Shown here piece after piece: positions 1 through 64,000 of a DNA stretch of 64,000 nucleotides. A program made the translations under genes and the position numbers. Positions within the stretch are counted from its first letter, which is position 1. Each line of letters begins with the position of its first letter. The notes below the pieces were generated by a model. That model saw only the letters and a list, made by a program, of their open reading frames with translations. It was not told the origin of the DNA and made no database searches. The DNA comes from an uncultured Enterobacteriaceae bacterium. Its GTDB lineage: Bacteria > Pseudomonadota > Gammaproteobacteria > Burkholderiales > SG8-39. The DNA lies in assembly GCA_964400745.1 (NCBI GenBank), contig CAYNVY010000003.1, positions 865 to 64,864 of the forward strand, written 5' to 3'.

Positions 1-1204
1 GCTGTTTTGCGCCCGGTTCAGTCTCAGCGCCGGCGCGATCCACGCGAACGCCGGCGCGATCTACACGAACGCTTGCGCGTTCAGGCCGATGATCGGCGTG
101 CAGGGCGATGCCGTGCACGGCTGCATTGCCCAGGCGCGAGCGCAGGCGCTCGATCAGACGTGGCCAATTGTCGCCTTCGCATAATTCATCGGAAAAGAGA
201 TTCTGGTTGGCGTGTGCCAGCGGCTCGATCGCCTGCACTTCCAGCGCGATGGAGTGCACCGGCTCGGCGAGCGCCGTCTGCTGCAACTGCTCGCGCAGCA
301 GCAACGCAAAGTGAGCCGCTTCGCGGCAGGTCGCGACCATTCCCAATTCGATCCGGGTGGCGGGCGCGGCGCGATGCGACAGGCTGAGCGTCAGCCGCCG
401 CGTGCCGGCGGCGCGCGCTGCGAGAAAGCCTTCGAGCTGCGCCAGCAGGCGCTTGGCTGCAAACAGCAGGGCTTCGGCCTGCGTGGCTTCGGCCGGCAGC
501 TCGATCGCGGCGCAAAAAGTTTCCGGCAGGACGCAAAAACCGCGCGGATCGGGCAGGCGGCCCAGGGCCTGATCCAGCGCGTCGAGCAGGCCCTGGCCGA
601 AGCGCCGCGCCAGCCCATCGCGCGGCAGCGCCAGCAGATCGCCGATGTTGCCGGCACCGACGGAGGACAGGGCTTCCTCCTGTGCGCATTGCAGCACCGA
701 CAGGGGCAGGGCGCCGAGTTCGTCTTCGAGCAGCGCGGCATCGGCTATCAGGCAGGATTTTCCAGCGCGTGCGAACCAGGACGCGGCGCGGGCAGTGGGC
801 GCGGCGGCGAGGCGCTCGCTGTAGCCCATCGCGGCAAGCCCCTGTCGCAGTCTCGCCGCTATGCGCGCCAGGCCGCCGAACAGCTTCAAACTGCCCGACA
901 CCTCCAGCAGCACCAGATCGGGAAATTCGAGTGCGACATTGGGCGTGCATTGCATCGCCCAGGCGGCGATGCCGAGCAGGGCTTCGGTTTCGGCCGCAGC
1001 GTCGCGTTCGCGCAGACGCAAGCCCGGCGCGAGTGCGAGCGCCGCCGTGACCGGCATGCCTGCGCGCAGGCCGCGCGCGGCGGCCTTGCCGTCGCAGACC
1101 AGGATGCGTTGCCGCTCGGTGATCGCGCAGGGCTCAGGCGAGGGCAAGCCGCGCTGGAACGCTTCCAGCGGCAGTTGCGGCAAATGCAGGGCGATCCAGA
1201 GCAT
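1..1204 (-). CDS. imuB: ImuB (Y-family-polymerase-like subunit of the ImuA-ImuB-DnaE2 SOS mutagenesis cassette), N-terminal 401 codons; runs off the left edge, so it is absent from the ORF track
   Basis: Hand translation of the minus strand from ATG 1204-1202 gives MLWIALHLPQLPLEAFQRGLPSPEPCAITERQRILVCDGKAAARGLRAGMPVTAALALAPGLRLRERD... The frame stays open to base 2. The N-terminus is ImuB-type, a LexA box lies 57 nt upstream, and imuA is nearby. Confidence 0.8.
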   Translation of the reverse strand, partial: MLWIALHLPQLPLEAFQRGLPSPEPCAITERQRILVCDGKAAARGLRAGMPVTAALALAPGLRLRERDAAAETEALLGIAAWAMQCTPNVALEFPDLVLLEVSGSLKLFGGLARIAARLRQGLAAMGYSERLAAAPTARAASWFARAGKSCLIADAALLEDELGALPLSVLQCAQEEALSSVGAGNIGDLLALPRDGLARRFGQGLLDALDQALGRLPDPRGFCVLPETFCAAIELPAEATQAEALLFAAKRLLAQLEGFLAARAAGTRRLTLSLSHRAAPATRIELGMVATCREAAHFALLLREQLQQTALAEPVHSIALEVQAIEPLAHANQNLFSDELCEGDNWPRLIERLRSRLGNAAVHGIALHADHRPERASVRVDRAGVRVDRAGAETEPGAKQ

Positions 1205-1260
1205 GAAGGTTCACGAACGATGGCAGCCTGATAAAGCAGGCTGGCGTCGAGTCCTAAAAA

Positions 1261-1276
1261 CTGTATATATGTACAG
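1261..1276. promoter_or_regulatory. LexA (SOS) box CTGTATATATGTACAG upstream of imuB, in the region shared with the divergent dehydrogenase
   Basis: Perfect CTGT-N8-ACAG palindrome, the consensus for beta/gammaproteobacterial LexA operators. It lies between imuB ATG (1204) and the dehydrogenase ATG (1369). Confidence 0.8.
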
Positions 1277-1303
1277 TATCCGGAAATTTTGCCAGCTTGT
1301 CCA
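1275..1303 (-). promoter_or_regulatory. Predicted sigma70 promoter of imuB (-35 TGGACA, 17-nt spacer, -10 GATACT overlapping the LexA box)
   Basis: Minus-strand reading TGGACA (1303-1298), 17 nt, GATACT (1280-1275). Same architecture as the imuA promoter. Confidence 0.5.
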
Positions 1304-1368
1304 GCGGGACCCCGTGCTCCAATGGCGCTGCCAGTGCGGCCGGTCGCAGTATCAAGGATAATCCGGCC

Positions 1369-2370
1369 ATGCCTGCGTCCAACTTGCCCATTTATCGGCT
1401 GCACCTGAAAAGTCAGCGCGAGGACGATCCCATCTATCACCTCACGCCACAGGTCTGGCATGAGGTCGCAGCGCGCCACGGCGATCTGGCTGCCTGCTTG
1501 CAGGTGAGCTACGGCTGGGACGAAGAAGGTTTGGAGCGCAATCTCGCCGATGCCGATTTCCTGGTAGGCACTCGATTCAGAAAGAATGTGCTCAACGCAG
1601 CAGGCGGCCTGCGATGGATTCATACCACGGGTGCCGGGGTGGACGGGCTCGCGCCGCTGGCGGAATTGCGCAATGACATTGTGCTCACCAACAGCAGCGG
1701 CATACACAGCGACAAGGCGCAGGAGTTCGTGCTCATGGCCTTGCTCATGCTGCAAAGCGGCATGCCGCGAATGATAGTCGCGCAAAGCGCATGTCGCTGG
1801 GATCCGCATTTCACCGCGACGCTCGCCGCCAAGACTGCGCTGGTGATCGGGTACGGCGACCTTGGCCAGGCTGCGGCGGCGGCAGCGCGATCGCAGTCGA
1901 TGCGCGTCGTGGCGGTTTCGCGCAGCGGCCGCTCCCAGCCCGGGGTGGCAGACCTCGTTTTGCCGGTGGCGCGACTCGATGAGGTGCTGCCAGCTGCGAA
2001 CTTCGTGGTGCTCACGACGCCGCTGACACAAGAGACGCACAATCTGCTCGATGCGACGCGGCTGGCGCTGCTACCGCGCGGAGCCGGAATCGTCAACATC
2101 GGGCGGGCCGGCTTGCTCGATCACGCAGCGCTATTCGCGGGGCTGCGCAGCGGCGCCTTGGGGGGCGCTGTGCTCGATGTGGTCGATCCCGAGCCACTGC
2201 CGCGAACGGCGGAGCACTGGCGCGTGCCCAATCTGATCGTCACACCGCACATTTCCTGCGACGCCCCCGACTACGCTGATCGCGTGCTCGATTTGTGGTT
2301 CGATAATTTCGGCCGTTTCGTGCGTGGCGAGACGCTGCGTAATTTGGTGGACCGGGGCCTGGGGTATTAG
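1369..2370 (+). CDS. D-isomer-specific 2-hydroxyacid dehydrogenase family protein (NAD-binding)
   Basis: The ORF 1297-2370 was trimmed to ATG 1369, which has AAGGA 11 nt upstream. It carries the Rossmann motif VIGYGDLGQAAA, LLPRGAGIVNIGRAGLLD, and a catalytic His context (LIVTPHIS). Confidence 0.85.
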   Translation: MPASNLPIYRLHLKSQREDDPIYHLTPQVWHEVAARHGDLAACLQVSYGWDEEGLERNLADADFLVGTRFRKNVLNAAGGLRWIHTTGAGVDGLAPLAELRNDIVLTNSSGIHSDKAQEFVLMALLMLQSGMPRMIVAQSACRWDPHFTATLAAKTALVIGYGDLGQAAAAAARSQSMRVVAVSRSGRSQPGVADLVLPVARLDEVLPAANFVVLTTPLTQETHNLLDATRLALLPRGAGIVNIGRAGLLDHAALFAGLRSGALGGAVLDVVDPEPLPRTAEHWRVPNLIVTPHISCDAPDYADRVLDLWFDNFGRFVRGETLRNLVDRGLGY

Positions 2371-3072
2371 CGGGAGGAGCGGTACGAGCGGCTGATTCAC
2401 GGCAGAGCGTTTCGCAGCATGATTAATCCACGGTGTTTGCCCGCCTGCCGACACAAGCGTTGCCGGCAGCAGAATCGGCCGCGCAATCGGTGCGCCGCGG
2501 CGTTTCAGGATGGATACGGCGAGCCCGCCCTGGTGCGTGGCGAGCGCGATGCGCAGCGCCGCAGGTGAAGGTTCGCGCGCGGCTGCGACGGGGCGGAACA
2601 GCACGACGAGACCGCCCCCGCCCTCGGCGGCGAGTTGCAGACGCCGCAACTGGGGGAAGGCGGGCGCGCGTGGCCAGAGGAGCACGCCGCCGCAGGCCGC
2701 CGAGCGCAGCGCCTGCTCCGCCGCCCACAGTGCGTCGCCGTCCCTGGCAGTCTTGACGATGACGATGCGGGCCAAGTCGATGCCGGCCGCGGCGAGCGCG
2801 GGCGCGTAGGGCAGGTGGGGCGGCGCGATCCAGGCGATGAAGCGGCCCTGCGCGGCAAGCTGCGCCAGCGCCGGGCCGAGGATGCGCAACTCGCCTATGC
2901 CTTCGTGCTGCGGCAGGATTTCGGTGAGCGCGCCGCAGGGCCAGCCGCCGCCCGGCAGTTCGGCGTCCAGCGGCGCAAAGCCCGAGGCGATGCCGGGACA
3001 GGCGGGGCGCGCCAATTCGCTGCCGCGCCAGACGCCGGGGTACTGCTCGAGTGCGGCCGCGGGGCTGGGCAT
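2131..3072 (-). CDS. imuA: ImuA (RecA/SulA-like SOS protein) with an anomalous C-terminal read-through tail
   Basis: From ATG 3072: MPSPAAALEQYPGVWRGSELARPACPGIASGFAPLDAELPGGGWPCGALTEILPQHEGIGELRILGPAL..., an ImuA-type motif (GF.PLD..LPGGGWP.G.LTE). GGAGAG precedes the ATG and a LexA box lies 17 nt upstream. Similarity fades near 2400-2440, but the first stop is TAG 2133-2131. Confidence 0.75.
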   Translation of the reverse strand: MPSPAAALEQYPGVWRGSELARPACPGIASGFAPLDAELPGGGWPCGALTEILPQHEGIGELRILGPALAQLAAQGRFIAWIAPPHLPYAPALAAAGIDLARIVIVKTARDGDALWAAEQALRSAACGGVLLWPRAPAFPQLRRLQLAAEGGGGLVVLFRPVAAAREPSPAALRIALATHQGGLAVSILKRRGAPIARPILLPATLVSAGGQTPWINHAAKRSAVNQPLVPLLPLIPQAPVHQITQRLATHETAEIIEPQIEHAISVVGGVAGNVRCDDQIGHAPVLRRSRQWLGIDHIEHSAPQGAAAQPRE

Positions 3073-3088
3073 GGGCTCTCCAAGAAAA

Positions 3089-3104
3089 CTGTATATCCAT
3101 ACAG
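3089..3104. promoter_or_regulatory. LexA (SOS) box CTGTATATCCATACAG upstream of imuA
   Basis: Perfect CTGT-N8-ACAG. It shares the flanking context AAAACTGTATAT...TACAGTATCC with the box at 1261-1276. Confidence 0.8.
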
Positions 3105-3131
3105 TATCCAGAGCTTTAGCCGTTTTGTCTA
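3103..3131 (-). promoter_or_regulatory. Predicted sigma70 promoter of imuA (-35 TAGACA, 17-nt spacer, -10 GATACT overlapping the LexA box)
   Basis: Minus-strand reading TAGACA (3131-3126), 17 nt, GATACT (3108-3103). Confidence 0.5.
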
Positions 3132-3156
3132 CCCGACAATTGCAAAGGGCCAGACG

Positions 3157-3198
3157 CAAGGTCAGGAACACAAGGTCAGGAACACAAGGTCAGGAACA
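3157..3198. repeat. Perfect 3 x 14-bp tandem repeat (CAAGGTCAGGAACA)3 in the imuA/uup divergent region
   Basis: Units at 3157-3170, 3171-3184 and 3185-3198 are identical. Confidence 0.95.
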
Positions 3199-3307
3199 TT
3201 TTGTCGCTTCGACCTATTCGCAGCCGGGCTTCATGGCCGATCTCACATGCGAGCGCCACGAGAAGCTGCCGATTACGGAAATCCGCTCGGTCAAGACCGC
3301 GCCTGAC

Positions 3308-3367
3308 GTCGACAAAACGCGGTAAACGCCCCGGGATGGGGTATCCTTGGGGCCGTTTTCCGTCGAC
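3308..3367 (+). promoter_or_regulatory. 60-nt nested imperfect palindrome (possible leader hairpin) just upstream of the uup start
   Basis: GTCGACAAAACG (3308-3319) pairs with CGTTTT-cc-GTCGAC (3354-3367). GCCCC (3328-3332) pairs with GGGGC (3349-3353). GGAT (3334-3337) pairs with ATCC (3343-3346). Confidence 0.5.
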
Positions 3368-3378
3368 ACCCCCTCCCG

Positions 3379-5298
3379 ATGCCTCTTATCCAGCTTTCCC
3401 AGGTCTCCCTGGCCTATGGCCATGTGCCCCTGCTCGATCACGTCGATCTGGTCATCGAGCCGGGCGAGCGCATCGGTCTGATCGGCCGCAACGGCACCGG
3501 CAAGTCCAGCCTGCTGAAACTCATGGCCGGCACCGCAGCCGCCGATGACGGCAAGGTTTGGCGCGGGCCGGAGCTGAAACTGGCGAGCGTGCCGCAGGAG
3601 CCCGCATTCGAGCCCGGTTTGAGCGTGTTCGAAGCGGTGGCGGAAGGGCTGGGAAAAGGCACTCAGCTGCTCATCGATTATCACGCCGCCGCCCACTCCC
3701 TGACCGCAGCGCACGACGCCGGTGCGCCGGCGGATCCTGCCCTGATGGAGCGGCTGCACGAGTTGCAGGAAGCGCTGGACGCGAGCGACGGCTGGAGCCT
3801 GGAGCACAAGGTTGCGAGCACGCTGTCGCGCCTGCAACTCGACGCTGACAGGCAGGTGTCGGAACTGTCCGGCGGCTTGAAAAAACGCGTCGCTCTGGCA
3901 CGCGCTCTGGTGCTGGCGCCGGATCTTCTGATTCTGGACGAACCGACCAACCACCTGGATGTGGCTGCGATCGAATGGCTGGAGCAGATGCTGCTGTCCT
4001 ATTCGGGCAGCGTGCTGTTCGTGACCCACGACCGGCGTTTCTTGGACAACGTCGCCACCCGGATCATCGAACTCGACCGCGGACTCCTCGGCAGCTACGA
4101 GGGCAATTTCAGCGCCTACCAGCAGGAGAAGGCGGCGGCGCTGGAAACGGAAGCCGTGCACAGCCGCAAGTTCGACAAGTTCCTGGCGCAGGAGGAAGTC
4201 TGGATCCGCCAGGGCATACAGGCGCGGCGAACGCGCAACGAAGGCCGGGTGCGGCGCCTGGAAGCGCTGCGACTGGAGCGCGCGGCACGGCGAAGCCGCG
4301 TCGGCAAGGTGGCGCTGGCGGTGGACGAAGGCGAGCGTTCGGGCAAGCTGGTGGTCGAATTGCGCGAGGTCGGCAAGCAATACGGGGGCAAACCGGTGGT
4401 GCGGGATTTTTCCTGCCGCATCCTGCGCGGCGACAAAGTCGGCCTGATCGGACCCAACGGCAGCGGCAAGACCACGCTGCTCAAACTGATCCTGGGCGAA
4501 ACCCAGCCGGACGAAGGGCTGGTGAGGCTGGGCACCAAGCTCGATTTCGCCTATTTCGACCAGTTTCGCGCCACCTTGGACGAGGAGGCGACGCTCGCCG
4601 ACACCATCAGCGTGGGCGGAGATTTCGTCGAAGTCAACGGCGTGCGCAAGCACGTGATCAGCTACCTGGGCGACTTCCTGTTTCCGCCGGAACGGGCGCG
4701 CGCGCCGGTCAAGTCACTATCGGGAGGGGAGCGCAACCGCCTGCTATTGGCGCGCCTGTTCAGCCGGCCGGCCAATGTGCTGGTGCTGGACGAGCCGACC
4801 AACGATCTGGATATCGAGACGCTGGAACTGCTGGAGGAACTGCTGCAGGACTATGCGGGTACCTTGTTCCTGGTGAGCCACGACCGGGCGTTTCTCGACA
4901 ATGTCGTGACGCAGACCATAGCCAGCGAGGGCGAGGGGGGGTGGAAGGAGTACGCCGGCGGCTTCAGCGACTGGCAGCGGGTGCAGTCCGCGGCCAAAGC
5001 CGAGGTTCCGGCGCGGCGCGGGCAAAAGCCCGCGGGGCAGTTAAAGAAAACGCCCACCGGATCGGCGCCGGTTAAATCTAGACTTAGCTTTAAGGAAGAT
5101 AAAGAACTATCTGAACTTCCTGGTAAAATAGATATCCTGGAAAAGGAGCAGAGCCAGATCACGGCCGCGCTTGCCAACGCGGCGCTATACCGGGACCAGC
5201 CCGAGCAGGTGAAGCAATTGAACCTGCGCTTTGCCGCGTTGGAGGCTGAACTCGCGTCGGCCATGCTGCGCTGGGAGCAACTGGAAGCGAAACGCTGA
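3379..5298 (+). CDS. uup: ABC-F family ATPase Uup
   Basis: 639 aa with two ABC cassettes: Walker A GRNGTGKSS and GPNGSGKTT, signatures LSGGLKKR and LSGGERNR. No TM segments. The C-terminal coiled-coil tail (SFKEDKELSELPGKIDILEKEQ...) matches Uup. Confidence 0.9.
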   Translation: MPLIQLSQVSLAYGHVPLLDHVDLVIEPGERIGLIGRNGTGKSSLLKLMAGTAAADDGKVWRGPELKLASVPQEPAFEPGLSVFEAVAEGLGKGTQLLIDYHAAAHSLTAAHDAGAPADPALMERLHELQEALDASDGWSLEHKVASTLSRLQLDADRQVSELSGGLKKRVALARALVLAPDLLILDEPTNHLDVAAIEWLEQMLLSYSGSVLFVTHDRRFLDNVATRIIELDRGLLGSYEGNFSAYQQEKAAALETEAVHSRKFDKFLAQEEVWIRQGIQARRTRNEGRVRRLEALRLERAARRSRVGKVALAVDEGERSGKLVVELREVGKQYGGKPVVRDFSCRILRGDKVGLIGPNGSGKTTLLKLILGETQPDEGLVRLGTKLDFAYFDQFRATLDEEATLADTISVGGDFVEVNGVRKHVISYLGDFLFPPERARAPVKSLSGGERNRLLLARLFSRPANVLVLDEPTNDLDIETLELLEELLQDYAGTLFLVSHDRAFLDNVVTQTIASEGEGGWKEYAGGFSDWQRVQSAAKAEVPARRGQKPAGQLKKTPTGSAPVKSRLSFKEDKELSELPGKIDILEKEQSQITAALANAALYRDQPEQVKQLNLRFAALEAELASAMLRWEQLEAKR

Positions 5299-5408
5299 GC
5301 TCGCATGGAACTGCGGCAGGCCTCACCGCTCAGGCGACTGGGCGATGACGGTCAATGGTAGCCATTGGATGGAAATACTATCTTCACTCCGGACTACCTA
5401 TACTTCGA

Positions 5409-5481
5409 GTTGACAATAGCGTTATAATGATTGACAATAAAAATTAATTTAATTTACAATTAATTTAATTGTGATTGACAA
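5409..5481. repeat. AT-rich island of iterated words: (T)GATTGACAA-type x3 and AATTAATTTAATT x2
   Basis: GTTGACAATA at 5409-5418. TGATTGACAA at 5428-5437 and 5472-5481. AATTAATTTAATT at 5442-5454 and 5458-5470. Confidence 0.9.
5431..5460 (+). promoter_or_regulatory. Predicted sigma70 promoter of the HTH-GHKL-STAS gene (-35 TTGACA, 18-nt spacer, -10 TACAAT); implies a near-leaderless mRNA
   Basis: TTGACA 5431-5436 and TACAAT 5455-5460. The GTG start at 5471 lies only about 4 nt beyond the expected transcription start. Confidence 0.5.
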
Positions 5482-6496
5482 ACATGCCCTGAGGCGCCGA
5501 GCATTGGTGCTTATCGCCGAGGACGGTCGCAGTGCGACGCGTAAGCTCGTGGCCGAATTCGGACTCTCGCGTCAAGCCGCGAACGGCCATTTAAAGGCAT
5601 TGCTGCGCGACAATCAGGTTGAGGCCGAAGGTAGCACCAGGGCGCGGGTCTATCGGCTCGCCACTATCGCGGAAACCATTCGCGACTATCCCGGCGGGGC
5701 CCTGCGGGAAGATGTTGTGTGGAGTGAGGTGTTTGCACCCGCCGTGGCGGAATTGCCGGAGAACGCTCGCGACATTTGGCGCTACGGTATTACCGAGATG
5801 GTGAACAATGCCATTGACCACTCGGGTTCAGCCCTGGTCCATGTGGGTGTCCGCCGCAACGCTCTCTACACCGACGGCTGGGTAGCCGACGATGGCGAGG
5901 GTATCTTTCTCAAGATCCAGCGGGCGTTCGGCCTCTATGATCCGCGCGAAGCCATACTCGAACTGGCCAAGGGCAAGCTGACCACGGACCCGCGCAACCA
6001 CTCGGGCGAGGGTATTTTTTTCGCGTCCAAGGTGCTCGACGCCTTTGACATCCGCTCCGGGCGCCTGCACTTCATGCACGGTAGCGGCGCGCTCGATGTG
6101 TTGACGGAGCGTTCGGCAGATGCGCCCGGAACCTTGGTCCTGATGCGGCTTGCCAACGACAGCGCCCGTACTGTGAAGTCAGTGTTCGACGAGTACGCCG
6201 CCCCGGAGGAATACACGTTCGCGAAGACGCTGGTGCCGGTCCGGCTCGCGCAGTACGAGGGCGAGAAACTGGTGTCGCGCTCCCAGGCAAAGCGGCTTTA
6301 CCAGCGCTTCGAGCGCTTCCGCCACGTGGTACTGGATTTCGATAGCGTTGCCGAGATCGGTCAGGCATTCGCGGACGAACTGTTTCGGGTCTTCGCGACC
6401 GCACATCCGGGCGTAACGCTTGTGCCGATCAACATGAGCACCGCGGTCGCTCAGATGGTCAGCCGTGCGCTGGCAAGCACGACTGGGCCAGCATGA
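5471..6496 (+). CDS. Orphan fusion protein: N-terminal winged-HTH, GHKL (histidine-kinase-like/anti-sigma-kinase-like) ATPase core, C-terminal STAS-like (DUF4325-type) domain
   Basis: HTH-like segment RKLVAEFGLSRQAANGHLKALLRDNQV. Bergerat-fold motifs EMVNNAIDHS (N box), DDGEGIF (G1) and SGEGIFF (G2). The C-terminus LVSRSQAKRLYQRFERFRHVVLDFDSVAEIGQAFADELF resembles STAS_2/DUF4325. Confidence 0.7.
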   Translation: MIDKHALRRRALVLIAEDGRSATRKLVAEFGLSRQAANGHLKALLRDNQVEAEGSTRARVYRLATIAETIRDYPGGALREDVVWSEVFAPAVAELPENARDIWRYGITEMVNNAIDHSGSALVHVGVRRNALYTDGWVADDGEGIFLKIQRAFGLYDPREAILELAKGKLTTDPRNHSGEGIFFASKVLDAFDIRSGRLHFMHGSGALDVLTERSADAPGTLVLMRLANDSARTVKSVFDEYAAPEEYTFAKTLVPVRLAQYEGEKLVSRSQAKRLYQRFERFRHVVLDFDSVAEIGQAFADELFRVFATAHPGVTLVPINMSTAVAQMVSRALASTTGPA

Positions 6497-6511
6497 TCCG
6501 GGCGGTCGGAT

Positions 6512-7741
<1,230 letters not shown>

Positions 7742-7859
7742 AATCGATTTTCAAAAGTCCCTAGACTGGTGGATTCGCTTGCTGCGCTTCGCCAAACAAC
7801 ATGACTCGCCCATGCACCCATTGCGTCCATCGCATCGTATCGGTGCAACGACTCCCGGC

Positions 7860-7868
7860 ATTCTAACA
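7860..7868 (-). promoter_or_regulatory. Possible extended -10 promoter element for dapL (TGTTAGAAT)
   Basis: Minus-strand TGT-TAGAAT, about 120 nt upstream of the dapL ATG. No good -35 element. Confidence 0.3.
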
Positions 7869-7986
7869 TTTGCCATCATCGCAATCGGACGCTGCGCAGG
7901 GCAAAATTTTGAGGGAAACAACGGGGCTTGCGTGAATTGTCACGCGGCTAACGGTTTCCCGAGTGAGCCATAGAGTCCCGGTTATT

Positions 7987-8011
7987 GAAAAATGGGGTTC
8001 GAGTTCTCCAT
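7987..8011 (-). terminator. Possible intrinsic terminator after the three-gene operon
   Basis: Minus-strand RNA AUGGAG-AACUCGAA-CCCCAU followed by UUUUU. The stem has 5 of 6 pairs. It starts about 19 nt after the stop at 8030. Confidence 0.4.
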
Positions 8012-8029
8012 CCGCTGGCGCAGGTTCGA

Positions 8030-9283
8030 TCACTTTATGTTGATTTCACAGTCGGCTGCCTTGGCGCCGTCGGTGTAGAACTTCCAGTCCCAGAGCGCGA
8101 CGATGCGTTGCCGGTTCAGCTCGTTGTACCGGGCGCTTTCGGTGACTAAGCCGTCGGCCCTCTTCAAAGCTTGCATCGCGGCGACGCGTTCCCTGTCGAG
8201 GTTTCGGGTGTCGTCGATTCTTGCCTGATAGTCTTCGCAGGAAATCTTCGGATAGTAGACGGCGGGCTTTCTGTACCCGGGGCTCAGGCGCTCGAAGTAT
8301 TCATTGGCCAGGTTGAAATAGGCGGTCTTGTACGGCTGGTCGTGTACCCTCGACATGTCGGCGTAGTCCTTCAGGATGACGTTCTTTTCGTCTTCGCTGA
8401 CGGCCCGATCGGATTTCAGCTTGTCCACCAGCTGCTGCAGCCGGTCGTACGCTTTCGGCATGAAGGTGTTTTCGACCAGCTTGTCGTAGTTCTCACAATC
8501 AGCAAGCTCCGGCAGCCAATGTCTCCGGGTGGTTGATTCAGCCGCATGCGGATTGCCGTCCTCCAGGTCCAACTGCGTGGAGACCTGGTAATTCGCATTC
8601 ACCTCCGCCTTGCACTCCGCCGTGGTCATACCTTCGTACCTGCCTAGTCCGGCAGGCTTGGGCCGGGCCAGGCGCTCGAAAAAATAGTTGCGGCATCCGC
8701 TGGCAAAATGCGGCGGGCCCTGGCAGAGGGAGGCTTTTGCCGGAAGATTGGACTTGGCCCAGTCGCGGCCGGCGAGGAACTGTCCATGACGACGCTCGGC
8801 GATCTGGCTCCGGCATCCGCGTTTGAACTCCGCGGACCCCGGGCATTCCGAACCCCGGATCGGCACCCTTTCCCTGGCCCAGTCGCGGCCGGCGAGAAAC
8901 TGTTCGCTTTCCGGTTCCGTGCGCGAGGCGCGATTGGGCGGCGTGCCGATCGAAGCGACCGGGACGAGCATCAGCATGAACAGCGGCCACAGCGTGACGA
9001 CTAGATAGCCGGCCGCTTTGGTCCTGGCACGCGCATCCTTGAAACTGCGGATCGCATTCAGCAACAATTTCACGAACGCCAGGAGCACCCCCGGCGCAAT
9101 GGCAATGCTCAAATAGCCGAAAACGGCCAGCAAAACGGGATCCGACCTATCCGTGGCCCCGATCAGCTTAATGCCGAGACCGAGGCACTGTGCCAGAACG
9201 GAAAGTGCGATGACGGCAATGGCGGTGCCGTTCAATATCCGGGGCAGGGACGGCCGGTCCATGGTTTCCTGTTCTGTCGTCAT
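8030..9283 (-). CDS. Hypothetical membrane protein (3 predicted TM helices plus a Cys-containing extracytoplasmic region with a tandem 40-aa repeat)
   Basis: The ORF 8030-9544 was trimmed to ATG 9283 (MTTEQETMDRPSLPRILNGTAIAVIALSVLAQ...). It has three hydrophobic helices and the repeat QFLAGRDWA(R/K)...C.G...F..GCR twice. No family recognised. Confidence 0.6.
   Translation of the reverse strand: MTTEQETMDRPSLPRILNGTAIAVIALSVLAQCLGLGIKLIGATDRSDPVLLAVFGYLSIAIAPGVLLAFVKLLLNAIRSFKDARARTKAAGYLVVTLWPLFMLMLVPVASIGTPPNRASRTEPESEQFLAGRDWARERVPIRGSECPGSAEFKRGCRSQIAERRHGQFLAGRDWAKSNLPAKASLCQGPPHFASGCRNYFFERLARPKPAGLGRYEGMTTAECKAEVNANYQVSTQLDLEDGNPHAAESTTRRHWLPELADCENYDKLVENTFMPKAYDRLQQLVDKLKSDRAVSEDEKNVILKDYADMSRVHDQPYKTAYFNLANEYFERLSPGYRKPAVYYPKISCEDYQARIDDTRNLDRERVAAMQALKRADGLVTESARYNELNRQRIVALWDWKFYTDGAKAADCEINIK
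8755..8905. repeat. Internal 120-bp tandem duplication inside the membrane-protein gene
   Basis: TGGCCCAGTCGCGGCCGGCGAG(G/A)AACTGT(C/T)C at 8755-8785 and 8875-8905: 29 of 31 identical, exactly 120 nt apart and in frame. Confidence 0.9.
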
Positions 9284-9314
9284 GTTCTTCGATTGCCCGA
9301 TCCGGCCCGCCGCA

Positions 9315-10799
9315 TCAGTCGCGCGCAAGCGCGTCGCCCATTCGCTGCAATCGCAACCGCACGGGATGCACCGGCTCCAGCGGTGCGTACAACACCTGCA
9401 GTTCGGCGACCGCAGCGCGCAACAAGGCGGCAGCCGCTGAATCGGAAATCGTGAAGCGCCGCCAGCAGTCCGCGTCGATAACGGGAGGCTTCGCAGCCGG
9501 CTCGCACGCCGCCAGCGCCCAGGCCGCGCGAGTCGCGGGCGCATCCCGGTACGCCTGCTCCATCAACTGATTGCTCTGGTCTTTGGGCAGCCAGAGTTCG
9601 GCGCGCGCCAATCGCAGGATGTCAGCGCGAAGTTCGATCGAGCGCAAGGCCGGATAGAGCCCGAGCGCCTCTTCGGGCCGCTCGGCGACGGAAATGCTGC
9701 CGATCACGGCTTTGACGATGCGCGGAATAAACGCCGGATCGGCATTGGGCAGCTCGCTGGCCAGTTTTTTGAAGGTGCCGGGAAAATTCCTGTCCGGCAG
9801 ATACAGCCAGACGCTGGCTCGGGGAGTTTGCGCGCCTGCTTCGGGAACGAGATACATCATCGCTCCGCCGTTTGCCTTCCGGCGCTCGCCGGACAGGGCG
9901 ACCGTGCGGGTGTCCTCGCCCACTTTCGCAACCAGCTCGACCGGCGCGCCGCCTTCGCTATCGAGCGCAATCGACACCGTCAACGCATGACCCGCAAGGT
10001 CCTGCCCGGCGAAATCCATCCACATCCGCCCATCGGCGACGCGGACCCGTAGGCTGTCTTCCGGCTTTGCGTCGGCCCCCCGCGGCACCAGGGGCACGAG
10101 GCGGACTCGCTCCAGCGCAGACTCTAGAGACAGCGCATTGCCCACCGCGATCGGGCCTTGCGCCAGGGCAGGAAATCCCCATTCGCGCCGCTCGCGCGCA
10201 TAGGCCGCACACTCGGCCGCAGTGGGGTTGGTTGCGCATTCCCCGTGCCGGCTTCGGGCGACCAGCGCATCCACGGCGAGCCGGGCTAGCGTGTCGGCGG
10301 AGTCGACGTCGAAGCCCTTGATCTGCAGTCGTTCAGGTTCGATCCAGGCTCTGTTTCGCAGAAAGTCCGCCAGGCGCTTGCGCACCGGGTGATCGCCGCC
10401 GGTAATCGCGCTGCTCGCCTTGGCCGCCACCAGGCGTCCTCTGAGGTCGTAGTCGATGTTTGCCCTAATCGACAGGGTGCGCGCGAGAGGCCATCGTTCC
10501 CCCTTGTCGCAGTTCAATTCCAGTATGCCTTTCGGTTTGCCGTCGGCTGGGGCTGCCTGGGGCAGGATGCAAACGTAGCCGTCCTTCTCGAGGAATTCGA
10601 CGACGGATTCTGCCTTCATGCCGTGATAGGCCCAACGATCGATGCCGGCATAGCCTGGGCTATGGGTTCCGGTATAGAACGCAATGGCAGGATCGACCCC
10701 TGGGGGCAAACTGCCGCTACCGACAAGACTCAGGTCGAGCAACGCCGTCAGCAACGCCGCGACGACCAGGACGATGGCACCCGCGCGCCGCCAACTCAT
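9315..10799 (-). CDS. Hypothetical protein with an N-terminal signal-anchor
   Basis: 494 aa. MSWRRAGAIVLVVAALLTALLDLSLV is hydrophobic. The ATG overlaps the upstream stop (ATGA at 10796-10799). No recognisable catalytic motif. Confidence 0.6.
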   Translation of the reverse strand: MSWRRAGAIVLVVAALLTALLDLSLVGSGSLPPGVDPAIAFYTGTHSPGYAGIDRWAYHGMKAESVVEFLEKDGYVCILPQAAPADGKPKGILELNCDKGERWPLARTLSIRANIDYDLRGRLVAAKASSAITGGDHPVRKRLADFLRNRAWIEPERLQIKGFDVDSADTLARLAVDALVARSRHGECATNPTAAECAAYARERREWGFPALAQGPIAVGNALSLESALERVRLVPLVPRGADAKPEDSLRVRVADGRMWMDFAGQDLAGHALTVSIALDSEGGAPVELVAKVGEDTRTVALSGERRKANGGAMMYLVPEAGAQTPRASVWLYLPDRNFPGTFKKLASELPNADPAFIPRIVKAVIGSISVAERPEEALGLYPALRSIELRADILRLARAELWLPKDQSNQLMEQAYRDAPATRAAWALAACEPAAKPPVIDADCWRRFTISDSAAAALLRAAVAELQVLYAPLEPVHPVRLRLQRMGDALARD

Positions 10800-11425
10800 C
10801 GCGCGGGACCCGCTGCGGCGGGCGCGACGGGAAGCCCGTCTACGGTGATGCGCCAGGTATTCTTCATCTCGGTCTTGTAGGTGAGCGCCACATCCTTGCC
10901 CGAAACGCTGCGCCCATATCGCGCCAGATTGACGTACGGAATGGGCGGCAGCGCAGGCCCCTTGTCCTCGGCCTCGGGCAAGGGGAGCAGACCGCGCAGC
11001 GCGCGCATCGTGTTTGCATAGTATTTGGTGCGCGCGTCGCCATGCTCCTGTGCGACCAATCGATAGCCGTGGCGGCGAAATAGCGCGTCGAAATGGGTAA
11101 AGGTGGCGGCCTGCAGCGCGGCATAGGTCTCGTCCGACGACAGTTTCGTATCCGGCCCCAGTGTCAGCTCTCCGATCAACTCGAGGCTGCGCCGTCCATC
11201 GACTGATTTCTCGCCGCTGTCATAGGTGGCCGCCTGGCTGACACAGGCGCGTATTTGGATCGGCGGCAGATAGGGGAGTTTCCATTCGATGCCGTCGAAA
11301 TCCCGCAGACAGCGCTTGAGTTCTTCCGTGCGCGGCTGTGCTGTCCCGGTCCCTGGCAGCAATAGAAGAACCGGGATCCAGGACAGAATTCCCCGGCAAA
11401 CCCGAAGGCCATTGGGCGTCTTCAT
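10796..11425 (-). CDS. Hypothetical secreted protein
   Basis: The ORF 10796-11716 was trimmed to ATG 11425 (MKTPNGLRVCRGILSWIPVLLLLPGTGTAQP..., signal-peptide-like). 209 aa, no family recognised. Confidence 0.55.
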   Translation of the reverse strand: MKTPNGLRVCRGILSWIPVLLLLPGTGTAQPRTEELKRCLRDFDGIEWKLPYLPPIQIRACVSQAATYDSGEKSVDGRRSLELIGELTLGPDTKLSSDETYAALQAATFTHFDALFRRHGYRLVAQEHGDARTKYYANTMRALRGLLPLPEAEDKGPALPPIPYVNLARYGRSVSGKDVALTYKTEMKNTWRITVDGLPVAPAAAGPAR

Positions 11426-11795
11426 CTCAGCAGTGCTGGTGTGAGATTGGGTGGAGTCGATTTGGATTCGGGATACCGATTGTTTGAATTTTCCAGAGAT
11501 CGAAAGCGCGAGCAACGATGCGACCGCGAAACTCGGAAACCTTAACGTGTTCGTCCGGCAACAATCCGTCCGACCGATATCGCTTCGCGCCGCCCGATTC
11601 GATCGCTGCAGAAACACTCGGGCGGGCACAAATGCGTTCGATGGCGCGTCCAGCCCAACGCGCGCGTGCGCTGGCAGTTTCGGGAGCAGTTCGCTGTAGA
11701 TCGGCGAAGCCGGCAATCTTTAGGCGAGGCTGCAAAACAGGCATAGCCAAGAGCACCATAAAATGCGGTCATGTTCACGCCCTCGCGGATCCGCG

Positions 11796-13358
11796 CTACA
11801 TCGACGCGATGATCGCACGGATGACTTTCGCGTCGGAGAATGTAATCTTCTTCGTCATGGCACGTCCACGCGAATCATTTAAGGGCAGACCCGCAAAGTC
11901 CCGTTCGAGCACGATCTGATAGTCCTCGTGGCCCTTGCCGGCCACGACCAGGACGTCGCCGGAACGCAATGCGGAAAGCGCGCGTTCCAAGGCTACACGG
12001 CGCGGGCCGGCGTTCGTTGCACGCGTGGTGCCCGAGAGAACCTGATTTCGGATGGCGTCCGGGTCTTCGGTGCGCGGATTGTCATCCGTCACCCAAACGC
12101 AATCGGCGAATTTCTCGGCAATGCGGCCCATGATGGGGCGCTTGCCCGGATCGCGATCGCCCCCGCATCCGAAGAGCACATGGAGTTTGTCTTTCGCGCC
12201 GACGTGCGGGCGCACGCTGCGCAGAACGTTGTGAAGGGCATCGGGCGTATGCGCGTAGTCCACGTAGACCGCCGCGCCGTGGGCGAGAACGGCGGCGAGT
12301 TCGAGGCGCCCCGGAACGCTGGTCAGGCGAGCGACGCCGGCAATTGCACGGTCGGTCGCCACGCCCGTGCCTATGGCCAAACCGAGCGCGCATAGGATGT
12401 TCTCCGCTTGAAACGCACCGGCCACCGGCGCCTCCACTTCATATGCGGCACCGAACACCGACAGCTTCAGCGTTTGTCCCTGTGTGTGCGGGACTCGATC
12501 GAGCACCACGAGGTCGGCGCCGCTTTCTGCTTCGCCATAGGAGATGACGCTGATCCCTCTTGACCGCATTGCCGAGGCGACCTGAATACCCGGCATGTCG
12601 CGGGTGTTGATGACAGCCACGCCGTCGGCTTTGAGCCGCTCGTTGAAGAGCCTCATCTTGGCCTGGAAGTAGTGCTCCATCGACAGGTGGTAGTCGAGGT
12701 GATCCTGGGTGAGATTGGTAAAGCCCGCTGCGTCGAATGTGACGCCGGCCAGTCGCTGCTGATCGAGGGCGTGGCTAGACGCCTCCATCGCAAGATGGGT
12801 AACGCCGTGCGCGCGCTCCAGTTCTCCGAGCATGATATGCAGGGTTTTCGCGTCGTACGTGGTCAGTCCCGCTTCAAGTTTGGAGTAGCTCTTGCCGCGG
12901 CCCTGCAAGCCCAGGGTTCCCAGACTGACTGCATTGCGGCCGTCCTCGTCCCACAGGTCGCGCAGAAAGCACACCGTGGAGGTCTTGCCGTTGGTGCCGG
13001 TGACAGATGCGATCGTGACCGGACGGCCGGAATGAAAGTCGGCCGCCACCCGCGCATGGAATCCGCGTATGTCCCGGACGCGCAGGACGGCGATCTTTTC
13101 GCGCTCGTACTCGTTGAGACCCAGCGCTTCGTCGCGCGTGCCTTCCGGAACGGCGATGGCCTGCGCACCCTTGGCCGCGGCCTGCGAGCAGAACGCGAGG
13201 CCATGGTCTTTGGTGCCCGGCAGGGCGCAGAACAGGTAGCCGAAACGAACATCCCTGGAATCGTCGGTAACCCCGGAAATGAAAAGGTCTTTCGTTTCTG
13301 GCGTGTCCGGCCGCAGCGTGCCAACGCCGTGCTTCGCCCACAGATCGCCTAATCTCAT
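11796..13358 (-). CDS. murE: UDP-N-acetylmuramoyl-L-alanyl-D-glutamate--2,6-diaminopimelate ligase, stand-alone copy outside any visible dcw cluster
   Basis: 520 aa. It carries the Mur ligase P-loop GTNGKTST, the meso-DAP specificity motif DNPR (VTDDNPRTEDP), and AGKGHEDYQ. Confidence 0.85.
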   Translation of the reverse strand: MRLGDLWAKHGVGTLRPDTPETKDLFISGVTDDSRDVRFGYLFCALPGTKDHGLAFCSQAAAKGAQAIAVPEGTRDEALGLNEYEREKIAVLRVRDIRGFHARVAADFHSGRPVTIASVTGTNGKTSTVCFLRDLWDEDGRNAVSLGTLGLQGRGKSYSKLEAGLTTYDAKTLHIMLGELERAHGVTHLAMEASSHALDQQRLAGVTFDAAGFTNLTQDHLDYHLSMEHYFQAKMRLFNERLKADGVAVINTRDMPGIQVASAMRSRGISVISYGEAESGADLVVLDRVPHTQGQTLKLSVFGAAYEVEAPVAGAFQAENILCALGLAIGTGVATDRAIAGVARLTSVPGRLELAAVLAHGAAVYVDYAHTPDALHNVLRSVRPHVGAKDKLHVLFGCGGDRDPGKRPIMGRIAEKFADCVWVTDDNPRTEDPDAIRNQVLSGTTRATNAGPRRVALERALSALRSGDVLVVAGKGHEDYQIVLERDFAGLPLNDSRGRAMTKKITFSDAKVIRAIIASM

Positions 13359-13627
13359 ATTGATCTTATTTTACACGGCGATGGCGGACTGCCAATCAAG
13401 CATTTCTTGGGTCAATTTTCGCTACGCACATCGCCACAGCGCCGGTGCTGATCCTCGCAAACGCAAACGACATGCAGCGCCTTGGATCGGTCGCTCGGCT
13501 TCTCAATCATGCTTTGAGCCAGATCCTTCCGGTTACACCCGGAGACCGCTGGATCTGTCGCGTGTCGGTCGCGCCCCCCGGAGCAATAGCTTGCCCACAC
13601 TCCTGATAAGGGTATACCATCGACGTG

Positions 13628-13668
13628 GTTGCACGGTTCCACGCCTTGTTCCACGCCTTGGTTCAACG
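13628..13668 (+). promoter_or_regulatory. Iterated GTT(G/C)(C/A)ACG motif (4 copies, including a perfect 12-bp tandem GTTCCACGCCTT x2) upstream of the ABC operon
   Basis: GTTGCACG 13628-13635, GTTCCACG 13636-13643, GTTCCACG 13648-13655, GTTCAACG 13661-13668. The last copy is 38 nt before ATG 13706. Confidence 0.6.
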
Positions 13669-13705
13669 ACTTTGGACAGACCACCAAAATAAGGGGGAAG
13701 AGAAC

Positions 13706-14968
13706 ATGATAGAACTACGCAAGACTACGGCAATTCTGACGGCGCTGGCGATGCTCGCGCTGACAGGGTGCGGGCAAAAGTCGCCGGGCGGAGACGCGGC
13801 GGCCACATTCAAGATCGGCGTGGTTGCGCCCCTTACGGGCCCCGCGGCGGAAGCGGGCACGGCCATCAAACAGGCGGCGATGATGGCGGCCGATGAGGTC
13901 AACGCCAAAGGTGGCGTCGACGCCGGCGGAAAGAAAGTGAAACTGGAACTGCTGTTCGAAGATTCCACTTCCAAACCGGAGGTCGGCGTGTCCGTGGCCG
14001 AGAAACTGCTCGGGCGCGACAAGGTGAACCTCCTGGTCGGCGAGGCTTTCCACAGCAGCGTCACCATGGCGATCATGGAAATGGCCGCCAAGAATCCGGA
14101 CGTCCCCTTCGTTAGCTGGGAGCCGGTCTCGGGCGCGATCACCGAAAAGGTAATAAAGGAGCCGGCCAAGTACGCCAACTACTGGAAGTTCGACTTCGAC
14201 TCCTCGGGCTACGCCCGCACCGTCTTCAGCACCATCAAGTGGCTGGTCGACGGCGGACAACTCAAGCCCAGCGCCAAGACGGTGGCCTTCGTCGTCGAGG
14301 ACACCGACTACGGCCGCTCCAACGCCACCGACGCCAAGGCCCTTTTCGAGGCGGACGGCTGGAAGTCGGTCGCAATTGAAACGGTGCCGCTGGGCCACAC
14401 CGACTTCTATCCGCAGATGAACAAGCTGAAAGGCCTCAAACCCGACGCGCTGGTTACCGTGTTCACCGCCTTGGGTTCGGGCGTCGCCTTTGCCAAGCAG
14501 ACTCAGGAAATTGGTCTTACGGCCACCCAAATGGCGGTCTACTACCCGACGCGGCCCGAGTTCATCCCGCAGGCTGGCAAGGCCTCCGAAGGGCTGCTCT
14601 GGACACCGCTCATGTTCGCCCCGGACGCCATCGTCTCGCAAAAACCCATGGCAGAGGCGATCAAGGCGAAATACAACGTCAGCGCCACCTCGGACCATGC
14701 CTACGGTTACGACGGCGTCATGATCATCGTCAACGCGATTTCTAAAGCCGGCTCCATCGAAGGCAAGAAAGTCAACGAAGCGCTGTCCAAGACCGATTTC
14801 AAAGGAATCCTTGGTCGCTACGTGTTCGATGAGAAGGGCCACAACGCGAAGGACGGCCCGGATTTCCTGCCCATCCCCACCGCCCAGATTCAAGACGGCA
14901 AGAACGTCGTGATCTGGCCAGCCGGCGTCGCAACCGGCAAGTACGCACCACCGGCCGCGACTAAGTGA
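13706..14968 (+). CDS. ABC transporter substrate-binding lipoprotein, branched-chain-amino-acid (HAAT/LivK-like) family
   Basis: The ORF was trimmed to ATG 13706, preceded by AAGGGGGAAG. It has the lipobox LALTGC and type-I periplasmic binding protein features (KIGVVAPLTGPAAEAG). Confidence 0.8.
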   Translation: MIELRKTTAILTALAMLALTGCGQKSPGGDAAATFKIGVVAPLTGPAAEAGTAIKQAAMMAADEVNAKGGVDAGGKKVKLELLFEDSTSKPEVGVSVAEKLLGRDKVNLLVGEAFHSSVTMAIMEMAAKNPDVPFVSWEPVSGAITEKVIKEPAKYANYWKFDFDSSGYARTVFSTIKWLVDGGQLKPSAKTVAFVVEDTDYGRSNATDAKALFEADGWKSVAIETVPLGHTDFYPQMNKLKGLKPDALVTVFTALGSGVAFAKQTQEIGLTATQMAVYYPTRPEFIPQAGKASEGLLWTPLMFAPDAIVSQKPMAEAIKAKYNVSATSDHAYGYDGVMIIVNAISKAGSIEGKKVNEALSKTDFKGILGRYVFDEKGHNAKDGPDFLPIPTAQIQDGKNVVIWPAGVATGKYAPPAATK

Positions 14969-14990
14969 CGCCAGTCAAGTAGTCATACGC

Positions 14991-15740
14991 GTGCCTACCG
15001 AGATCCTTCTGGAGGTGGAGCGGGTGACGATGGCGTTCGACGGCCTGCGGGCCCTAGACGATGTCAGCCTGCAACTGTACAAAGGGGAAATTCTCGGCCT
15101 GATCGGCCCGAACGGCGCCGGCAAGACAACCCTGTTCAACGTGATCGCAGGGGTCTGCCGGCCGACCGAAGGGAGGGCTCTCTTGGGCGGGCGCGATATC
15201 ACCGCGTTGCAGCCGCACGAACGCTGCCACCTCGGCATCGCCCGCACCTTTCAGATCTCCAAGCCTTTCCTCAACATGAGCCTGCTGGAGAACGTCGCCG
15301 TGGGCGCGTACTTCGGCAGGCCGGGAAAGCTGAGCTTGCCGCAATCGCTGGAGAAGGCGGCGGAGTTGCTGGAGCGTGTCGGACTGGGCGGCGGCAAGGA
15401 CGCGCCGGCTTCGGGTCTGACGCTGGGCCAACGCAAGAAGCTGGAGCTCTGCCGGGCGCTCTCGACCGGCCCGGAGGTTCTGCTGCTGGACGAAGTGGTG
15501 GCGGGCTTGAGCCCCACAGAAGTCGGCGAAATGGTCGAAGTCATCCGCTCGATCAACGCGGCGGGCGTCACCATCCTGATCATCGAGCACGTACTCAAAG
15601 CCCTGATGGCAGTGAGCGAACGGGTGATGGTGCTCAATTTCGGCAAACACCTGGCCGATGGCACTCCACAGGAGATCGTCAACAACGAAGAAGTCATCCG
15701 GGCCTACCTGGGCGGGAAGGCGAAGCATGCTCAAGGTTGA
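14991..15740 (+). CDS. ABC transporter ATP-binding protein (LivG-like)
   Basis: GTG start. Walker A GPNGAGKTT and Walker B LLLDEVVAGL. Confidence 0.85.
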   Translation: MPTEILLEVERVTMAFDGLRALDDVSLQLYKGEILGLIGPNGAGKTTLFNVIAGVCRPTEGRALLGGRDITALQPHERCHLGIARTFQISKPFLNMSLLENVAVGAYFGRPGKLSLPQSLEKAAELLERVGLGGGKDAPASGLTLGQRKKLELCRALSTGPEVLLLDEVVAGLSPTEVGEMVEVIRSINAAGVTILIIEHVLKALMAVSERVMVLNFGKHLADGTPQEIVNNEEVIRAYLGGKAKHAQG

Positions 15741-16431
15741 CGCCATCGATGTGTTCTACGGCGATGCCCAGGCGCTGGATGCGGTTTCGCTCGAGGTGAA
15801 CGAAGGGGAGATCGTGACCCTGGTCGGCTCCAACGGTGCCGGCAAGACGACTACGCTGCGCACCCTCTCCGGCCTCTTGCGCCCGCGCAAGGGTGCCATC
15901 ACCATGCACGGCACCCGCCTGGACAAGCCGCCCGCGCACACGGTGGTAAGCATGGGCATCGCTCACGTCCCCGAGGGGCGTTGTCTGTTTCCGCAGATGA
16001 GCGTGTGGGAGAACCTGACCCTGGGCGCGTATAACACCTCCGCCTGGAACGAGCGCGCGGAAGCGATCGAACGCGTGTACAAACTGTTCCCGGTGCTCAA
16101 GAGCCGCTCCGTCCAGCTCGCGGGGACGCTCTCGGGCGGCGAGCAGCAGATGTGCGCGATCGGCCGCGCCCTGATGTCACGGCCGAAACTGTTGATGCTG
16201 GACGAACCGTCGCTCGGCCTCGCGCCCAACCTGGTGGAGATGATCTTTCAGATCATCGAGGAGATCAACCAATCCGGAATCACCATCCTGCTGGTAGAGC
16301 AGAACGCCTACCTCGCCCTGCAGATGGCGGATCGCGCCTACGTGCTGGAAAACGGCAAAGTCAGCCTCAGCGGCCCGGGCCGCGAGGTCGCGGACAACGA
16401 ATACGTCCGCCAGGCCTATCTCGGACTATGA
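15727..16431 (+). CDS. ABC transporter ATP-binding protein (LivF-like)
   Basis: Trimmed to ATG 15727 (MLKVDAIDVFYGDAQAL...). Walker A GSNGAGKTT, signature LSGGEQQM. 14-nt overlap with the upstream gene. Confidence 0.85.
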   Translation: MLKVDAIDVFYGDAQALDAVSLEVNEGEIVTLVGSNGAGKTTTLRTLSGLLRPRKGAITMHGTRLDKPPAHTVVSMGIAHVPEGRCLFPQMSVWENLTLGAYNTSAWNERAEAIERVYKLFPVLKSRSVQLAGTLSGGEQQMCAIGRALMSRPKLLMLDEPSLGLAPNLVEMIFQIIEEINQSGITILLVEQNAYLALQMADRAYVLENGKVSLSGPGREVADNEYVRQAYLGL

Positions 16432-16458
16432 CGGGGAGCGTTTTATGGGGAGCGTCAA

Positions 16459-17331
16459 TTGACCATTCGATTGATTGAACAGCTTCTGAACGGATTAGTG
16501 CTGGGGTCGATCTACGCGCTGGTGGCGAGCGGCCTCTCCCTGATCTGGGGTTCGATGAAGATGCTCAACTTCGCGCACGGCGAGCTTTATATGCTCGGGG
16601 GCTTTGCCACTTATTACGCAATGAGCCTGCTCGGCCTGCCCTGGTGGCTCGCGATCCCGCTCGCGATGGTGCTGATCCTTTTTCTCGGCTTCGGCATCGA
16701 AAAGCTGACGGTCGAGCCGCTGCTGCGCCGGCCGGGCTGGGATTACACCCCGATCATCACCACCTTGGGCTTGTCGATTTTTCTGCAGAACGCAGCCCTG
16801 CTCGTCTTCGGCGAGCGGTTCAAGAACCTGCCCTACTTCGTCGAGGGGAACGGAACCTACTTCGGCATTCGCATGGCCTACCAGCGGATTCTGATTCTCG
16901 CGGTTTCCGTCGCAGTCATCGTCCTTTTCGCGCAATTCCTGCGGCGCTCCAAGCTGGGCATGGCGCTGCGCGCCGTGGCCCAGGACCGCGACGCCGCGAC
17001 ACTGCAGGGCATCGACGTGCAAGGCACATACAAGTGGACTTTCGGCATCTCGGGGGCTCTGGCGGCGCTGGCGGCAGCGATGGTGGCCCCGATCTTCGCC
17101 ATCAATCCCTGGATGGGCGGAACGCTGCTGATCAAGGCCTTCGTCGTCTGCGTAGTGGGCGGACTGGGAGATCTTCGCGGAGCGATCCTGGGCGGCATCC
17201 TGCTCGGTACGGCGGAAAGTCTGGCGGTGGTATTTCTCTCGTCCGAATGGAAGGACGTCGTTTCCTTCGCCATTCTGATCATCGTCCTTTGGGTCCGTCC
17301 TTCGGGCTTCTTCGGAACTAAGGAGTGGTAA
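16459..17331 (+). CDS. ABC transporter permease (LivH-like)
   Basis: TTG start. 290 aa, polytopic and hydrophobic, with LivH-type N-terminus LLNGLVLGSIYALVASGLSLIWG. Confidence 0.8.
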   Translation: MTIRLIEQLLNGLVLGSIYALVASGLSLIWGSMKMLNFAHGELYMLGGFATYYAMSLLGLPWWLAIPLAMVLILFLGFGIEKLTVEPLLRRPGWDYTPIITTLGLSIFLQNAALLVFGERFKNLPYFVEGNGTYFGIRMAYQRILILAVSVAVIVLFAQFLRRSKLGMALRAVAQDRDAATLQGIDVQGTYKWTFGISGALAALAAAMVAPIFAINPWMGGTLLIKAFVVCVVGGLGDLRGAILGGILLGTAESLAVVFLSSEWKDVVSFAILIIVLWVRPSGFFGTKEW

Positions 17332-17334
17332 GCC

Positions 17335-18327
17335 ATGGCTGCTAACGTCGACCTCGCCAAACCGCCAGGCAAACCCCTTATTTCCGGATATTGGCTCGCG
17401 GCGCTTGGCATCGCTTTGCTGGCCCTCTTTCCGCTGGTGGTGCGCGATCCGTACTGGCTGCACCTAATCATTCTGTCGATGATGTGGGCTGCCCTGGCCA
17501 CTAGCTGGAACCTGCTCTGCGGCTACGCCGGCATCTTCAACATGGGCCAGCAGGCTTTCTTCGGCTTGGGGGCCTATGTGTCCGCCCTGCTCGCCATGAA
17601 TGCTGGTGTCTCGCCCTGGCTGGGCCTCTGGATAGGCGGCGCCGCCGCGGCAGCCATCTCTCTGGTCATCGCCATCCCGACGCTGCGCCTGCGGGCGGCA
17701 CCCTACGTCGCGATAGCGACCTTGGGCTTCGCCGAAGTCTCCCGCATCGTGGCGCAGAACCTGGTGGACCTGACCCGCGGCGAACTGGGACTGAACGGCA
17801 TCCCCGGGATGCCCGCGATCAAGCTGGGCGCGCTCACCATCAATTTCTATGAACGCCAACCCTTCTACTACCTGATGCTGGTTTTGTTCGTCGCCATCGT
17901 GCTCATCGTCTACAAGCTGATTCACTCCCCGTTCGGCATGGCGCTCAAGTCGATCCGCGAATCGCCAGACGCGGCGCAGGCCCTGGGCGTGAACATCGTC
18001 CGCTTCAAGATCGTGGTGTTTGCGATCAGTGCCGCCATGGCCGGCGTGGTCGGCGCCTTCTACGCGCACTACATCCAGGTGCTCACCCCGTCCTCCGCGC
18101 TGGCCTTGCCGCTCATGGTGGAGCTCATCGCCATCACGCTGATCGGGGGCCTCGGCACCATCATCGGGCCGGTGATCGGCGCATTCGTTTTGACCATCGG
18201 TCTGGAGTACCTGCGCTTTCTCGGCGACTACCGGATGCTGCTTTACGGCCTGGCCATGGTGCCCCTGATCATGTTCACCCCCGAGGGCCTGGTCAAGCGC
18301 ATCCTGCCCAAGCGCCTGACCTCGTAA
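17335..18327 (+). CDS. ABC transporter permease (LivM-like)
   Basis: 330 aa, polytopic, with the motif NLLCGYAGIFNMGQQAFFGLGAY typical of LivM-type permeases. Confidence 0.8.
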   Translation: MAANVDLAKPPGKPLISGYWLAALGIALLALFPLVVRDPYWLHLIILSMMWAALATSWNLLCGYAGIFNMGQQAFFGLGAYVSALLAMNAGVSPWLGLWIGGAAAAAISLVIAIPTLRLRAAPYVAIATLGFAEVSRIVAQNLVDLTRGELGLNGIPGMPAIKLGALTINFYERQPFYYLMLVLFVAIVLIVYKLIHSPFGMALKSIRESPDAAQALGVNIVRFKIVVFAISAAMAGVVGAFYAHYIQVLTPSSALALPLMVELIAITLIGGLGTIIGPVIGAFVLTIGLEYLRFLGDYRMLLYGLAMVPLIMFTPEGLVKRILPKRLTS

Positions 18328-18347
18328 CCAACGAAAGAGGAATCCTC

Positions 18348-19634
18348 ATGTCCGAGTTGCTGAAAAGAATCTACGACACCATCGACGATCAGTTCGACGA
18401 TCAGCTCAATTACTTGCAGGATCTGGTGCGCCAGCCCAGCATGCTCGGCAACGAGGCGGCGGAGCGCGCGGTGCAGGAGGTCACCCAGTACAAATTCCAC
18501 CAGATGAATCTGGAAGTGACGCCGGTCATCGCCGATCACAGCCAGATGGCACAGCTGCCGGGCTATTCTCCGGTCGAATGGTCCTTCCGCAATCGCCCCC
18601 TCGGCATGGTCGGGGTATGGAAGTCCCGCAGCGGCGGCGGCAGGAGTCTGGTGCTCAATGGCCATGTGGACGTGGTGGACGTGACCCCGCTGCGCCAGTG
18701 GCAGCGCGACCCCTTCGGCGCGCAGTTGGAGGGCGAACGCATGTACGGCCGCGGCGCCGCCGACATGAAAGGGGGCGTCTCGGCGCTGGTCTATGCGACC
18801 AAGGCTTTGCAGAAAGCCCGCGTCGAATTGAAAGGCGATCTGATCCTGCAGACCGTCCTCGAAGAAGAGGGGACCGGCAACGGGGCGCTCGCCTGCCTGG
18901 CTCGCGGCTTCGTCGGCGACGCCTGCCTGATTCCCGAGCCGTTTGCGCAGACGATACTCACCGCCCAGGTGGGTGTGCTCTGGATGCGGGCGGACGTGTT
19001 CGGTTCCGCCGGTCATACCCGGGGTGCCAGCACCATGGTGAATGCCATCGACAAGGCCTATCAGCTCGTCGCCGCCATGCGCGAGCTCGAAGTTCAGTGG
19101 AACGAGGAGCGGCATCCGGCCTTTGCCGGGCACCCGCACCCGCTGAACTTCAACCTCGGCCTAATCAACGGAGGTAACTGGCCCTCCAGCGTGCCGGCCC
19201 ACTGCGAATTTACGATGCGTCTATCCATGTACCCGGGCGTCGATCCCGATGATGCGAAGCGGCGAGCCCAGGCGCACATCGACCGGTTTTGCGCCACCGA
19301 TCCCTGGCTGAAGGCAAATCCGCCGGAAATCACCTGGTACGGCCACCACGACTGGGGCATCTACGAACCAAACCCGAAGCAGAACGCGCTGATGCAGTCG
19401 ATCACCCGCGCGCATACCGACGTGACCGGCACGCCCATCGAGTACCACAATTCCACCGCCTGCACCGATGTGCGCTTCTGGACCGAGCACTGGCACAAGC
19501 CGTCCACTTGTTACGGGCCATCGGGCGAACAACTTCACGCCGCCAACGAATGGGTGAACCTGAAGAGCGTGCGCGAGACGACGAAGGTCATCGCCGCCAC
19601 GGCCATCGACTGGTGCGGTGTCGCCGGAAAGTAG
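18348..19634 (+). CDS. M20 family metallopeptidase (ArgE/DapE/acetylornithine deacetylase-like)
   Basis: 428 aa with LNGHVDVVDV and GRGAADMKGG, motifs typical of M20 dimetal hydrolases. Confidence 0.75.
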   Translation: MSELLKRIYDTIDDQFDDQLNYLQDLVRQPSMLGNEAAERAVQEVTQYKFHQMNLEVTPVIADHSQMAQLPGYSPVEWSFRNRPLGMVGVWKSRSGGGRSLVLNGHVDVVDVTPLRQWQRDPFGAQLEGERMYGRGAADMKGGVSALVYATKALQKARVELKGDLILQTVLEEEGTGNGALACLARGFVGDACLIPEPFAQTILTAQVGVLWMRADVFGSAGHTRGASTMVNAIDKAYQLVAAMRELEVQWNEERHPAFAGHPHPLNFNLGLINGGNWPSSVPAHCEFTMRLSMYPGVDPDDAKRRAQAHIDRFCATDPWLKANPPEITWYGHHDWGIYEPNPKQNALMQSITRAHTDVTGTPIEYHNSTACTDVRFWTEHWHKPSTCYGPSGEQLHAANEWVNLKSVRETTKVIAATAIDWCGVAGK

Positions 19635-19684
19635 GGACAGGCTTCAAAGGCCGGAAACAGAGGAAGCTCTCACTCCGTGACACG

Positions 19685-21337
19685 ATGACAGCTACCTACA
19701 AGTACTCGGCCTGCGCCCGGGATGGTATGGTGGTCGCGGCGCATCCCCTGGCGGCCGCCGCAGGGATCGCGATGCTGGGCCGGGGCGGCAATGCGGTCGA
19801 TGCCGCGGTCGCCACCTTGCTCGCGCTCTCCGTCGTGGAACCTTTCATGTCGAGCGTCTTCGGCGCCGGCTTCATGCTGATCCGGCTGCCTAGCGGCGAG
19901 ACGATTGCGCTCGACAATTACGCCGTCGCTCCGGGCGCTGCGCGCCCCGACATGTACGCCCCGCTGCCGTCGGCAGGGGGTTTGTACAATGCGGTAGCGT
20001 CGAAGAACGACATCGGCCATCTGGCGGTCGCAGTGCCCGGCGCCCTGGCTGGTTACGCGACGGCCCAGCAGCGCCACGGGCGCCTGCCCTGGGCCACCGT
20101 GCTCGGACCCGCGATTGCGCTTGCGACCGATGGTTACCCTGCGACGCCCTATTTCGCTGACGCGGTCATGACCGAGGCCGAGGCGCTGTCTCGCTATGCC
20201 GATTCGGCGAAGATCTTCTTGCCCGGCGGACAGCCGGTGAAACCGGGTGCCCTCATCCGGCGCGAGGAGTATGCGCAAACGCTGCGCCATCTCGCGGCCG
20301 AGGGCGCGGACGCCTTCTATCGCGGCGAGATCGCCCGAACCGTAGTGGCCGATATGGAGCGCAGCGGAGGCCTGATCACCATGGAAGACCTGGCTGGCTA
20401 CCGGGTTCTGGAGCGTACTCCGATTCGCGGCGGCTATCGCGGCTATGAGATCGTCGCCATGCCTCCGGCGAGTTCCGGCGGCATCGCCTTGGTGGAGATG
20501 CTCAACCTTCTGGAAGACTTCGACCTGCGCGGAGCCGGCTTCGGCTCGACCGAAGGCGTCCATCTTCTGGCCGAGGCGCTGAAAATCGCTTTCACCGACC
20601 GGCGCGCGTATCTGGGCGACCCGGATGCCGCAGGCAATCCGCCGACATGGTTGACCGAGAAGCGCTACGCGGTGACCCGGCGGCCGGAGATTGCGCGGAA
20701 TCGCGCCGGTACGCCCGCGCCCGGGCGGGCGGACGCGCTGGAAGGCAACTGTACCACGCATGTGAGCGCGGCCGATGCCGAAGGCTATGTCGTCTCCACT
20801 ACCCAGACGTTGAATCACCTTTTCGGCTCGCGCGTGACGGTTCCCGGGACCGGGATGCTGTTGAACAATTGCATGCGCCTGTTCGATCCGCGCCCGGGGC
20901 TTCCGAACTCCGTGGGAAAAGGCAAGCGAATGCTCAGCAGCATGACCCCGACGATGGTGTTCAAGGACGGAAAGCCCTTCCTCGCCGTGGGTGCACCCGG
21001 CGGCACGCGCATCATCGCAGCCGTGCTGCAACTCATCGTCAACGTCATCGACCACGGCATGAGCCTGCAGGAGGCGGTCGAGGCCCCGAGAATCCATACG
21101 GGAACCGAGAACGAGGGCCTGCTTATGGAACGTGGCTTTCCGGCCGAGACGCTCGCCGCCCTTGCCGGCATGGGCCATGCTGTCCAGCCGGTGGACATCG
21201 TCGGCGGTGGAATGCAGGCGGTTCTGTTCCGGGACGGTCTGCTCGAAGGCTCGTCCTGCTGGCGCTCGGACGGCGTCGCGCTGGGGCTGAGCGGCGGACG
21301 GACGTCCATCGAGTCGGGGAAAGCTATAACATACTAG
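19685..21337 (+). CDS. ggt: Gamma-glutamyltransferase family protein without an N-terminal signal peptide
   Basis: The ORF 19289-21337 was trimmed to ATG 19685 (MTATYKYSACARDGMVVAAHPLAAAAG...). It carries the autoprocessing Thr context NCTTHVSAAD and GAPGGTRII. Confidence 0.8.
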   Translation: MTATYKYSACARDGMVVAAHPLAAAAGIAMLGRGGNAVDAAVATLLALSVVEPFMSSVFGAGFMLIRLPSGETIALDNYAVAPGAARPDMYAPLPSAGGLYNAVASKNDIGHLAVAVPGALAGYATAQQRHGRLPWATVLGPAIALATDGYPATPYFADAVMTEAEALSRYADSAKIFLPGGQPVKPGALIRREEYAQTLRHLAAEGADAFYRGEIARTVVADMERSGGLITMEDLAGYRVLERTPIRGGYRGYEIVAMPPASSGGIALVEMLNLLEDFDLRGAGFGSTEGVHLLAEALKIAFTDRRAYLGDPDAAGNPPTWLTEKRYAVTRRPEIARNRAGTPAPGRADALEGNCTTHVSAADAEGYVVSTTQTLNHLFGSRVTVPGTGMLLNNCMRLFDPRPGLPNSVGKGKRMLSSMTPTMVFKDGKPFLAVGAPGGTRIIAAVLQLIVNVIDHGMSLQEAVEAPRIHTGTENEGLLMERGFPAETLAALAGMGHAVQPVDIVGGGMQAVLFRDGLLEGSSCWRSDGVALGLSGGRTSIESGKAITY

Positions 21338-21349
21338 TTTTACTCAGCA

Positions 21350-21367
21350 GTCGCCAATATAGGCGAC
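21350..21367 (+). terminator. Weak hairpin after the ggt-like gene (GTCGCC-AATATA-GGCGAC), no U-tract
   Basis: 6-bp perfect stem starting 13 nt after the stop. Confidence 0.25.
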
Positions 21368-21377
21368 AGATGGAGCA

Positions 21378-21632
21378 TTGACAAGAAAAACCATGACTGG
21401 TTGGCCAAGTATCCCAATGTTCAATTTCACTTCGCTCCCACTTCGGCAAGTCGAAAGCACCGGACAATTCGCCGCACTCGCCGGTCTCGCCCTCTTCAGT
21501 CGGGCGACGTTCGAACTGGGGGCGGTAATCTGGCCCAACGGGGCCGATCTCGATCCGGACTGGCTGCACGAGGAGATATCAAAGTTCAGGGAGTGGAAGG
21601 CACCTTGTGCGGTACCGCCGCGAATTGATTAG
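21378..21632 (+). pseudogene. DUF2442-like small ORF, apparently N-terminally truncated remnant
   Basis: The C-terminal half FSRATFELGAVIWPNGADLDPDWLHEEI matches the DUF2442 signature (..W.nG.Dl.Pd.Ly.e). The N-terminal beta-strand region expected in the family is not recognisable. Confidence 0.45.
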
Positions 21633-21724
21633 CGCGCAAGCCGCGCCGTTCGCTCGCCCAATTTGAACTCTTGACACGTTCGCGGGACTCAGTGATGGGA
21701 CTCACTCTACACGGCGATGTCGGA

Positions 21725-21754
21725 TTGCCACCGTTTGGCGCGGCGAGGTACACT
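21725..21754 (+). promoter_or_regulatory. Predicted sigma70 promoter of the decarboxylase gene (-35 TTGCCA, 18-nt spacer, -10 TACACT)
   Basis: TTGCCA 21725-21730 and TACACT 21749-21754. The start codon is at 21809. Confidence 0.35.
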
Positions 21755-21808
21755 CTCGCCCCCACACGCAGTTTTCCAGAAAATCGCATACCGGACAAAA
21801 GAGCCACC

Positions 21809-23056
21809 ATGACAGACAAGACACTCCCATTCGACGAGCGGACCATCCGCGAGATCGTTCGCACTTACCCGACTCCGTTTTACATTTACGATGAATCCGC
21901 GATCCGCGCCAGCGCCCGGAGACTGATCCAGGCATTCGCGTGGTGCACGTTCAAGGAGTACTTTGCGGTCAAAGCGACGCCGAATCCGTACCTGCTGCAG
22001 ATCCTGAGGCAGGAAGGATTGGGTGGCGACTGCTCGAGCCTCCCGGAACTGGAACTTTGCAAGCGAGTCGGAATTGCCGGCGAGAACATCATTTACACAT
22101 CGAACGAGACTCCGGCGAAAGAATACCGCCGGGCCAAGGAACTGGGTGCGTTCATCAACCTCGACGACATCACACACATCCCGTTTTTGGAGCAAAACGT
22201 TGGCTTGCCGGACGCGATTTGCCTGAGGTACAACCCGGGTCCGTTGCGCGAGGGCAACGCCATCATCGGCAAACCGGAAGAAGCGAAGTACGGTTTCACC
22301 CGCGAGCAGCTTACCGAGGGCTATCGGCAGTTGAAGGCGAAGGGGGTGCGCCGCTTCGGGCTGCACACCATGGTGGCGTCGAATGAACTGGACCCGCAGT
22401 TCTTCGTCGAGACGGCGAAAATGCTGTTTGAACTGGCCGTGGAACTTGCCCGCGATCCGGGCGTGAGAATGGAATTCGTCAACCTCGGCGGCGGTATAGG
22501 CATTCCCTACCGCCCGGGCCAGAAAGCGGTCGACCTGGATTTGGTCAGCCGCAGGGTTCAGCAGGCGTATCAGGAAATCGTCGTGCCGGCCGGTTTGCAT
22601 CCGCTGAAGATTTTCATGGAAAACGGCCGCTGCATCACCGGACCCTACGGTTATCTCGTCACCGAGGCGATTCACCACAAGAACACTTACAAACAATACG
22701 TCGGCGTCGATGCCTGCATGGCCAACCTGATGCGGCCCGGCATGTACGGGGCCTATCACCACATCAGCGTTCTCGGAAAAGAGGGCGCGCCCCAGAATCA
22801 CACTTACGACGTGGTCGGTTCCTTGTGCGAGAACAACGACAAATTCGCGATCGACAGGCAGCTTCCCGAAATCAAGGCCGGCGACCTGCTGGCGATCCAC
22901 GACGCCGGAGCGCACGGCTACGCGATGGGATTTCAATACAACGGCAAGCTGCGTAGTGCCGAACTGCTTTTGCGCGAAGACGGCTCTGTCACGCAGATCC
23001 GGCGCGCCGAAACAATGGACGATTACTTCGCGACCCTGGATTTTTCCAAGCTGTAG
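21809..23056 (+). CDS. lysA: Fold-III PLP-dependent decarboxylase, diaminopimelate decarboxylase family
   Basis: Trimmed to ATG 21809 (MTDKTLPFDERTIREIVRTYPTPFYIYDE...). FAVKATPNP holds the PLP lysine; also DCSSLPELELC and VGSLCENNDKF. Assignment within the family (LysA or a related decarboxylase) is uncertain. Confidence 0.65.
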   Translation: MTDKTLPFDERTIREIVRTYPTPFYIYDESAIRASARRLIQAFAWCTFKEYFAVKATPNPYLLQILRQEGLGGDCSSLPELELCKRVGIAGENIIYTSNETPAKEYRRAKELGAFINLDDITHIPFLEQNVGLPDAICLRYNPGPLREGNAIIGKPEEAKYGFTREQLTEGYRQLKAKGVRRFGLHTMVASNELDPQFFVETAKMLFELAVELARDPGVRMEFVNLGGGIGIPYRPGQKAVDLDLVSRRVQQAYQEIVVPAGLHPLKIFMENGRCITGPYGYLVTEAIHHKNTYKQYVGVDACMANLMRPGMYGAYHHISVLGKEGAPQNHTYDVVGSLCENNDKFAIDRQLPEIKAGDLLAIHDAGAHGYAMGFQYNGKLRSAELLLREDGSVTQIRRAETMDDYFATLDFSKL

Positions 23057-23131
23057 GACTGCAACCGGCGTCCGCGGGCTGCTTTCCGGATACGGCCCGG
23101 GGACGGTGTTTCCGGCTATTCGAAGGTTGGC

Positions 23132-24073
23132 CTACGTCTTTGTTCGCACCGCCTGCATCGGCGTCTCGTTGACGCTCAACTGGAACACATCCGGCCGGCT
23201 GTAGTGTCCGGTGACGTCGAAGTCGAACTTGCCGCGGCCGATGTCGTTCAGGTCGAGATCGGCGGTCAATATCGTTTCGCTGCCGAAGTGCGGACCGGCG
23301 AGCACTTGGCCCAGGGGATTGATGATGGCGCTGCCGCCGCGCATCAACACCGCCTCGGGCGTGTCGCCGAGCGACACGCGCAGCGTGTCCGGAAAGTCCT
23401 TCTTGCGCACGAACTGACAGGCGGTGAGGACGAAACAACGGCCTTCGAGCGCGACATGCTGCATCGAGGCGATCCAGGTATCGCGGTCGTCTGCGGTGGG
23501 CGCGCAGTAAAGCGCGACGTTCTTCGAATACATCGCCATGCGCAACATCGGCATGTAATTTTCCCAGCAGATGACCGAGCCGATGCGGCCATAGGGGCTG
23601 TCGACCACAGTCAGGGTCGAGCCGTCGCCGAAGCCCCAGATGACCCGCTCCATCACGGTCGGCATCAGCTTGCGGTGTTTGCCCAGCAGCGAGCCGTCCG
23701 GGCCGAAGAACAGGACGGTGCAATGGCAGGTGCCGCCGTCGCGTTCGATTACGCCGATCACCACGTACGCGCCATGCGCGGCCGCAGCCTCGCCCAGGCG
23801 CTGGGTCTGTGGTCCCGGAACTTCGATGGCGGCTTCGAGATAGAGCCTGAATTCCTCGCGTCCGGCCGGGTCGCGCGACCCGACCACCAGGCCGTAGTTC
23901 GCGCCCTTGGGATAGCCCGGGATGAAAGCTTCGGGGAAAACGATGACTTTGGCGCCCAAAGCGGCCGCCTCGCCGATCAGGCGCACGGCCTTGTCGACGC
24001 AGGCTTCGGTATCGAAAGGTATCGCACCGGCTTGTACTACGGCGGCGCGCACGCTGGTTTCTTGTGCCGACAT
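23132..24073 (-). CDS. Nitrilase (carbon-nitrogen hydrolase superfamily, branch 1)
   Basis: Glu-Lys-Cys triad contexts VIVFPEAFIPGYP, GKHRKLMPT and VICWENYMP. ATG 24073 is preferred over GTG 24082 because GGGAG lies 8 nt upstream. Confidence 0.85.
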   Translation of the reverse strand: MSAQETSVRAAVVQAGAIPFDTEACVDKAVRLIGEAAALGAKVIVFPEAFIPGYPKGANYGLVVGSRDPAGREEFRLYLEAAIEVPGPQTQRLGEAAAAHGAYVVIGVIERDGGTCHCTVLFFGPDGSLLGKHRKLMPTVMERVIWGFGDGSTLTVVDSPYGRIGSVICWENYMPMLRMAMYSKNVALYCAPTADDRDTWIASMQHVALEGRCFVLTACQFVRKKDFPDTLRVSLGDTPEAVLMRGGSAIINPLGQVLAGPHFGSETILTADLDLNDIGRGKFDFDVTGHYSRPDVFQLSVNETPMQAVRTKT

Positions 24074-24107
24074 GTTCTTCACTCCCGAGTTATTGCAGAA
24101 TAGATCT

Positions 24108-25295
24108 CTAGCGCAGCAGCCCGCGCGCCGCCAGATTGCGCATCAGCGCGCCGATCCCGAAAGTCCAGGGCTCGGCTCGATCCGAAGTAGTGACGCGATT
24201 CACCAGGCGGCCCAGTTTCGGCGTCGAAATGCTCACCAGGTCGCCGATCCTGTGGGTGAAGCCCATGCCGGGCGCGCCGCGATCCTTGACCGGCGAAAAC
24301 ATGGTGCCGAGGAACAGCACGAAGCCGTCCGGATACTGGTGATACGGCCCCCAGGCATGGGTGACGATATCGAGCGGATCGCGGCTGATTTTGCTCATGG
24401 AACTCGCGCCTTCGAGCACGAAGCCGTCCGTGCCGGTGATTTCAAGCACCAGTTCCGCCCGACGCACGTCGTCGATGCCGAATTTGTCGTCGAACAGGCG
24501 GATGAACGGGCCGATCGCGCAGGATGCATTGTTGTCCTTGGCTTTTCCCAGCAGCAGGGCGCTGCGGCCCTCGAAGTCGCGCAGATTGACGTCATTGCCC
24601 AGCGTGGCGCCGACAGTCTCGCCAGCGGCGGTAACGGCAAGCACGATCTCGGGTTCCGGGTTGTTCCAGGTAGATTTCGGGTGCAGGCCGACTTCGGCGC
24701 CATGACCGACCGCCGACATCACCTGCGATTTGGTGAAGATCTCCGCGTCCGGGCCTATGCCCACTTCCAGGTACTGCGACCACGCTCCCTGGGCGACCAG
24801 CACGCGCTTGATTTCGTCGGCCTCGGGCGAACCCGGCTTCACCGAAGCGAGATTGTCGCCGATGATGCGCGTCACCTGCGCCCGAATGGCCTCGGCCTTG
24901 GCGGTGTCGCCGCGCGCCTGCTCCTCGATCACGCGTTCCAGCAGGCTTTGCACGAAGGTCACGCCGCTCGCCTTGATGGCATGCAGGTCGTTGGGCGCGA
25001 GCATCCAAGGCCTGTCCGGGCTTCTGCCGTCGCCGCTGTTGGCGAGCAGCGCTTCTATTGTGCCGACCACCTTGCCCGGCGCGGTTCTGGCGATGGCGAT
25101 GCGGTCGGCGCGCGCCAGCAATTGAGCCATTGTCGGCTCGACGGCGGCGAGATCGACCACGTCGCCATTGGGCCGCACGGTGACGGGCGAGGGGCCGGCG
25201 GTCGAGCCCGGCAGCCATGCGCGACCGAGCAGCGCGGCCTCGCGCCAGTCCGTCGGCAGGCTTTCCAGTGTAAGCAGATCGTTGAGCGTGTTCAT
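24108..25295 (-). CDS. Fumarylacetoacetate hydrolase (FAH) family protein, long form
   Basis: 395 aa. The C-terminal half has FAH-fold-like motifs (GNDVNLRDFEGRSALLLGKAKDNNASCAIGP, LFLGTMFSP). Its ATG overlaps the prmB stop (ATGA, 25292-25295). Confidence 0.6.
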   Translation of the reverse strand: MNTLNDLLTLESLPTDWREAALLGRAWLPGSTAGPSPVTVRPNGDVVDLAAVEPTMAQLLARADRIAIARTAPGKVVGTIEALLANSGDGRSPDRPWMLAPNDLHAIKASGVTFVQSLLERVIEEQARGDTAKAEAIRAQVTRIIGDNLASVKPGSPEADEIKRVLVAQGAWSQYLEVGIGPDAEIFTKSQVMSAVGHGAEVGLHPKSTWNNPEPEIVLAVTAAGETVGATLGNDVNLRDFEGRSALLLGKAKDNNASCAIGPFIRLFDDKFGIDDVRRAELVLEITGTDGFVLEGASSMSKISRDPLDIVTHAWGPYHQYPDGFVLFLGTMFSPVKDRGAPGMGFTHRIGDLVSISTPKLGRLVNRVTTSDRAEPWTFGIGALMRNLAARGLLR

Positions 25296-26182
25296 ATGAG
25301 GTCTTCCCTATGGAGCATGAATACGTAGTGTTCACCTGCGCTGGTGTCTAGCCAGGTAAAGGGCAGGCGCGGATAGGCTTTCTCCAGCGCGGTCCGGTTG
25401 TGTCCGATTTCGACGACGAGCACGCCTCCGGGGTTCAGGTGGGCGGAGGCCTGCGCCAGCATGCGGCGCACCAGCGCGAGGCCGTCGCGCCCGCCGGCGA
25501 GCGCCAGGCGAGGCTCGCGCCGGTATTCTTGCGGCAGCGCGCGCATGGCCGCTGCGTTGACATAGGGCGGGTTGGACAAGATGACGTCGTAGCTGAGTCC
25601 TGCCAACCGATCGAACAGGTCGGTCGCGACCAGGCGGATGCGTTTGCCCATGGCGTAGTCTCTTACGTTCCGGCGTGCGACCTGCAAGGCCTCGAGCGAG
25701 AGGTCTGCCGCGTCTATGCGCGCCTTGGGGAAAGCATGCGCGGCGAGCACGGCTAGACAGCCCGAGCCCGTGCACAGGTCGAGCACGCTCGTGACGCGCC
25801 GCGCATCGGCGACCCATGGCGCAAGCGCGTCGCGCAGCAATTCGGCGATGAAAGAGCGCGGCACGATGGCGCGCTCATCTACGTAAAACTTGAACTCGCC
25901 CAACCAGGCTTCGCGGGTCAGATAGGCGGCGGGCGTGCGCTCCCGCACCCGCCGGCGCAGAATAGCCTGCACGGCGCCGAGTTCGCGCGGGCTGAGCGTC
26001 CTGTCGAGCACCGCGTCGAGTTCGCCCAGCGGCAGTTTCAGCGTGTGCAGGATGAGATAGACGGATTCGTCGCGTGCATTGTGCGTGCCGTGGCCGAAGG
26101 CGAGACCGGCGCGCCTGAATTGCGTGACCGCCTCGCGCAGGACTGCGCGCAGGGTCGGAGGGCGCTCTGTCTTCGGTTTCAG
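25292..26182 (-). CDS. prmB: Ribosomal protein uL3 glutamine N5-methyltransferase PrmB; start codon uncertain (no canonical start upstream of the conserved N-terminal domain)
   Basis: SAM motif LDLCTGSGCLAV and NPPY. The N-terminal PrmB domain (TLRAVLREAVTQFRRAGLAFGHGTHNARDESVYLILHTLKLPL) is encoded in frame upstream of the track's GTG 26011. The nearest plausible start is CTG 26182. Confidence 0.7.
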   Translation of the reverse strand: MKPKTERPPTLRAVLREAVTQFRRAGLAFGHGTHNARDESVYLILHTLKLPLGELDAVLDRTLSPRELGAVQAILRRRVRERTPAAYLTREAWLGEFKFYVDERAIVPRSFIAELLRDALAPWVADARRVTSVLDLCTGSGCLAVLAAHAFPKARIDAADLSLEALQVARRNVRDYAMGKRIRLVATDLFDRLAGLSYDVILSNPPYVNAAAMRALPQEYRREPRLALAGGRDGLALVRRMLAQASAHLNPGGVLVVEIGHNRTALEKAYPRLPFTWLDTSAGEHYVFMLHREDLI

Positions 26183-26279
26183 GCGGTTAGCGGCAGGTGT
26201 GCTAGCAACTGCCGGCCGATGGAGTTGAGCGAAAGGTCGAAGCCGGCCACCATGGCCCCGCGAGGGTGGAATGCGTTCA

Positions 26280-27461
26280 CTATTGCGGCGCGGGGGGGTC
26301 TACGAGCAGTTTGAATTCGCTGAACGCCCCCGTGTTTTCCATCGACGGCGCCTGTTCCGGTTTCTTTTCTCCTGCGGCCGCGGTCGCAGCGCCCCCGTCG
26401 CTTTCGGACTGGTTCATCAGCCACATCAGGTTGGTGGCCGAATCGGCGTTGCCCAAGGCTTCCTCTTTGCTGATCAGTCCGTCCTTGTACATCTTGAACA
26501 GCGACTGTTCGAAGGTCTGCGAGCCGGGCGTCATGCTTTTTTCCATGGCGTCCTTGATTTCGCTGATTTCCCCTTTGTCTATCAGTTCCGCGGTGTAGCG
26601 GGTGTTGAGCAGCACTTCTACCGCCGCCGAGCGCCCGCCCTTGATGTTCTTGATCAGGCGCTGCGAGATCACGGCCTTGAGCGTCGCGGCCAGATCCTGC
26701 AGCAGCGACGGCCGGTTTTCCAGAGGATAAAAGCTGATGATGCGGTTCATCGCATGGTAGCTGTTGTTGGCGTGCAGCGTCGCCAGGCACAGGTGGCCGG
26801 ATTGCGCATAGGCGATCGCCGCCGCCATGGTGTCCTTGTCGCGAATCTCGCCGATCAGGATGCAGTCAGGCGCCTGGCGCAGCGCGTTCTTGAGCGCGAT
26901 CTTGAAATCCAGGGTATCGGTTCCGACTTCGCGCTGGTTGACGATGCATTTCTTGTTGGTGAAGATGAATTCGACCGGATCCTCCAGGGTAAGGATGTGT
27001 CCGGGCTTGGCCGCGTTGCGCAGGTCGAGCATGGCGGCGAGCGTGGTCGATTTCCCTGAGCCCGTTGCGCCCACCATCAGGATCAGGCCGCGCTTTTCCA
27101 TGATCACGTCCTTCAACACCTGCGGCACACCCAGGGTGTCGATATTGGGCACTTCGCCGGGGATGTAGCGCACCACGACGGCCGGAGTGTTCTTCTGGCG
27201 GAAGGCGCTGATGCGAAAGCTGCCGATTTCGGGCATAGCGAAGGCGGTGTTCAGCTCCAGAGTGTCCTCGTATTCCTTCTTCTGCTTGTCGTTGAGGACT
27301 TCGTACAGCAGGTTGGTGACGCTGGCCGAATCCATCACCTGCTGATTGACCGGCACGGCGGTGCCGTTGATCTTGATGTTGATCGGCGAGCCGACGGACA
27401 TGAAGATGTCGGAGGCTTTCTTCTCCGCCATCAACTGGAACAGACGTTTCATCGCAGACAT
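26280..27461 (-). CDS. pilU: PilT/PilU-family type IV pilus retraction ATPase (PilU-like), no pilT neighbour
   Basis: Walker A GATGSGKST, Walker B DCILIGEIRD, His box ATLHANN. The N-terminus MKRLFQLMAEKKASDIFMSVGSP is PilU-like. A strong SD (AGGAAGGAGAAA) links it to queF. Confidence 0.75.
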   Translation of the reverse strand: MSAMKRLFQLMAEKKASDIFMSVGSPINIKINGTAVPVNQQVMDSASVTNLLYEVLNDKQKKEYEDTLELNTAFAMPEIGSFRISAFRQKNTPAVVVRYIPGEVPNIDTLGVPQVLKDVIMEKRGLILMVGATGSGKSTTLAAMLDLRNAAKPGHILTLEDPVEFIFTNKKCIVNQREVGTDTLDFKIALKNALRQAPDCILIGEIRDKDTMAAAIAYAQSGHLCLATLHANNSYHAMNRIISFYPLENRPSLLQDLAATLKAVISQRLIKNIKGGRSAAVEVLLNTRYTAELIDKGEISEIKDAMEKSMTPGSQTFEQSLFKMYKDGLISKEEALGNADSATNLMWLMNQSESDGGAATAAAGEKKPEQAPSMENTGAFSEFKLLVDPPAPQ

Positions 27462-27486
27462 TACGCTTTCTCCTTCCTACCCAAAT

Positions 27487-27939
27487 TTACCGATTGCTCA
27501 TTGTCCCTGCGCGGGCGATCCCATCATTCGCGCAGGACGACTGATCGAGGCGCTGCAAGTCTACCGCGGCTTGCGGCCTCCAGCCTCGTTTCCGATGTTC
27601 GGCCACGACGGTCGTGAAAATGCCGCCGCGGACGTTGAATTGCGCGCGCAGGCGCATGAATCGCGGCCGCGCGGCAGCCGCCAGTTCGTCGAGCATGCGG
27701 TTGGTGACGGCCTCGTGGAACGCGCCCTGGTTGCGGTAGGACCAGACGTAGAGTTTGAGGTTTTTCAATTCCAGGCACTTGCGCTCCGGGATGTAGTCCA
27801 GCACCAGGTGCGCAAAATCCGGCTGGCCGGTCAGGGGGCAAAGGCAGGTAAATTCCGGAATCTCCATATGGATCAGGTAGTCGCGGCCGGGACTGGGATT
27901 GTCGAAGGTACGCAGTTCATTGCTGGGTTTGGCGGGCAT
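27487..27939 (-). CDS. queF: NADPH-dependent 7-cyano-7-deazaguanine (preQ0) reductase, type I
   Basis: These are the last 150 codons of the 982-aa minus-strand ORF: [64 protein letters not shown]... They carry the catalytic Cys (CPLTGQPDF) and the QueF motif E(L)K.LKLY. Confidence 0.85.
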
Positions 27940-28038
27940 GCGGGGCTCGGAAAACAAAAGTAAGATGGTATTATATCGGCTGGCAAAAACTCCGAATAAA
28001 TCCGGTCGAAAACCGGTTTTCCAAGATAAGAAACCCCA

Positions 28039-31000
28039 GTGCGCCTGACCCAGATAAAGCTTGTAGGATTCAAATCCTTCGTTGACCCGACTTCGATCGA
28101 AGTGCCGGGCCAGCTCGTCGCCATCGTCGGTCCGAACGGTTGCGGCAAGTCCAACGTGATCGACGCCGTCCGCTGGGTGCTGGGCGAGTCGCGCGCGTCG
28201 GCGCTGCGCGGCGATTCGATGCAGGACGTGATCTTCAACGGATCGGCGCAGCGAAAGCCGGTGGCGCGCGCCAGTGTCGAACTTATGTTCGACAACAGCC
28301 TGGGCAAGGCCGCCGGGCAGTGGTCGCAATACGCCGAAATTTCGGTGAAGCGCGTATTGACGCGCGACGGCGAGTCCCTGTACTACATCAACAACAGCCA
28401 CGTGCGCCGGCGCGATATCACCGACATTTTCATGGGCACGGGCCTCGGGCCGCGCGCTTACGCCATCATCGAACAGGGCATGATCTCGCGCATCATCGAA
28501 GCCAAGCCGGAAGAACTGCGCGTGTTTCTGGAGGAGGCGGCGGGCATCTCCAAGTACAAGGAGCGGCGCCGCGAGACCGAGCACCGGCTGCACGACACGC
28601 GGGAGAACCTGTCGCGGGTGGCGGACATCTGCCAGGAACTTGCGCTGCAGATCGACAAGCTGGACCAGCAGGCCAAGGTGGCGATGCAGTTCAAGGAGTT
28701 GCAGGGCGATATGCAGCGCAAGCAGAACCTGCTCTGGCTGCTGCGCAAGATGGAGGCCGACAACGAGGCGCAGCGCCATGCGCGCGAGATCGAGCGCGCG
28801 ACGAACGACCTCGAAGCCGAGACGGCGAACCTGCGCGAGATAGAAAAGCGCCTGGAAGAAGTTCGCGGCCTGCATTACGAGGCGGGAGACACATTGAGCG
28901 GCGCGCAGGGCGAACTGTATGCGGCCAACGCCGAGGTCCAGCGCCTGGAAACCGAAATCCGCTATATCAACGAGAATCGCGCCCGCCTCGAAAGCCAGAT
29001 TGCAAAGCTGACCGCGCAGAGCGGGCAGTGGCAGCAGCAGGCGAGCGAGTTGAGCGCTGCGCTCGACATGTGGCAGGGGCGGCAGGGGGGGGCTGGCGAA
29101 AGGCTGCAACTGGCGCGCGACCGGGTCGCGCTCGACTCGGCCAAGCTGCCCGAGGCGGATCAGGCTTTCCGCGCTATCCAGTCCCGGCTTTCGGGCGAGC
29201 GCAGCGGCTTGGCGCAGGCGGAGCAGGCGCTGAGGATAGAGCAGACCCATATCAGCCATGCAAACAAGACCCTGCAGGGCCTGGCCTTGCGCCAGGAGCG
29301 CTTGCTTTCCGAGCACCAGGGACTGGCCAAACCGGATTCGGCCGCGATCGAAGCGCAGCAGAGCGAGATCGCCGAATTGTCCGAGCAGCTTGCGCGCAAG
29401 GAGGCGCAGCTTGCGTCGCAACTGCAACAGTTGCCTGAACTGAATAGCGCGCGCCGCACCGCCCAGGAAAAGCTGGATGCGCAGCAGCGGGAGCAGGCCG
29501 GCTTGGAGTCGCGCCTGGCGACGCTGAAGCAGGTGCAGGACCAGGTCGAGAGCAATGCACAGATCCACGAATGGCTGATCCAGCACAACCTGGATTCGCT
29601 GCCGCGCTTGTGGCAGCAGGTCAGAGTAGAGATCGGGTGGGAAACAGCGTTCGAGGCAGTGCTGCGCGAGAAACTGCACGCGGTGGAAGTGTCGCAAGCC
29701 GAATTGCTGCAGAGCATGCTGGCGGATGCGCCGCCGGCCAAGCTCAGCGTTTTCGCAGCCACCACGGTAGTTCAGGATCCGGCGCTCGACGGATTGCGGC
29801 CTTTGGCCTCGCTGCTGGGCATTCACGACGAAGCCGTGCGCGGCGTGATGCAGGATTGGCTGCACGGCGTGTATGCAGTCGAAACTGCACCCGACGCGCG
29901 GGCCAGGCAGGCGCTGCCCCCGGGCATCATTCTGGTCAATCGGGACGGGCATCAATTCTCGCGCAGTGCGGTCAGTTTTCACGCGCCGGATCCGGGGGAT
30001 ACCGGCATCCTGGCGCGGCAGCGCGAAATCGAGGACCTGAGCGCCCAATTGAGCGCGCGCGAAGGCGCGCTGCGCCAGGCGCGAACCGAACAAAGCGTGG
30101 TCGAATCGGCGCTGGGCGGGCATAGCCAGCGCCTGGCGACGTTGCGCCAGGAAGCGGCTGCGTTCAAGCAGCAAGTGCACGAGCAGCAAATGGAAAGCCT
30201 CAAGCTTTCCCAAGGGCTGGAGCGCTACCAGGAACGCAGCCGGCAAATCCAGTTGGAGATGGATGAAATATCGCATCAGCAGGAAATAGAGCAGTCCGCC
30301 CAGGTCGCTGCCGAGGCCAGCCTGGCCGAACAGCAGCAGGTCATGGAGGAAGCGAGCGCAAGGGTGCGGGCTGCCGAGGAGGCGCACAAGCAGGCGGAAG
30401 ATGCGTTGAACGCGCAGCGCCAAGCCTTGCAGCAAGCCGAGTACGAAGAGCAGCAGTCAGTATTCTATGAAAAGGAATGCTCTTCTAAAATCAATGAAAT
30501 AAATACTTCTATTAAAGTAATACTTGAGCAAACAAGCGGTGCGGAAAATCAGCTTGAGCAGTTGAAAGCGGAACTGTCCGTGCAGCAGGACCAGGACTTG
30601 AAGCTGCGCTTGCAAACGCACCTGGAATTGCGGGTGCAGCGCGAGCAGGCGCTGAGCGAGGCGCGCTCCCGGCAGGAGGAATTGGCGCAGGCGCTGCGCA
30701 GCGCCGAGGATGAACGCGTGGTGTGCGAGCAGAAATTGGAGCCATTACGCAACCGAATCAACGATCTGCGCTTGAAAGAGCAGGCGGCGCGGCTCAACAA
30801 GGAGCAATACGCCAATCAGCTGTTCGAGGCCGGGGCGGACGAAGAGACGCTTGCGGCCATGCTGGAAAAAGGCATGCGGCCCAATGCCTTGCAGGTGGAG
30901 ATCAACCGTTTGTCGCAGGCGATAACGGATCTCGGAGCGGTCAACATGGCCGCGCTGGAGGAGTTGGAGACCAGCCGCGAGCGCAAGGGTTTTCTCGACG

Positions 31001-31554
31001 CCCAGGCGGTCGATCTGAATACCGCGCTGGAAACACTAGAGGCCGCTATCCGCCGCATCGACCGCGAAACGCGAGAGATGCTGCAGCAGACCTTCGACAC
31101 GGTGAACGGGCATTTCGGTCAATTGTTTCCCAGCCTGTTCGGCGGGGGGGAAGCGCGCCTGCTCATGACGGGCGAGGAGATTCTCGACGCGGGGGTGCAG
31201 GTGATCGCACAACCGCCGGGCAAGAAGACTTCCACCATCCACCTGCTTTCGGGCGGCGAGAAGGCGCTCACCGCGCTGGCGCTGGTGTTTTCCATGTTCC
31301 AGCTCAATCCGGCACCGTTCTGCCTGCTGGACGAGGTGGACGCGCCGCTGGACGACTCGAACACTGAGCGCTTCTGCGATCTGGTGAAGCGCATGTCGGC
31401 CGAAACCCAGTTCCTCTACATCAGCCACAACAAGATCACCATGGAGATGGCGGCGCAGCTGGTCGGCGTGACCATGCAGGAGTCCGGCGTGTCGCGCGTG
31501 GTCGCGGTCGACATCGAGGAAGCGCTGCGGCTGAAGGAGGATCTGGCCGCATGA
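28039..31554 (+). CDS. smc: Chromosome partition protein Smc
   Basis: 1171 aa, GTG start. Walker [10 protein letters not shown], long coiled coils, C-terminal [13 protein letters not shown] and Walker [12 protein letters not shown]. Confidence 0.95.
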
Positions 31555-31689
31555 GCCTAGGAGCAGGGGCCACGCGAAGCGGGGATGCGACCCGGGCGAA
31601 TGCGGCCGGACGCCGACAGTACGGTTTTTGTATAGCGTTATTCGCACGGAGGCGGTGCGCATGAGCACGGACGCAAGGAGGCGGCGCCA

Positions 31690-31695
<6 letters not shown>
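31549..31695 (+). repeat. Intergenic cassette copy A (smc/zipA spacer), homologous to 62237-62354; contains a GNA-triloop hairpin (31570-31584) and a duplicated SD+ATGAGC module
   Basis: Shared blocks CATGAGC, GGAGCAGGGGCC, GGGGATGCGACC, GCCGACAGT and (A/C)GGAGGCGG.GCG..ATGAGC. About 56 of 72 core positions are identical by hand alignment. Confidence 0.85.
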
Positions 31696-35635
<3,940 letters not shown>

Positions 35636-35650
35636 ACGCGGCGGCGCTGC

Positions 35651-36205
35651 ATGGACCGGACGGCACAGGCTTGGAGGATTCTCGACGCTGCGGAGTTGAT
35701 CCACAGCGCTGCGGCCGTGGACGCAGCGATCGCGCGCGTCGCCGCGGCGATCACGGCGCAACTGGGAGACCGATATCCGCTGGTGCTGTCGGTAATGGGC
35801 GGGGCGGTCGTCTTCACCGGCCGCATCCTGCCGCTGCTGAACTTCCCCCTCGATTTCGATTACATCCACGCCTCGCGCTACGGCGCCGCCACCAGCGGCG
35901 GACGGGTCGAGTGGATCGTGGAACCCACCGGCAACGTCGCGGGCAGGGTGGTGCTGGTGCTGGACGATATATTGGACATCGGCGATACCATGCTGGCGAT
36001 TCGCGAGCGGGTGCTCGGACTTGGCGCAATCGCGTTCTACAGCGCCGTGCTCACCGACAAGGCCAAGGCGACGGCCAAGCCGATCAACGCGGATTTCGTC
36101 GGGCTTTCGCTGCCGGATCGCTATGTGTTCGGCTGCGGCATGGATGCGCACGGTATCTGGCGCAACCTGCCGGCCATCTACGCGATGAAAGACGGGCGCG
36201 AATGA
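35651..36205 (+). CDS. hpt: Hypoxanthine-guanine phosphoribosyltransferase family protein
   Basis: 184 aa. PRPP-binding motif VVLVLDDILDIGDTM and GCGMD near the C-terminus. Confidence 0.75.
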   Translation: MDRTAQAWRILDAAELIHSAAAVDAAIARVAAAITAQLGDRYPLVLSVMGGAVVFTGRILPLLNFPLDFDYIHASRYGAATSGGRVEWIVEPTGNVAGRVVLVLDDILDIGDTMLAIRERVLGLGAIAFYSAVLTDKAKATAKPINADFVGLSLPDRYVFGCGMDAHGIWRNLPAIYAMKDGRE

Positions 36206-36338
36206 AGGAAATCAGGGTGAAAAACCAAGCCGCGCCATCGCCATCGCCAGCACCAGCACCGGGCCTGGCCGGCCGTGCTAGTATCTGCGCCGCAAAAACG
36301 CCGGCGCCGTACCGACCACCTGTCCACCCACACACCCC

Positions 36339-37079
36339 ATGCTAGCGATCATCGGCGGCAGCGGCCTCACCCAGCTGTCCAATCTGGATGTCACGCACCG
36401 CCTCGCGGTGCGCACGCCCTACGGCGAACCTTCCGGCGCCTTGACCTTCGGGCGCATCGCCGGAGCGGATGTCGTGTTTCTGGCGCGGCACGGCTATGGA
36501 CATACGATTCCTCCGCATGAGGTGAATTACCGCGCGAATATCTGGGCTTTGAAGGAACAGAAGGTGGAGGGCGTGATCTCGGTCGCTTCGGTGGGTGGGA
36601 TACGCGCCGACATGGCGCCCGGGGTCATTGCCGTGCCGCACCAGATCATCGACTACACCTGGGGCAGGAAGAACACTTATTTCGAGGGGGGCGAGCAGCC
36701 GGTTACGCATATCGATTTTACCGAGCCGTATTCGGCGCAGCTGCGCTCGCGCATTCTCGAAGCGGCAGGGACCTGCGGCGAAGCCGTGGTCGGGGACTCG
36801 GTCTACGCCACGAGCCAGGGCCCGCGCCTGGAGACTGCGGCGGAAATCGACCGCCTCGAACGCGATGGCGCCGACGTGGTGGGCATGACCGGCATGCCAG
36901 AGGCGGCGCTGGCGCGGGAACTGGAAATGGACTACGCCACGATCGCCGTCGTCGCCAATTCCGCAGCGGGACGGGCAGGCAGCCTGCACGGCATTCGCCT
37001 GGAGCAGATCGAGCAGGTACTGCGGGAATCGCTGGCGCGGGTGAGGCGCATCATAGAGGGCGTGGTGGCCGGGAAATGA
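36339..37079 (+). CDS. mtnP: S-methyl-5'-thioinosine/methylthioadenosine phosphorylase (MTAP family)
   Basis: [47 protein letters not shown] and [14 protein letters not shown] closely resemble the Pseudomonas MTI phosphorylase. It sits next to hpt, as in that organism. Confidence 0.8.
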
Positions 37080-37606
37080 TACGCGAAGTGCTGAAAATGG
37101 GCGATCCGCGGCTGCTGCAAGAGGCGCAGCCGCTGCAAGGGTTTGACACCCCCGAACTGCAGGCGCTGTTGACCGATATGCGCGACACCATGGCCCATCT
37201 CAGCGGGGCGGGGCTGGCGGCGCCGCAGATCGGCGTCGGATTGCAGGTGGTAATTTTCGGCGTTGCCAAGAACCCGCGCTACCCGGATGCCGAGGAAGTT
37301 CCGGATACGGTGCTCATCAACCCGGTGCTGACCCCTCTCTCGGACGAGATGGAGGAAGACTGGGAGGGGTGCCTGTCGGTGCCCGGCTTGCGCGGCATGG
37401 TTCCGCGCCACACGCGGCTGCGCTACCAGGGCTTCGACGAGAAAGGCCATGCCATCGATCGCAGCGTCGGCGGTTTTCACGCCCGCGTGGTGCAGCATGA
37501 ATGCGACCACCTGCTCGGAATTTTGTACCCGATGCGCATACGCGACCTGCGCAACTTCGGTTTCAACGGCGCCTTGTTTCCAGGCGAGGAAATGCTGGAC
37601 GAGTAG
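37076..37606 (+). CDS. def: Peptide deformylase
   Basis: Motifs [16 protein letters not shown] and HECDHLLG. Confidence 0.9.
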
Positions 37607-37676
37607 CGCTCGCCGGGATTGAGACTCGGCTCGAAAAAGTCCTGCGCCCAAGGACGCGGATCAAAAGGGGCGCGGA

Positions 37677-40262
37677 TCAATTCAGCTTCAGCGCCTCGAT
37701 CAGGTCTCGTTCCAGTTGCAGCACGGTATTGGGCTTCTCCAGTGCCGAGCCCGAGATCAGAAATACGTCTTCGGCGCGCTCGCCCAGGGTCACGATCTTG
37801 GCCGTAATCAAATTGACCTCGTACTTTCCGAGCACGCGCGCGATCGCATAGAGCAGCCCGGGACGGTCGCCGGCGATGATGGACAGCGCGTGGCTCGCGC
37901 CTTTTTCGTCGGGCCGGATGTTGACTTCGGGCGTGATCGGGAAATGCCGCAGCTGGCGCGACACCCTGCCGCGGGTAGGCGCATGCAGCGGGGCCTGGCT
38001 TTGCAGCCTCTCCGCGAGTTCGGTCTCGATCAGGTTGATCATGTCGCGGTAATGCGGGTTGCTGCCCGTCCCTAGGAGCAGGAAGGTATCGAGCGCGAAG
38101 CCGTGGCGCGTGGTGTGGATGCGGGCATCGGCGATACTGTAATTGATCTGTTCGAAATAGCCGCAGATGCGCGCGAACAGATCGCGCTGGTCGCGGGTAT
38201 AGATCATGACCTGCAGCCCTTCGCCGATGGGCGAGAGCCGGGCTTTCACCACCGGTTTGTCGGTATCCGCACGGTAGTGCAGGGTGCGCGTTTGCCAGGC
38301 GATGTCCTGCGCATCATGGCGCAGGAAATACGCCACATCCAGCTGGCTCCACAGTTTGTTCTTGACCTCGTCCGACAGCGCGTACAGGCGCAGCAGGCGC
38401 AGCGCTTCGTCCTGCTTTGCCTGAATGTCCTGCTCGAAGCCGATTCCGTCACCGCGCAGCAGGCGCCGCGCGAGCAGGAAAAGGTCTTCCAGCAATTTGC
38501 CTTTCCAGGCATTCCACACCGTGGGGCTGGTGCCGCGGACATCGGCGACGGTCAGCAGGTACAAGGCCGTCAGCCAGCGCTCCGACTTCAGCGTGGCTGC
38601 AAACGCCTTGATCGTGTCCGGGTCGGAAAGATCCTGCTTTTGCGCCACAGATGACATGGTCAGGTGATGCTTCACCAGGAATACCACCAGTTCCGTATCC
38701 TCTCGCACGATGCCATGCGCGCGGCAGAAGCTGCGCGCATCCTGCATGCCCATGCTGGAGTGATCGCCGCCGCGGCCCTTCGCAATGTCGTGGAACAGCG
38801 CAGCCACATACAGCAGCCAGTGGCGCTCGAAACCGGCCATGAGACGGCTGCACTGCGGATACTCATGGGAAAACTCGACCATGGTGAAGCGGCGCAGGTT
38901 GCGAACCACGGTCAGGATGTGCTGGTCCACGGTGTAGGCGTGGAACAGGTCGTATTGCATCTGCCCGACGATTTTCCCGAAAGCGGGGAGATAGCGTCCA
39001 AGGATGGAATACTGGTTCATGCGGCGCAGTTCGTGCACCACGCCTCGCGGCTGCTGCAGGATTTGCAGGAACAGCGCACGATTGGCCGGGTCGCGCCGGA
39101 AGCGGCTATCGATGCGCGCCCTGGCGCGCCAGAGCGCGCGCAGCGTCGCGGCGCTCATCCCCTTTAACTCGGGGTGCTGCTGCAGCAGCAGGAAGCTTTC
39201 CAGGATAGCTTTCGGCTGGCGTTCGAACAGTTCTGGATCGCGCGCTTCGAGCAGTTCATGCGCGGACTGGAAGCGCTCGTTGAGCGGCTCGGACAGGCTG
39301 TCTTCCCGCGAAAACAGTTCCACGGCGATGTTTTGCAGCAGCAGGGCATTGAGCTGGGTGACAGCCTTGGCTGTGCGGTAGTAGCGCTGCATCAGTTGTT
39401 CGCTGGCGCGCTTGGTCGGCGTGTCCCTATAACCAAACTGCGCGGCGAGGCCCGCCTGATAATCGAATAGCAGGCGGTCTTCGCGCCGGCCTGCGGCATA
39501 GTGGAGGCGAATGCGTATTTCGTTCAGAAACTTCTGATGACGGCCCAGCTGGCGCGCCTCGACCGCGGTGATCAGGCCGCGCGCGGTCAGGTCCATCCAG
39601 TTTCTGCCCAGGCCGGCGGTTCGGCTGATCCAGAGTATCGCCTGCAGGTCGCGCAGTCCGCCCGGCGCCTCCTTCAGATTGGGTTCCAGGCTGTACGGGC
39701 TGTCCTGGTATTTGCCGTGGCGTTGCTCCTGTTCCAGCCGCTTTGACTGAAAAAAAGCCTGCGGATTGAGTTGCTTGCGCATGGCGCTCGCAAACGCGGC
39801 GAACAGGCTGCGGCTTCCGGCCAGCCATCTCGCTTCGAGCAGGCTGGTTTGTACCGTGATGTCCTTGTCCGACTCGGAGAGGCATTCGCTGATGGTGCGG
39901 ACGCCGTGGCCGGGCTCTAGCCCGGCATCCCAGAGGCTGCCGATCAAAGCTTCAAGCTTGTTTTTCAGACCGGCATCGGGCTCACCCGGCAGGAGCACCA
40001 GCAAATCGACATCGGAGTGGGGAAAAAGCTCTCCGCGCCCGTATCCCCCCACGGCCGCAATCACGAGCGAACTGGGCAGCCCGGCTTCGGTCCAGATGCT
40101 TCTCAGCGTGCGATCTATGAGCAGCCGGTGCTGCCGCAGCGCGTTGAGCGCCTTGCCGTCTCTGGCGAACCGCTCGCGCAGTTCGATGCGGCCGGCTTGC
40201 AGGCGTTCTCGCAGGCCGACAAGGGAAGGCGCGCGATCTGGCGCCAGCGGCGCACCGGGCAT
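37677..40262 (-). CDS. glnD: Bifunctional [protein-PII] uridylyltransferase/uridylyl-removing enzyme
   Basis: Trimmed to ATG 40262, which overlaps the map stop by 1 nt. Nucleotidyltransferase motif GGYGRGELFPHSDVDLLVL, an HD domain (LFHDIAKGRGGDHS) and two C-terminal ACT-like regions. The map-glnD adjacency is conserved. Confidence 0.9.
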   Translation of the reverse strand: MPGAPLAPDRAPSLVGLRERLQAGRIELRERFARDGKALNALRQHRLLIDRTLRSIWTEAGLPSSLVIAAVGGYGRGELFPHSDVDLLVLLPGEPDAGLKNKLEALIGSLWDAGLEPGHGVRTISECLSESDKDITVQTSLLEARWLAGSRSLFAAFASAMRKQLNPQAFFQSKRLEQEQRHGKYQDSPYSLEPNLKEAPGGLRDLQAILWISRTAGLGRNWMDLTARGLITAVEARQLGRHQKFLNEIRIRLHYAAGRREDRLLFDYQAGLAAQFGYRDTPTKRASEQLMQRYYRTAKAVTQLNALLLQNIAVELFSREDSLSEPLNERFQSAHELLEARDPELFERQPKAILESFLLLQQHPELKGMSAATLRALWRARARIDSRFRRDPANRALFLQILQQPRGVVHELRRMNQYSILGRYLPAFGKIVGQMQYDLFHAYTVDQHILTVVRNLRRFTMVEFSHEYPQCSRLMAGFERHWLLYVAALFHDIAKGRGGDHSSMGMQDARSFCRAHGIVREDTELVVFLVKHHLTMSSVAQKQDLSDPDTIKAFAATLKSERWLTALYLLTVADVRGTSPTVWNAWKGKLLEDLFLLARRLLRGDGIGFEQDIQAKQDEALRLLRLYALSDEVKNKLWSQLDVAYFLRHDAQDIAWQTRTLHYRADTDKPVVKARLSPIGEGLQVMIYTRDQRDLFARICGYFEQINYSIADARIHTTRHGFALDTFLLLGTGSNPHYRDMINLIETELAERLQSQAPLHAPTRGRVSRQLRHFPITPEVNIRPDEKGASHALSIIAGDRPGLLYAIARVLGKYEVNLITAKIVTLGERAEDVFLISGSALEKPNTVLQLERDLIEALKLN

Positions 40263-41071
40263 CAGGATTTCTGAATTGTTATCGCTGCTTGCGCCGGAGT
40301 TCCGGCAGACAAGGTCAGCACTTCGTATCCGGCTTCGGTGACCAGCACCGTATGCTCCCACTGCGCCGACAAGCTGTGGTCCTTGGTCACTATGGTCCAT
40401 CCGTCGGAGAGTTCTCGAATCGCCGGCTTGCCCGCATTGATCATGGGCTCGATGGTAAAGATCATGCCGGCTTGCAGGGTCACTCCGGTCCCCGCGCGGC
40501 CGTAATGCAGCACTTGGGGCTCCTCATGGAATTTCTTGCCGATGCCGTGACCGCAGAACTCGCGCACGACGCTGTATCCGTGTGCCTCCGCGTGCTTCTG
40601 TATCGCCGCTCCGATGTCGCCCAGGTGCGCGCCCGCCCTTACCGCGCTGATCCCCAGCCACATGCACTCGTAGGTGGTTTCGCACAGCCGCCGCGCCTGG
40701 ATCGAAGGCTCGCCCACGTAGAACATGCGGCTGGTATCGCCATGGTAGCCATCTTTGATGACCGTAATGTCGATATTGACGATGTCGCCGTGCTTCAACT
40801 GCTTTTCACCGGGTATGCCGTGGCAGACCTGGTGGTTTATCGAGGTGCAGATGGACTTCGGGTAGGGCTGGTAGCCCGGCGGCGCATAATTGAGCGGCGC
40901 GGGAACGGCCTTTTGCACTTTGACCATGTAGTCGTGGCACAGGCGGTCGAGTTCTTCCGTGGCGACCCCGGGCTTGACATGCGGGGAGACGAAGTCGAGC
41001 ACCTCGGCTGCGAGCCTGCCCGCGACCTGCATTCTTTCGATCTCTTCCCGGCTTTTTATCTGGATGGTCAT
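40262..41071 (-). CDS. map: Type I methionine aminopeptidase
   Basis: 269 aa. Contains VCHGIPG, DIVNIDITV, GHGIG and the pattern expected around the metal ligands. Confidence 0.9.
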   Translation of the reverse strand: MTIQIKSREEIERMQVAGRLAAEVLDFVSPHVKPGVATEELDRLCHDYMVKVQKAVPAPLNYAPPGYQPYPKSICTSINHQVCHGIPGEKQLKHGDIVNIDITVIKDGYHGDTSRMFYVGEPSIQARRLCETTYECMWLGISAVRAGAHLGDIGAAIQKHAEAHGYSVVREFCGHGIGKKFHEEPQVLHYGRAGTGVTLQAGMIFTIEPMINAGKPAIRELSDGWTIVTKDHSLSAQWEHTVLVTEAGYEVLTLSAGTPAQAAITIQKS

Positions 41072-41187
41072 CGGCTGGCTGCGCTAAAAGAGGCTGGCAA
41101 GGATAAAGGATAGCCCAGGCTAAGGGAAGCTTCGCTTCACCCCCGAGCCGGAACGATACCGCAATCCGCTGTTTAGTCATACATTTC

Positions 41188-41217
41188 TTGAGTGCGGCGG
41201 GCCTGGCGTGCTATACT
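41188..41217 (+). promoter_or_regulatory. Predicted rpsB promoter (-35 TTGAGT, 18-nt spacer, -10 TATACT)
   Basis: TTGAGT 41188-41193 and TATACT 41212-41217. Confidence 0.5.
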
Positions 41218-41223
41218 CCGCGG

Positions 41224-41329
41224 CTAGTCGATTTTCCTGGCTAAATTTGATCCGCCGCTCATTAGGGTGCCCCTAGCGGGGTTATAACGAGTCCGGCGGT
41301 TATCGCTAACCCTAATCGGAGAAACACGA
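41224..41329 (+). promoter_or_regulatory. Structured rpsB 5' leader (candidate S2 autoregulatory element with pseudoknot-like interleaved stems)
   Basis: CCGCCG 41252-41257 pairs with CGGCGG 41294-41299. ATTAGGG 41261-41267 pairs with CCCTAAT 41310-41316. A local hairpin CCCC-TAGC-GGGG lies at 41270-41281. Confidence 0.45.
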
Positions 41330-42082
41330 ATGTCCACGACCATGCGTCAGATGCTGGAGGCTGGGGTGCATTTTGGCCACCAGACCCGTTTCTGGAATCC
41401 CAAGATGGCCCCCTACATTTTCGGCCATCGCAACAAAATTCATATCGTCAATCTGGAAAAGACCCTGGTCATGTACCAGGAGGCGATGAAGTTCGTAAGA
41501 AAATTGTCTTCGAACAAGGGAACGATACTGTTCGTCGGGACGAAGCGCCAGGCGCGTGAAATCGTCAAGGAAGAGGCGCAGCGCTGCGGCGCGCCCTACG
41601 TCGATCACCGCTGGCTGGGCGGGATGCTGACCAACTTCAAGACGGTGAAGCAGTCGATCAAGCGCCTGAAGGAAATGGAAGCCATGCTGCAGGACGGCAG
41701 TCTGGAAAAGCTGCCCAAGAAAGAGGCTTTGGGGATTCAGCGCGAATTGGTGAAATTCGAGCGCAGCCTGGGCGGCATCAAGGACCTGACCGGCGTGCCC
41801 GACGCCCTGTTCATCATCGACGTCGGTTACCAGAAGGGCGCGGTGGTCGAGGCCAACAAGCTGAACATCCCGATCATCGGGGTGGTCGATACCAATCACT
41901 CGCCCGAAGGCATCACGCACGTGATTCCGGGCAACGACGACTCCAGCCGTGCCATCCGTTTGTACGCGCGCGGCGTGGCCGACGCCATTCTGGAAGGCCG
42001 CAACACCTCCATCCAGGAAATCGTGGCGGGTGGCGGCGACGAATTCGTGGAAGTGGATACGCAGGAAGAGTCGGCGGGCTAA
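41330..42082 (+). CDS. rpsB: 30S ribosomal protein S2
   Basis: [45 protein letters not shown]. Confidence 0.97.
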
Positions 42083-42106
42083 GACAGTCTGTAAAGTCTC
42101 GCCGGA

Positions 42107-42126
42107 GGGGCGCAAGCCCCTTTTTT
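42107..42126 (+). terminator. Intrinsic terminator/attenuator between rpsB and tsf
   Basis: GGGGC-GCAA-GCCCC followed by TTTTTT. Confidence 0.8.
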
Positions 42127-42178
42127 GAACGTCTAGGGATCGTTCCCTGACTGGGTTACCGAAACGAGGAGCAAGGAA

Positions 42179-43060
42179 ATGGCAGAAGTTACCGCAGCCA
42201 TGGTGAAGGAGCTGCGCGAGATCACTGGCTTGGGCATGATGGAATGCAAGAAGGCGCTGGTGGAGACCGCAGGCGATCTGAAAGCGGCCGAAGACCTGCT
42301 GCGTATCAAGAGCGGCGCCAAGGCGAACAAGGCCGCAGGCCGCATCGCCGCAGAAGGCGTGATCGGCGCGAGTTTTTCGGGTGATGGCAAACTGGCGGCG
42401 CTGGTGGAAATCAATTGCGAGACGGATTTCGTCGCCAAGAATGCGGATTTTCTCGACTTCGCTTCAACCTTGGCGCAACTCGTGGCGAAGCATGATCCGT
42501 CCGATGTGGCCGCGCTTTCGGCTTTGGCGCTCGAGGACGGAACGGTCGAGGCTAAGCGCCAGGCTCTGGTGCAGAAAATCGGCGAAAACGTGAGCATCCG
42601 CCGCTTCCATCGCATCCAAACCGGGGCCAAACTGGCGCAATACCTGCACGGCGTCAAGATCGGCGTGCTGGTGGAATTCGAGGGCGACGACGAAGTAGGC
42701 AAAGACCTCGCAATGCATATCGCATTTGCCAAACCGCAGTTCATGTCGCGCAGCGAAGTAGCACCAGAGGTGATCGCGCGGGAGAAGGATGTGCTCGTCG
42801 CGCGCGCTCAGGAGTCGGGCAAACCGGCCAATATCGCGGAAAAGATGGTCGAAGGCGGCCTGAACAAGTTTCTGGGCGAAATCACGCTGCTCGGCCAGCC
42901 TTTCATCAAGGACGACAAGCTGACGGTGGAAAAGATGCTTGCCGCCAGGCGTGCGAAACTCCTCGGCTATAGATTCTTCGTGGTGGGCGAGGGCATCGAG
43001 AAGAAGTCCAACGATTTCGCCGCCGAGGTCGCGGCGCAGGCCAAAGCCGCCGCGGGTTGA
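42179..43060 (+). CDS. tsf: Elongation factor Ts
   Basis: [29 protein letters not shown] (UBA-like N-terminus). Confidence 0.97.
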
Positions 43061-43785
43061 CCGCCTTGCCCTCCGCGCCAGCCTACAAACGCATCCTGCT
43101 CAAGCTCTCGGGCGAAGCCCTGATGGGCGACGATGCGTACGGCATCAATCGTGCGACCATAGACCGCATCGTCGCTGAGATTGCCGTGGTCGCTTCGATG
43201 GGCCTGGAGATCGCGGTGGTGATCGGCGGGGGCAATATCTTCCGCGGCGTCGCACCGGCAGCCGCCGGGATGGACCGGGCCACCGCCGACTACATGGGCA
43301 TGCTCGCCACGGTAATGAACGCTCTGGCCCTGCAGGATGCGATGCGGCGCGGCGGTCTGAACGGGCGGGTCCAGTCGGCGCTCAATATCGAGCAAGTGGT
43401 GGAGCCGTACATTCGTGGCAAGGCAATGCGCTACCTGGAAGAGGGGAAGATCGTCATTTTCGCCGCCGGTACCGGCAACCCGTTCTTCACCACCGATACC
43501 GCGGCCGCCTTGCGCGGCACGGAAATGGGCTGTGATATCGTGTTGAAGGCGACCAAAGTGGATGGCGTCTACAGCGCGGATCCCAAGACCAACCCGGAGG
43601 CGCGGCGCTATGCCAGGGTCAGTTTCGACGACGCGATCAACCAGAACCTCAAGGTAATGGACGCCACCGCGCTCACCCTGTGCCGCGATCAGAAATTGCC
43701 GATAAACGTGTTCAGCATTTTCAAAGCGGGAGCGTTGAAACGGGTGGTGATGGGCGAGGACGAGGGAACGTTGGTACATAGTTGA
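43057..43785 (+). CDS. pyrH: UMP kinase
   Basis: TTG start overlapping the tsf stop. [15 protein letters not shown] and [10 protein letters not shown]. Confidence 0.95.
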
Positions 43786-43799
43786 ATGAGGGAACGACC

Positions 43800-44357
43800 A
43801 TGATTGCTGATGTCAAGAAGACAGCCGAGCAGAAAATGCAAAAGTCGCTCGAGTCGCTCAAAACCGATCTTGGCAAGGTGCGCACCGGGCGCGCGCACAC
43901 CGGTATCCTGGACCACATTACGGTCGACTACTACGGCACACAGATGCCGCTCAATCAGGTCGCGAATCTGACGCTGATCGACGCGCGCACCATAGGCATT
44001 GCCCCTTGGGAAAAGAAGATGGGGGCGGTGATAGAGAAAGCGATCCGCGATTCGGATCTCGGACTCAATCCGTCGGCGATGGGCGACGTCATCCGCGTGC
44101 CGATGCCTGCGCTGACAGAGGAGCGCAGGCGCGAACTGATCAAGGTGGTCAAGGGCGAGGGCGAGAACGCCAAGGTGGCCGTGCGAAATCTGCGGCGTGA
44201 CGCCAACCATCACCTCAAGGATCTGCTCAAGGAAAAAGAAGTTTCAGAGGACGACGAACGCCGTGCGCAGGAAGATATCCAGAAGCTTACCGACAAATTC
44301 ATAGCCGAGATCGACAGGCTGCTCGCCGTCAAAGAAACGGATTTGATGGCGGTGTGA
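43800..44357 (+). CDS. frr: Ribosome recycling factor
   Basis: Trimmed to ATG 43800, with GAGGGAA upstream. [32 protein letters not shown]. Confidence 0.95.
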
Positions 44358-44385
44358 CGCTGCGCGCCACAGCAACCGAACGCAC

Positions 44386-45171
44386 ATGCCTTCATTTTCC
44401 AGTTCGACCAGCGACATTCCCCAGGTAAGCCAGGTTCCCCGCCATATTGCCATCATCATGGACGGCAACGGCCGGTGGGCCAAGCAGCGCATGCTGCCGC
44501 GTGCGGCGGGTCACAAGCGCGGCGTGGAAATCGTGCGCGAGGTGGTGAAAGCCTGTTCGGCGCGGGGCGTCGAGTTCCTCACGCTGTTCGCGTTCAGTTC
44601 GGAGAACTGGCGCCGGCCGGAGGACGAAGTGTCGATGTTGAAGCAGTTGTTCATCCTGGCACTGGAGCGGGAGGTCAAGAAACTCCACCGCAACGGTCTG
44701 CGGCTGCGCGTGGTCGGGAATATCGAGCCTTTTGGCAGGAAAATTGTCGAACTGGTCGCGCGCGCCGAGCAGTTGACGCAGGACAACCCGGGCATGACCC
44801 TCACCATCGCCGCCAACTACGGCGGTCGCTGGGACTTGCTGCAGGCGATGCAGCGACTGATCGAGTCCCATCCGCAGCAGAACGGCGCTTTCACGGAGGC
44901 GCAGCTGACGGACTGCCTCGCGATGGCCTACGCGCCCGAACCGGATTTGTTCATACGCACCGGTGGAGAGAAGCGCATCAGTAATTTCCTGCTGTGGCAG
45001 CTGGCCTATAGCGAGTTCTATTTCACCGATACGCTCTGGCCGGATTTTGACTCTGCGGCCCTGGATCTTGCGATCTCGTCCTACCGCAAGCGCGAACGAC
45101 GCTTCGGCCGCACCAGCGAACAGCTGGAGCAAGTCCCATCGGCGCCGAGCGCGATCCGGGAGCCTGCCTGA
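44386..45171 (+). CDS. uppS: Di-trans,poly-cis-undecaprenyl-diphosphate synthase
   Basis: [28 protein letters not shown] and [15 protein letters not shown]. Confidence 0.95.
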
Positions 45172-45200
45172 TTGTGCCGATCAGCCGGGCGCGCTGACCT

Positions 45201-46025
45201 ATGCTCAAGACAAGGGTCATCACGGCGCTGATACTGCTGCTCGCCTTTCTGACGGCGCTATTCTGGCTGCCGCAGGATGCTTGGGCCCTGTTTGCCGGGC
45301 TATTGGTGGTTCCCGCGGCTTGGGAGTGGGCAAAGCTCATCAAATTCAACAACGGCTCCTGCGTGCTGTACGTGCTAGCCGTGATTGTGATTTGCGCAGC
45401 GCTGTACGGCCTGATCGATCCGGCAGCGCGTTCCGGCCGGCTTGGATTCGCCGTCTACGGAGGCGCAAGCCTGTTCTGGGTCGTCGTCGTTCCTCTGTGG
45501 CTCTGGCAATCATCGCTTCCGCGAGCGCCCTGGCTTGCTGCCCTTACAGGCATGGTAGTGCTGGTCCCCACTTGGATGGCATTGGTCGAATTGCACCGGC
45601 TCGGCCCGGCCGTGCTGTTGCTGCTGATGTCGGTGGCGTGGATCTCGGATAGTGCCGCGTATTTTGCCGGACGGCGTTTCGGCCGGCACAAATTGGCGCC
45701 CTCAGTCAGTCCGGGCAAGACTTGGGAGGGGGTAGCCGGCGCCTTCCTCGCCGTGAGCCTGTATGCCGCGCTTTGGGGTGGCGTCTGGCATGTCCATTTC
45801 CCGCAGACTTTCCAGTCGATGCGCTTCGGGGCGTTGGGTATGATGTTGTTTCTGTGGGCGCTTGCCGCAATCGGCATCTATGGCGATCTGTTCGAGTCTG
45901 CGCTCAAGCGCCAGGCGGGGGTCAAGGACAGCGGCGTGTTGCTGCCTGGCCATGGCGGGGTGCTGGACCGAATCGACGCGCTCACTTCAGTGCTGCCGGT
46001 CGCCGCGCTGGTCTACCTGCTGTGA
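45201..46025 (+). CDS. cdsA: Phosphatidate cytidylyltransferase
   Basis: Polytopic protein with the C-terminal signature [29 protein letters not shown]. Confidence 0.9.
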
Positions 46026-47212
46026 AACGGCCGCAGCATCTGGTTGTGCTGGGGGCCACCGGATCGATCGGTCGCAACACCCTCGACGTCGCGGTGCGCC
46101 ATCCTTTGCGCTTTCGCATATTTGCGCTCAGCGCGAACGAGCGCATCGAGGCGCTGGCGGAATTATGCCTGCTGCACAAACCGCGCTATGCCGCGGTAGC
46201 GCAATCTGCCCAGGCCGACGTGCTGCGTTCACGCATCGGTACCGGAACAACAGAAATCCTGGTCGGGGGGCAGGGCCTGGAGGACATCGCCTCGCACGAG
46301 GAGGCGGATTGCGTCATGGCGGCCATCGTCGGGGCGGCGGGTCTTGCACCGACACTTGCGGCTGCGCGCGCAGGCAAGAAAGTGCTGCTCGCAAACAAGG
46401 AAGCCCTGGTGATGGCGGGGCCGATTTTCATGCAGGCCGTGCGCGCGAGCGGCGCGCTCCTACTCCCCATAGACAGCGAGCACAATGCCATATTTCAGTG
46501 CCTGCCCCGTGCATCTGGGGGTGATTTTGGCAGAGATGGCGTGCGGCGCGTGCTGCTCACCGCGTCCGGCGGTCCGTTTCGCGAAATGCCGCTGTCTAGA
46601 CTGGAAAACATAACGCCTGACGAAGCGTGCGCGCACCCGAACTGGGTGATGGGCCGCAAGATATCGGTCGATTCCGCCACCATGATGAACAAGGCGCTTG
46701 AAGTCATCGAGGCGCACTGGCTGTTCGGCGCAACGGCAGAACAAATAGAGGTGGTGGTGCACCCGCAAAGCGTGGTGCATTCAATGGTCGAGTACATCGA
46801 CGGTTCGGTCATCGCGCAGCTTGGCAATCCGGATATGCGTACGCCGATTGCGCATGCGCTGGCTTATCCGGAGCGGATCGAAGCCGGTGTGAGTTCGCTC
46901 GACTTCTCCCGCATCCGCAGTCTGGATTTCAAGGCGCCGGATCTTGCGCGCTTCCCGGCCCTGGCCTTGGGATATCGCGCTCTGGCCGAACTCGGAACCA
47001 GTCCGGCGACGCTCAACGCGGCGAACGAGGTCGCCGTGAGCGCCTTCCTCGAAGGTCGTTTGCCGTTTCTGTCCATCACCGGGGTGATCAAGACGGTGAT
47101 GGATGAATTGCCGCCGCGATCGATGGACACGCTGGACGATGTGCTCAATGCCGATGCAGCTGCACGCGCGCGAGCCGCGCTGCAGATCGCGGCTATGCCG
47201 GGCGCGGCATGA
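46022..47212 (+). CDS. dxr: 1-deoxy-D-xylulose 5-phosphate reductoisomerase
   Basis: GTG 46022 overlaps the cdsA stop. [31 protein letters not shown] and [13 protein letters not shown]. The long N-terminal extension in the track (from 45722) was rejected. Confidence 0.9.
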
Positions 47213-48573
47213 ACCTGCTGCATACGATCGCCGCTTTCGTGGTCGCGCTGGGCGCGCTGATCATCGTGCACGAATACGGCCATTATCTGGTGGCGCGGAT
47301 CTGCGGCATCAAAGTCCTGCGCTTTTCGATCGGTTTCGGAACGCCGTTATGGAAAAGACGATTGGGACGAGACGGAACCGAATGGGTCGTGGCCGCGGTG
47401 CCGCTGGGAGGCTACGTCAAGATGCTGGACGAGCGCGAAGGCGAAGTCGCACAGCACGAACTCGGACGCGCCTTCAACCGGCAGAGCGTCTGGCGGCGCT
47501 ATGCCGTCGTCATCGCCGGGCCGCTGGCCAACTTCCTGTTCGCAATACTGCTCTACTGGATCCTGTTCATGCAGGGTGTGCAGGAGGCGCGGCCTGTGCT
47601 GGCTCAGCCGCTGCCGAACACGCCGGCAGCGAGCGCGGGTTTCGAATCGGGCGAGACCATACGCGCAATCAACGGCGAGCCGGTGACATCCTGGCAGGAG
47701 GTGCGCTGGCGCATGCTGCAGCTGGCCCTGGAACGCGCGCAGGTAAAGATTGAGGTGCTCAACCAAGGCAATCAGCTCAGCTGGCGCACGATCGATTTGT
47801 CGCCGTTCGATGCGGAGCAGCTCGAAGGCGACACGCTGGCGCTCATCGGCTTGAAGCTGTATCGGCCGCAAATCAGTCCGGTGATCGGACAAGTCGTGCC
47901 GGGGGGCGTAGCAGAGCAGGCGGGCTTGCTGGTTGGCGATCGGATCCTTGCCGCCAACGATAAACCTGTCATTACCTGGGACGAATTGGTGGAACAGGTG
48001 CGCAAGCACCCTGGTCTGGATCTCCGACTGACGTTTCAGCGCGGCGATGAGCGCCGCGAGCTTGCGCTTGTTCCAGAAGCGACGCAACAGAACGGGGCCG
48101 CAGTGGGACGTATAGGCGCGGCCGCAAAGCTCGACCAGGAGGCTATGGACAAGCTCGTTACCGTGGTACGCTATGGCGCCGCCGCGGCTTTGTTGAAGTC
48201 CGTAGAAAAAACCTGGGATACCTCGGTGTTCAGCCTGCGCATGCTAGGGCGCATGCTGATCGGGCAGGTCTCTTGGAAGAATCTCAGCGGCCCGGTGACC
48301 ATCGCCGACTACGCGGGGCAGTCGGCGCAGCTCGGGATCGTGTCGTATCTGAACTTCCTGGCGCTGATCAGCATCAGCCTGGGAGTGCTGAACCTGCTGC
48401 CGATTCCGTTATTGGATGGTGGACATTTGATGTATTATACGGTCGAAATTTTCAAAGGCAGTCCGGTGTCTGATCGGACGATGGAAGCCGGCCAGAAACT
48501 GGGGCTGGCCCTGTTGTTGGTCTTGATGGCGTTTGCCTTTTATAACGATATTAATCGCTTGATTGCCGGCTAA
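47209..48573 (+). CDS. rseP: Site-2 zinc metalloprotease RseP
   Basis: [10 protein letters not shown] (HExxH), PDZ regions, and the C-terminal [13 protein letters not shown]. Confidence 0.9.
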
Positions 48574-48581
48574 GCCTGAAC

Positions 48582-50855
48582 ATGAAAAGACATCTCGCCG
48601 TCGCGCTCATCTGCTTGTGGGTCGGCGCCGCGCACGCGTTCGATCCTTTCGTCGTGCGCGACATCCGCGTCGAGGGCCTGCAGCGCATCGAGGCCGGAAC
48701 GGTATTCAGCTATTTGCCGGTCAAAGTCGGCGAAACCATGACCGATGAGAAAGCTGCCGCGGCGATCAAGGCACTGTTCGCAACGGGCTTTTTCAAGGAC
48801 GTGCGGCTGGAAGTGCAGCGCGACGTGCTGATAGTGGCGGTCGAGGAGCGCCCGGCCGTATCGCAGATCGACTTCATCGGCAACAAGGAGTTTGAGAAGG
48901 AGGCGTTGCGCAAGGGACTGCGCGAAGCCGGCGTGGCCGAGGGGAGGTCCCTGGACAAGGCGATGCTGGACCAGGCGGAACAGGAGATCAAGCGCCAATA
49001 TCTCGCGCGCGGCCGGTACGGCGCCAGCGTGGTTTCCACGGTTACGCCTCTGGAACACAACCGCGTGGGTGTCAGCTTCTCCATCAACGAGGGAGAAGTC
49101 ACCAAGATCCGCCAGATCAATATCATCGGCAACAAAGTGTACAAGGAAAAGGAACTGCTGCAACTATTCGTGCTGCAGACGCCCGGATGGCTCACCTGGT
49201 ACACCAAGAACGATCAATACTCTAAGCAAAAGCTGTCGGGCGACCTCGAGTCTCTGCGCTCGCACTATCTCAATAACGGCTATCTCGAATTCGACATCAA
49301 TTCGACGCAAGTCTCGATTACGCCGGACAAGAAGGACATCTACATCACGATCAGCCTCACCGAAGGCGAAAAATATACCGTGTCGGATGTCAAGATCGGC
49401 GGCGAAACACTGATACCGCCAGCCGAACTGCATCGCTTGGTCCAATTGAAGTCGGGTGAGACCTTTTCCCGCGAGAAACTTACAGCGAGCACCAAGAAGA
49501 TCGCGGACCGGCTGGGCAACGAAGGCTACGCATTCGCCAATGCCAACGCTGTACCGGATTTGGACAAGGCGGCAAAGCGGGTTGCACTGACGATCATGAT
49601 CGATCCGGGCCGCCGCGTATACGTGCGCCGCATCAATGTCTCTGGCAACAATCGCTCGAGGGACGAAGTGATCCGCCGCGAGATGCGCCAGCTCGAAGGC
49701 GCGTTCTACGACGGCGACAAGATTCAGACGTCAAAGCAGCGGCTGGAGCGCCTGGGATATTTCTCCGAGGTCGACGTCGAAACGCCGGCTGTGCCGAACA
49801 CCGCCGACCAGGTCGACGTCAATTTCAAGGTCAAGGAAAAGGCGACCGGCGCCATCATGCTCGGCGCCGGGTTGTCGAGCACGGAAAAGGTGGTCCTGAG
49901 CGGTTCGGTTACGCAGCAGAACATCTTCGGCAGCGGAAAGCACCTGAGTCTGCAGCTGAACACCAGCAAGATCACACGGAATATCGGTCTGAGCTTTACC
50001 GATCCCTATTACACGGTGGACGGTGTCAGCCGCGGATTCGATCTTTACGACCGCCGCGTGAACGCCTCGTTGCTGGGGCTGGGCTATTACACGAGCAATT
50101 CGATCGGAGGCGGGGTGCGCTTTGGCATTCCCCTGACCGAAATCGACAAACTCGGGATTGGCATAGGTGCAGAACAGACAAAAATCGGTATAGATCAGTC
50201 CAGCCCGCAAAGGTATCAGGATTTCGTCAATATCTTCGGCAACAACAGCAATACCTATCCGGGAACGCTTGGCTGGACCCGAGACCAGCGCGACAACCTC
50301 CTCATGCCGACCAAAGGCGGCGTGGTGCGTGCGGCTGTGGAGGCCGGGTTACCAGGCGGAACCCTCAAATACTACAAAGTCACCGAGCAGGTGCAGTGGT
50401 ACTTCCCGCTGTCGCGCACCTACACCCTCATGCTCAACGGCGAAGTCGGGTCGGCCAGCGGCGTAGACGGCAAGCCGCTTCCGTTTTACAAGAATTTGTA
50501 CGCAGGAGGCGTTGCTTCGGTGCGCGGCTACGATTCCTATTCGCTCGGGCCCCGCGATTCCCTGGGCGCGATCCTGGGCGGAAACAAGCGCGTGGTGGGA
50601 AATGCAGAATTACTGTTCCCGGTGCCGGGCACGGGCGTCGACCGTTCGATGCGATTGGCGGTGTTTGTCGACGGCGGCCAGGTGTACGGTGCCGATGAGA
50701 AAATCCGGCTGTCGGAACTGCGCTATTCGACCGGGCTGGCGTTCACCTGGAATTCGCCCATGGGTCCGTTACGCCTGAGTTATGGCAGGCCTCTCAATCA
50801 GAAGCCGGATGACAGGGTGCAGCATCTCCAGTTCCAGTTTGGGCAGGTCTTTTAG
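48582..50855 (+). CDS. bamA: Outer membrane protein assembly factor BamA
   Basis: 757 aa with a signal peptide, five POTRA-like repeats beginning FVVRDIRVEGLQRI, and a C-terminal beta-barrel ending QFQFGQVF. Confidence 0.95.
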   Translation: MKRHLAVALICLWVGAAHAFDPFVVRDIRVEGLQRIEAGTVFSYLPVKVGETMTDEKAAAAIKALFATGFFKDVRLEVQRDVLIVAVEERPAVSQIDFIGNKEFEKEALRKGLREAGVAEGRSLDKAMLDQAEQEIKRQYLARGRYGASVVSTVTPLEHNRVGVSFSINEGEVTKIRQINIIGNKVYKEKELLQLFVLQTPGWLTWYTKNDQYSKQKLSGDLESLRSHYLNNGYLEFDINSTQVSITPDKKDIYITISLTEGEKYTVSDVKIGGETLIPPAELHRLVQLKSGETFSREKLTASTKKIADRLGNEGYAFANANAVPDLDKAAKRVALTIMIDPGRRVYVRRINVSGNNRSRDEVIRREMRQLEGAFYDGDKIQTSKQRLERLGYFSEVDVETPAVPNTADQVDVNFKVKEKATGAIMLGAGLSSTEKVVLSGSVTQQNIFGSGKHLSLQLNTSKITRNIGLSFTDPYYTVDGVSRGFDLYDRRVNASLLGLGYYTSNSIGGGVRFGIPLTEIDKLGIGIGAEQTKIGIDQSSPQRYQDFVNIFGNNSNTYPGTLGWTRDQRDNLLMPTKGGVVRAAVEAGLPGGTLKYYKVTEQVQWYFPLSRTYTLMLNGEVGSASGVDGKPLPFYKNLYAGGVASVRGYDSYSLGPRDSLGAILGGNKRVVGNAELLFPVPGTGVDRSMRLAVFVDGGQVYGADEKIRLSELRYSTGLAFTWNSPMGPLRLSYGRPLNQKPDDRVQHLQFQFGQVF

Positions 50856-50872
50856 CGGTTGAGGAGATAAGG

Positions 50873-51376
50873 TTGAAAAAGCTCATATTTATGGCGCTGA
50901 CTGCGGCGATGGCAAGCTCGGCCTATGCCGCCGAACTAAAGATCGGATTCGTCAATACGGAAAGAGTATTTCGCGATGCGGCGCCGGCGGTGCGCGCGCA
51001 GAAGAAGATCGAACAGGAATTCGCCAAACGGGATCAGGAGATGCAGAAACTGGACGAGCAGATCCGCAAACTGCAGGACAACCTCGAGAGAAACGCCGTT
51101 ACCATGCCAGAAGGCGAGCGCCGCACCAAAGAGCGCGAATTTTCCGATCTGAACAAGGATTTCCAAAGAAAACAGCGCGAATTCCGCGAAGATTTGAACC
51201 AGCGGCGAAACGAGGAACTGGCTGCGGTGCTGGAACGGGCGAACCGAACGATCAAGGCCATTGCCGAAACGGAGAAATACGACATCATCTTTCAGGAGGC
51301 GGTGTACGCCAGTCCCCGCATAGACCTCACCGAGAGGGTGATCAAGGCACTGGAAGACAAGCCGGCAGGGAAATAG
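50873..51376 (+). CDS. skp: Periplasmic chaperone Skp (OmpH family)
   Basis: TTG start, signal peptide, and a Lys/Glu/Gln-rich coiled region. Its position between bamA and lpxD is conserved. Confidence 0.85.
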   Translation: MKKLIFMALTAAMASSAYAAELKIGFVNTERVFRDAAPAVRAQKKIEQEFAKRDQEMQKLDEQIRKLQDNLERNAVTMPEGERRTKEREFSDLNKDFQRKQREFREDLNQRRNEELAAVLERANRTIKAIAETEKYDIIFQEAVYASPRIDLTERVIKALEDKPAGK

Positions 51377-51385
51377 TCAGCACCG

Positions 51386-52426
51386 ATGGCTAAGGCCGAG
51401 AAAATCCGCCTGGCCGAGATTGTCGAACGCTTCGGCGGGGAAGTGCTTGGCAACCCGAAAACAGCGATCAGCCAGGTGGCGACTTTGCAGAGCGCCGGCT
51501 CCTTGCACATCAGTTTTCTTGCTCATAGCAAGTATCGCAAACAGCTTGCCGGCACCGCTGCGGGCGCAGTCATTCTGTCGCAAGCTGACCGGGATCTTAC
51601 CGATCTGCCGCGCATTGTCTGCGACGATCCCTACCTGTATTTCGCAAAAGTTTCGGCGCTGCTCAATCCGCCGCAGGCGGCGAAGCCCGGAGTGCACAAG
51701 ACCGCTGTTGTCGAACGCGGCGTGCGTATCCCGGCGACGGCAAGCATTGGCGCCGGGGCCTATATCGGGCGCAGAGTAAAACTCGGCGGCGGGGTAGAGA
51801 TCGGTCCGGGATGCTACATCGGAGACGATGTAGAGATCGGCGCCGGCAGCCGTCTGCGCGCGCGCGTCGCCGTCTATGCAGGCTGCCGCTTCGGGAAGCG
51901 TGCGCTGGTGCATTCCGGCGCGGTGATCGGCGCCGACGGGTTCGGCATTGCGCTGGACTCGGGCAAGTGGCGCAAAATCCCCCAGATCGGACGGGTGGTG
52001 ATCGGCGACGATGTCGAAATCGGCGCGAACACTTGCATCGACAGGGGCGCACTGGACGACACGGTGATAGAAGACGGGGTCAAACTGGACAATCTGATTC
52101 AAGTCGGGCACAACGTGCGCATCGGCGCGCACACCGCAATCGCCGGTTGCACGGGCATTGCCGGCAGTACCCGTATAGGAAAGCACTGCATGATAGGCGG
52201 AGCCGCCTCGATTGTCGGGCATCTGGACATTGCGGATCGTGCCGTCATTCTTGCCGGCGCAGTGGTCACGCGTTCGATCACGAAAGCCGGAACCTATGGC
52301 GGTCATCCGGCGCAGGACAACTACCGCTGGACCCGTAACGTGGCGCAGTTGCGCCATCTGGACGCGCTGCGCGAACGCGTACGCCGTATCGAGCAACAGC
52401 TGCCATCGCCGGAGAAACCAGCTTGA
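51386..52426 (+). CDS. lpxD: UDP-3-O-acylglucosamine N-acyltransferase
   Basis: Hexapeptide-repeat LbH protein with the N-terminal [16 protein letters not shown] pattern. Confidence 0.92.
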
Positions 52427-52857
52427 ACATCCAAGATATTCTTGACTACTTGCCGCACCGCTACCCGTTCCTCCTGATCGACCGCGTGGTCGAGTGCGAT
52501 CTGAACAAGCGCATACGCGCGCTGAAGAACGTCAGCGTCAACGAACCCTATTTCAACGGTCATTTTCCCTATTACAAGGTCATGCCGGGCGTGCTTATCG
52601 TCGAGGCGATGGCTCAGGCCGCGGCCATCCTGTCGTTTCGCAGCATGGGCATCAAGCCGGACGATAAATCCGTGTATTACTTTGCGGGTATCGACCGGGC
52701 GAGATTCAAGAAGCCGGTGATGCCCGGGGACCAATTGATACTCGAAGTCAGCATCGAGCGCACCGTGCGTTCCGTGGTCAAGTACGCCGGGAAGGCCTAC
52801 GTCGACGACGCGCTCGTCGCGGAGGCGGAACTGCTTTGCACCCTCCGACCGATCTGA
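52423..52857 (+). CDS. fabZ: 3-hydroxyacyl-ACP dehydratase
   Basis: [13 protein letters not shown] and [20 protein letters not shown]. Confidence 0.95.
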
Positions 52858-53627
52858 TGATCCATCCCAGCGCAATCGTTCACCCTCGCGCGCAGTTGGG
52901 AGCGAACGTCGCCGTCGGGGCCTACAGCGTGATCGGCGAGCATGTCGCGATCGGCGCCGATTCCTGGGTAGGTCCGCATGTGGTGATCGAAGGGCGCACG
53001 CGTATCGGGGCGCAGAACAGGATTTTTCAGTTCTGCTCGCTGGGAGCCGCGCCACAGGACAAGAAATACGCCGGCGAGCCGACCGAATTGAACATCGGCG
53101 AGCGCAACACCATACGCGAGTTTTGCAGCATCAACTGCGGCACGGCGCAGGACGCCGGGGTGACGCGCCTGGGCGACGACAACTGGATCATGGCGTCCGT
53201 GCACATCGCGCACGACTGCCAGGTGGGCAATTTCACGCAGTTCGCCAACAATGCGACGCTGGCCGGGCACGTGCACGTCGGCGACTACGCGATACTCGGC
53301 GGCTTCACCGGCGTGCACCAGTTCGTGCATATCGGTGCGCACAGCTTCACCGCGATAGCGACGGTGCTGGTACACGATCTGCCACCCTACGTCATGGCGG
53401 CGGGCGACACGGCGAAGGCCTACGGCATCAACGTCGAAGGGCTGCGCCGGCGCGGCTACTCCGCAGATTCGCTGGCAGCGATCAAGCGCGCGTACAAGAC
53501 GCTCTACAAGTCCGGCCTGACGCTGGATCAGGCGAAGGCACAACTCGCTGAGCAGGCCGGGAGTTGTCCCGAAATCGCGCTGCTCGCCGGGTTTCTGCAG
53601 AACTCCACCCGCGGGATCGTGCGCTGA
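52857..53627 (+). CDS. lpxA: Acyl-ACP--UDP-N-acetylglucosamine O-acyltransferase
   Basis: Trimmed to ATG 52857, which overlaps the fabZ stop. [15 protein letters not shown], hexapeptide repeats, and GLRRRG. Confidence 0.92.
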   Translation: MIHPSAIVHPRAQLGANVAVGAYSVIGEHVAIGADSWVGPHVVIEGRTRIGAQNRIFQFCSLGAAPQDKKYAGEPTELNIGERNTIREFCSINCGTAQDAGVTRLGDDNWIMASVHIAHDCQVGNFTQFANNATLAGHVHVGDYAILGGFTGVHQFVHIGAHSFTAIATVLVHDLPPYVMAAGDTAKAYGINVEGLRRRGYSADSLAAIKRAYKTLYKSGLTLDQAKAQLAEQAGSCPEIALLAGFLQNSTRGIVR

Positions 53628-53628
53628 C

Positions 53629-54789
53629 GTGACCGCGGGGCCGCTCACCATAGGCATCGTCGCCGGGGAGGCGTCGGGCGACATGTTAGGGGCGCATTTG
53701 ATGGCGGCGCTGCGCGCGCACCTGCCGCACGCGCGCTTCATCGGCATCGGCGGGCCCAAGATGCAATCCGAAGGCCTGGATTCCCTGTTTCCTATGGAAC
53801 GTCTGGCGGTGCGCGGCTATGCCGAAGTGCTGCGCCATTACCCCGGCCTCCTCTGGATGCGGCGCAGACTGCGCCGGCAGCTGATAGCCGCGCGCCTGCA
53901 GTTGTTCATCGGCGTGGATGCGCCGGATTTCAATCTGGGCCTGGAAGCGGGCCTCAAGCGCGCTGGCACGCCGGTCGTGCACTACGTCAGCCCCTCCATC
54001 TGGGCTTGGCGCGGCGGCCGCATAGGCACGATCGGGCGCTCGGTCGACCACGTGCTGACCCTGTTTCCGTTCGAACAGACGATTTACCGCAAGGCGGGGA
54101 TTCCCTCGACCTATGTCGGCCACCCGCTGGCAGATATTATTCCGGAGCAAGATCAGACCGCAAGCACGCGGGTCGCGCTCAGAATCGCCGCCGAGCGCAA
54201 GGTGATCGCGATGCTGCCGGGCAGTCGCCAATCGGAACTGCGCTACATGGCGGATACCTTCATTGCGACGGCAAAGCTGATGGCGCAAAAGATGGACAAG
54301 CCGCTGTTCCTGGTTCCGCTGGTGAGTCGCGAAACGCGCGAGATGTTCGAGGCTGCCCTGTACCGGGCCGATGCGGCGGAACTGCCGTTGACCATCCTTT
54401 TCGGCCACGCGCGCGACGCGCTAGCCGCCTGCGACGTCGCGCTGGTCGCCAGCGGTACGGCAACGCTGGAGGCCGCGCTGCTGAAGAAGCCCATGGTCAT
54501 TGCCTACAAAATGGCGGGGACCAGCTATCAATTGATGCGGCGCATGGGCTACCTGCCCTATGTGGGCCTGCCCAATATCCTGGCAGGAGAATTCGTGGTG
54601 CCCGAATTGATGCAGGACGACGCCACGCCGGAAAATCTGGCGCAGGCGCTGCTCAATGCGCTGAACGATACCGTGGTGCGCGAGCGTATCCCCGTGCGCT
54701 TTTCCGCCATCCATCGCGAACTCAGGCGCAATACCGCGGAGCAGGCCGCCAGGGCCTTGCTGCCCATCCTGGCGGGTGCAAGCCGATGA
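53629..54789 (+). CDS. lpxB: Lipid-A-disaccharide synthase
   Basis: GTG start. [18 protein letters not shown] and [12 protein letters not shown]. Confidence 0.9.
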
Positions 54790-55366
54790 GCGGCAGCGCG
54801 TGAACCTGGTATGCGGAGTAGACGAAGCGGGGCGGGGACCGCTGGCGGGTCCGGTCTACGCCGCCGCGGTGATCCTGGATCCGGCGCAAGCCATCGCGGG
54901 ATTGGCCGATTCGAAGGCGCTGTCGCCGTCCCGGCGGCTGGAGTTGGCGCAGCAGATACGGCGCTGCGCGTGCGCCTGGGCGGTCGCGTCGGCTTCGGTG
55001 GCGGAGATCGACGCGATGAACATTCTGCAGGCGAGCCTGCTCGCCATGCGGCGAGCGGTGGAACAACTGGGCGTCGCGCCGGATGAGGTTCTGGTCGACG
55101 GAAATCAGTGTCCGCGCATAGCTTATCCGGTAAGAGCCATCGTCAGGGGTGACAGCACCGTGCAGGCCATCTCGGCGGCCTCCATCCTGGCCAAGACGGA
55201 GCGCGACGCGGAAATGCTGCGCCTGCACCGTTTGTACCCGCTGTACGGCCTGGATAGGCACAAGGGTTATCCCACGCCAGCGCACCTCGCCGCGTTGAAG
55301 CAGCATGGCGTGCTCGAAATCCACCGCCGCAGCTACGCGCCGATTCGCAGGTTGCTGGACCTATGA
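54776..55366 (+). CDS. rnhB: Ribonuclease HII
   Basis: [21 protein letters not shown] and DSKALS. The start may be GTG 54800 rather than GTG 54776. Confidence 0.9.
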
Positions 55367-56157
55367 ACGAAGCCGAACTCACCCTGATCCGATCGCGCGA
55401 CAATCCGCGCTACAAGCGGCTGCGCCTGCTCGCCGGTTCCACGCGCGAGCGGCGAAAAGCGGGCCTGGCGCTGCTGGACGGCGCCCACCTGATCGCCGCC
55501 TGCCGCGCCAGCGGCGGCGTGCCTGAGCAATTGATCATGAGCCAGAGCGGAACCTCCAACCCTGAAGTCGCCGCTCTTGCCGCGGGCGTCTCGGGGAAGG
55601 GCCGGCTGGTACTGGCGGACGCCCTGTTCAACGATATCGCGCAGGTGGCTACGCCGACCGGCATCATCGCGCTGATACAGACGCCCAGGCCAGGCCCGCT
55701 TCCTGCGGCGATAGACCGCTGCGTGATGCTGGACAATATCCAGGATGCGGGCAACCTCGGTTCCATCCTGCGCAGCGCGGCGGCGGCGGGCCTGCGCATG
55801 GTACTGCTTTCCCAAGGTTGTGCCTTTCCCTGGTCGCCCAAGGTGCTGCGCGCCGGCATGGGCGCCCATTTCAGTCTCGACATATTCGACAATGTCGATC
55901 TGACGGCCATCGCGCCGCGGCTTTCGGGTCAATTGATCTGCACCAGCGGCAATGCCGCCAAATCGATCTACCAGGCCGATTTGCGCGGCCCGCTCGCTTG
56001 GGTGTTCGGTAACGAAGGGGCAGGGGTGAAGGCAGAATTAATCGCTGCCGCGACGGAACAATTGCGCATTCCCATGCCCGGCAAGACCGAATCGCTCAAC
56101 GTGGCCGCCGCCGCGGCGATCTGCCTGTTCGAACAATTGCGCCAGAATTCCCTTTAG
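55363..56157 (+). CDS. TrmH/SpoU family RNA 2'-O-methyltransferase
   Basis: [29 protein letters not shown] and [15 protein letters not shown]. Confidence 0.8.
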
Positions 56158-56606
56158 TCCTTGCTCTTCGAGCGCATCAGGCGCTGCTTTTCCCGGTCCC
56201 AATCGCGCTTTTTCTCGGTCTCGCGCTTGTCGTGCTGCTTCTTGCCCCGGGCAAGGCCGATTTCGATTTTTATCCGGCCGTTCTTGTAGTGCATGTCCAG
56301 CGGCACCAGCGTGTAGCCGGCGCGCTCGACCTTGCCTATCAGGTGCTGGATCTCCTCCTGGTGCAGCAGCAGCTTGCGCGTGCGCACCGGGTCCGGGTTG
56401 ATGTGGGTGGAGGCGGTCGGCAGGGCGCTGATATGGCCGCCGACCATGTAGATCTCGGCTCCGCGGATGAGCACGTAGGCGTCTTTCAGCTGCACCCGGC
56501 CGGAGCGGATGGCCTTTGCCTCCCAACCTTCCAGCACCAGGCCGGCTTCATAGCGCTCCTCTATGAAATAGTCGTGGAAGGCTTTCTTGTTCTGTGCGAT
56601 CGTCAT
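56154..56606 (-). CDS. smpB: SsrA-binding protein
   Basis: Trimmed to ATG 56606. [32 protein letters not shown], and a basic C-terminal tail. Confidence 0.95.
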
Positions 56607-56656
56607 GGGTGCAGTATTGGTACAATCAGGCAATTCTAACAGTGCGCTGCATATTC

Positions 56657-57091
56657 ATGGCTATAGTGGAAAAATCGGTTCTGATCGGGCACAGCGCGGC
56701 GAAGATGTACGCGCTGGTCGCAGACGTGGAGGCCTATCCGCAGTTTCTGCCCTGGTGCAGCGGAGCGGAACTCAAAGTGGTCGACCCGCACAGGGCGGTG
56801 GCGACCCTGCATATCAACTACCACGGACTGCGCCAGAATTTCACCACCGAAAATCACATGGATGAGGGGGCGCTCATCGAAATGAACCTGGTCAACGGAC
56901 CGTTCAAGCATCTGGACGGGTTCTGGCGCTTTGCACCGCTCGCGGAGCAGGCCTGCAAGATCGAATTCCGCCTGAGTTACGAGCTTTCCGGAAAACTGAT
57001 GGAGAAAATGGCCGGCCCGGTATTCAACCACATCGCGAATACGTTCGTGGAAGTGTTCGTCAAGCGCGCGGTGACCCTCTACGGGTCCTGA
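56657..57091 (+). CDS. ratA: SRPBCC-family protein RatA/YfjG (ribosome association toxin / CoQ-binding Coq10-like)
   Basis: Trimmed to ATG 56657. VADVEAYPQFLPWC. It sits divergent to smpB and is followed by rnfH, as in E. coli. Confidence 0.8.
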   Translation: MAIVEKSVLIGHSAAKMYALVADVEAYPQFLPWCSGAELKVVDPHRAVATLHINYHGLRQNFTTENHMDEGALIEMNLVNGPFKHLDGFWRFAPLAEQACKIEFRLSYELSGKLMEKMAGPVFNHIANTFVEVFVKRAVTLYGS

Positions 57092-57098
57092 TCCCGCG

Positions 57099-57374
57099 AT
57101 GAGCATTTGCGTCGAGGTGATTTTCGCGCTGCCGCAGCGGCAGGAGCGGGTGGCGCTGGATCTGCCGAACCAGAGCACGGCGCTGGATGCCGTCGCGGCG
57201 AGCGGTCTGTCGGAGCGGTTGCCGCAGGGCAACCTTGACCGGGTGGGGATCTGGGGCAAGCCCGTGCCGCCGGACACTCTCCTGCGCGACCGGGACCGGG
57301 TGGAGATTTACCGGCCTTTGCTTGCGGATCCGAAGGAAATTCGGCGCGATCGCGCCGCCAATAAGCGCAAGTAA
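57099..57374 (+). CDS. rnfH: RnfH/YfjF (RatB) family ubiquitin-fold protein
   Basis: 91 aa. GIWGKPVPPDTLLRDRDRVEIYRPLLADPKEIRR. Confidence 0.8.
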   Translation: MSICVEVIFALPQRQERVALDLPNQSTALDAVAASGLSERLPQGNLDRVGIWGKPVPPDTLLRDRDRVEIYRPLLADPKEIRRDRAANKRK

Positions 57375-57385
57375 GCCCTGGGGCA

Positions 57386-57425
57386 GGCGCAGCGGGCGAA
57401 GGCGAGCAATGCGCCCGCCTGCGCC
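57386..57425. terminator. GC-rich stem-loop between convergent rnfH and the DUF4124 gene (possible bidirectional terminator)
   Basis: GGCGCAGCGGGCG (57386-57398) pairs with CGCCCGCCTGCGCC (57412-57425). The stem is 13 bp with a single bulge. No U-tract. Confidence 0.4.
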
Positions 57426-57452
57426 CGGACTGCCTCGCTTGCCGGCTTGCGC

Positions 57453-57944
57453 CTAGTTGCAGACTGAGGCAGCGATCTTTCTCACCCTGGCGATTTCCTG
57501 GGCAATCTGCTGGTCGTCAAGAAACACCCGTTCGCCTCTTTCGTCCATGCGCATCTGGCGCCCGCCCAGTTCCAGATTGGCCAGGGAAGCCTTGGCACGC
57601 TTGCAGTTCTCTTCTCTTTCGCGTGCCTGGGCCTGCTTCTTCTCCTGTTCCTCCTGCGATTTGGCCGCATCCAACTGGCGCTTGCGGAAAGCCTGTTCCT
57701 GCTCGGCTGCCGTCTTGGGGCCGGCTTTGGCGGCATCCTTCTTCTCATCGCCCTTAGGCTCGATCAAGGCGGGCGGGCTGGGCGCGGGGGCGGCCTCGCG
57801 CAGCTTTTCGGTCTTGATGTTGCTCGGCGGAGGTTTGTCCGAGTATTGCACCTTGCCGTTCGAATCCACCCATTTGTACAGCTGTGCGGATGCGGGCATA
57901 GACAGGCACAGCATCATCCAGATCGCCACCGAAAATCGCTTCAT
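57453..57944 (-). CDS. DUF4124 domain-containing periplasmic protein
   Basis: Signal peptide, then LYKWVDSNGKVQYSDKPP (DUF4124 signature), then a charged low-complexity region. Confidence 0.7.
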   Translation of the reverse strand: MKRFSVAIWMMLCLSMPASAQLYKWVDSNGKVQYSDKPPPSNIKTEKLREAAPAPSPPALIEPKGDEKKDAAKAGPKTAAEQEQAFRKRQLDAAKSQEEQEKKQAQAREREENCKRAKASLANLELGGRQMRMDERGERVFLDDQQIAQEIARVRKIAASVCN

Positions 57945-58169
57945 GCGGATGCACCTTCCTAGTTACCCAGCCAGTCGAAAAAATAGCGGCTTTCCGTCTT
58001 CGCGTCAATTTACTTCGACGACACTGGGTTTGACGACATCGTGCTCGACGTACGTGGCTTAACGCGCGACCACAGGTTTCGGTTACAGAATCGTCTGCGG
58101 CGTGCTGCCAACCGGGCCCCGTTAGGCTACCATGCATTAAAGATGACAAACGAGCTGCGGAGCAAGATC

Positions 58170-59540
58170 ATGACGCAATACGATTACGACCTTTTCACCA
58201 TAGGCGCAGGCTCGGGCGGCGTGCGTGCGAGCCGCTATGCCGCCCGGCTCGGGGCGCGCGTTGCCGTTGCCGAGGAGCGTTACCTCGGAGGCACCTGCGT
58301 CAATGTCGGCTGCATCCCGAAGAAGCTCTTTTCCTATGCAGCCCACTACGGCGAGGACATCGGGCATGCCGAAGGCTATGGCTGGCGCGTTTCGCCGCCC
58401 GCGTTCGATTGGCCGACGCTGGTGGCGAACAAAGACCGTGAAATCGAACGCCTGAATGCGGTCTACGCAAGACTTCTCACCGCTGCCGGAGTCACGCTGA
58501 TCGAGGGGCGCGCTACGCTGCTCGACGAGCACACGGTGGAGATAGGCGGCAAGCGCATCAGCGCACGCTATATTCTGATCGCCACGGGTGGCTGGCCGGT
58601 GGTGCCGCCGGTGCCGGGCGCTGAGAATGCGATCAGTTCGAACGAAGCGTTTCATCTCGGCCGGCTGCCGCGCCGGGTGCTGGTGGTGGGCGGAGGCTAT
58701 ATCGCGGTGGAATTCGCCTCGATTTTTCATGGACTCGGCGTGGACACGACTCTGATCTACCGCGGTGAAAGACTGATAAGAGAATTCGATGCCGACCTCG
58801 GCGTTTTTCTCGCCGCGCAGATGGAGAACAAAGGCATACGCATCCGGTTTCGCAGCAACATCATGCGCATCGAGCGCGGCGCGCAAGCGGCGCAGGGCGG
58901 CGGCCAAGCGTTGCAGGCGACGCTGGACGATGGCGCTTTGCTCGACGCGGATTGCGTCATGTACGCCACGGGCCGCGCGCCGAACACCAGCAATCTGGGC
59001 CTGGAGAATGTCAAGCTGAAACTGGCGCAGAACGGCGCGGTCGTGGTCAACGCGGATTTTCAGTCCAGCGTGCCGTCGATTTACGCCGTCGGCGACGTGA
59101 TCGACCGTGTGCTGCTGACGCCGGTGGCGCTGGCCGAGGGCATGATCGTGGCCGAAAGCCTGTTCGGAAAGGGCGGCCGCAGTCTCGATTACGAGAATAT
59201 TCCGACCGCGATATTCAGCAATCCCAACGTAGGCACCGTCGGGTTGTCGGAGGCGCAGGCGCGCGAACGTCACGCCGATATCGACGTTTATCGAACCGCA
59301 TTCGGGTCGTTGCGCCACCAGTTGACGGGCAGCGGCGAAAAGGTGCTCATGAAATTGGTCGTCGACAGGAAGACCGATCGCGTACTGGGGGTGCACATGG
59401 TCGGCCCCGATGCCGGGGAAATCATGCAGGGTTTCGCGGTGGCGCTCAAATGCGGCGCCACCAAGAGCCAGTTCGACACCACCATCGGTATCCATCCGAC
59501 CATCGCGGAGGAATTCGTGACCCTGCGCGAGCCGGTTTGA
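58170..59540 (+). CDS. gor: Glutathione-disulfide reductase
   Basis: Trimmed to ATG 58170, with GGAG 8 nt upstream. [14 protein letters not shown], the redox-active [13 protein letters not shown], and the C-terminal [10 protein letters not shown]. Confidence 0.85.
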
Positions 59541-59626
59541 CGAAGAAAGCGCTGCTGCCGCTCTGATACCATATCGAATCTGCGATCAATGATTCAAGCC
59601 CGGCAAACAATAGAAAAGGACTGCGA

Positions 59627-60172
59627 TTGAACATGACCTCCGGTTTTCATGAGACACCTGCCGCTCGCGCCGGTCGCGCAAGCGCCGGCTGCAGCCGCGC
59701 GCTCATGGCGCTGTGCTGCAGCTTGTTTGCGGCTGCGGCGCAAGCGCAGGCAAAGGCCGAGGAAACTTTTCCCCAAGTCTGGCTCAACCCCGGAATCTAC
59801 TCATACCACTTCGATTCGAGCAAGGGGCTGCGCAACAACAATATCGGTCTAGGGGCGGAGGTAAGGCTGGCCAACGACCACGCACTGATGGCCGGAACGT
59901 TTATCAACAGCAATCGTCAACGGTCGCACTACGCAGCCTATCAGTGGCGCCCGCTGCACTGGAAATGGGCCGGGCTCGATATCGGAGCCGGAATCGCGGT
60001 GGGAGGTTTCGACGGCTACCCGAACTATCGCAACGGCGCCTGGTTCCTTGCGCCCTTGCCGATGCTGACGATAGATGGCAAGACCTTTGGCGCCAATCTC
60101 AGCGTCATCCCGACCGTGGCAAATCGCTTCGACGGTGCGCTGGCCATTCAGGTCAAGATGCGGGTCTGGTGA
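59627..60172 (+). CDS. Hypothetical small outer-membrane beta-barrel-like protein
   Basis: Signal-like segment ALMALCCSLFAAAAQAQA, alternating aromatic/Gly beta-strand pattern, and a C-terminal aromatic residue (RVW). The start may be ATG 59705. Family not recognised with certainty. Confidence 0.55.
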   Translation: MNMTSGFHETPAARAGRASAGCSRALMALCCSLFAAAAQAQAKAEETFPQVWLNPGIYSYHFDSSKGLRNNNIGLGAEVRLANDHALMAGTFINSNRQRSHYAAYQWRPLHWKWAGLDIGAGIAVGGFDGYPNYRNGAWFLAPLPMLTIDGKTFGANLSVIPTVANRFDGALAIQVKMRVW

Positions 60173-60253
60173 GACACGTCCCGTTTCCCTTCCGGCCGTC
60201 CGGTCCGGCGAGCGGCGCTTGAGCCTGCTCTGAAGTAGCTGCAAGACTCAGCG

Positions 60254-60279
60254 GCAGCCGCCCCGCGGCCGGCGGCTGC
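60254..60279 (+). other. Perfect 9-bp-stem hairpin GCAGCCGCC-N8-GGCGGCTGC flanked by direct GAGCCTGCT repeats
   Basis: Stem 60254-60262 pairs with 60271-60279. GAGCCTGCT occurs at 60221-60229 and 60282-60290. Confidence 0.6.
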
Positions 60280-60320
60280 GCGAGCCTGCTGCTCTATTCC
60301 CGCCGCGGAACCTGCGCAGA

Positions 60321-60358
60321 GCGCGCCGGCAAGGCGCTGGCGCGCCGCTTTGCTTCTC
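60321..60358 (+). terminator. Probable intrinsic terminator of the upstream barrel gene
   Basis: GCGCGCC (60321-60327) pairs with GGCGCGC (60339-60345) and is followed by the T-rich CGCTTTGCTTCTCTT. Confidence 0.5.
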
Positions 60359-60372
60359 TTGATCAATATCAA
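60359..60372. promoter_or_regulatory. Perfect FNR/CRP-family box TTGAT-CAAT-ATCAA upstream of hoxF
   Basis: Matches the FNR consensus TTGAT-N4-ATCAA exactly. The centre is about 41 nt upstream of a start point implied by a weak -10 TAGCTT (60394-60399). Confidence 0.6.
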
Positions 60373-60430
60373 ACGCCTCGGCCCTGTAGCGCGTAGCTTA
60401 GTTGCAGACAGGACAATCCCAGAGGCCCCC

Positions 60431-62242
60431 ATGACTGAAACACCGGACCCGGTTGCGCAGGTCGTTTCGGCAACCATCGCCCGCTATCGGGAAAATCCGC
60501 ACTATATCCTGCAGATGCTGCGCGAAATCCAGGAAGCATGCGACTGGATCTCTCCCGAGGCGATCGATCGCCTGCAGAGCGAACTGCGCCTGCCGCGGAC
60601 AAAGATCGAAGGCGTAGCCGGATTCTATGCGTTCCTGTACTCCCAGCCGCGCGGCCGCTACCGCGTCCTGTTCAGCGACAATATTACCGATCGCATGCTG
60701 GGTAATATGGAACTGCTCGACTACATGTGCGAACAGCTTTGGGTAGAGCGCGGCAAGACCTCGGAGGACGGCCTGGTGAGCATCGATACCGCCTCCTGCA
60801 CCGGCATGTGCGACCAGGGGCCTGCATTGCTGGTGAACAACTACGCCATCACCCGTATGACACGCAGCCGGGTGGATGAAATCTGCGAACTGATCCGCGG
60901 CAAAGTTCCGCTTGCCGCCTGGCCGGCCGACTATTTCCGTGTGGAAGACCAGGTGGTGCGCAAAGACATTCTGCTCGCCAGCGAGCTCGCGCCCGGAGTT
61001 GCGCTTGCCGCGGGGCTCGCCCGCGGGCCTGAGGCGCTGCTGGGCGAGGTCAAGGCGTCGAACCTGCGCGGCCGCGGCGGCGCGGGCTTTGGCACCGGGC
61101 TGAAATGGGAGGCCTGCCGCAACGCCCAGGGCAAGGTGCGCTACGTCGTCTGCAACGCCGACGAAGGCGAACCCGGCACGTTCAAGGACCGCGTGCTGCT
61201 TACGTCCCACGCGGACGCGGTGTTCGAGGGCATGACGCTGTGCGCGCTGGTTACCGGGGCGAAGCGGGGCATACTCTACCTGCGCGGTGAATATCGCTAC
61301 CTGCTCGACCGCCTCGCCGCCGTTCTGGCGCGCAGGCGGCAAGGCGGACTGCTGGGCGAATGCATACTGGGGCGGGCCGGCTTCGGCTTCGATATCGAAA
61401 TCCATCTGGGGGCCGGCGCCTACATCTGCGGCGAAGAGTCGGCACTGATCGAATCGCTGGAAGGCAAGCGCGGAACGCCGCGCAACCGCCCGCCGTTTCC
61501 CGTTACGCACGGATATCTGGGCCAGCCGACGGTGGTAAACAATGTCGAAACCTTCGCCGCGTCCTGTCTGATCGCCGAGCGCGGCGGCGCCTGGTACGCA
61601 GGCATCGGCACCGCTGCTTCGGCCGGCACCAAGATTCTAAGCGTCTCCGGCGACTGCGCCCGGCCGGGGCTGTACGAGTATCCGTTCGGGGTAAGCGTAA
61701 GCGAGGTACTCCAAGCCTGCGGCGCAGCCGATGCGCAGGCGGTACAGGTGAGCGGGCCGTCGGGCATCTGCGTTTGCGCGGCGGAGTTCGATCGGCGCAT
61801 CGCCTTCGAAGATCTGCCGACGGCCGGCGCGTTCATGGTATTCAACGGCAGCCGGGACATGTTCGAGGTCGCGCGGAATTTCGTTCATTTCTTCGCGCAC
61901 GAGAGCTGCGGTTTTTGCACTCCGTGCAGGGTGGGCACATCGCTGCTGAAGAAACTCATGGACAAGCTCAACAACGGCCACGGTTCGCCCTACGATCTGG
62001 CCGAGATCGAGAAGTTGAACCGTCTCCTGCAGTCCATGAGCCACTGCGGGCTGGGCCATTCGGCGTGCAATCCGGTGCTCGATACCATCGCCAAGTTCCG
62101 CCCTGCGTACGACAAGCGCCTGCAGCACAAGGAGTTTGAGCCTGCATTCGACCTGGACCGGGCCTTGCGAAAAGCGCGGCAGATGACCGGGCGCGACGAT
62201 GCCGGTGCGCACTTCGCCGCCGACTCGGGGAGGGCGACATGA
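60431..62242 (+). CDS. hoxF: NAD-reducing [NiFe] hydrogenase diaphorase subunit HoxF (NuoE-like plus NuoF-like fusion)
   Basis: Trimmed to ATG 60431. GRGGAGFGTGLKWE, VVCNADEGEPGTFKDRVLL and ESCGFCTPCRVG. Collinear with Ralstonia-type soluble hydrogenase HoxF. Confidence 0.9.
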   Translation: MTETPDPVAQVVSATIARYRENPHYILQMLREIQEACDWISPEAIDRLQSELRLPRTKIEGVAGFYAFLYSQPRGRYRVLFSDNITDRMLGNMELLDYMCEQLWVERGKTSEDGLVSIDTASCTGMCDQGPALLVNNYAITRMTRSRVDEICELIRGKVPLAAWPADYFRVEDQVVRKDILLASELAPGVALAAGLARGPEALLGEVKASNLRGRGGAGFGTGLKWEACRNAQGKVRYVVCNADEGEPGTFKDRVLLTSHADAVFEGMTLCALVTGAKRGILYLRGEYRYLLDRLAAVLARRRQGGLLGECILGRAGFGFDIEIHLGAGAYICGEESALIESLEGKRGTPRNRPPFPVTHGYLGQPTVVNNVETFAASCLIAERGGAWYAGIGTAASAGTKILSVSGDCARPGLYEYPFGVSVSEVLQACGAADAQAVQVSGPSGICVCAAEFDRRIAFEDLPTAGAFMVFNGSRDMFEVARNFVHFFAHESCGFCTPCRVGTSLLKKLMDKLNNGHGSPYDLAEIEKLNRLLQSMSHCGLGHSACNPVLDTIAKFRPAYDKRLQHKEFEPAFDLDRALRKARQMTGRDDAGAHFAADSGRAT

Positions 62243-62354
62243 GCAGGGAGCAGGGGCCCCATGTAATGGGGATGCGACCGACCGCGATTGGCGCCGACCG
62301 CCGACAGTGGCTGCGCTGGAGTTGTAACAAGGGAACGGAGGCGGCGAAATGAGC
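62237..62354 (+). repeat. Intergenic cassette copy B (hoxF/hoxU spacer), homologous to 31549-31695; hairpin CCCCAT-GTA-ATGGGG at 62257-62271
   Basis: Same ordered blocks as copy A. The whole spacer is one 37-codon ORF (62239-62352) joined to both neighbours by ATGA overlaps. Confidence 0.85.
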
Positions 62355-63071
62355 GCGACTTTCACTCTTGACGGCAAGGACATCCCGTTTGCCAAAGGGC
62401 AGACCGTCATGCAGGCGGCACTGGACGCCGGCGTTTACATACCGCACCTGTGCTATCACCCGGAATTCAAGCCACACGGATCGTGCAAGCTGTGCACGGT
62501 CAAGGTCGACGGGCGCCAGATCGCGTCCTGCACCACGCTGGCGCAAGCCGGGATGGAAGTGGAAAGCGACACCGAGGCGCTGAATGACCAACGCCGGATG
62601 CTGACGCAGATGCTGTTCGTGGAGGGCAATCATTTCTGCCCGTCCTGCGAAAAGAGCGGCGATTGCACGCTGCAGGCCACCGCCTATCAGCTCGGGATGA
62701 TGTCGACGCACTTCGTTCCCTTCTTTCCGAGCCGGCCGCTGGACGCGTCTCATCCGGACCTGCTGCTTGATTTCAACCGCTGCATATTGTGTTCTCTCTG
62801 CGTGCGCGCCAGCCGCGACGTGGACAGGAAGAACGCGTTTGCGCTCTCCGGTCGGGGCATAGGCACGCATCTGATCGTCAACGCAAAGTCCGGCCGGCTC
62901 GCCGATACCGATGTTACGCTGCAGGACAAGGCGGTTCAGGTGTGTCCGGTGGGCGTGATTCTCAGAAAGGACAGGGGGTTCGCGGTTCCGATCGGCAAGC
63001 GGACTTTCGATCTCAAGCCCATCTCGGGCTATGTAGATGCGGACGCCCCGGCCGCGAAGGACCGACCATGA
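62349..63071 (+). CDS. hoxU: NAD-reducing hydrogenase diaphorase iron-sulfur subunit HoxU (NuoG N-terminal-like)
   Basis: [2Fe-2S] and [4Fe-4S] Cys patterns: CYHPEFKPHGSCKLCTV, HFCPSCEKSGDCTLQ and RCILCSLCVRA. Confidence 0.9.
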   Translation: MSATFTLDGKDIPFAKGQTVMQAALDAGVYIPHLCYHPEFKPHGSCKLCTVKVDGRQIASCTTLAQAGMEVESDTEALNDQRRMLTQMLFVEGNHFCPSCEKSGDCTLQATAYQLGMMSTHFVPFFPSRPLDASHPDLLLDFNRCILCSLCVRASRDVDRKNAFALSGRGIGTHLIVNAKSGRLADTDVTLQDKAVQVCPVGVILRKDRGFAVPIGKRTFDLKPISGYVDADAPAAKDRP

Positions 63072-63619
63072 ATACCGTTGCGAAACGCAAACTCAAAGTT
63101 GCCACGACCTCGCTGGCAGGCTGCTTCGGCTGTCACATGTCCCTGCTCGATATCGACGAAAGGTTGTTCGACCTGCTCGAGTTGATCGAGTTCGACCGTA
63201 CGCCGCTGACCGACATCAAGGTGCTGGGCGCCTGCGATATCGGCTTGATCGAGGGGGGCTTGTGCAACGGGGAGAATGTGCACGTGCTGCGCGAGTTCCG
63301 CCGGCAGTGCAAGACGCTGATTGCGGTCGGCGCCTGCGCCATCAACGGCGGTCTGCCGGCGCAGCGCAATCATCTGAATCTGCAGCTGATACTGGAAGAG
63401 GTGTATCACACCAACATGGGCCTTGCAAACGGCATGATCCCCAACGATCCCGAGCTGCCCCTGCCGCTGGCCAAGGTGCGCCCCTTGCACGAGGCGGTGA
63501 AGGTCGACTACTTCATTCCGGGCTGCCCGCCTTCTGCGGATGCAATCTGGAAGGTGCTCAACGACCTGATCGCCGGGCGTGAACCGGCGCTGGGGCACGG
63601 CCTGATCCAATACGACTGA
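63068..63619 (+). CDS. hoxY: NAD-reducing [NiFe] hydrogenase small subunit HoxY
   Basis: Trimmed to ATG 63068 (ATGA overlap with hoxU). LAGCFGCHMSLLD and the C-terminal IPGCPPSADAI. Confidence 0.9.
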   Translation: MNTVAKRKLKVATTSLAGCFGCHMSLLDIDERLFDLLELIEFDRTPLTDIKVLGACDIGLIEGGLCNGENVHVLREFRRQCKTLIAVGACAINGGLPAQRNHLNLQLILEEVYHTNMGLANGMIPNDPELPLPLAKVRPLHEAVKVDYFIPGCPPSADAIWKVLNDLIAGREPALGHGLIQYD

Positions 63620-63631
63620 AAGTCCCAAAAG

Positions 63632-64000
63632 ATGAGCTACCAGCTGGAAACCGCCGAGAACCGTGAAGCCTTGCGCCGGGTCGCGATCGATACCGTGTCG
63701 CGCGTCGAAGGCCACGGCAAGGTGACGCTCTTGCTCGACGAGCGCAACCAGGTGCGCGAGGTCCGCCTGCACATTGTCGAGTTTCGCGGCTTCGAGCGCT
63801 TCATCCAGGGCCGGCCCTATTGGGAGGTGCCGGTGATGGTGCAGCGCCTGTGCGGCATCTGTCCGGTAAGCCACCACCTCGCTGCGTCGAAGGCGCTCGA
63901 CCAGGTAGTGGGGGCGGCCCGGCTCTCGCCGACGGCGGAGAAACTGCGACGGCTCATGCACTACGGCCAGATGCTGCAGTCGCACGCGCTGCATTTCTTT
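63632..64000 (+). CDS. hoxH: NAD-reducing [NiFe] hydrogenase large subunit HoxH, N-terminal 123 codons; runs off the right edge and is absent from the ORF track
   Basis: Hand translation gives MSYQLETAENREALRRVAIDTVSRVEGHGKVTLLLDERNQVREVRLHIVEFRGFERFIQGRPYWEVPVMVQRLCGICPVSHHLAASKAL..., which includes the N-terminal NiFe-binding RxCGxC motif. Confidence 0.85.
   Translation, partial: MSYQLETAENREALRRVAIDTVSRVEGHGKVTLLLDERNQVREVRLHIVEFRGFERFIQGRPYWEVPVMVQRLCGICPVSHHLAASKALDQVVGAARLSPTAEKLRRLMHYGQMLQSHALHFF

What the first reader, a model, noticed from the sequence alone, without database searches (positions are those of the whole stretch)
5471..6496. Orphan single-polypeptide HTH + GHKL ATPase + STAS-like protein
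One 341-aa ORF combines modules that normally act as separate partner-switching proteins:
- a winged-HTH-like N-terminus
- an RsbW/SpoIIAB-like GHKL core (EMVNNAIDHS, DDGEGIF, SGEGIFF)
- a STAS-like DUF4325-type C-terminus (VVLDFDSVAEIGQAFADELF)

No sigma factor, phosphatase, sensor or second component is adjacent. The gene sits alone between uup and the convergent dapL. It lies behind the AT-rich island and looks slightly less GC-rich than its neighbours, which is consistent with acquisition.

To my knowledge this architecture has no experimentally defined function. GHKL ATPases joined to DNA-binding domains recur in conflict and defence contexts, but that link is inference only here.
Basis: partly seen in the sequence, partly recalled or inferred. 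Interest (0 to 1): 0.55.

Follow-up and report, generated by a model that had tools for sequence, protein, structure and literature searches.

The report
Single-chain HTH–kinase-like–STAS autoregulator gene
This gene encodes an uncharacterised one-protein version of a recently described bacterial "kinase plus STAS-repressor" switch; it carries its own repeated DNA-binding sites in its promoter, and in other genomes some relatives sit inside anti-phage restriction-like systems, but here it stands alone.

Summary
The ORF is real: 5471-6496 (+), 341 aa. Its three modules hold up:
- an N-terminal winged HTH;
- a SpoIIAB/RsbW-like GHKL domain with invariant N, G1 and G2 boxes;
- a C-terminal STAS-like DUF4325 domain.

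It belongs to a large family of uniform length. About 790 clusters at 50% identity score E<1e-30, and at least 530 species genomes carry it. No match was found in the plasmid or phage collections.

New here: nearly every member carries 3-5 direct repeats at 21-22 bp spacing just upstream. In the window these are TTGACAAT-type sites at 5410, 5431, 5453 and 5475. They overlap a sigma-70-like promoter and co-vary with the recognition helix, so the protein probably represses its own gene.

The canonical STAS phospho-serine is replaced by invariant Gln/Ala.

No partner gene is conserved. About 10-15% of homologues lie between the methylase and ATPase of Hma (BREX-related) systems, and some lie between hsdS and hsdR.

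The window copy is solitary, of normal GC, and has diverged in step with uup (dN/dS 0.13). It is therefore not a recent acquisition.

The closest known system is CapK/CapS and VapKSC (EMBO J 2026). This is a new single-chain variant, and its function is untested.

The parts
5410..5418 (+). Operator repeat 1 (TTGACAATA). It doubles as a -35-like hexamer.
   Evidence: Exact 9-nt direct repeat with 5431-5439, spacing 21. The only two TTGACAAT sites in the 64 kb are here. The paired pattern is unique in the window, with 0.03 expected by chance.
5431..5439 (+). Operator repeat 2 (TTGACAATA). It serves as the -35 of the best promoter match, and its GACAAT serves as the -10 partner of repeat 1.
   Evidence: Promoter scan: TTGACA-18-TACAAT at 5431-5460 scores 11/12, and TTGACA-17-GACAAT at 5410-5438 scores 10/12.
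5453..5460 (+). Operator repeat 3 (TTTACAAT). It contains the -10-like TACAAT, which ends 10 nt before the start codon. No Shine-Dalgarno sequence follows.
   Evidence: Sequence read. Sites lie at -61, -40 and -18 from the start codon, as in the closest homologues.
5475..5482 (+). Operator-like repeat 4 (TTGACAAA), inside codons 2-4 (I-D-K).
   Evidence: TGATTGACAA is repeated at 5428 and 5472. A site at +4 is shared by 8-9 members of the window's clade. It would explain the near-invariant D3 and K4.
5471..6496 (+). CDS of 341 aa with a GTG start, encoding a wHTH-GHKL-STAS(DUF4325) protein.
5477..5668 (+). Winged helix-turn-helix domain (residues about 3-66). The recognition helix is about residues 34-46 (SRQAANGHLKALL).
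   Evidence: Secondary structure of the AF2 model. Sub-threshold HTH profile hits. hhalign to the CapS wHTH gives E=0.0033. The recognition helix co-varies with the upstream repeat motif.
5696..6205 (+). GHKL (Bergerat-fold) ATP-binding domain, SpoIIAB/RsbW-like (residues about 76-245). Motifs: N box TEMVNNAIDHS, G1 DDGEGIF, lid KGKLTT, G2 HSGEGIFF.
6206..6484 (+). STAS-like DUF4325 domain (residues about 246-338). It carries the invariant motifs LVSRSQ and IGQAFADE and has no Ser/Thr at the canonical phospho-acceptor position.

Best explanation
The gene encodes a self-contained, single-chain sensor-repressor.

**DNA binding (inferred from conservation and covariation).**
- The N-terminal winged HTH binds an array of 3-4 direct repeats of TTGACAAT type, spaced 21-22 bp apart, so that all sites face one side of the helix.
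- The array overlaps the gene's own sigma-70-type promoter and its start codon.
- The protein therefore represses its own transcription.

**Switch module (inferred by analogy only).**
- The GHKL ATP-binding domain and the fused, non-phosphorylatable STAS-like domain form the signal-sensing part.
- The analogy is with CapK, in which a STAS-GHKL groove binds ssDNA and activates the kinase.
- ATP binding or hydrolysis, or phosphorylation at a non-canonical site, in response to a stress signal would change oligomerisation or DNA affinity and relieve repression.

**Role in other genomes.** Where relatives sit directly upstream of hmaC or hsdR, the same switch would gate expression of the effector half of an R-M-like defence system.

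**Role here.** The window copy is an orphan that is vertically inherited and under purifying selection. It controls itself and possibly unlinked targets outside the 64 kb.
For: **Architecture.** Pfam, the AF2 models and Foldseek all agree. The ATP-binding residues are invariant across 87 sequences down to 47% identity.

**Operator array.**
- 61 of 84 unique upstream regions have a chain of 3 or more 7-mers at 20-23 nt spacing. Only 13 of 1680 shuffled controls do.
- The positions relative to the start codon are conserved, at about -61, -40 and -18.
- The motif changes with the recognition helix. SRQ(A/V)ANGHL goes with TTGACAAT, SRQSASAWL with CTTTACGTTT, S(K/R)QAASRHLHALE with TGTTGTCGA, TKQSAAKHL with CTGTCTAT, and SVQAAIRHV with TGTTTACTA.
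- A sigma-70-like promoter is present in 71 of 84 upstream regions. In the window it scores 11/12.
- The paired site occurs only once in the window. In Hma loci the motif clusters lie only upstream of this gene.

**Functional analogy.** CapS represses its own promoter and is released through the GHKL kinase CapK. VapS, a DUF4325 member, is the substrate of VapK.

**Placement in other genomes.**
- The gene lies between hmaB and hmaC, 46-48 nt upstream of hmaC.
- It also lies directly upstream of hsdR in L031 and L086.

**Selection.** dN/dS is 0.128 and dS equals that of uup.
Against: - No experiment exists for this family. DNA binding, ATPase or kinase activity and the signal are all inferred.
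- Homology to CapK and CapS is only weak: hhalign E=0.03 and 0.0033, with low probabilities. The domain order also differs.
- The STAS domain lacks the phospho-acceptor, so the CapS mechanism cannot apply literally.
- I had no model coordinates or PAE, so the GHKL-STAS interface is untested.
- Most loci, including the window, have no co-directional downstream gene to control. What benefit an orphan autorepressor gives remains open.
Confidence: 0.55

Rival explanations
1. It is a fused single-gene toxin-antitoxin-like or abortive-infection module.
- The SpoIIAB-like GHKL domain would be an anti-sigma or kinase effector that shuts down host or phage transcription.
- The fused STAS domain would be its cis-antagonist.
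- The wHTH would provide TA-style autorepression.
For: - Autoregulatory promoter architecture.
- Patchy distribution across many phyla.
- Neighbours include Xre-RES, MNT-HEPN, IetS-like, Fic, DRT and R-M genes.
- VapS, a DUF4325 member, is an antitoxin.
- The GHKL fold is closest to anti-sigma factors.
Against: - There is no recognisable effector beyond the GHKL domain.
- No hit was found in 72,556 plasmids or 50,697 phage records.
- The gene has co-diverged with the housekeeping gene uup under strong purifying selection.
- PADLOC has no model for it.
Confidence: 0.15
2. It is a trans-acting transcription factor of an ordinary cellular regulon, for example one sensing energy state or stress through ATP. 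Further operator arrays would lie elsewhere in the genome.
For: - The gene is vertically inherited, shows housekeeping-like selection and has normal composition.
- Most loci are in housekeeping contexts.
Against: - No second paired site exists in the 64 kb.
- Operator specificity diversifies rapidly between clades. This is typical of self-contained modules rather than of conserved regulons.
- No neighbour or target gene is conserved.
Confidence: 0.15
3. It is a non-functional or decaying orphan left behind after loss of an Hma/BREX-related system.
For: - The window protein is 71% identical to Hma-embedded copies.
- L019, which belongs to the window's clade, and L020, L025 and L055 keep only fragments of hmaB and hmaC around the gene.
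Against: - The ORF is intact and all catalytic motifs are present.
- dN/dS is 0.13.
- The operator and promoter are intact.
- No Hma remnants are found in the window.
- Most clades of the family are solitary, and Hma linkage is confined to one subclade.
Confidence: 0.05
4. It is a classical partner-switching anti-sigma factor with a built-in antagonist, controlling an unlinked alternative sigma factor.
For: SpoIIAB, RsbW and UsfX are the best structural matches. A JGI annotation reads 'anti-sigma regulatory factor'.
Against: - The STAS phospho-acceptor Ser is absent in all 87 sequences.
- No sigma factor or PP2C phosphatase is adjacent here or recurrent in 147 neighbouring genes.
- A DNA-binding wHTH and an operator array are not features of such modules.
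Confidence: 0.07

Closest known systems
CapK/CapS, 'controller of adjacent pathways' (Chambers et al., EMBO J 2026, PMC13373217)
   Same: - Same three domain types: HTH/wHTH, anti-sigma-like GHKL kinase and STAS.
- The repressor binds its own promoter.
- The genes are found next to, or sandwiched within, R-M-like and other immune operons.
- The GHKL N-box region (SELIGNVRDHSES against TEMVNNAIDHSGS) and the wHTH show weak profile similarity.
   Different: - CapK/CapS are two proteins, HTH-STAS-GHKL plus STAS-wHTH. Here there is one chain in the order wHTH-GHKL-STAS.
- CapS Ser54 is replaced here by Gln298/Ala299.
- CapS binds TTAA palindromes. Here there are 3-4 direct repeats at 21-22 bp spacing.
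- CapK and CapS are not Pfam DUF4325 members.
- 348 of 443 capKS pairs precede an immune operon, whereas most members of this family are solitary.
- The signal for CapK is ssDNA. It is untested here.
VapK/VapS/VapC toxin-antitoxin system (same paper)
   Same: VapS belongs to the same Pfam family, DUF4325 (E=2.7e-17). It shares the LDF...F motif and the upstream [ST]-R motif, and it is paired with a GHKL kinase.
   Different: - VapS is a separate 116-aa antitoxin that is phosphorylated on S48 and binds a PIN toxin.
- Here there is no PIN gene, the acceptor Ser is absent, and the domain is fused to the GHKL and wHTH domains.
SpoIIAB-SpoIIAA and RsbW-RsbV partner-switching modules
   Same: The GHKL domain is structurally closest to SpoIIAB and RsbW. 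The C-terminal domain has a STAS fold.
   Different: There is no phospho-Ser, no sigma factor and no PP2C phosphatase. The modules are fused into one chain with a DNA-binding domain.
Defence-system transcriptional controllers: BrxR/CapW (wHTH-WYL), CapH/CapP and the C proteins of type II R-M systems
   Same: They are small autoregulated repressors placed so as to gate expression of the effector or restriction gene. In Hma and type I R-M loci this gene has the same position, between the methylase and specificity genes and the ATPase or nuclease gene.
   Different: The sensor domains are unrelated (GHKL plus STAS rather than WYL, peptidase or none). Most copies are not attached to a defence system.
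Hma (HmaABC), also called type-1 'BREX-related' DUF499 systems (PADLOC; PMC11232893; PMC12839542)
   Same: One subclade of the family is embedded between hmaB and hmaC.
   Different: - The gene is not one of the three core Hma genes.
- Term searches of these two papers' text, and of the supplementary files held for PMC12839542 (none were held for PMC11232893), found no mention of it.
- No Hma genes are present in the window.

Membership tests
Pfam DUF4325 (STAS-like, PF14213) | Profile match above the gathering threshold | tested here: met
   54.7 bits against a cutoff of 23, E=8.5e-15, residues 272-326. All 120 listed homologues carry PF14213.
Pfam DUF4325 (STAS-like, PF14213) | STAS-type alpha/beta fold | tested here: met
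   The domain model has a beta-alpha-beta-alpha-beta-alpha order. Its top Foldseek PDB hits are STAS domains, although E-values are only about 1e-2. No sequence-level PDB relative exists.
GHKL / Bergerat-fold ATPase-kinases (SpoIIAB/RsbW type) | N box (ExxxN), G1 (DxGxG) and G2 (GxG) ATP-binding motifs | tested here: met
   E109, N113, D140, G142, G144, G179 and G181 are 100% conserved in 87 sequences.
GHKL / Bergerat-fold ATPase-kinases (SpoIIAB/RsbW type) | Bergerat fold | tested here: met
   Foldseek finds SpoIIAB (1l0o, 1til, 1th8, 1tid), RsbW and UsfX at probability 1.0 and TMt 0.67-0.77. The Pfam HATPase_c_2 hit is below threshold.
GHKL / Bergerat-fold ATPase-kinases (SpoIIAB/RsbW type) | ATP hydrolysis or protein kinase activity | not testable with these tools
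   This needs a biochemical assay.
Partner-switching module (anti-sigma kinase with STAS antagonist) | Conserved phospho-acceptor Ser/Thr at the N-terminus of STAS helix 2 | tested here: not met
   The position aligned to CapS S54 and VapS S48 is Q298 (100%) and A299 (97%, otherwise G).
Partner-switching module (anti-sigma kinase with STAS antagonist) | Cognate sigma factor and/or PP2C phosphatase in the locus | tested here: not met
   The window neighbours are uup and an aminotransferase. Neither family is among the recurrent ones listed for the 147 flanking genes.
CapK/CapS | Two adjacent genes: capK (HTH-STAS-GHKL) followed by capS (STAS-wHTH) | tested here: not met
   There is a single ORF in the order wHTH-GHKL-STAS.
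CapK/CapS | Sequence homology to CapK or CapS | tested here: inconclusive
   hhalign of A1 against CapK gives E=0.03 and probability 1.7%, covering the N box to G1 only. Against the CapS wHTH it gives E=0.0033 and probability 9.7%.
CapK/CapS | The repressor binds its own promoter | tested here: inconclusive
   A conserved periodic repeat array overlaps the promoter and co-varies with the recognition helix. No binding experiment exists.
CapK/CapS | Encoded directly upstream of an immune operon | tested here: not met
   In the window the downstream gene is a convergent aminotransferase. Only some homologues meet this feature: those in Hma loci, upstream of hsdR, or next to SoFic or PDC-S23 genes.
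CapK/CapS | Kinase activated by ssDNA | not testable with these tools
   This needs biochemistry or AF3 modelling with ssDNA.
VapKSC | Three-gene operon with a PIN (VapC) toxin | tested here: not met
   No PIN gene flanks the ORF.
Hma / type-1 BREX-related system (as an accessory gene) | HmaA, HmaB and HmaC genes in the locus | tested here: not met
   tblastn with HmaA, HmaB and HmaC finds nothing in the 64 kb. The feature is met in L003, L008, L027, L029, L034, L043, L058 and L077.

The most novel reading that the evidence does not exclude
The family is an autonomous single-chain alarm switch, with sensor, ATP-driven switch and repressor in one polypeptide plus an iteron-like promoter.
- Unrelated R-M-like systems (Hma/BREX-related and type I R-M) have captured it repeatedly between their modification and effector genes, to gate effector expression.
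- The many solitary copies, including this one, are functional. They would act in trans, or as stand-alone stress or phage sensors, through a non-canonical mechanism that uses a pseudosubstrate STAS domain.
Probability: 0.3. Interest if true: 0.65.

Novelty: new variant of a known kind. Interest (0 to 1): 0.5.

Why it matters
**Extending a new principle.** GHKL-kinase/STAS pairs were shown only in 2026 to control immune-operon transcription and a toxin-antitoxin system. This family would extend that principle to a much larger, single-chain form, with about 790 clusters at 50% identity across many phyla. Its STAS domain has lost the phospho-acceptor, which implies a different switching chemistry, such as a pseudosubstrate, an ATP-driven conformational switch or an alternative phosphorylation site.

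**Ready-made experiments.** The conserved operator array gives immediate handles for EMSA, reporter fusions and specificity swaps.

**A candidate regulator for Hma.** The gene's position between the methylase and effector genes of Hma and type I R-M systems suggests a regulator not mentioned in the papers I checked. How those systems are regulated has not been established.

**The solitary majority.** The solitary, vertically maintained copies raise the question of what an orphan autorepressor with an intact ATPase does for the cell.

Tried and rejected
**Searches that found nothing useful.**
- PADLOC on the protein gave only weak Csa3 wHTH hits.
- PDB sequence searches with the protein, and with a profile of the STAS domain, found no relatives.
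- blastn and tblastn against plasmids, and tblastn against phages, found no match.
- Rfam on the upstream region and gene found nothing. No tRNA lies in 1-20000 that could mark an integration site.
- A search for a second operator pair in the window found none.
- tblastn for Hma, HsdR, Fic and AAA_14 genes in the window found none.
- Term searches of the BREX-related and Hma papers, and of the supplementary files held for the first, found no mention of DUF4325, STAS, HATPase or GHKL.

**Ideas tested and rejected.**
- A conserved partner gene. Of 147 immediately flanking genes, 163 Pfam families were hit and none in more than 3 genes. All-against-all clustering of 1181 neighbouring ORFs gave no partner either. 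The recurrent clusters were generic histidine kinases, ABC ATPases and an antisense artefact.
- Compositional evidence of horizontal transfer, which was not found.
- Orthology to CapK or CapS, for which similarity was only weak.

It was redone with A5.
- Model coordinates and PAE are not exposed, so docking of the STAS domain on the ATP lid could not be checked.
Full report
**1. The observation**

The ORF exists as described: 5471-6496 (+), 341 aa, GTG start. The start agrees with the M-x-D-K N-termini of homologues.

Profile searches:
- Pfam gives a significant DUF4325 (STAS-like) match at residues 272-326, E=8.5e-15.
- HATPase_c_2 (E=9.5e-4) and the wHTH families (DIP2311-like_C, HTH_24) are below threshold.
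- NCBIfam gives only a weak ArsR-type HTH.
- PADLOC gives nothing relevant.

Structure prediction:
- An AF2 model built on 58 homologues has pLDDT 82.5 and pTM 0.75. It shows a wHTH (residues 4-63), an alpha/beta GHKL core, and a C-terminal beta-alpha-beta-alpha-beta-alpha domain.
- The best PDB matches are the anti-sigma kinases SpoIIAB, RsbW and UsfX, with probability 1.0 and TMt 0.67-0.77.
- The C-terminal domain modelled alone (pLDDT 80) has STAS domains as its top hits: prestin, RsbS and the stressosome.

All three modules are therefore real.

Neighbours are uup (ABC-F, 3379-5298, +) and a convergent class I/II aminotransferase (6512-7741, -), 15 nt beyond the stop codon. No sigma factor or phosphatase is adjacent.

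The claim of lower GC fails. The gene's GC is 0.620 against a window mean of 0.626. Only the 172-nt upstream spacer is AT-rich, at 0.41.

**2. The family**

- More than 6,864 clusters at 90% identity match. The best 120 are 66-100% identical and 318-359 aa long.
- Against representatives at 50% identity, 2,638 proteins score E<1e-3 and 791 score E<1e-30. Among the 150 listed, most are about 340-360 aa and match over nearly the whole query.
Among the 80 loci kept, they span Gamma- and Betaproteobacteria, Chlorobium, Cyanobacteria, Acidobacteriota, Planctomycetota, Anaerolineae, Actinomycetota and Desulfobacterota.
- Nothing was found in 72,556 plasmids or 50,697 phage records. The viral structure library gave only domain-level matches.

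In 87 sequences of 47-100% identity the GHKL and STAS cores are nearly invariant:
- GHKL: E109, N113, H117, D140, G142, G144, K167-G-K169, T172, H177, G179, G181.
- STAS: R270, I296-G-Q298, F300, D302-E303.

The wHTH, by contrast, is variable.

**3.

Nearly every member has 3-5 copies of an 8-10 nt motif in the last 90 nt or so before the start codon, with a 21-22 bp period.

Statistics:
- 61 of 84 unique upstream regions have a chain of 3 or more copies.
- Only 13 of 1,680 shuffled controls do.

In the window:
- The sites are TTGACAATA at 5410 and at 5431, TTTACAAT at 5453, and TTGACAAA at 5475 inside codons 2-4.
- These are the only TTGACAAT sites in the 64 kb. The paired pattern is unique, with 0.03 expected by chance.

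Link to the promoter:
- Because of the 21-bp period, each repeat supplies a -35 (TTGACA) and the next supplies a -10 (GACAAT or TACAAT).
- The scan finds TTGACA-18-TACAAT at 11/12 and TTGACA-17-GACAAT at 10/12.
- 71 of 84 upstream regions have such a promoter.
- The -10 ends 10 nt before the GTG and no Shine-Dalgarno sequence follows. The mRNA may therefore be nearly leaderless; this is an inference.

The motif differs between clades and tracks the recognition helix:

| Recognition helix | Repeat motif |
|---|---|
| SRQ(A/V)ANGHL | TTGACAAT |
| SRQSASAWL | CTTTACGTTT |
| S(K/R)QAASRHLHALE | TGTTGTCGA |
| TKQSAAKHL | CTGTCTAT |
| SVQAAIRHV | TGTTTACTA |

The arrangement is conserved while the sequence co-evolves with the helix. 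That is what one expects of the protein's own operator.

**4. Context in homologues**

There is no universal partner.
- The 147 immediately flanking genes hit 163 Pfam families, none in more than 3 genes.
- Clustering 1,181 neighbouring ORFs gave the same answer.

Recurrent placements do exist.
- One monophyletic subclade lies between HmaB (DUF1156 methylase) and HmaC (HEPN-DUF499 ATPase), 46-48 nt upstream of hmaC. These are L003, L008, L027, L029, L034, L043, L058 and L077. Four further loci (L019, L020, L025, L055) keep only Hma fragments.
- In the CTTTACGTTT clade the gene lies directly upstream of hsdR in L031 and L086. L042 has an HsdR-like gene about 4.8 kb upstream. RhuM/Fic (PDC-S23) or SoFic genes lie nearby in L039, L040, L042 and L051.
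- Other copies sit next to an IetS-like/UvrD/MNT-HEPN island (L001), an Xre-RES pair (L099), eCIS-core and DndB genes (L100), or integrases (L033, L038).
- Many sit among plain housekeeping genes.

In Hma loci the motif clusters occur only upstream of this gene.

**5. The window copy**

- Its closest relative, P0003 in L096 (88% aa identity), sits in the same place downstream of uup.
- Synteny covers window 67-6477 and ends right after the gene. In L096 an AAA_14/DUF4143 gene follows.
- dS is 0.52 and dN/dS is 0.128 for the gene. For uup the values are 0.56 and 0.117.
- The gene has therefore been resident since the two genomes diverged and is under purifying selection. It is neither a recent import nor a decaying remnant.
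- No Hma, HsdR, Fic or AAA_14 genes are in the 64 kb.

**6. Comparison with what is known**

The literature search found Chambers et al., EMBO J 2026 (PMC13373217).
- CapK is an HTH-STAS-GHKL kinase. It is activated by ssDNA bound between its STAS and GHKL domains.
- CapK phosphorylates Ser54 of CapS, a STAS-wHTH repressor of its own promoter and of a downstream immune operon.
- VapK/VapS/VapC uses the same pair to release a PIN toxin.

Using sequences from the paper's source data, I found:
- VapS is a bona fide DUF4325 member (E=2.7e-17). CapK and CapS are not.
- hhalign of the family against CapK aligns only the N box to G1 (E=0.03). Against CapS it aligns only the wHTH (E=0.0033).
- Anchored on the shared LDF motif, the phospho-acceptor (VapS S48, CapS S54) falls on invariant Q298/A299.

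The protein therefore works like a member of the CapK/CapS world but is not a member of either family. It differs in four ways:
- It is one chain with a different domain order.
- The acceptor Ser is absent.
- Its operators are direct repeats rather than palindromes.
- It is mostly solitary.

It also fails the defining tests of classical partner switching, having no phospho-Ser, sigma factor or PP2C.

**7. Most likely mechanism**

- Shown: the architecture, the invariant ATP-binding motifs, the conserved periodic repeats overlapping a promoter, the covariation with the recognition helix, and purifying selection.
- Inferred: the wHTH binds the repeats cooperatively on one face of the DNA and represses the gene's own promoter.
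- Inferred: where hmaC or hsdR lies directly downstream on the same strand, repression may extend to it by read-through.
- Inferred by analogy only: the GHKL and pseudosubstrate-like STAS module senses a signal and changes oligomerisation or DNA affinity. ssDNA or DNA damage is the obvious candidate. The change could come through ATP binding or hydrolysis, or through phosphorylation at a non-canonical site. The invariant S269/S271 at the N-cap of STAS helix 1 and T171/T172 in the ATP lid are candidates.

Rivals are set out with their tests in the Rival explanations section. They are a fused TA-like or abortive module, a trans-acting regulon factor, a decayed Hma orphan, and a classical anti-sigma factor.

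**8. Verdict**

- This is a new single-chain variant of a recently established kind of regulator. It is a large, uncharacterised family, with a newly noticed operator array and a link to Hma and type I R-M loci that the papers I checked do not mention.
- Interest is moderate.

Noticed in passing
window 8033-11428 (-): Three consecutive ORFs (about 411, 494 and 210 aa) between the aminotransferase and murE have no Pfam hit at E<=1e-3. The same three genes are called, also without Pfam hits, on the Logan contig L007.
   Followed up: no
window 2134-3171 (-): A 346-aa ORF upstream of uup has a weak SulA-family match (E=1.4e-4, just below the Pfam cutoff). It might be an ImuA/SulA-like SOS gene, but this is my guess and was not checked.
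   Followed up: no
window 5455-5473: The -10-like TACAAT ends 10 nt before the GTG start codon, and no Shine-Dalgarno sequence lies between them. The transcript may be nearly leaderless. Some family members do have AGGAG-like sequences upstream, so this is not universal.
   Followed up: partly
window 5475-5482, and codons 2-4 of homologues: The near-invariant N-terminal residues D3 and K4 are encoded by TTGACAAA, which forms a fourth operator-like repeat inside the CDS. Their conservation may reflect a constraint on the DNA rather than on the protein.
   Followed up: partly
L096 7150-8568, compared with window 6477 onward: Synteny with the closest relative ends exactly at the 3' end of the gene. 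In L096 an AAA_14/DUF4143 ATPase and different genes follow, so the downstream flank is a rearrangement or insertion point.
   Followed up: partly
L019 3450-3731 and 6149-6421; L020; L025; L055: Short tblastn fragments of hmaB and hmaC (39-97 aa) flank intact copies of the gene. This suggests that Hma systems decayed while the regulator-like gene survived.
   Followed up: partly
L100 29-9067: One homologue sits between a 2,053-aa and a 541-aa protein, both with eCIS_core domains. A DndB-family gene follows about 2.5 kb downstream.
   Followed up: no
L003 3263-5024: In this Hma locus a GmrSD_N/NsnA-like gene and a HEPN_RiboL-PSP gene are inserted between hmaA and hmaB. This fits the published idea that hma operons are insertion hotspots for other defence genes (PMC11232893).
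   Followed up: no
PMC5499597, table of PIN groups: [quoted passage not shown] In hindsight this may be the vapKSC operon characterised in 2026.
   Followed up: partly

Follow-up and report, generated by a model that had tools for sequence, protein, structure and literature searches.

Correia/NEMIS, ERIC and RPE are small, non-autonomous repeats transcribed together with genes and able to supply expression signals, with RPE inserting in frame with host ORFs. MIRUs are mobile repeats that insert at start codons, where the ORF of the repeat is coupled to the gene through a spacing of -4 nt (PMC12548453, citing Supply 1997); both filled and empty sites have been described, together with repeat ORFs overlapping the adjacent genes (PMC3184786). 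Here we describe a repeat that is present twice in a 64-kb stretch of DNA (64,000 nt; hereafter the window) and that resembles MIRUs in function: from comparison of sequences, it is likely a dispersed repeat that has inserted into the 4-nt stop/start overlap of coupled genes whilst preserving their termination-reinitiation coupling.

According to the original prediction, the spacers between smc and zipA and between hoxF and hoxU are copies of one portable intergenic cassette, alike at about 56 of 72 positions. Alignment of the two spacers with MAFFT agreed with this estimate, giving 54 identical positions out of 71 from CATGAGC to GCCGACAGT, and Pfam assigned the neighbouring genes just as they had been named: SMC (28039-31554) and ZipA (31690-32745), the latter followed by LigA (32745-34775), and a HoxF-like NAD(H)-binding diaphorase subunit (60350-62242) and a HoxU-like 2Fe-2S/4Fe-4S subunit (62349-63071). 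The 33-nt pattern GGAGCAGGGGCC-N9-GGGGATGCGACC has exactly two sites in the 64 kb, at 31560-31592 and 62247-62279, both with 0 mismatches, and gave 0 matches in 100 shuffles of the sequence. Local alignment of one spacer against the other scored 48, compared to 18.3 +/- 2.9 for dinucleotide shuffles (maximum 33, n=2000), which places the similarity above the composition-matched background. Further copies are not lacking either: the unit lies between unrelated gene pairs at more than 240 retrieved loci and the junctions of close relatives can be free of it, so that the description as a portable cassette is borne out. A third copy was not found in the 64-kb window using nhmmer --max with the family profiles; a weak match at 34855-34911 was considered as a further copy and rejected, as it lies within a coding region. 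Neither spacer was found to contain a sigma-70-like promoter or an intrinsic terminator. The ZipA of the window was found on one 65.8-kb NCBI contig and one Logan contig only, and those ZipA homologues that carry a source name (66-70% identity) stem from Burkholderiales or Pseudomonadota MAGs; the window thus seems to derive from an uncultured bacterium of Burkholderiales type.

In order to define the family, a genome collection was scanned with the pattern GGAGCAGGGG-N9-19-GGATGCGACC, which returned at least 119 stretches including 4 obvious chance matches, and a metagenome scan confined to ATGAGC-N2-3-core returned at least 120 stretches; as copies were retrieved by exact match, the invariance of the core is in part circular, and loci that are orthologous between metagenomes do not count as independent. 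The hosts among the genome matches listed are nearly all MAGs, labelled Betaproteobacteria, Burkholderiales, Thiobacillus, Sulfuricella, Nitrosomonadales, Casimicrobiaceae or Hydrogenophilales. Many of the listed genome loci carry head-to-tail arrays with periods of 107-136 nt, with 2-4 units per array seen among the matches listed, and the genes flanking the copies are unrelated operon genes (ABC ATPases and permeases, RmlA/RmlB-like, FabI-like, FtsA). Five viral contigs also matched, one of which (26 kb, Mu-like by eye) contains 6 copies. Rfam gave no gathering-level match in the window and only chance-level matches at E <= 10; a literature search by sequence returned unrelated primers only, whilst a keyword search for a described betaproteobacterial element of this kind returned only BRE. 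Both spacers therefore appear to be copies of a widespread repeat of approximately 110 bases from uncultured Betaproteobacteria that has apparently not been described.

The core of the repeat is a GC-rich imperfect hairpin of 29-39 nt with a covarying stem, which occupies 31560-31592 in copy 1 (smc/zipA) and 62247-62279 in copy 2 (hoxF/hoxU); these and all other features given below are on the plus strand. Across 132 listed copies the order of its parts is GG/CC, a 1x2 loop (A versus GA), GCA/UGC, a 4x1 loop (GGGG versus A) and a terminal stem-loop, and copy 1 shows the same succession. The terminal stem-loop is variable in length and sequence, with compensatory changes from G-C to A-U in 30-36 of the 132 listed copies, and GCA/UGC is replaced by ACA/UGU in 2 divergent copies. 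Beyond the core the flanks split into subfamilies, always with a further outer stem: true flank pairs fold to -29.9 kcal/mol, compared to -25.9 kcal/mol when flanks are exchanged between copies (p = 2e-10). To our knowledge, neither the K-turn nor integron attC sites, group II intron domain V or a CsrA sponge offers registers or consensus motifs that fit this core. The superfamily as a whole is intergenic at nearly all listed loci, in every gene context and in both orientations; as this core also occurs in subfamilies placed antisense or between convergent genes, the role of the core itself cannot be translational.

Both copies of the window belong to what we term the ATGA subfamily, which comprises 148 distinct copies among the matches listed. 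Here, an ATGA lies 3-6 nt before the core, and its TGA is the stop codon of a long upstream ORF: 128 of the 148 listed copies are found directly 3' of a long co-directional ORF, and copies of this type essentially always abut the upstream gene in sense orientation. The ATG of the same ATGA opens a small ORF of 37 codons in 71 of the 148 listed copies, with 36 codons in 25 and 38 codons in 14. In 107 of the 148, this small ORF stops at the TGA of a further A/GTGA, from which the chain continues to a long ORF or to the end of the contig; in 23 of the 148 the chain is broken. At the downstream end, the ATG or GTG start is overlapped by the TGA of the small ORF and preceded by an element-borne GGAGG.

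Copy 1 illustrates this arrangement in an extended form. Its 110-nt unit (31551-31660; nhmmer E = 8.7e-20 against the family profile) begins at the A of the ATGA in which smc stops, extends up to but not including the next ATGA, and carries small ORF 1 (31551-31664; 37 codons plus TGA, the modal length of the subfamily), whose ATG overlaps the smc TGA and whose TGA overlaps the next ATG. This second ATG belongs to 3' module 1 (31646-31666), which is conserved across the subfamily and combines GGAGG (31648-31652) with ATGA (31661-31664). Small ORF 2 (31661-31693; 10 codons plus TGA) leads on from module 1 to the zipA ATG (31690), and 3' module 2 (31675-31695) places GGAGG (31677-31681) before the native ATGAGC of the zipA start. 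The 3' module was claimed to be duplicated in the smc/zipA spacer, and indeed ACGGAGGCGG(T/C)G...ATGAGC occurs in both of these modules; direct reading finds it also at 62334-62354 in copy 2. The 110-nt unit of copy 2 (62239-62348; nhmmer E = 3.5e-31) needs one small ORF only (62239-62352; 37 codons plus TGA), whose start shares bases with the hoxF TGA and whose stop shares bases with the hoxU ATG (62349), and in its 3' module (62334-62354, from direct reading and alignment) GGAGG at 62337-62341 is followed by the ATGAGC of the hoxU start. Thus, the stop context, spacer and start context (SD plus ATGA) attributed to the unit are all present in it.

The xTGA chain is in register by construction, and hence the downstream start was set independently as GGAG plus 4-11 nt plus ATG/GTG. 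For the 111 listed copies with such a start, the distance from the ATG to the start was 110 nt in 63 cases, 107 nt in 20, 113 nt in 11 and 116 nt in 2: unit length is 2 mod 3 in 98 of the 111 copies, in 35 of 48 when the modal length of 110 is left out (binomial p = 2.4e-8) and in 18 of 30 when each distinct combination of linker, hairpin and tail lengths is counted a single time (p = 0.0025). Lengths are out of register in 13 of the 111, and part of these, as well as part of the broken chains, may be due to mis-called starts. The length changes that offset each other are found in the hairpin (9-18 nt), in the linker (4-6 nt) and in the tail. Stop codons inside the units number 4 in the frame of the small ORF, compared to 76 and 50 in the other two frames.

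Comparison with orthologous junctions reveals that both gene pairs also occur without the unit, as plain ATGA overlaps, and that the unit is therefore an insertion; sequences of empty sites are ...GCCGCATGAGCGAGCTG and ...GAAATGAGCGCGACT. For smc/zipA, five loci together with the window display empty, one-unit, one-unit-plus-29-nt and 3'-remnant states. Locus L242 (ZipA 75% identical to that of the window) has the plain ATGA overlap, ...CTGGCCGCATGAGCGAGCTG; L243 (ZipA 70%) has a sequence of the L242 type with 110 nt added after ATGAGC, ending GCGCATGAGC; and L241 (ZipA 85%) is window-like, with a unit and a 29-nt link that forms a 10-codon ATGA-to-ATGA ORF and shares approximately 57% of its bases with the link in the window. 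L244 and L245 (ZipA 70% and 68%) have spacers of 25-27 nt that resemble the 3' module (ACAGGCGGCGCGCATGAGC) and are probably deletion remnants, judging by their sequence. The C-terminus of SMC (..ELAA*) is identical at all smc/zipA loci compared, and thus the left border is native. The insertion is placed directly after ATGAGC and is closed in by a second ATGAGC: the left CATGAGC and the ATGAGC of the zipA and hoxU starts are native junction sequence that was duplicated by insertion, whilst the element contributes its body and a new GGAGG-N8-ATGA module. Hence the claim that the 3' block supplies both the SD and the ATG-AGC start of the downstream gene holds for the GGAGG, which is borne by the element, but not for the ATGAGC, which is native and duplicated. 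The border repeat is direct, (GC)ATGAGC, and could stem from a short target duplication as well as from recombination at microhomology.

In case of hoxF/hoxU, the closest relative (L246, on the same contig as L241; HoxU 95.6% identical) has a plain overlap, as does the P0124 contig (HoxU 92%, from gene coordinates only), and plain ATGA overlaps are also present in L247 (HoxU 88%) and in Azonexus L248 (HoxU 79%). An orthologous unit is found in L174 and L193 (HoxU 82-83%), which is 81-89% identical to that of the window with the variable tail included. Occupancy is thus discordant with HoxU identity (the unit is present at 100% and 82-83% but missing at 96, 92 and 88%), such that no order can be given for gain, transfer and precise loss between the direct modules that bear ATGAGC. 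The tail of HoxF differs from that in L246 and was considered as being derived from the element; this was rejected because the Azonexus outgroup and the L174/L193 orthologues show the tail to be native, fast-evolving and of constant length.

The insertion is linked to its surroundings by an outer stem, P0, in which the last 6-11 nt of the upstream gene together with the A(U) of the AUGA pair with unit positions ~48-56. In copy 1, the 5' strand (31542-31552) consists of the last smc codons plus the AU of the AUGA and pairs in the MFE structure with 31600-31610 (AUGCGGCCGGA), a 3' strand that differs from the subfamily consensus UUGCCGCC in the direction that matches the local smc sequence. In copy 2, the hoxF end at 62233-62240 (GGCGACAU) pairs with 62287-62295 (AUUGGCGCC) with one mismatch. 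Copy 1 folded with its smc flank reaches -59.7 kcal/mol, compared to -47.2 +/- 3.4 for shuffled sequences (z = -3.7; 0 of 200 as stable), whilst copy 2 alone is no more stable than its shuffles (z = 0.33). The complementarity in P0 is specific to each copy, with 5.07 of 6 Watson-Crick pairs formed, compared to 4.42 +/- 0.055 for permuted flanks, and the internal strand tracks the local gene end: GGAACT/AGTTCC, TTCGCAT/ATGCGAA, GAAGCCAT/ATGGCTTC, GACCGCAT/ATGCGGTC and GCGCCATGATC/GATCATGGCGC are examples. At smc, the native strand has remained unchanged (the sequence of the 5' strand of copy 1 is identical in the empty site L242) and it is the element strand that is off consensus; at hoxF, the unconstrained protein tail varies too. 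For a second helix, P4, support is weaker than for P0: we infer pairing of unit positions 58-63 (GCCGCC) with 101-106 (GGCGGC), which overlap the new SD. In 51 ungapped copies, pairing is 88-100% at 5 of the 6 positions and 49% at position 59/105, and complementarity, which again differs with the individual copy, is 5.20 compared to 4.96 +/- 0.044 after permutation. Covariation is modest, with GCUUCC/GGAAGC and GGCACC/GGUGCC as examples. The putative P4 of copy 2 would join CCGCC (62298-62302) to GGCGG (62340-62344), adjoining and overlapping the new SD.

The perfect complementarity of P0 over 7-12 bp to native gene ends that differ from one another (TTCGCAT, GAAGCCAT, GACCGCAT, GCGCCATGATC) fits with guided insertion, in which the P0 segment would select its target, or be templated by it, through pairing with the final codons of the gene upstream, and machinery recognising the core would steer the element to ATGA overlaps. 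We regard such a mechanism as highly doubtful, with the same complementarity being equally explained by compensatory evolution after insertion, as the hoxF and smc orthologues suggest.

Taken as a link within an operon, the unit could act as a translational relay. A ribosome that ends translation of smc or hoxF would already have unwound P0 and could reinitiate on the small ORF; in translating this ORF it would melt the long hairpin and the anti-SD helix P4, before terminating on the zipA or hoxU start codon and reinitiating there. Were upstream translation absent, both start regions would remain paired. In this manner, the unit would relay the coupling of the original overlap and at the same time block independent initiation, which would explain why it is tolerated inside operons, between the subunits of complexes and in essential operons. 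Translation of the small ORF is suggested by comparative constraint, and the evidence for selection on the link is likewise comparative: a register held by compensating indels, depletion of stop codons in one frame, and covariation in the helices that span the AUGA and the SD.

Several other explanations have to be weighed against insertion with preserved coupling. That the two spacers are alike by chance, through low complexity or because two loci in this genome once underwent gene conversion is practically negligible: whilst the sequence is GC-rich and contexts of an SD plus ATGA are alike in any case, the alignment lies ~10 sd above shuffles, the pattern is not expected even once in 64 kb, and hundreds of copies exist elsewhere. 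It is also extremely improbable that the ORF of ~37 codons encodes a functional small protein and that the likeness in nucleotides results from protein conservation. Most copies do keep the ORF open and in register, but its C-terminal third is the least conserved stretch at the nucleotide level, and the GCCTA variant (copy 1) and the GCAG variant (copy 2) share an identical 33-nt core that they translate in different reading frames (one reading MSREQGPHVMGMRP...), with register regained through a second 1-nt difference. A core read in two frames is not conserved through selection on a peptide, and the small-protein reading was rejected on this ground.

A more serious alternative is an ordinary REP/BIME palindrome, either moved by a RAYT-like transposase or kept for mRNA stability, for which the ORF and the ATGA would be incidental to GC-richness. 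The core as a GC-rich imperfect hairpin of 30-37 nt, a superfamily that is intergenic, in both orientations and in tandem arrays, the G(G/T/C)AG motifs flanking the core and the copies in a phage-like contig all speak for it. Incidental ORFs, however, would neither hold 2 mod 3 via compensating indels nor lose stop codons in one frame, and ATGA-type copies would not be expected to be essentially always sense to, and abutting, the upstream gene. Arrays also differ, as BIMEs alternate whereas all listed multi-copy genome loci are head-to-tail on one strand: among the genome matches listed (at least 119 stretches) there is no locus with cores on both strands and no inverted core pair around an ORF, and on the viral contig, by eye, the inverted cores have no RAYT-like ORF between them. 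When 2435 flanking ORFs were clustered all against all, only housekeeping families emerged, with no recurrent transposase-like family. As for the GT(A/G)G head, the core starts with GGAG, and G(G/T/C)AG is found 3-8 nt outside the core on both sides in some subfamilies only. The view that the unit is unlike ordinary REP elements is consequently right as to the missing GT(A/G)G head and the direct arrays, but not as to the hairpin core, which is common to subfamilies that are intergenic, tandem and in either orientation; a REP/BIME origin is, in our judgement, decidedly unlikely. Possible, though still unlikely, is a host cis-regulatory RNA: a conserved protein or RNase would bind to its core and thereby determine how strongly the two halves of the operon transcript are expressed relative to each other, or how stable they are, with spread being secondary. 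In accordance with this, the unpaired GGGG, A and GA are invariant in all retrieved copies whilst the stems covary, P0 and P4 are kept by changes on either side with native coding sequence included, and orthologous copies are 81-89% identical where HoxU is 83% identical, which suggests long retention. Against it stand the lack of a match to an Rfam family, flanking genes without common function, close relatives that manage without the element at the same junction, and a core invariance that is inflated by retrieval with an exact pattern.

If the preferred reading of a coupling-preserving insertion is correct, the element would represent an independent instance, in a different phylum, of the MIRU strategy of placing a repeat as a translated link at the tightest junctions of operons. 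Gene callers and operon predictors would then mis-read such "spacers" of 100-140 nt as uncoupled intergenic regions, and the unit could serve as a natural template for synthetic coupling cassettes. It would also make testable how far a termination-reinitiation relay can reach and whether structure enforces strict coupling. The presence of the invariant core in non-coupled subfamilies and on phage-like contigs points, in turn, to a recognition factor in uncultured Burkholderiales-like bacteria.

Compared to Correia/NEMIS, ERIC and RPE, the unit has no terminal inverted repeats and no TA duplication; a test for a MITE was likewise negative, as the ends of the unit, read directly, are GC(AG)GGAGCA... 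and ...GGAGGCGGCGGCATGA, of which neither is the inverted copy of the other. RPE differs further, in that the element described here is unfused to the neighbouring proteins and forms a separate coupled mini-cistron. With REP/BIME (PMC2817692) it shares a GC-rich imperfect palindrome that is extragenic, multi-copy, clustered and within operon transcripts, but it has no GTAG head, forms direct arrays and was not seen in association with a RAYT at the loci listed, and its ATGA subfamily keeps strictly to the sense orientation and to the reading frame. BRE (Hot et al. 2011, PMC3110155) belongs to the same class, being a GC-rich intergenic repeat of ~90 bp that is often tandem, variable in copy number and mostly located between co-directional genes (PMC3110155); the BRE sequences are without both core blocks, gave no nhmmer match and align at the level of shuffles, and BRE further differs by its T- and A-runs and by there being no report of a stop/start-bridging ORF (PMC3110155). 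Set alongside MIRUs by description (Supply et al. 1997, as summarised in PMC12548453 and PMC3184786), the likeness extends to short dispersed units that are gene-oriented and lie in intercistronic regions of operons, to ORF ends that overlap the stop and start codons of the neighbours (-4 nt), to empty and filled sites with variable tandem copy number, and to the proposed purpose, namely insertion with minimal effect on downstream expression. By the same accounts, MIRUs are mycobacterial, and hence from another phylum, and are 40-100 nt in length compared to ~110 nt here; in addition, the present element has an invariant hairpin core common to non-coupled subfamilies and covarying helices in which the upstream AUGA and the new SD would be masked by pairing. 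Thus, in its position, its bridging ORF and its empty and filled sites, the element appears, by analogy and from its sequence, to be of the MIRU type in function, which we propose as a likeness of function and not as membership of the MIRU family.

At the smc/zipA junction, the spacers of two related loci measure 25–27 nt (L244, 1476–1500; L245, 1474–1500) and resemble the dispersed unit in its 3' module only, the GGAGG plus ATGA at the end of the unit (ACAGGCGGCGCGCATGAGC): these short spacers are probably the leftover of an element of which the bulk has been deleted. Two further junctions in the window are without the element, with zipA and ligA overlapping by one base (32745) and the ligA stop forming a plain ATGA overlap (34772–34775) with the start of the next gene, which by eye is GalU-like. 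A weak profile match inside this GalU-like coding sequence (34855–34911), considered as a third window copy, was dismissed as chance.

In case of the hoxF/hoxU copy, which is of the GCAG variant, the linker and the start of the core (the invariant hairpin of the unit) together form a direct 7-mer duplication, (GAGCAGG)x2, at window 62241–62256 (GAGCAGGGAGCAGGGG). This duplication may be the origin of the one-base register difference between the GCAG variant and the GCCTA variant found at smc/zipA. The C-terminal tail of HoxF immediately upstream, comprising the last 8 or so residues, differs in every lineage compared, i.e. the window (62218–62242), the filled sites L174 and L193 and the empty sites L246, L247 and L248 (the last from Azonexus), with AADSGRAT, KTGSGEVT, NTDAGEGI, ATVAEEQK and TTVPGEQK as the tails found; its length is constant inside the Burkholderiales-like group. 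At filled sites the tail also serves as the 5' strand of the P0 helix and as the putative SD of the small ORF.

In the type B subfamily (L007, 1606–1760, and about 28 other loci), GCATCCCGCTCC-GGGGTCGCATCC lies about 50–60 nt 3' of the core and shows complementarity to each of the two conserved blocks of the core; the resulting block order of X, Y, X*, Y* is not that of a simple hairpin, and the downstream blocks and the core could engage in alternative pairing or a pseudoknot. Half-cores, which retain the terminal hairpin and GGATGCGACC while GGAGCAGGGG is missing, adjoin full copies at six loci (L060, 5762–5791; L023, 4301–4328; L038, 7544–7573; L026, 3891–3918; L004, 6769–6796; L073, 6422–6451).

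Exact cores also occur on two IMG/VR viral contigs at 4–6 per contig, among them tandem pairs with a spacing of 135–138 nt: L251 (IMGVR_UViG_3300033072_001221; 685–713, 820–848, 3365–3393, 3503–3531 (-) and 4252–4280 (+)) and L253 (spanning 2376–10124). Since one ORF of L251 appears Gam-like and another MuB-like, both by eye only, this contig could represent a Mu-like betaproteobacterial prophage.

A separate 45-nt direct repeat of 78% identity (family D14) is located in the 5' part of the window (1257–1301 and 3085–3129). Both copies contain CTGTATAT..ATACAG, which resembles the consensus of the LexA (SOS) box; if these are indeed LexA boxes, the pair would represent two SOS-type operators 1.8 kb apart.

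Follow-up and report, generated by a model that had tools for sequence, protein, structure and literature searches.

Two copies of a repeated cassette lie in the window (the whole stretch of 64,000 nucleotides analysed here), copy A between smc and zipA and copy B between hoxF and hoxU. Each carries a hairpin, termed P3, whose stem differs in sequence from that of the other copy while its pairing is kept, which raises the question of what P3 belongs to and what its pairing serves. Re-reading of the sequence confirmed both hairpins and the invariance of their flanks, GGAGCAGGGG and (G)ATGCGACC, as the initial annotation had claimed, at the following positions.

31560-31569, + strand: 5' half of the copy A core, GGAGCAGGGG, read directly
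31570-31584, + strand: P3 of copy A, CCaCGC-GAA-GCGgGG (CCACGCGAAGCGGGG), five pairs plus one A.G mismatch, GAA loop
31585-31592, + strand: 3' half of the copy A core, ATGCGACC, read directly
62247-62256, + strand: 5' half of the copy B core, GGAGCAGGGG, invariant by search pattern; GGAGCA/UGCGAC pairing including a tandem G.A, with a GGGG bulge
62257-62271, + strand: P3 of copy B, CCCCAT-GTA-ATGGGG (CCCCATGTAATGGGG), six pairs, GTA loop
62272-62279, + strand: 3' half of the copy B core, ATGCGACC, read directly, with (G)ATGCGACC directly 3' of P3

The apex of the hairpin had also been described as the only block that differs wholesale between the copies. This was not the case: about 30 nt between GCCGAC and GGAGG (31618-31646 in copy A, 62306-62335 in copy B) and the linkers adjacent to the core differed as well, and the overall identity of the two copies was 75%. 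Co-directional neighbours flanked both copies, in agreement with the proposed location between genes. Neither a terminator-like site nor a promoter was found at copy A or copy B, and P3 followed by ATGCGACC did not have the form of an intrinsic terminator. A covariance model of the element, run on the 64-kb window with filters off, matched only these two copies, with E values of 5e-10 and 1.2e-8, ahead of a next-ranked hit at 0.32. A putative third copy at 9537-9561 (minus strand, two mismatches) was rejected as apparent coding sequence with a model score at the level of noise.

To place the two copies in a family, we used the signature GGAGCAGGGG-hairpin-GGGGATGCGACC, in pattern form GGAGCAGGGG-N7-20-GGGATGCGACC, together with the covariance model R1. 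A scan of public genomes located the core in at least 119 loci, nearly all of them in betaproteobacterial metagenome-assembled genomes (MAGs), and R1 found approximately 190 copies among the loci examined. The half-sites were invariant across these loci, of at least 119 in number and of many lineages. Pairing of the P3 stem was kept in all 101 distinct hairpins collected, with sequence, length, and loop all varying; stem position 5 was GC in 44 and AT in 27 of them, and position 6 was CG in 38, TA in 11, AT in 9, and GC in 5. The mean stem of 5.58 pairs exceeded the 4.29 pairs (maximum 4.53) of 500 inner-base shuffles, so that the compensatory change first noticed between two copies lay far above chance once further copies were added. 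Among 123 sequences, 87.6% of the cells were paired with their true partners, compared with 75.4% after shuffling and 34-44% when the partners were slid, which bore out the suggestion that a single-stranded structure is under selection. G.U pairs outnumbered A.C juxtapositions by 22 to 6, indicating that the fold belongs to this strand. The G-N-A triloop was present in both window copies as stated (GAA and GTA) and did not stand as a conserved feature of the family: the loops of 145 instances included CTTG (17), GCA (16), GAA (9), TTT (8), TTTA (7), and GTA (7), and G-N-A, the commonest triloop, made up 34 of 64 triloops and is thus enriched but optional. P3 is the variable stem in a real structured core of a REP-like repeat.

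P3 was embedded in a larger covarying fold consisting of P1, P2, the core helix, and P4, with three tandem G.A motifs. The core helix GGAGCA/UGCGAC, on one strand, is short and contains a tandem sheared G.A pair and the GGGG bulge; P3 is its stem-loop of free sequence and length, and the variable helices P2 and P1 enclose the core. The strands of P1 and P4 were as follows.

31545-31552, + strand: 5' strand of copy A P1, GGCCGCAT, host sequence at the end of smc, present in the empty site L206
31596-31607, + strand: GCGA, then the 3' strand of copy A P1, ATGCGGCC
62233-62240, + strand: 5' strand of copy B P1, GGCGACAT, host sequence of the last hoxF codons, which the empty site L126 already has
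62284-62295, + strand: GCGA (tandem G.A partner of TGAGC), then the 3' strand of copy B P1, TTGGCGCC
62298-62305, + strand: 5' strand of copy B P4, CCGCCGAC, covarying with GGAGGCGG
62337-62346, + strand: 3' strand of copy B P4, which is the Shine-Dalgarno sequence, GGAGGCGGCG, 7 nt before the hoxU ATG

In the 110-nt units to which the window copies belong, 13 of the 26 pairs of P1, P3, and P4 showed double changes, compared with 5.0 after shuffling (0 of 500 shuffles matched this number); P1 and P4, neither of which is a local palindrome, covaried too. P4 was GGCC/GGCC in one subfamily and CGCC/GGCG in another, and a variant subfamily with the core GGAAGAGGGG...GGGGATCTGACC had a compensatory replacement of GCA/UGC by AGA/UCU. 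Orthologous resident copies showed compensatory stem changes at both junctions; at the smc junction, P3 was CCCCGC-GAA-GCGGGG in L204 and CCCGGC-GAA-GCCGGG in L207. Single-sequence minimum free energy prediction reproduced the fold for copy A (z = -3.08), and the folding energy of copy B was ordinary for its composition (z = -0.58). The + strand folded better than the - strand in both copies (-58.6 vs -45.0 kcal/mol for copy A, -45.3 vs -35.0 kcal/mol for copy B). No Rfam 15 family matched the window at its gathering score, only noise at E values up to 10 being returned around both copies, and a search of eight related loci gave nothing relevant. Two stable G.A motifs are known, the d(GCGAAGC) mini-hairpin and the tandem sheared G.A duplex d(ATGAGCGAAT)2. 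Copy A has exactly GCGAAGC at its apex and, at the P1/P2 junction, exactly ATGAGC pairing with GCGAAT. Since both motifs can form in RNA as well as in DNA, they cannot tell which of the two folds; they are physical motifs, whereas the repeat family described here is a genetic element.

The core including P3 occupied 29-41 nt, was able to form the hairpin, and lay between called genes; the junction subfamily touched stop and start codons only. Units of the junction type were nearly always sense to the upstream gene, beginning at its stop codon. In the other subfamilies the upstream gene shared the strand of the element in approximately 33 cases and lay on the other strand in approximately 24, and even subfamilies that run antisense to both of their neighbours retained the core with its hairpin. 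An inverted partner sequence lay within 130 nt of 41 copies, approximately 22 loci had inverted core doublets with + and - copies 30-90 nt apart, and tandem arrays reached four units; the window copies were singlets. The occurrence of both orientations and of inverted doublets means that the core, hairpin included, cannot be an mRNA signal only, and together with the tandem arrays it makes the family REP/REPIN-like. Two copies were seen in the 64-kb window and several MAGs had at least three to five loci each; a plasmid collection yielded one divergent copy only, in Ralstonia sp. RRA.1. A literature text search for the core 10-mers and their reverse complements gave only unrelated primers and human sequences among the matches listed, and searching by keyword for repeats located at stop codons or at coupled gene junctions gave nothing comparable. 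The family comprises widespread, small repeated elements of uncultured soil and groundwater Betaproteobacteria and is apparently undescribed. The units showed no conserved GTTRRRY/RYYYAAC boxes when the alignment was inspected by eye, and an integron attC identity was discarded.

Comparison of filled and empty loci showed where the window copies were inserted. The empty hoxF|hoxU junction (L121, L124-L127, and others) reads ...GGGGAGGGGGC-ATGAGC-GCGAGC, with the hoxF TGA overlapping the hoxU ATG, and the sequence of the empty smc|zipA site (L206) is ...GAGGAGCTGGCCGC-ATGAGC-GAGCTG, where the TGA of smc overlaps the ATG of zipA. Filled sites had the unit between ATGAGC direct repeats in place of the plain ATGA stop/start overlap, with the following features.

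31551-31660, + strand: copy A inserted unit, 110 nt, after smc (empty L206 compared with filled L207, L204, and the window)
31551-31664, + strand: copy A 37-codon open reading frame, with the core read in a different frame from copy B
31661-31693, + strand: 29-nt partial repeat of the 3' end of the unit after copy A, a 10-codon mini-ORF with an ATGA overlap at each end; zipA starts at 31690
62239-62348, + strand: copy B inserted unit, 110 nt, at hoxF|hoxU (empty relatives compared with the filled window, L122, and L123)
62239-62244, + strand: left ATGAGC direct repeat of copy B; its ATG is the start of the putative relay ORF and its TGA (62240-62242) the hoxF stop
62239-62352, + strand: copy B 37-codon open reading frame (MSREQGPHVMGMRPTAIGADRRQWLRWSCNKGTEAAK), no Pfam family
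62349-62354, + strand: right ATGAGC direct repeat of copy B; its ATG is the hoxU start and its TGA (62350-62352) the stop of the putative relay ORF

Only 3 of approximately 80 hoxU loci were filled, and most close relatives were without the unit at the same junctions. Similar units were present at unrelated junctions, before genes resembling def, hypD, and an Fe-S subunit as judged by their N-termini. The unit was always directly 3' of ...(A/G)TGA. The direct repeats on its flanks measured 3-16 nt depending on the copy and did not resemble a target-site duplication of fixed length. An internal 8-nt segment was complementary to host coding sequence that lies immediately 5' of the insertion and predates it, and comparison of the internal with the upstream 8 nt showed that own partners beat permuted ones in 5000 of 5000 trials. 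One possible, though rather unlikely, reading of this complementarity is that the 110-nt units are mobile elements directed by a guide, in which the segment of approximately 8 nt located just 3' of the core would pick the last codons of an ATGA-ending gene by base-pairing and each insertion would rebuild a stop/start relay composed of a stop, a 37-codon frame, a sequestered Shine-Dalgarno sequence, and a start. The 3' end of the unit carries the same sequence, so that one guide could serve both junctions. We know of no such guide-directed mechanism for REPs, MITEs, or IS elements.

Every ATG-type unit kept an open frame of 37-38 codons, which spanned from ATGA to (A/G)TGA in 15 of 16 units. 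No stop codon occurred in the variable region of the 16 units in the frame of this ORF, whereas 6 of 16 units had stops in each of the other frames. Orthologous copies were 81-92% identical with no indels, compared with 62-82% at third codon positions of the flanking genes, and the junction subfamily was thus conserved above the synonymous rate. In the predicted fold, and from its covariation, the downstream Shine-Dalgarno sequence was paired in P4. From these sequence features, a translational coupling or relay role at the RNA level is plausible. A purely host-level RNA function would explain the sense bias and the above-synonymous conservation of the junction subfamily equally well.

On balance, we lean towards the reading that P3 lies in the core of a REP/REPIN-like, non-autonomous repeat family, where it would hold half-sites for a partner, and that the junction copies are tolerated by means of a translational relay. 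The apex would require pairing only, and P3 likely fixes the relative positions of the two invariant half-sites so that a sequence-specific partner can recognise them. The putative partner is most likely a protein that copies or moves the element and may recognize it on single-stranded DNA. The 110-nt subfamily was inserted precisely into the ATGA overlaps at smc|zipA and hoxF|hoxU, where the unit would supply the upstream stop, the open 37-codon frame, the P4-paired Shine-Dalgarno sequence, and a fresh overlap of the ATGA type. On leaving the upstream gene, ribosomes could then pass by relay across the insert and reach the downstream gene; such a relay would make the insertion tolerable and would afterwards constrain the unit.

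Part of this evidence could also be read as that of an intercistronic RNA serving chiefly the host, in which P1 holds the stop and P4 the Shine-Dalgarno sequence for strict translational coupling or transcript protection, the hairpin being kept for the RNA fold and spread being secondary. The sense orientation of nearly all junction units from the upstream stop codon, the conserved open frame, the covariation of P4 with the Shine-Dalgarno sequence, the better folding of the + strand in both copies, and the resident orthologues, which had no indels, surpassed synonymous sites in conservation, and carried compensatory P3 changes at both junctions, are all consistent with such an RNA. However, the same core and hairpin were kept in antisense subfamilies and inverted doublets, most close relatives had the same junctions without the unit, no Rfam family matched, and the fold energy of copy B was ordinary; we regard a chiefly host-serving RNA as possible but rather unlikely. 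That the cassette is instead the gene for a 37-residue peptide, with the hairpin incidental to coding, seems very unlikely, even though the length, start, and stop positions of the ORF are conserved, gene callers predict it, the copy in Ralstonia has an ORF of equal length and a Shine-Dalgarno sequence of its own, and phmmer detected peptides of 36-38 amino acids such as MSREQGPRFAGMRPSAIGAGRRQ.... The same core nucleotides were read in different frames in the two window copies (REQGP..GMRP vs LGAGA..GDAT), the hairpin codons changed freely with pairing preserved, and the C-terminal half had no conserved residues except those encoded by the Shine-Dalgarno region, so that amino-acid conservation beyond the nucleotide level in one frame was not found. 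Moreover, tandem-array and antisense copies had no ORF, no Pfam family matched, and the phmmer search of 1.8 billion representatives returned 17 sequences only, all translations of the same repeat.

The nature of the mobilising enzyme bears on a further alternative, namely that the family is a bona fide REP/REPIN mobilised by a RAYT that recognises the hairpin and cleaves beside the conserved head. The short extragenic palindrome, the inverted doublets and clusters, and the agreement with Pseudomonas and Xanthomonas REPs in head and tail, GGAGC...GCGA(C), and in the CTTG loops point in this direction, whereas the GT[AG]G head is absent, and neither a motif regular expression nor tblastn with E. 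coli RayT detected a RAYT/Y1 gene either in the window or among the element-carrying loci examined. A betaproteobacterial RAYT query, from Chromobacterium pChV1, gave 7960 homologues, of which three loci were read. All three RAYT genes (from Sulfuricella, Thiobacillus, and Pseudomonadota MAGs) were flanked by a different REP, GTAGGGCGCAAT...ATTGCGCC, and had no R1 match within 6 kb, which is a weak test since these genomes are not known carriers. Mobilisation by a RAYT is judged improbable. No transposase was recurrent beside the cores in the 119 loci, clustering of 684 flanking ORFs giving only common transporters and ABC proteins. Templated correction in quasi-palindromes can generate compensatory changes without selection, and a functionless, decaying insertion whose palindrome is kept by such correction and by GC-rich chance pairing would also agree with the unexceptional fold energy of copy B. 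Against it stood the invariant half-sites across at least 119 loci of many lineages, the covariation of P1 and P4, neither of them a local palindrome, and the frame that stayed open without indels across diverged orthologues; we give this explanation very little credence.

The family, absent from Rfam, can now be recognised by its GGAGCAGGGG-hairpin-GGGGATGCGACC core and the covariance model. This is of practical use in annotation: at present, gene callers report the copies at junctions as "hypothetical proteins" of 37 residues or as fused repeat proteins with 65-89 residues. The junction copies also represent a natural insertion into the 4-nt stop/start overlap, the tightest gene junction, which was tolerated and then conserved, and the manner of its tolerance makes termination-reinitiation coupling directly testable by a few mutations. 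Should the internal complementarity mean that targets are chosen through base pairing, this would be a principle of targeting new to small bacterial repeats, and if the guide reading were true, the unit would be a programmable, operon-safe parasite.

Among known repeats, the RAYT-associated REPs (GT[AG]G-GAGC-stem-loop-stem-GCGA[AC]) share many features with the family, both being short extragenic imperfect palindromes. REPs of Pseudomonas and Xanthomonas, for example GTAGGAGCGCACCTGGGCGCGAC and GTGGGAGGGGGCTTGCCCCCGAT, have a GGAGC head, a GCGA(C) tail, and a gCTTGc loop (PMC2817692). The GGAGC head and GCGA(C) tail are common to both groups, tandem G.A pairs can close the GC-rich stem, gCTTGc is the commonest loop as in the family here, and the singlets, inverted doublets, and clusters of this family correspond to REPIN doublets and BIME clusters. 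However, RAYT-REPs have the GT[AG]G head, whereas the head here is GGAGC and the bases just upstream vary; the stem is broken by the GGGG bulge and an extra hairpin that varies even within one genome; and classical REPs are species-specific, whereas the core here is invariant across many lineages. The 110-nt subfamily further differs in being tied to stop/start overlaps and in carrying an ORF, and neither the window nor the element-carrying loci examined yielded a cognate RAYT, the three betaproteobacterial RAYTs having another REP.

Elements of the IS200/IS605 family such as IS608 reportedly transpose as single strands, a process in which hairpins are recognised and a short internal guide base-pairs with the site of cleavage or the target (Ton-Hoang, Guynet, Dyda and colleagues), and PATEs are their miniature derivatives. 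The ends of these elements and the units here have in common a strand-specific hairpin without terminal inverted repeats, a location directly 3' of a defined sequence (here ...ATGA), and an internal segment complementary to the 5' flank. On the other hand, IS200/IS605 elements have two subterminal hairpins and the units here have one hairpin core; the complementary segment is approximately 8 nt and 3' of the hairpin, in a geometry different from that of IS608; direct repeats flank the unit; and no TnpA was found in the window or the element-carrying loci examined. Outside the junction subfamily, GC skew was positive for 41 copies and negative for 36, and this lack of orientation bias argues against replication coupling of the IS200/IS605 style. 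MITEs have terminal inverted repeats and a fixed target-site duplication, whereas the unit here has direct-repeat ends of variable length.

Rickettsia palindromic elements (RPEs) are small palindromic repeats that survive in frame within reading frames, and E. coli REPs within approximately 15 nt of a stop codon are said to affect translation termination (Liang, Rudd and Deutscher 2015). Both resemble the junction copies as small palindromic repeats in, or at the end of, reading frames; the relay arrangement, to our knowledge, has been described for neither. The unit here differs from both in that it lies between two genes, replaces a 4-nt overlap, and brings with it a start, a stop, and a Shine-Dalgarno sequence.

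The hairpin between the window's gene pairs is real, and selection acts on its pairing. It forms one of the stems in the conserved core of a mobile, REP-like family of repeats, and is no signal peculiar to the hoxF-hoxU and smc-zipA transcripts. Reading of the window sequence confirmed the hairpin positions claimed for copy A (the 110-nt unit at smc-zipA) and copy B (that at hoxF-hoxU), and the flanking genes had been named correctly (SMC, ZipA and LigA; a NuoE/NuoF-type HoxF, then a HoxU-type Fe-S protein). A covariance model of the core detected just two copies in the 64-kb window (E 5e-10 and 1.2e-8; third-ranked match, 0.32).

Repeat features of the window
31560-31592, + strand: core and hairpin of copy A, GGAGCAGGGG / CCACGCGAAGCGGGG / ATGCGACC, read from the sequence
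62247-62279, + strand: core and hairpin of copy B, GGAGCAGGGG / CCCCATGTAATGGGG / ATGCGACC, read from the sequence
31661-31693: 29-nt partial copy of the 3' end of the unit, after copy A; a mini-ORF of 10 codons with an ATGA overlap at each end

Alignment of the two cassettes showed 75% identity over approximately 114 nt. The apex was not the sole block to differ wholesale, as had been stated; the stretch of about 30 nt that separates GCCGAC from GGAGG, and the short linkers flanking the core, differed equally. A candidate third copy at 9537-9561 on the - strand, GGAGCAGGCG-TACC-GGGATGCGCCC, was rejected as a chance match: this hairpin-less look-alike of the core lay in apparent coding sequence and its model score was noise. 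Elsewhere in the window, a 45-nt direct repeat (1257-1301 and 3085-3129, 78% identical) held a CTGT-N8-ACAG palindrome in each copy, CTGTATATATGTACAG and CTGTATATCCATACAG, which from their sequence look like a pair of LexA/SOS boxes.

When one genome per species was searched with the pattern GGAGCAGGGG-N7-20-GGGATGCGACC, at least 119 stretches matched. Among the matches listed, nearly all carriers were MAGs labelled Betaproteobacteria, Burkholderiales, Thiobacillus, Casimicrobiaceae, Sulfuricella or Nitrosomonadales, and 145 instances contained 101 distinct hairpins. The base of this stem (P3) was CCCC/GGGG, above which stood 0-6 more pairs of free sequence (position 5: GC 44, AT 27; position 6: CG 38, TA 11, AT 9, GC 5). 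The claim of compensatory change was upheld, the stems staying paired across the 101 hairpins at a mean of 5.58 pairs, compared with 4.29 when inner bases were shuffled (maximum 4.53 in 500 trials). The more frequent occurrence of G.U than A.C in the stems (22 vs 6) indicated that the fold is a property of this strand, not of the complement. The G-N-A triloop was favoured (34 of 64 triloops) but is no family feature, the loops being CTTG (17), GCA (16), GAA (9), TTT (8), TTTA (7), GTA (7) and many others. The family appears to be undescribed, since no Rfam family matched the element and its sequence had no match among the papers listed. Carrier contigs deposited as Klebsiella pneumoniae, Enterobacteriaceae, Streptomycetaceae or Bordetella parapertussis MAGs (loci L018, L053, L059, L067, L086, L087, L088 and L113) probably belong to mislabelled or contaminated bins. 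A divergent copy from a cultured organism, Ralstonia sp. RRA.1 (replicon NZ_CP146092, ~609.85 kb; L201 1501-1620), read AGTAAGCAGGGG / CCCCGC-ACA-GCGGGG / ATGCGCAC; a Shine-Dalgarno sequence of its own lay 13 nt past the stop codon of the upstream gene, and its 37-codon frame was intact, with a terminal ATGA on the following gene.

The hairpin belonged to a larger fold. Next to the core, the third base on its 5' side paired with the first on its 3' side in 88% of copies, and the next pair outward formed in 76%; beyond these came a G-N-A / G-N-A internal loop and a variable helix. RNAalifold analysis of 23 window-type units gave helices P1 and P2, the core helix GCA/UGC, P3 and a second domain, P4, in which ..GCCGAC paired with GGAGGCGG.

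Covariation, as cells paired
23 units, our own structure: 91.6%; shuffled, 83.7%; partners slid, 29-54%
123 core sequences: 87.6%; shuffled, 75.4%; partners slid, 34-44%

Double-change pairs numbered 13 of 26 in the 23 units, against 5.0 expected (reached by 0 of 500 shuffles), and 9 of 17 in the 123 core sequences, against 8.1 in shuffles (reached by 68 of 500). Invariance of the core helix is by ascertainment; in a variant subfamily, GGAAGAGGGG...GGGGATCTGACC, GCA/UGC was replaced by AGA/UCU with both pairs compensated. Three G.A modules of the form N-GA-GC with GC-GA-N' recurred; this is the classical tandem sheared G.A context.

G.A modules
Module 1: ATGAGC with GCGAAT
Module 2: GGAGCA with TGCGAC
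Module 3: GCCGAC with GGAGGC

Single-sequence folding of the + strand reproduced the modelled fold (copy A, -58.6 kcal/mol, z = -3.08; copy B, -45.3 kcal/mol, z = -0.58), and the complement strands of both copies folded approximately 10-14 kcal/mol worse. Neither a terminator nor a promoter consensus was found at the copies.

The hoxF-hoxU junction was compared in 80 metagenome loci encoding close HoxU relatives. Most junctions were empty (...GGGGAGGGGGC-ATGAGC-GCGAGC..., the hoxU ATG overlapped by the hoxF TGA), and those of the window, L122 and L123 were filled by 110 extra nt flanked on each side by ATGAGC. At smc-zipA, L206 was empty (...GAGGAGCTGGCCGC-ATGAGC-GAGCTG), L205 had a 25-nt spacer without the unit, L207 had a single 110-nt unit, and L204 and the window had the unit plus 25-29 further nt. 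By this comparison of sequences, both window copies are insertions. With the 10-codon mini-ORF after copy A, the path in the window would run from smc through ORF37 and ORF10 to zipA. Where the window has the 29-nt partial copy, L204 has a different 25-nt filler. Orthologous hairpins differed by compensatory changes at hoxF-hoxU (CCCCAT-GTA-ATGGGG, CCCCAT-GCA-ATGGGG and CCCCGC-TAC-GCGGGG) and at smc-zipA (CCaCGC-GAA-GCGgGG, CCCCGC-GAA-GCGGGG and CCCGGC-GAA-GCCGGG). The orthologous units had no indels and were more alike (81-89% identity for hox, 85-92% for zipA) than the neighbouring genes at their third codon positions (62-75% and 64-82%), suggesting that resident units are constrained, or homogenised against other copies.

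The 5' strand of P1 belonged to the host, being the 8 nt directly ahead of the stop codon's GA (GGCCGCAT in smc, GGCGACAT in hoxF), and pre-existed in the empty sites of L206 (smc) and L126 (hoxF). The element's internal 3' strand, ATGCGGCC (TTGTCGCC in L123), was complementary to it, and among 36 distinct units own partners paired better than permuted ones in every one of 5000 trials. At its own 3' end (..GGCGNCATGA) the unit resembled the host flank of P1. This complementarity may come from target choice by base pairing, from integration via short homology common to all SD-N7-ATGA junctions, or from adaptation after insertion; the flanking repeats differ in length (3 to 16 nt), which speaks against a target-site duplication of fixed size.

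Each window copy was a 37-codon ORF whose ATG overlapped the upstream TGA and whose TGA overlapped the following ATG. This frame was open in all 16 ATG-type units collected (37-38 codons, with one outlier of 41), and in 15 of them its final (A/G)TGA lay on the start codon that follows; stops in the unconserved 22-25 nt occurred in the ORF frame of 0/16 units and in each other frame of 6/16. Conservation does not extend to the peptide itself: in the two window copies different frames run through the invariant core (REQGP..GMRP and LGAGA..GDAT), the C-terminal half is free in sequence, no 37-codon-type frame was found in GTG/GCG-type tandem arrays, and public gene calls are few, some being in-frame two-unit fusions. 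Some metagenome double units were predicted as fused in-frame proteins of 65-89 aa (P0004, P0008, P0011, P0013 and P0015). A GGAGG 7 nt ahead of the downstream start was paired within P4. In our model, the unit would pass terminating ribosomes from the upstream gene on to the downstream gene, and P4 would shut the downstream start to free ribosomes.

In the junction subfamily, almost all units had sense orientation to the upstream gene; in other subfamilies approximately 33 were sense and 24 antisense, without GC-skew bias (41 positive, 36 negative). An RNA element serving the host, the main rival explanation, seems to us unlikely. Relative to genes the core lies either way round, and we therefore put first a role in propagation: with modest confidence, we favour a core that, hairpin included, is primarily a structure recognised on single-stranded nucleic acid when the element propagates, to which an RNA-level translational relay would be added in the junction subfamily.

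An inverted partner sequence lay within 130 nt of 41 copies, inverted core doublets 30-90 nt apart occurred at approximately 22 loci, and tandem arrays had periods of 107-136 nt. Head-to-tail arrays of 3-4 units (periods 114, 136 and 108 nt) were seen in L050 (3172-3553), L013, L051 and L064; the variant core stood inverted beside a standard core in L003 (e.g. 6685-6943), L022, L025, L037, L048 and L085, in BIME-like clusters in which as many as three or four copies alternate. No recurring transposase was found near cores, and no RAYT in the window or the element-carrying loci examined. A RAYT widespread in betaproteobacteria (7960 homologues at E below 1e-10, ~75% identity across genera) was flanked in 3/3 loci examined by a different REP, GTAGGGCGCAAT...ATTGCGCC, unrelated to the core, and no core copy was found within 6 kb of it in these three loci.

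REPs flanking the betaproteobacterial RAYT
L209: 5930-5981 and 6528-6579
L211: 5915-5977 and 6535-6600
L212: 5879-5970

The element lacks the defining GT[AG]G head of RAYT-REPs, and no link to a RAYT or other partner was found in the loci examined; we accordingly class its form as REP-like. Its orientation, doublet and array pattern matches that of REP, REPIN and BIME sequences, and a GGAGC head, a GCGA(C) tail and a gCTTGc loop are common to the element and the RAYT-REPs of Pseudomonas and Xanthomonas (PMC2817692 Table 1).
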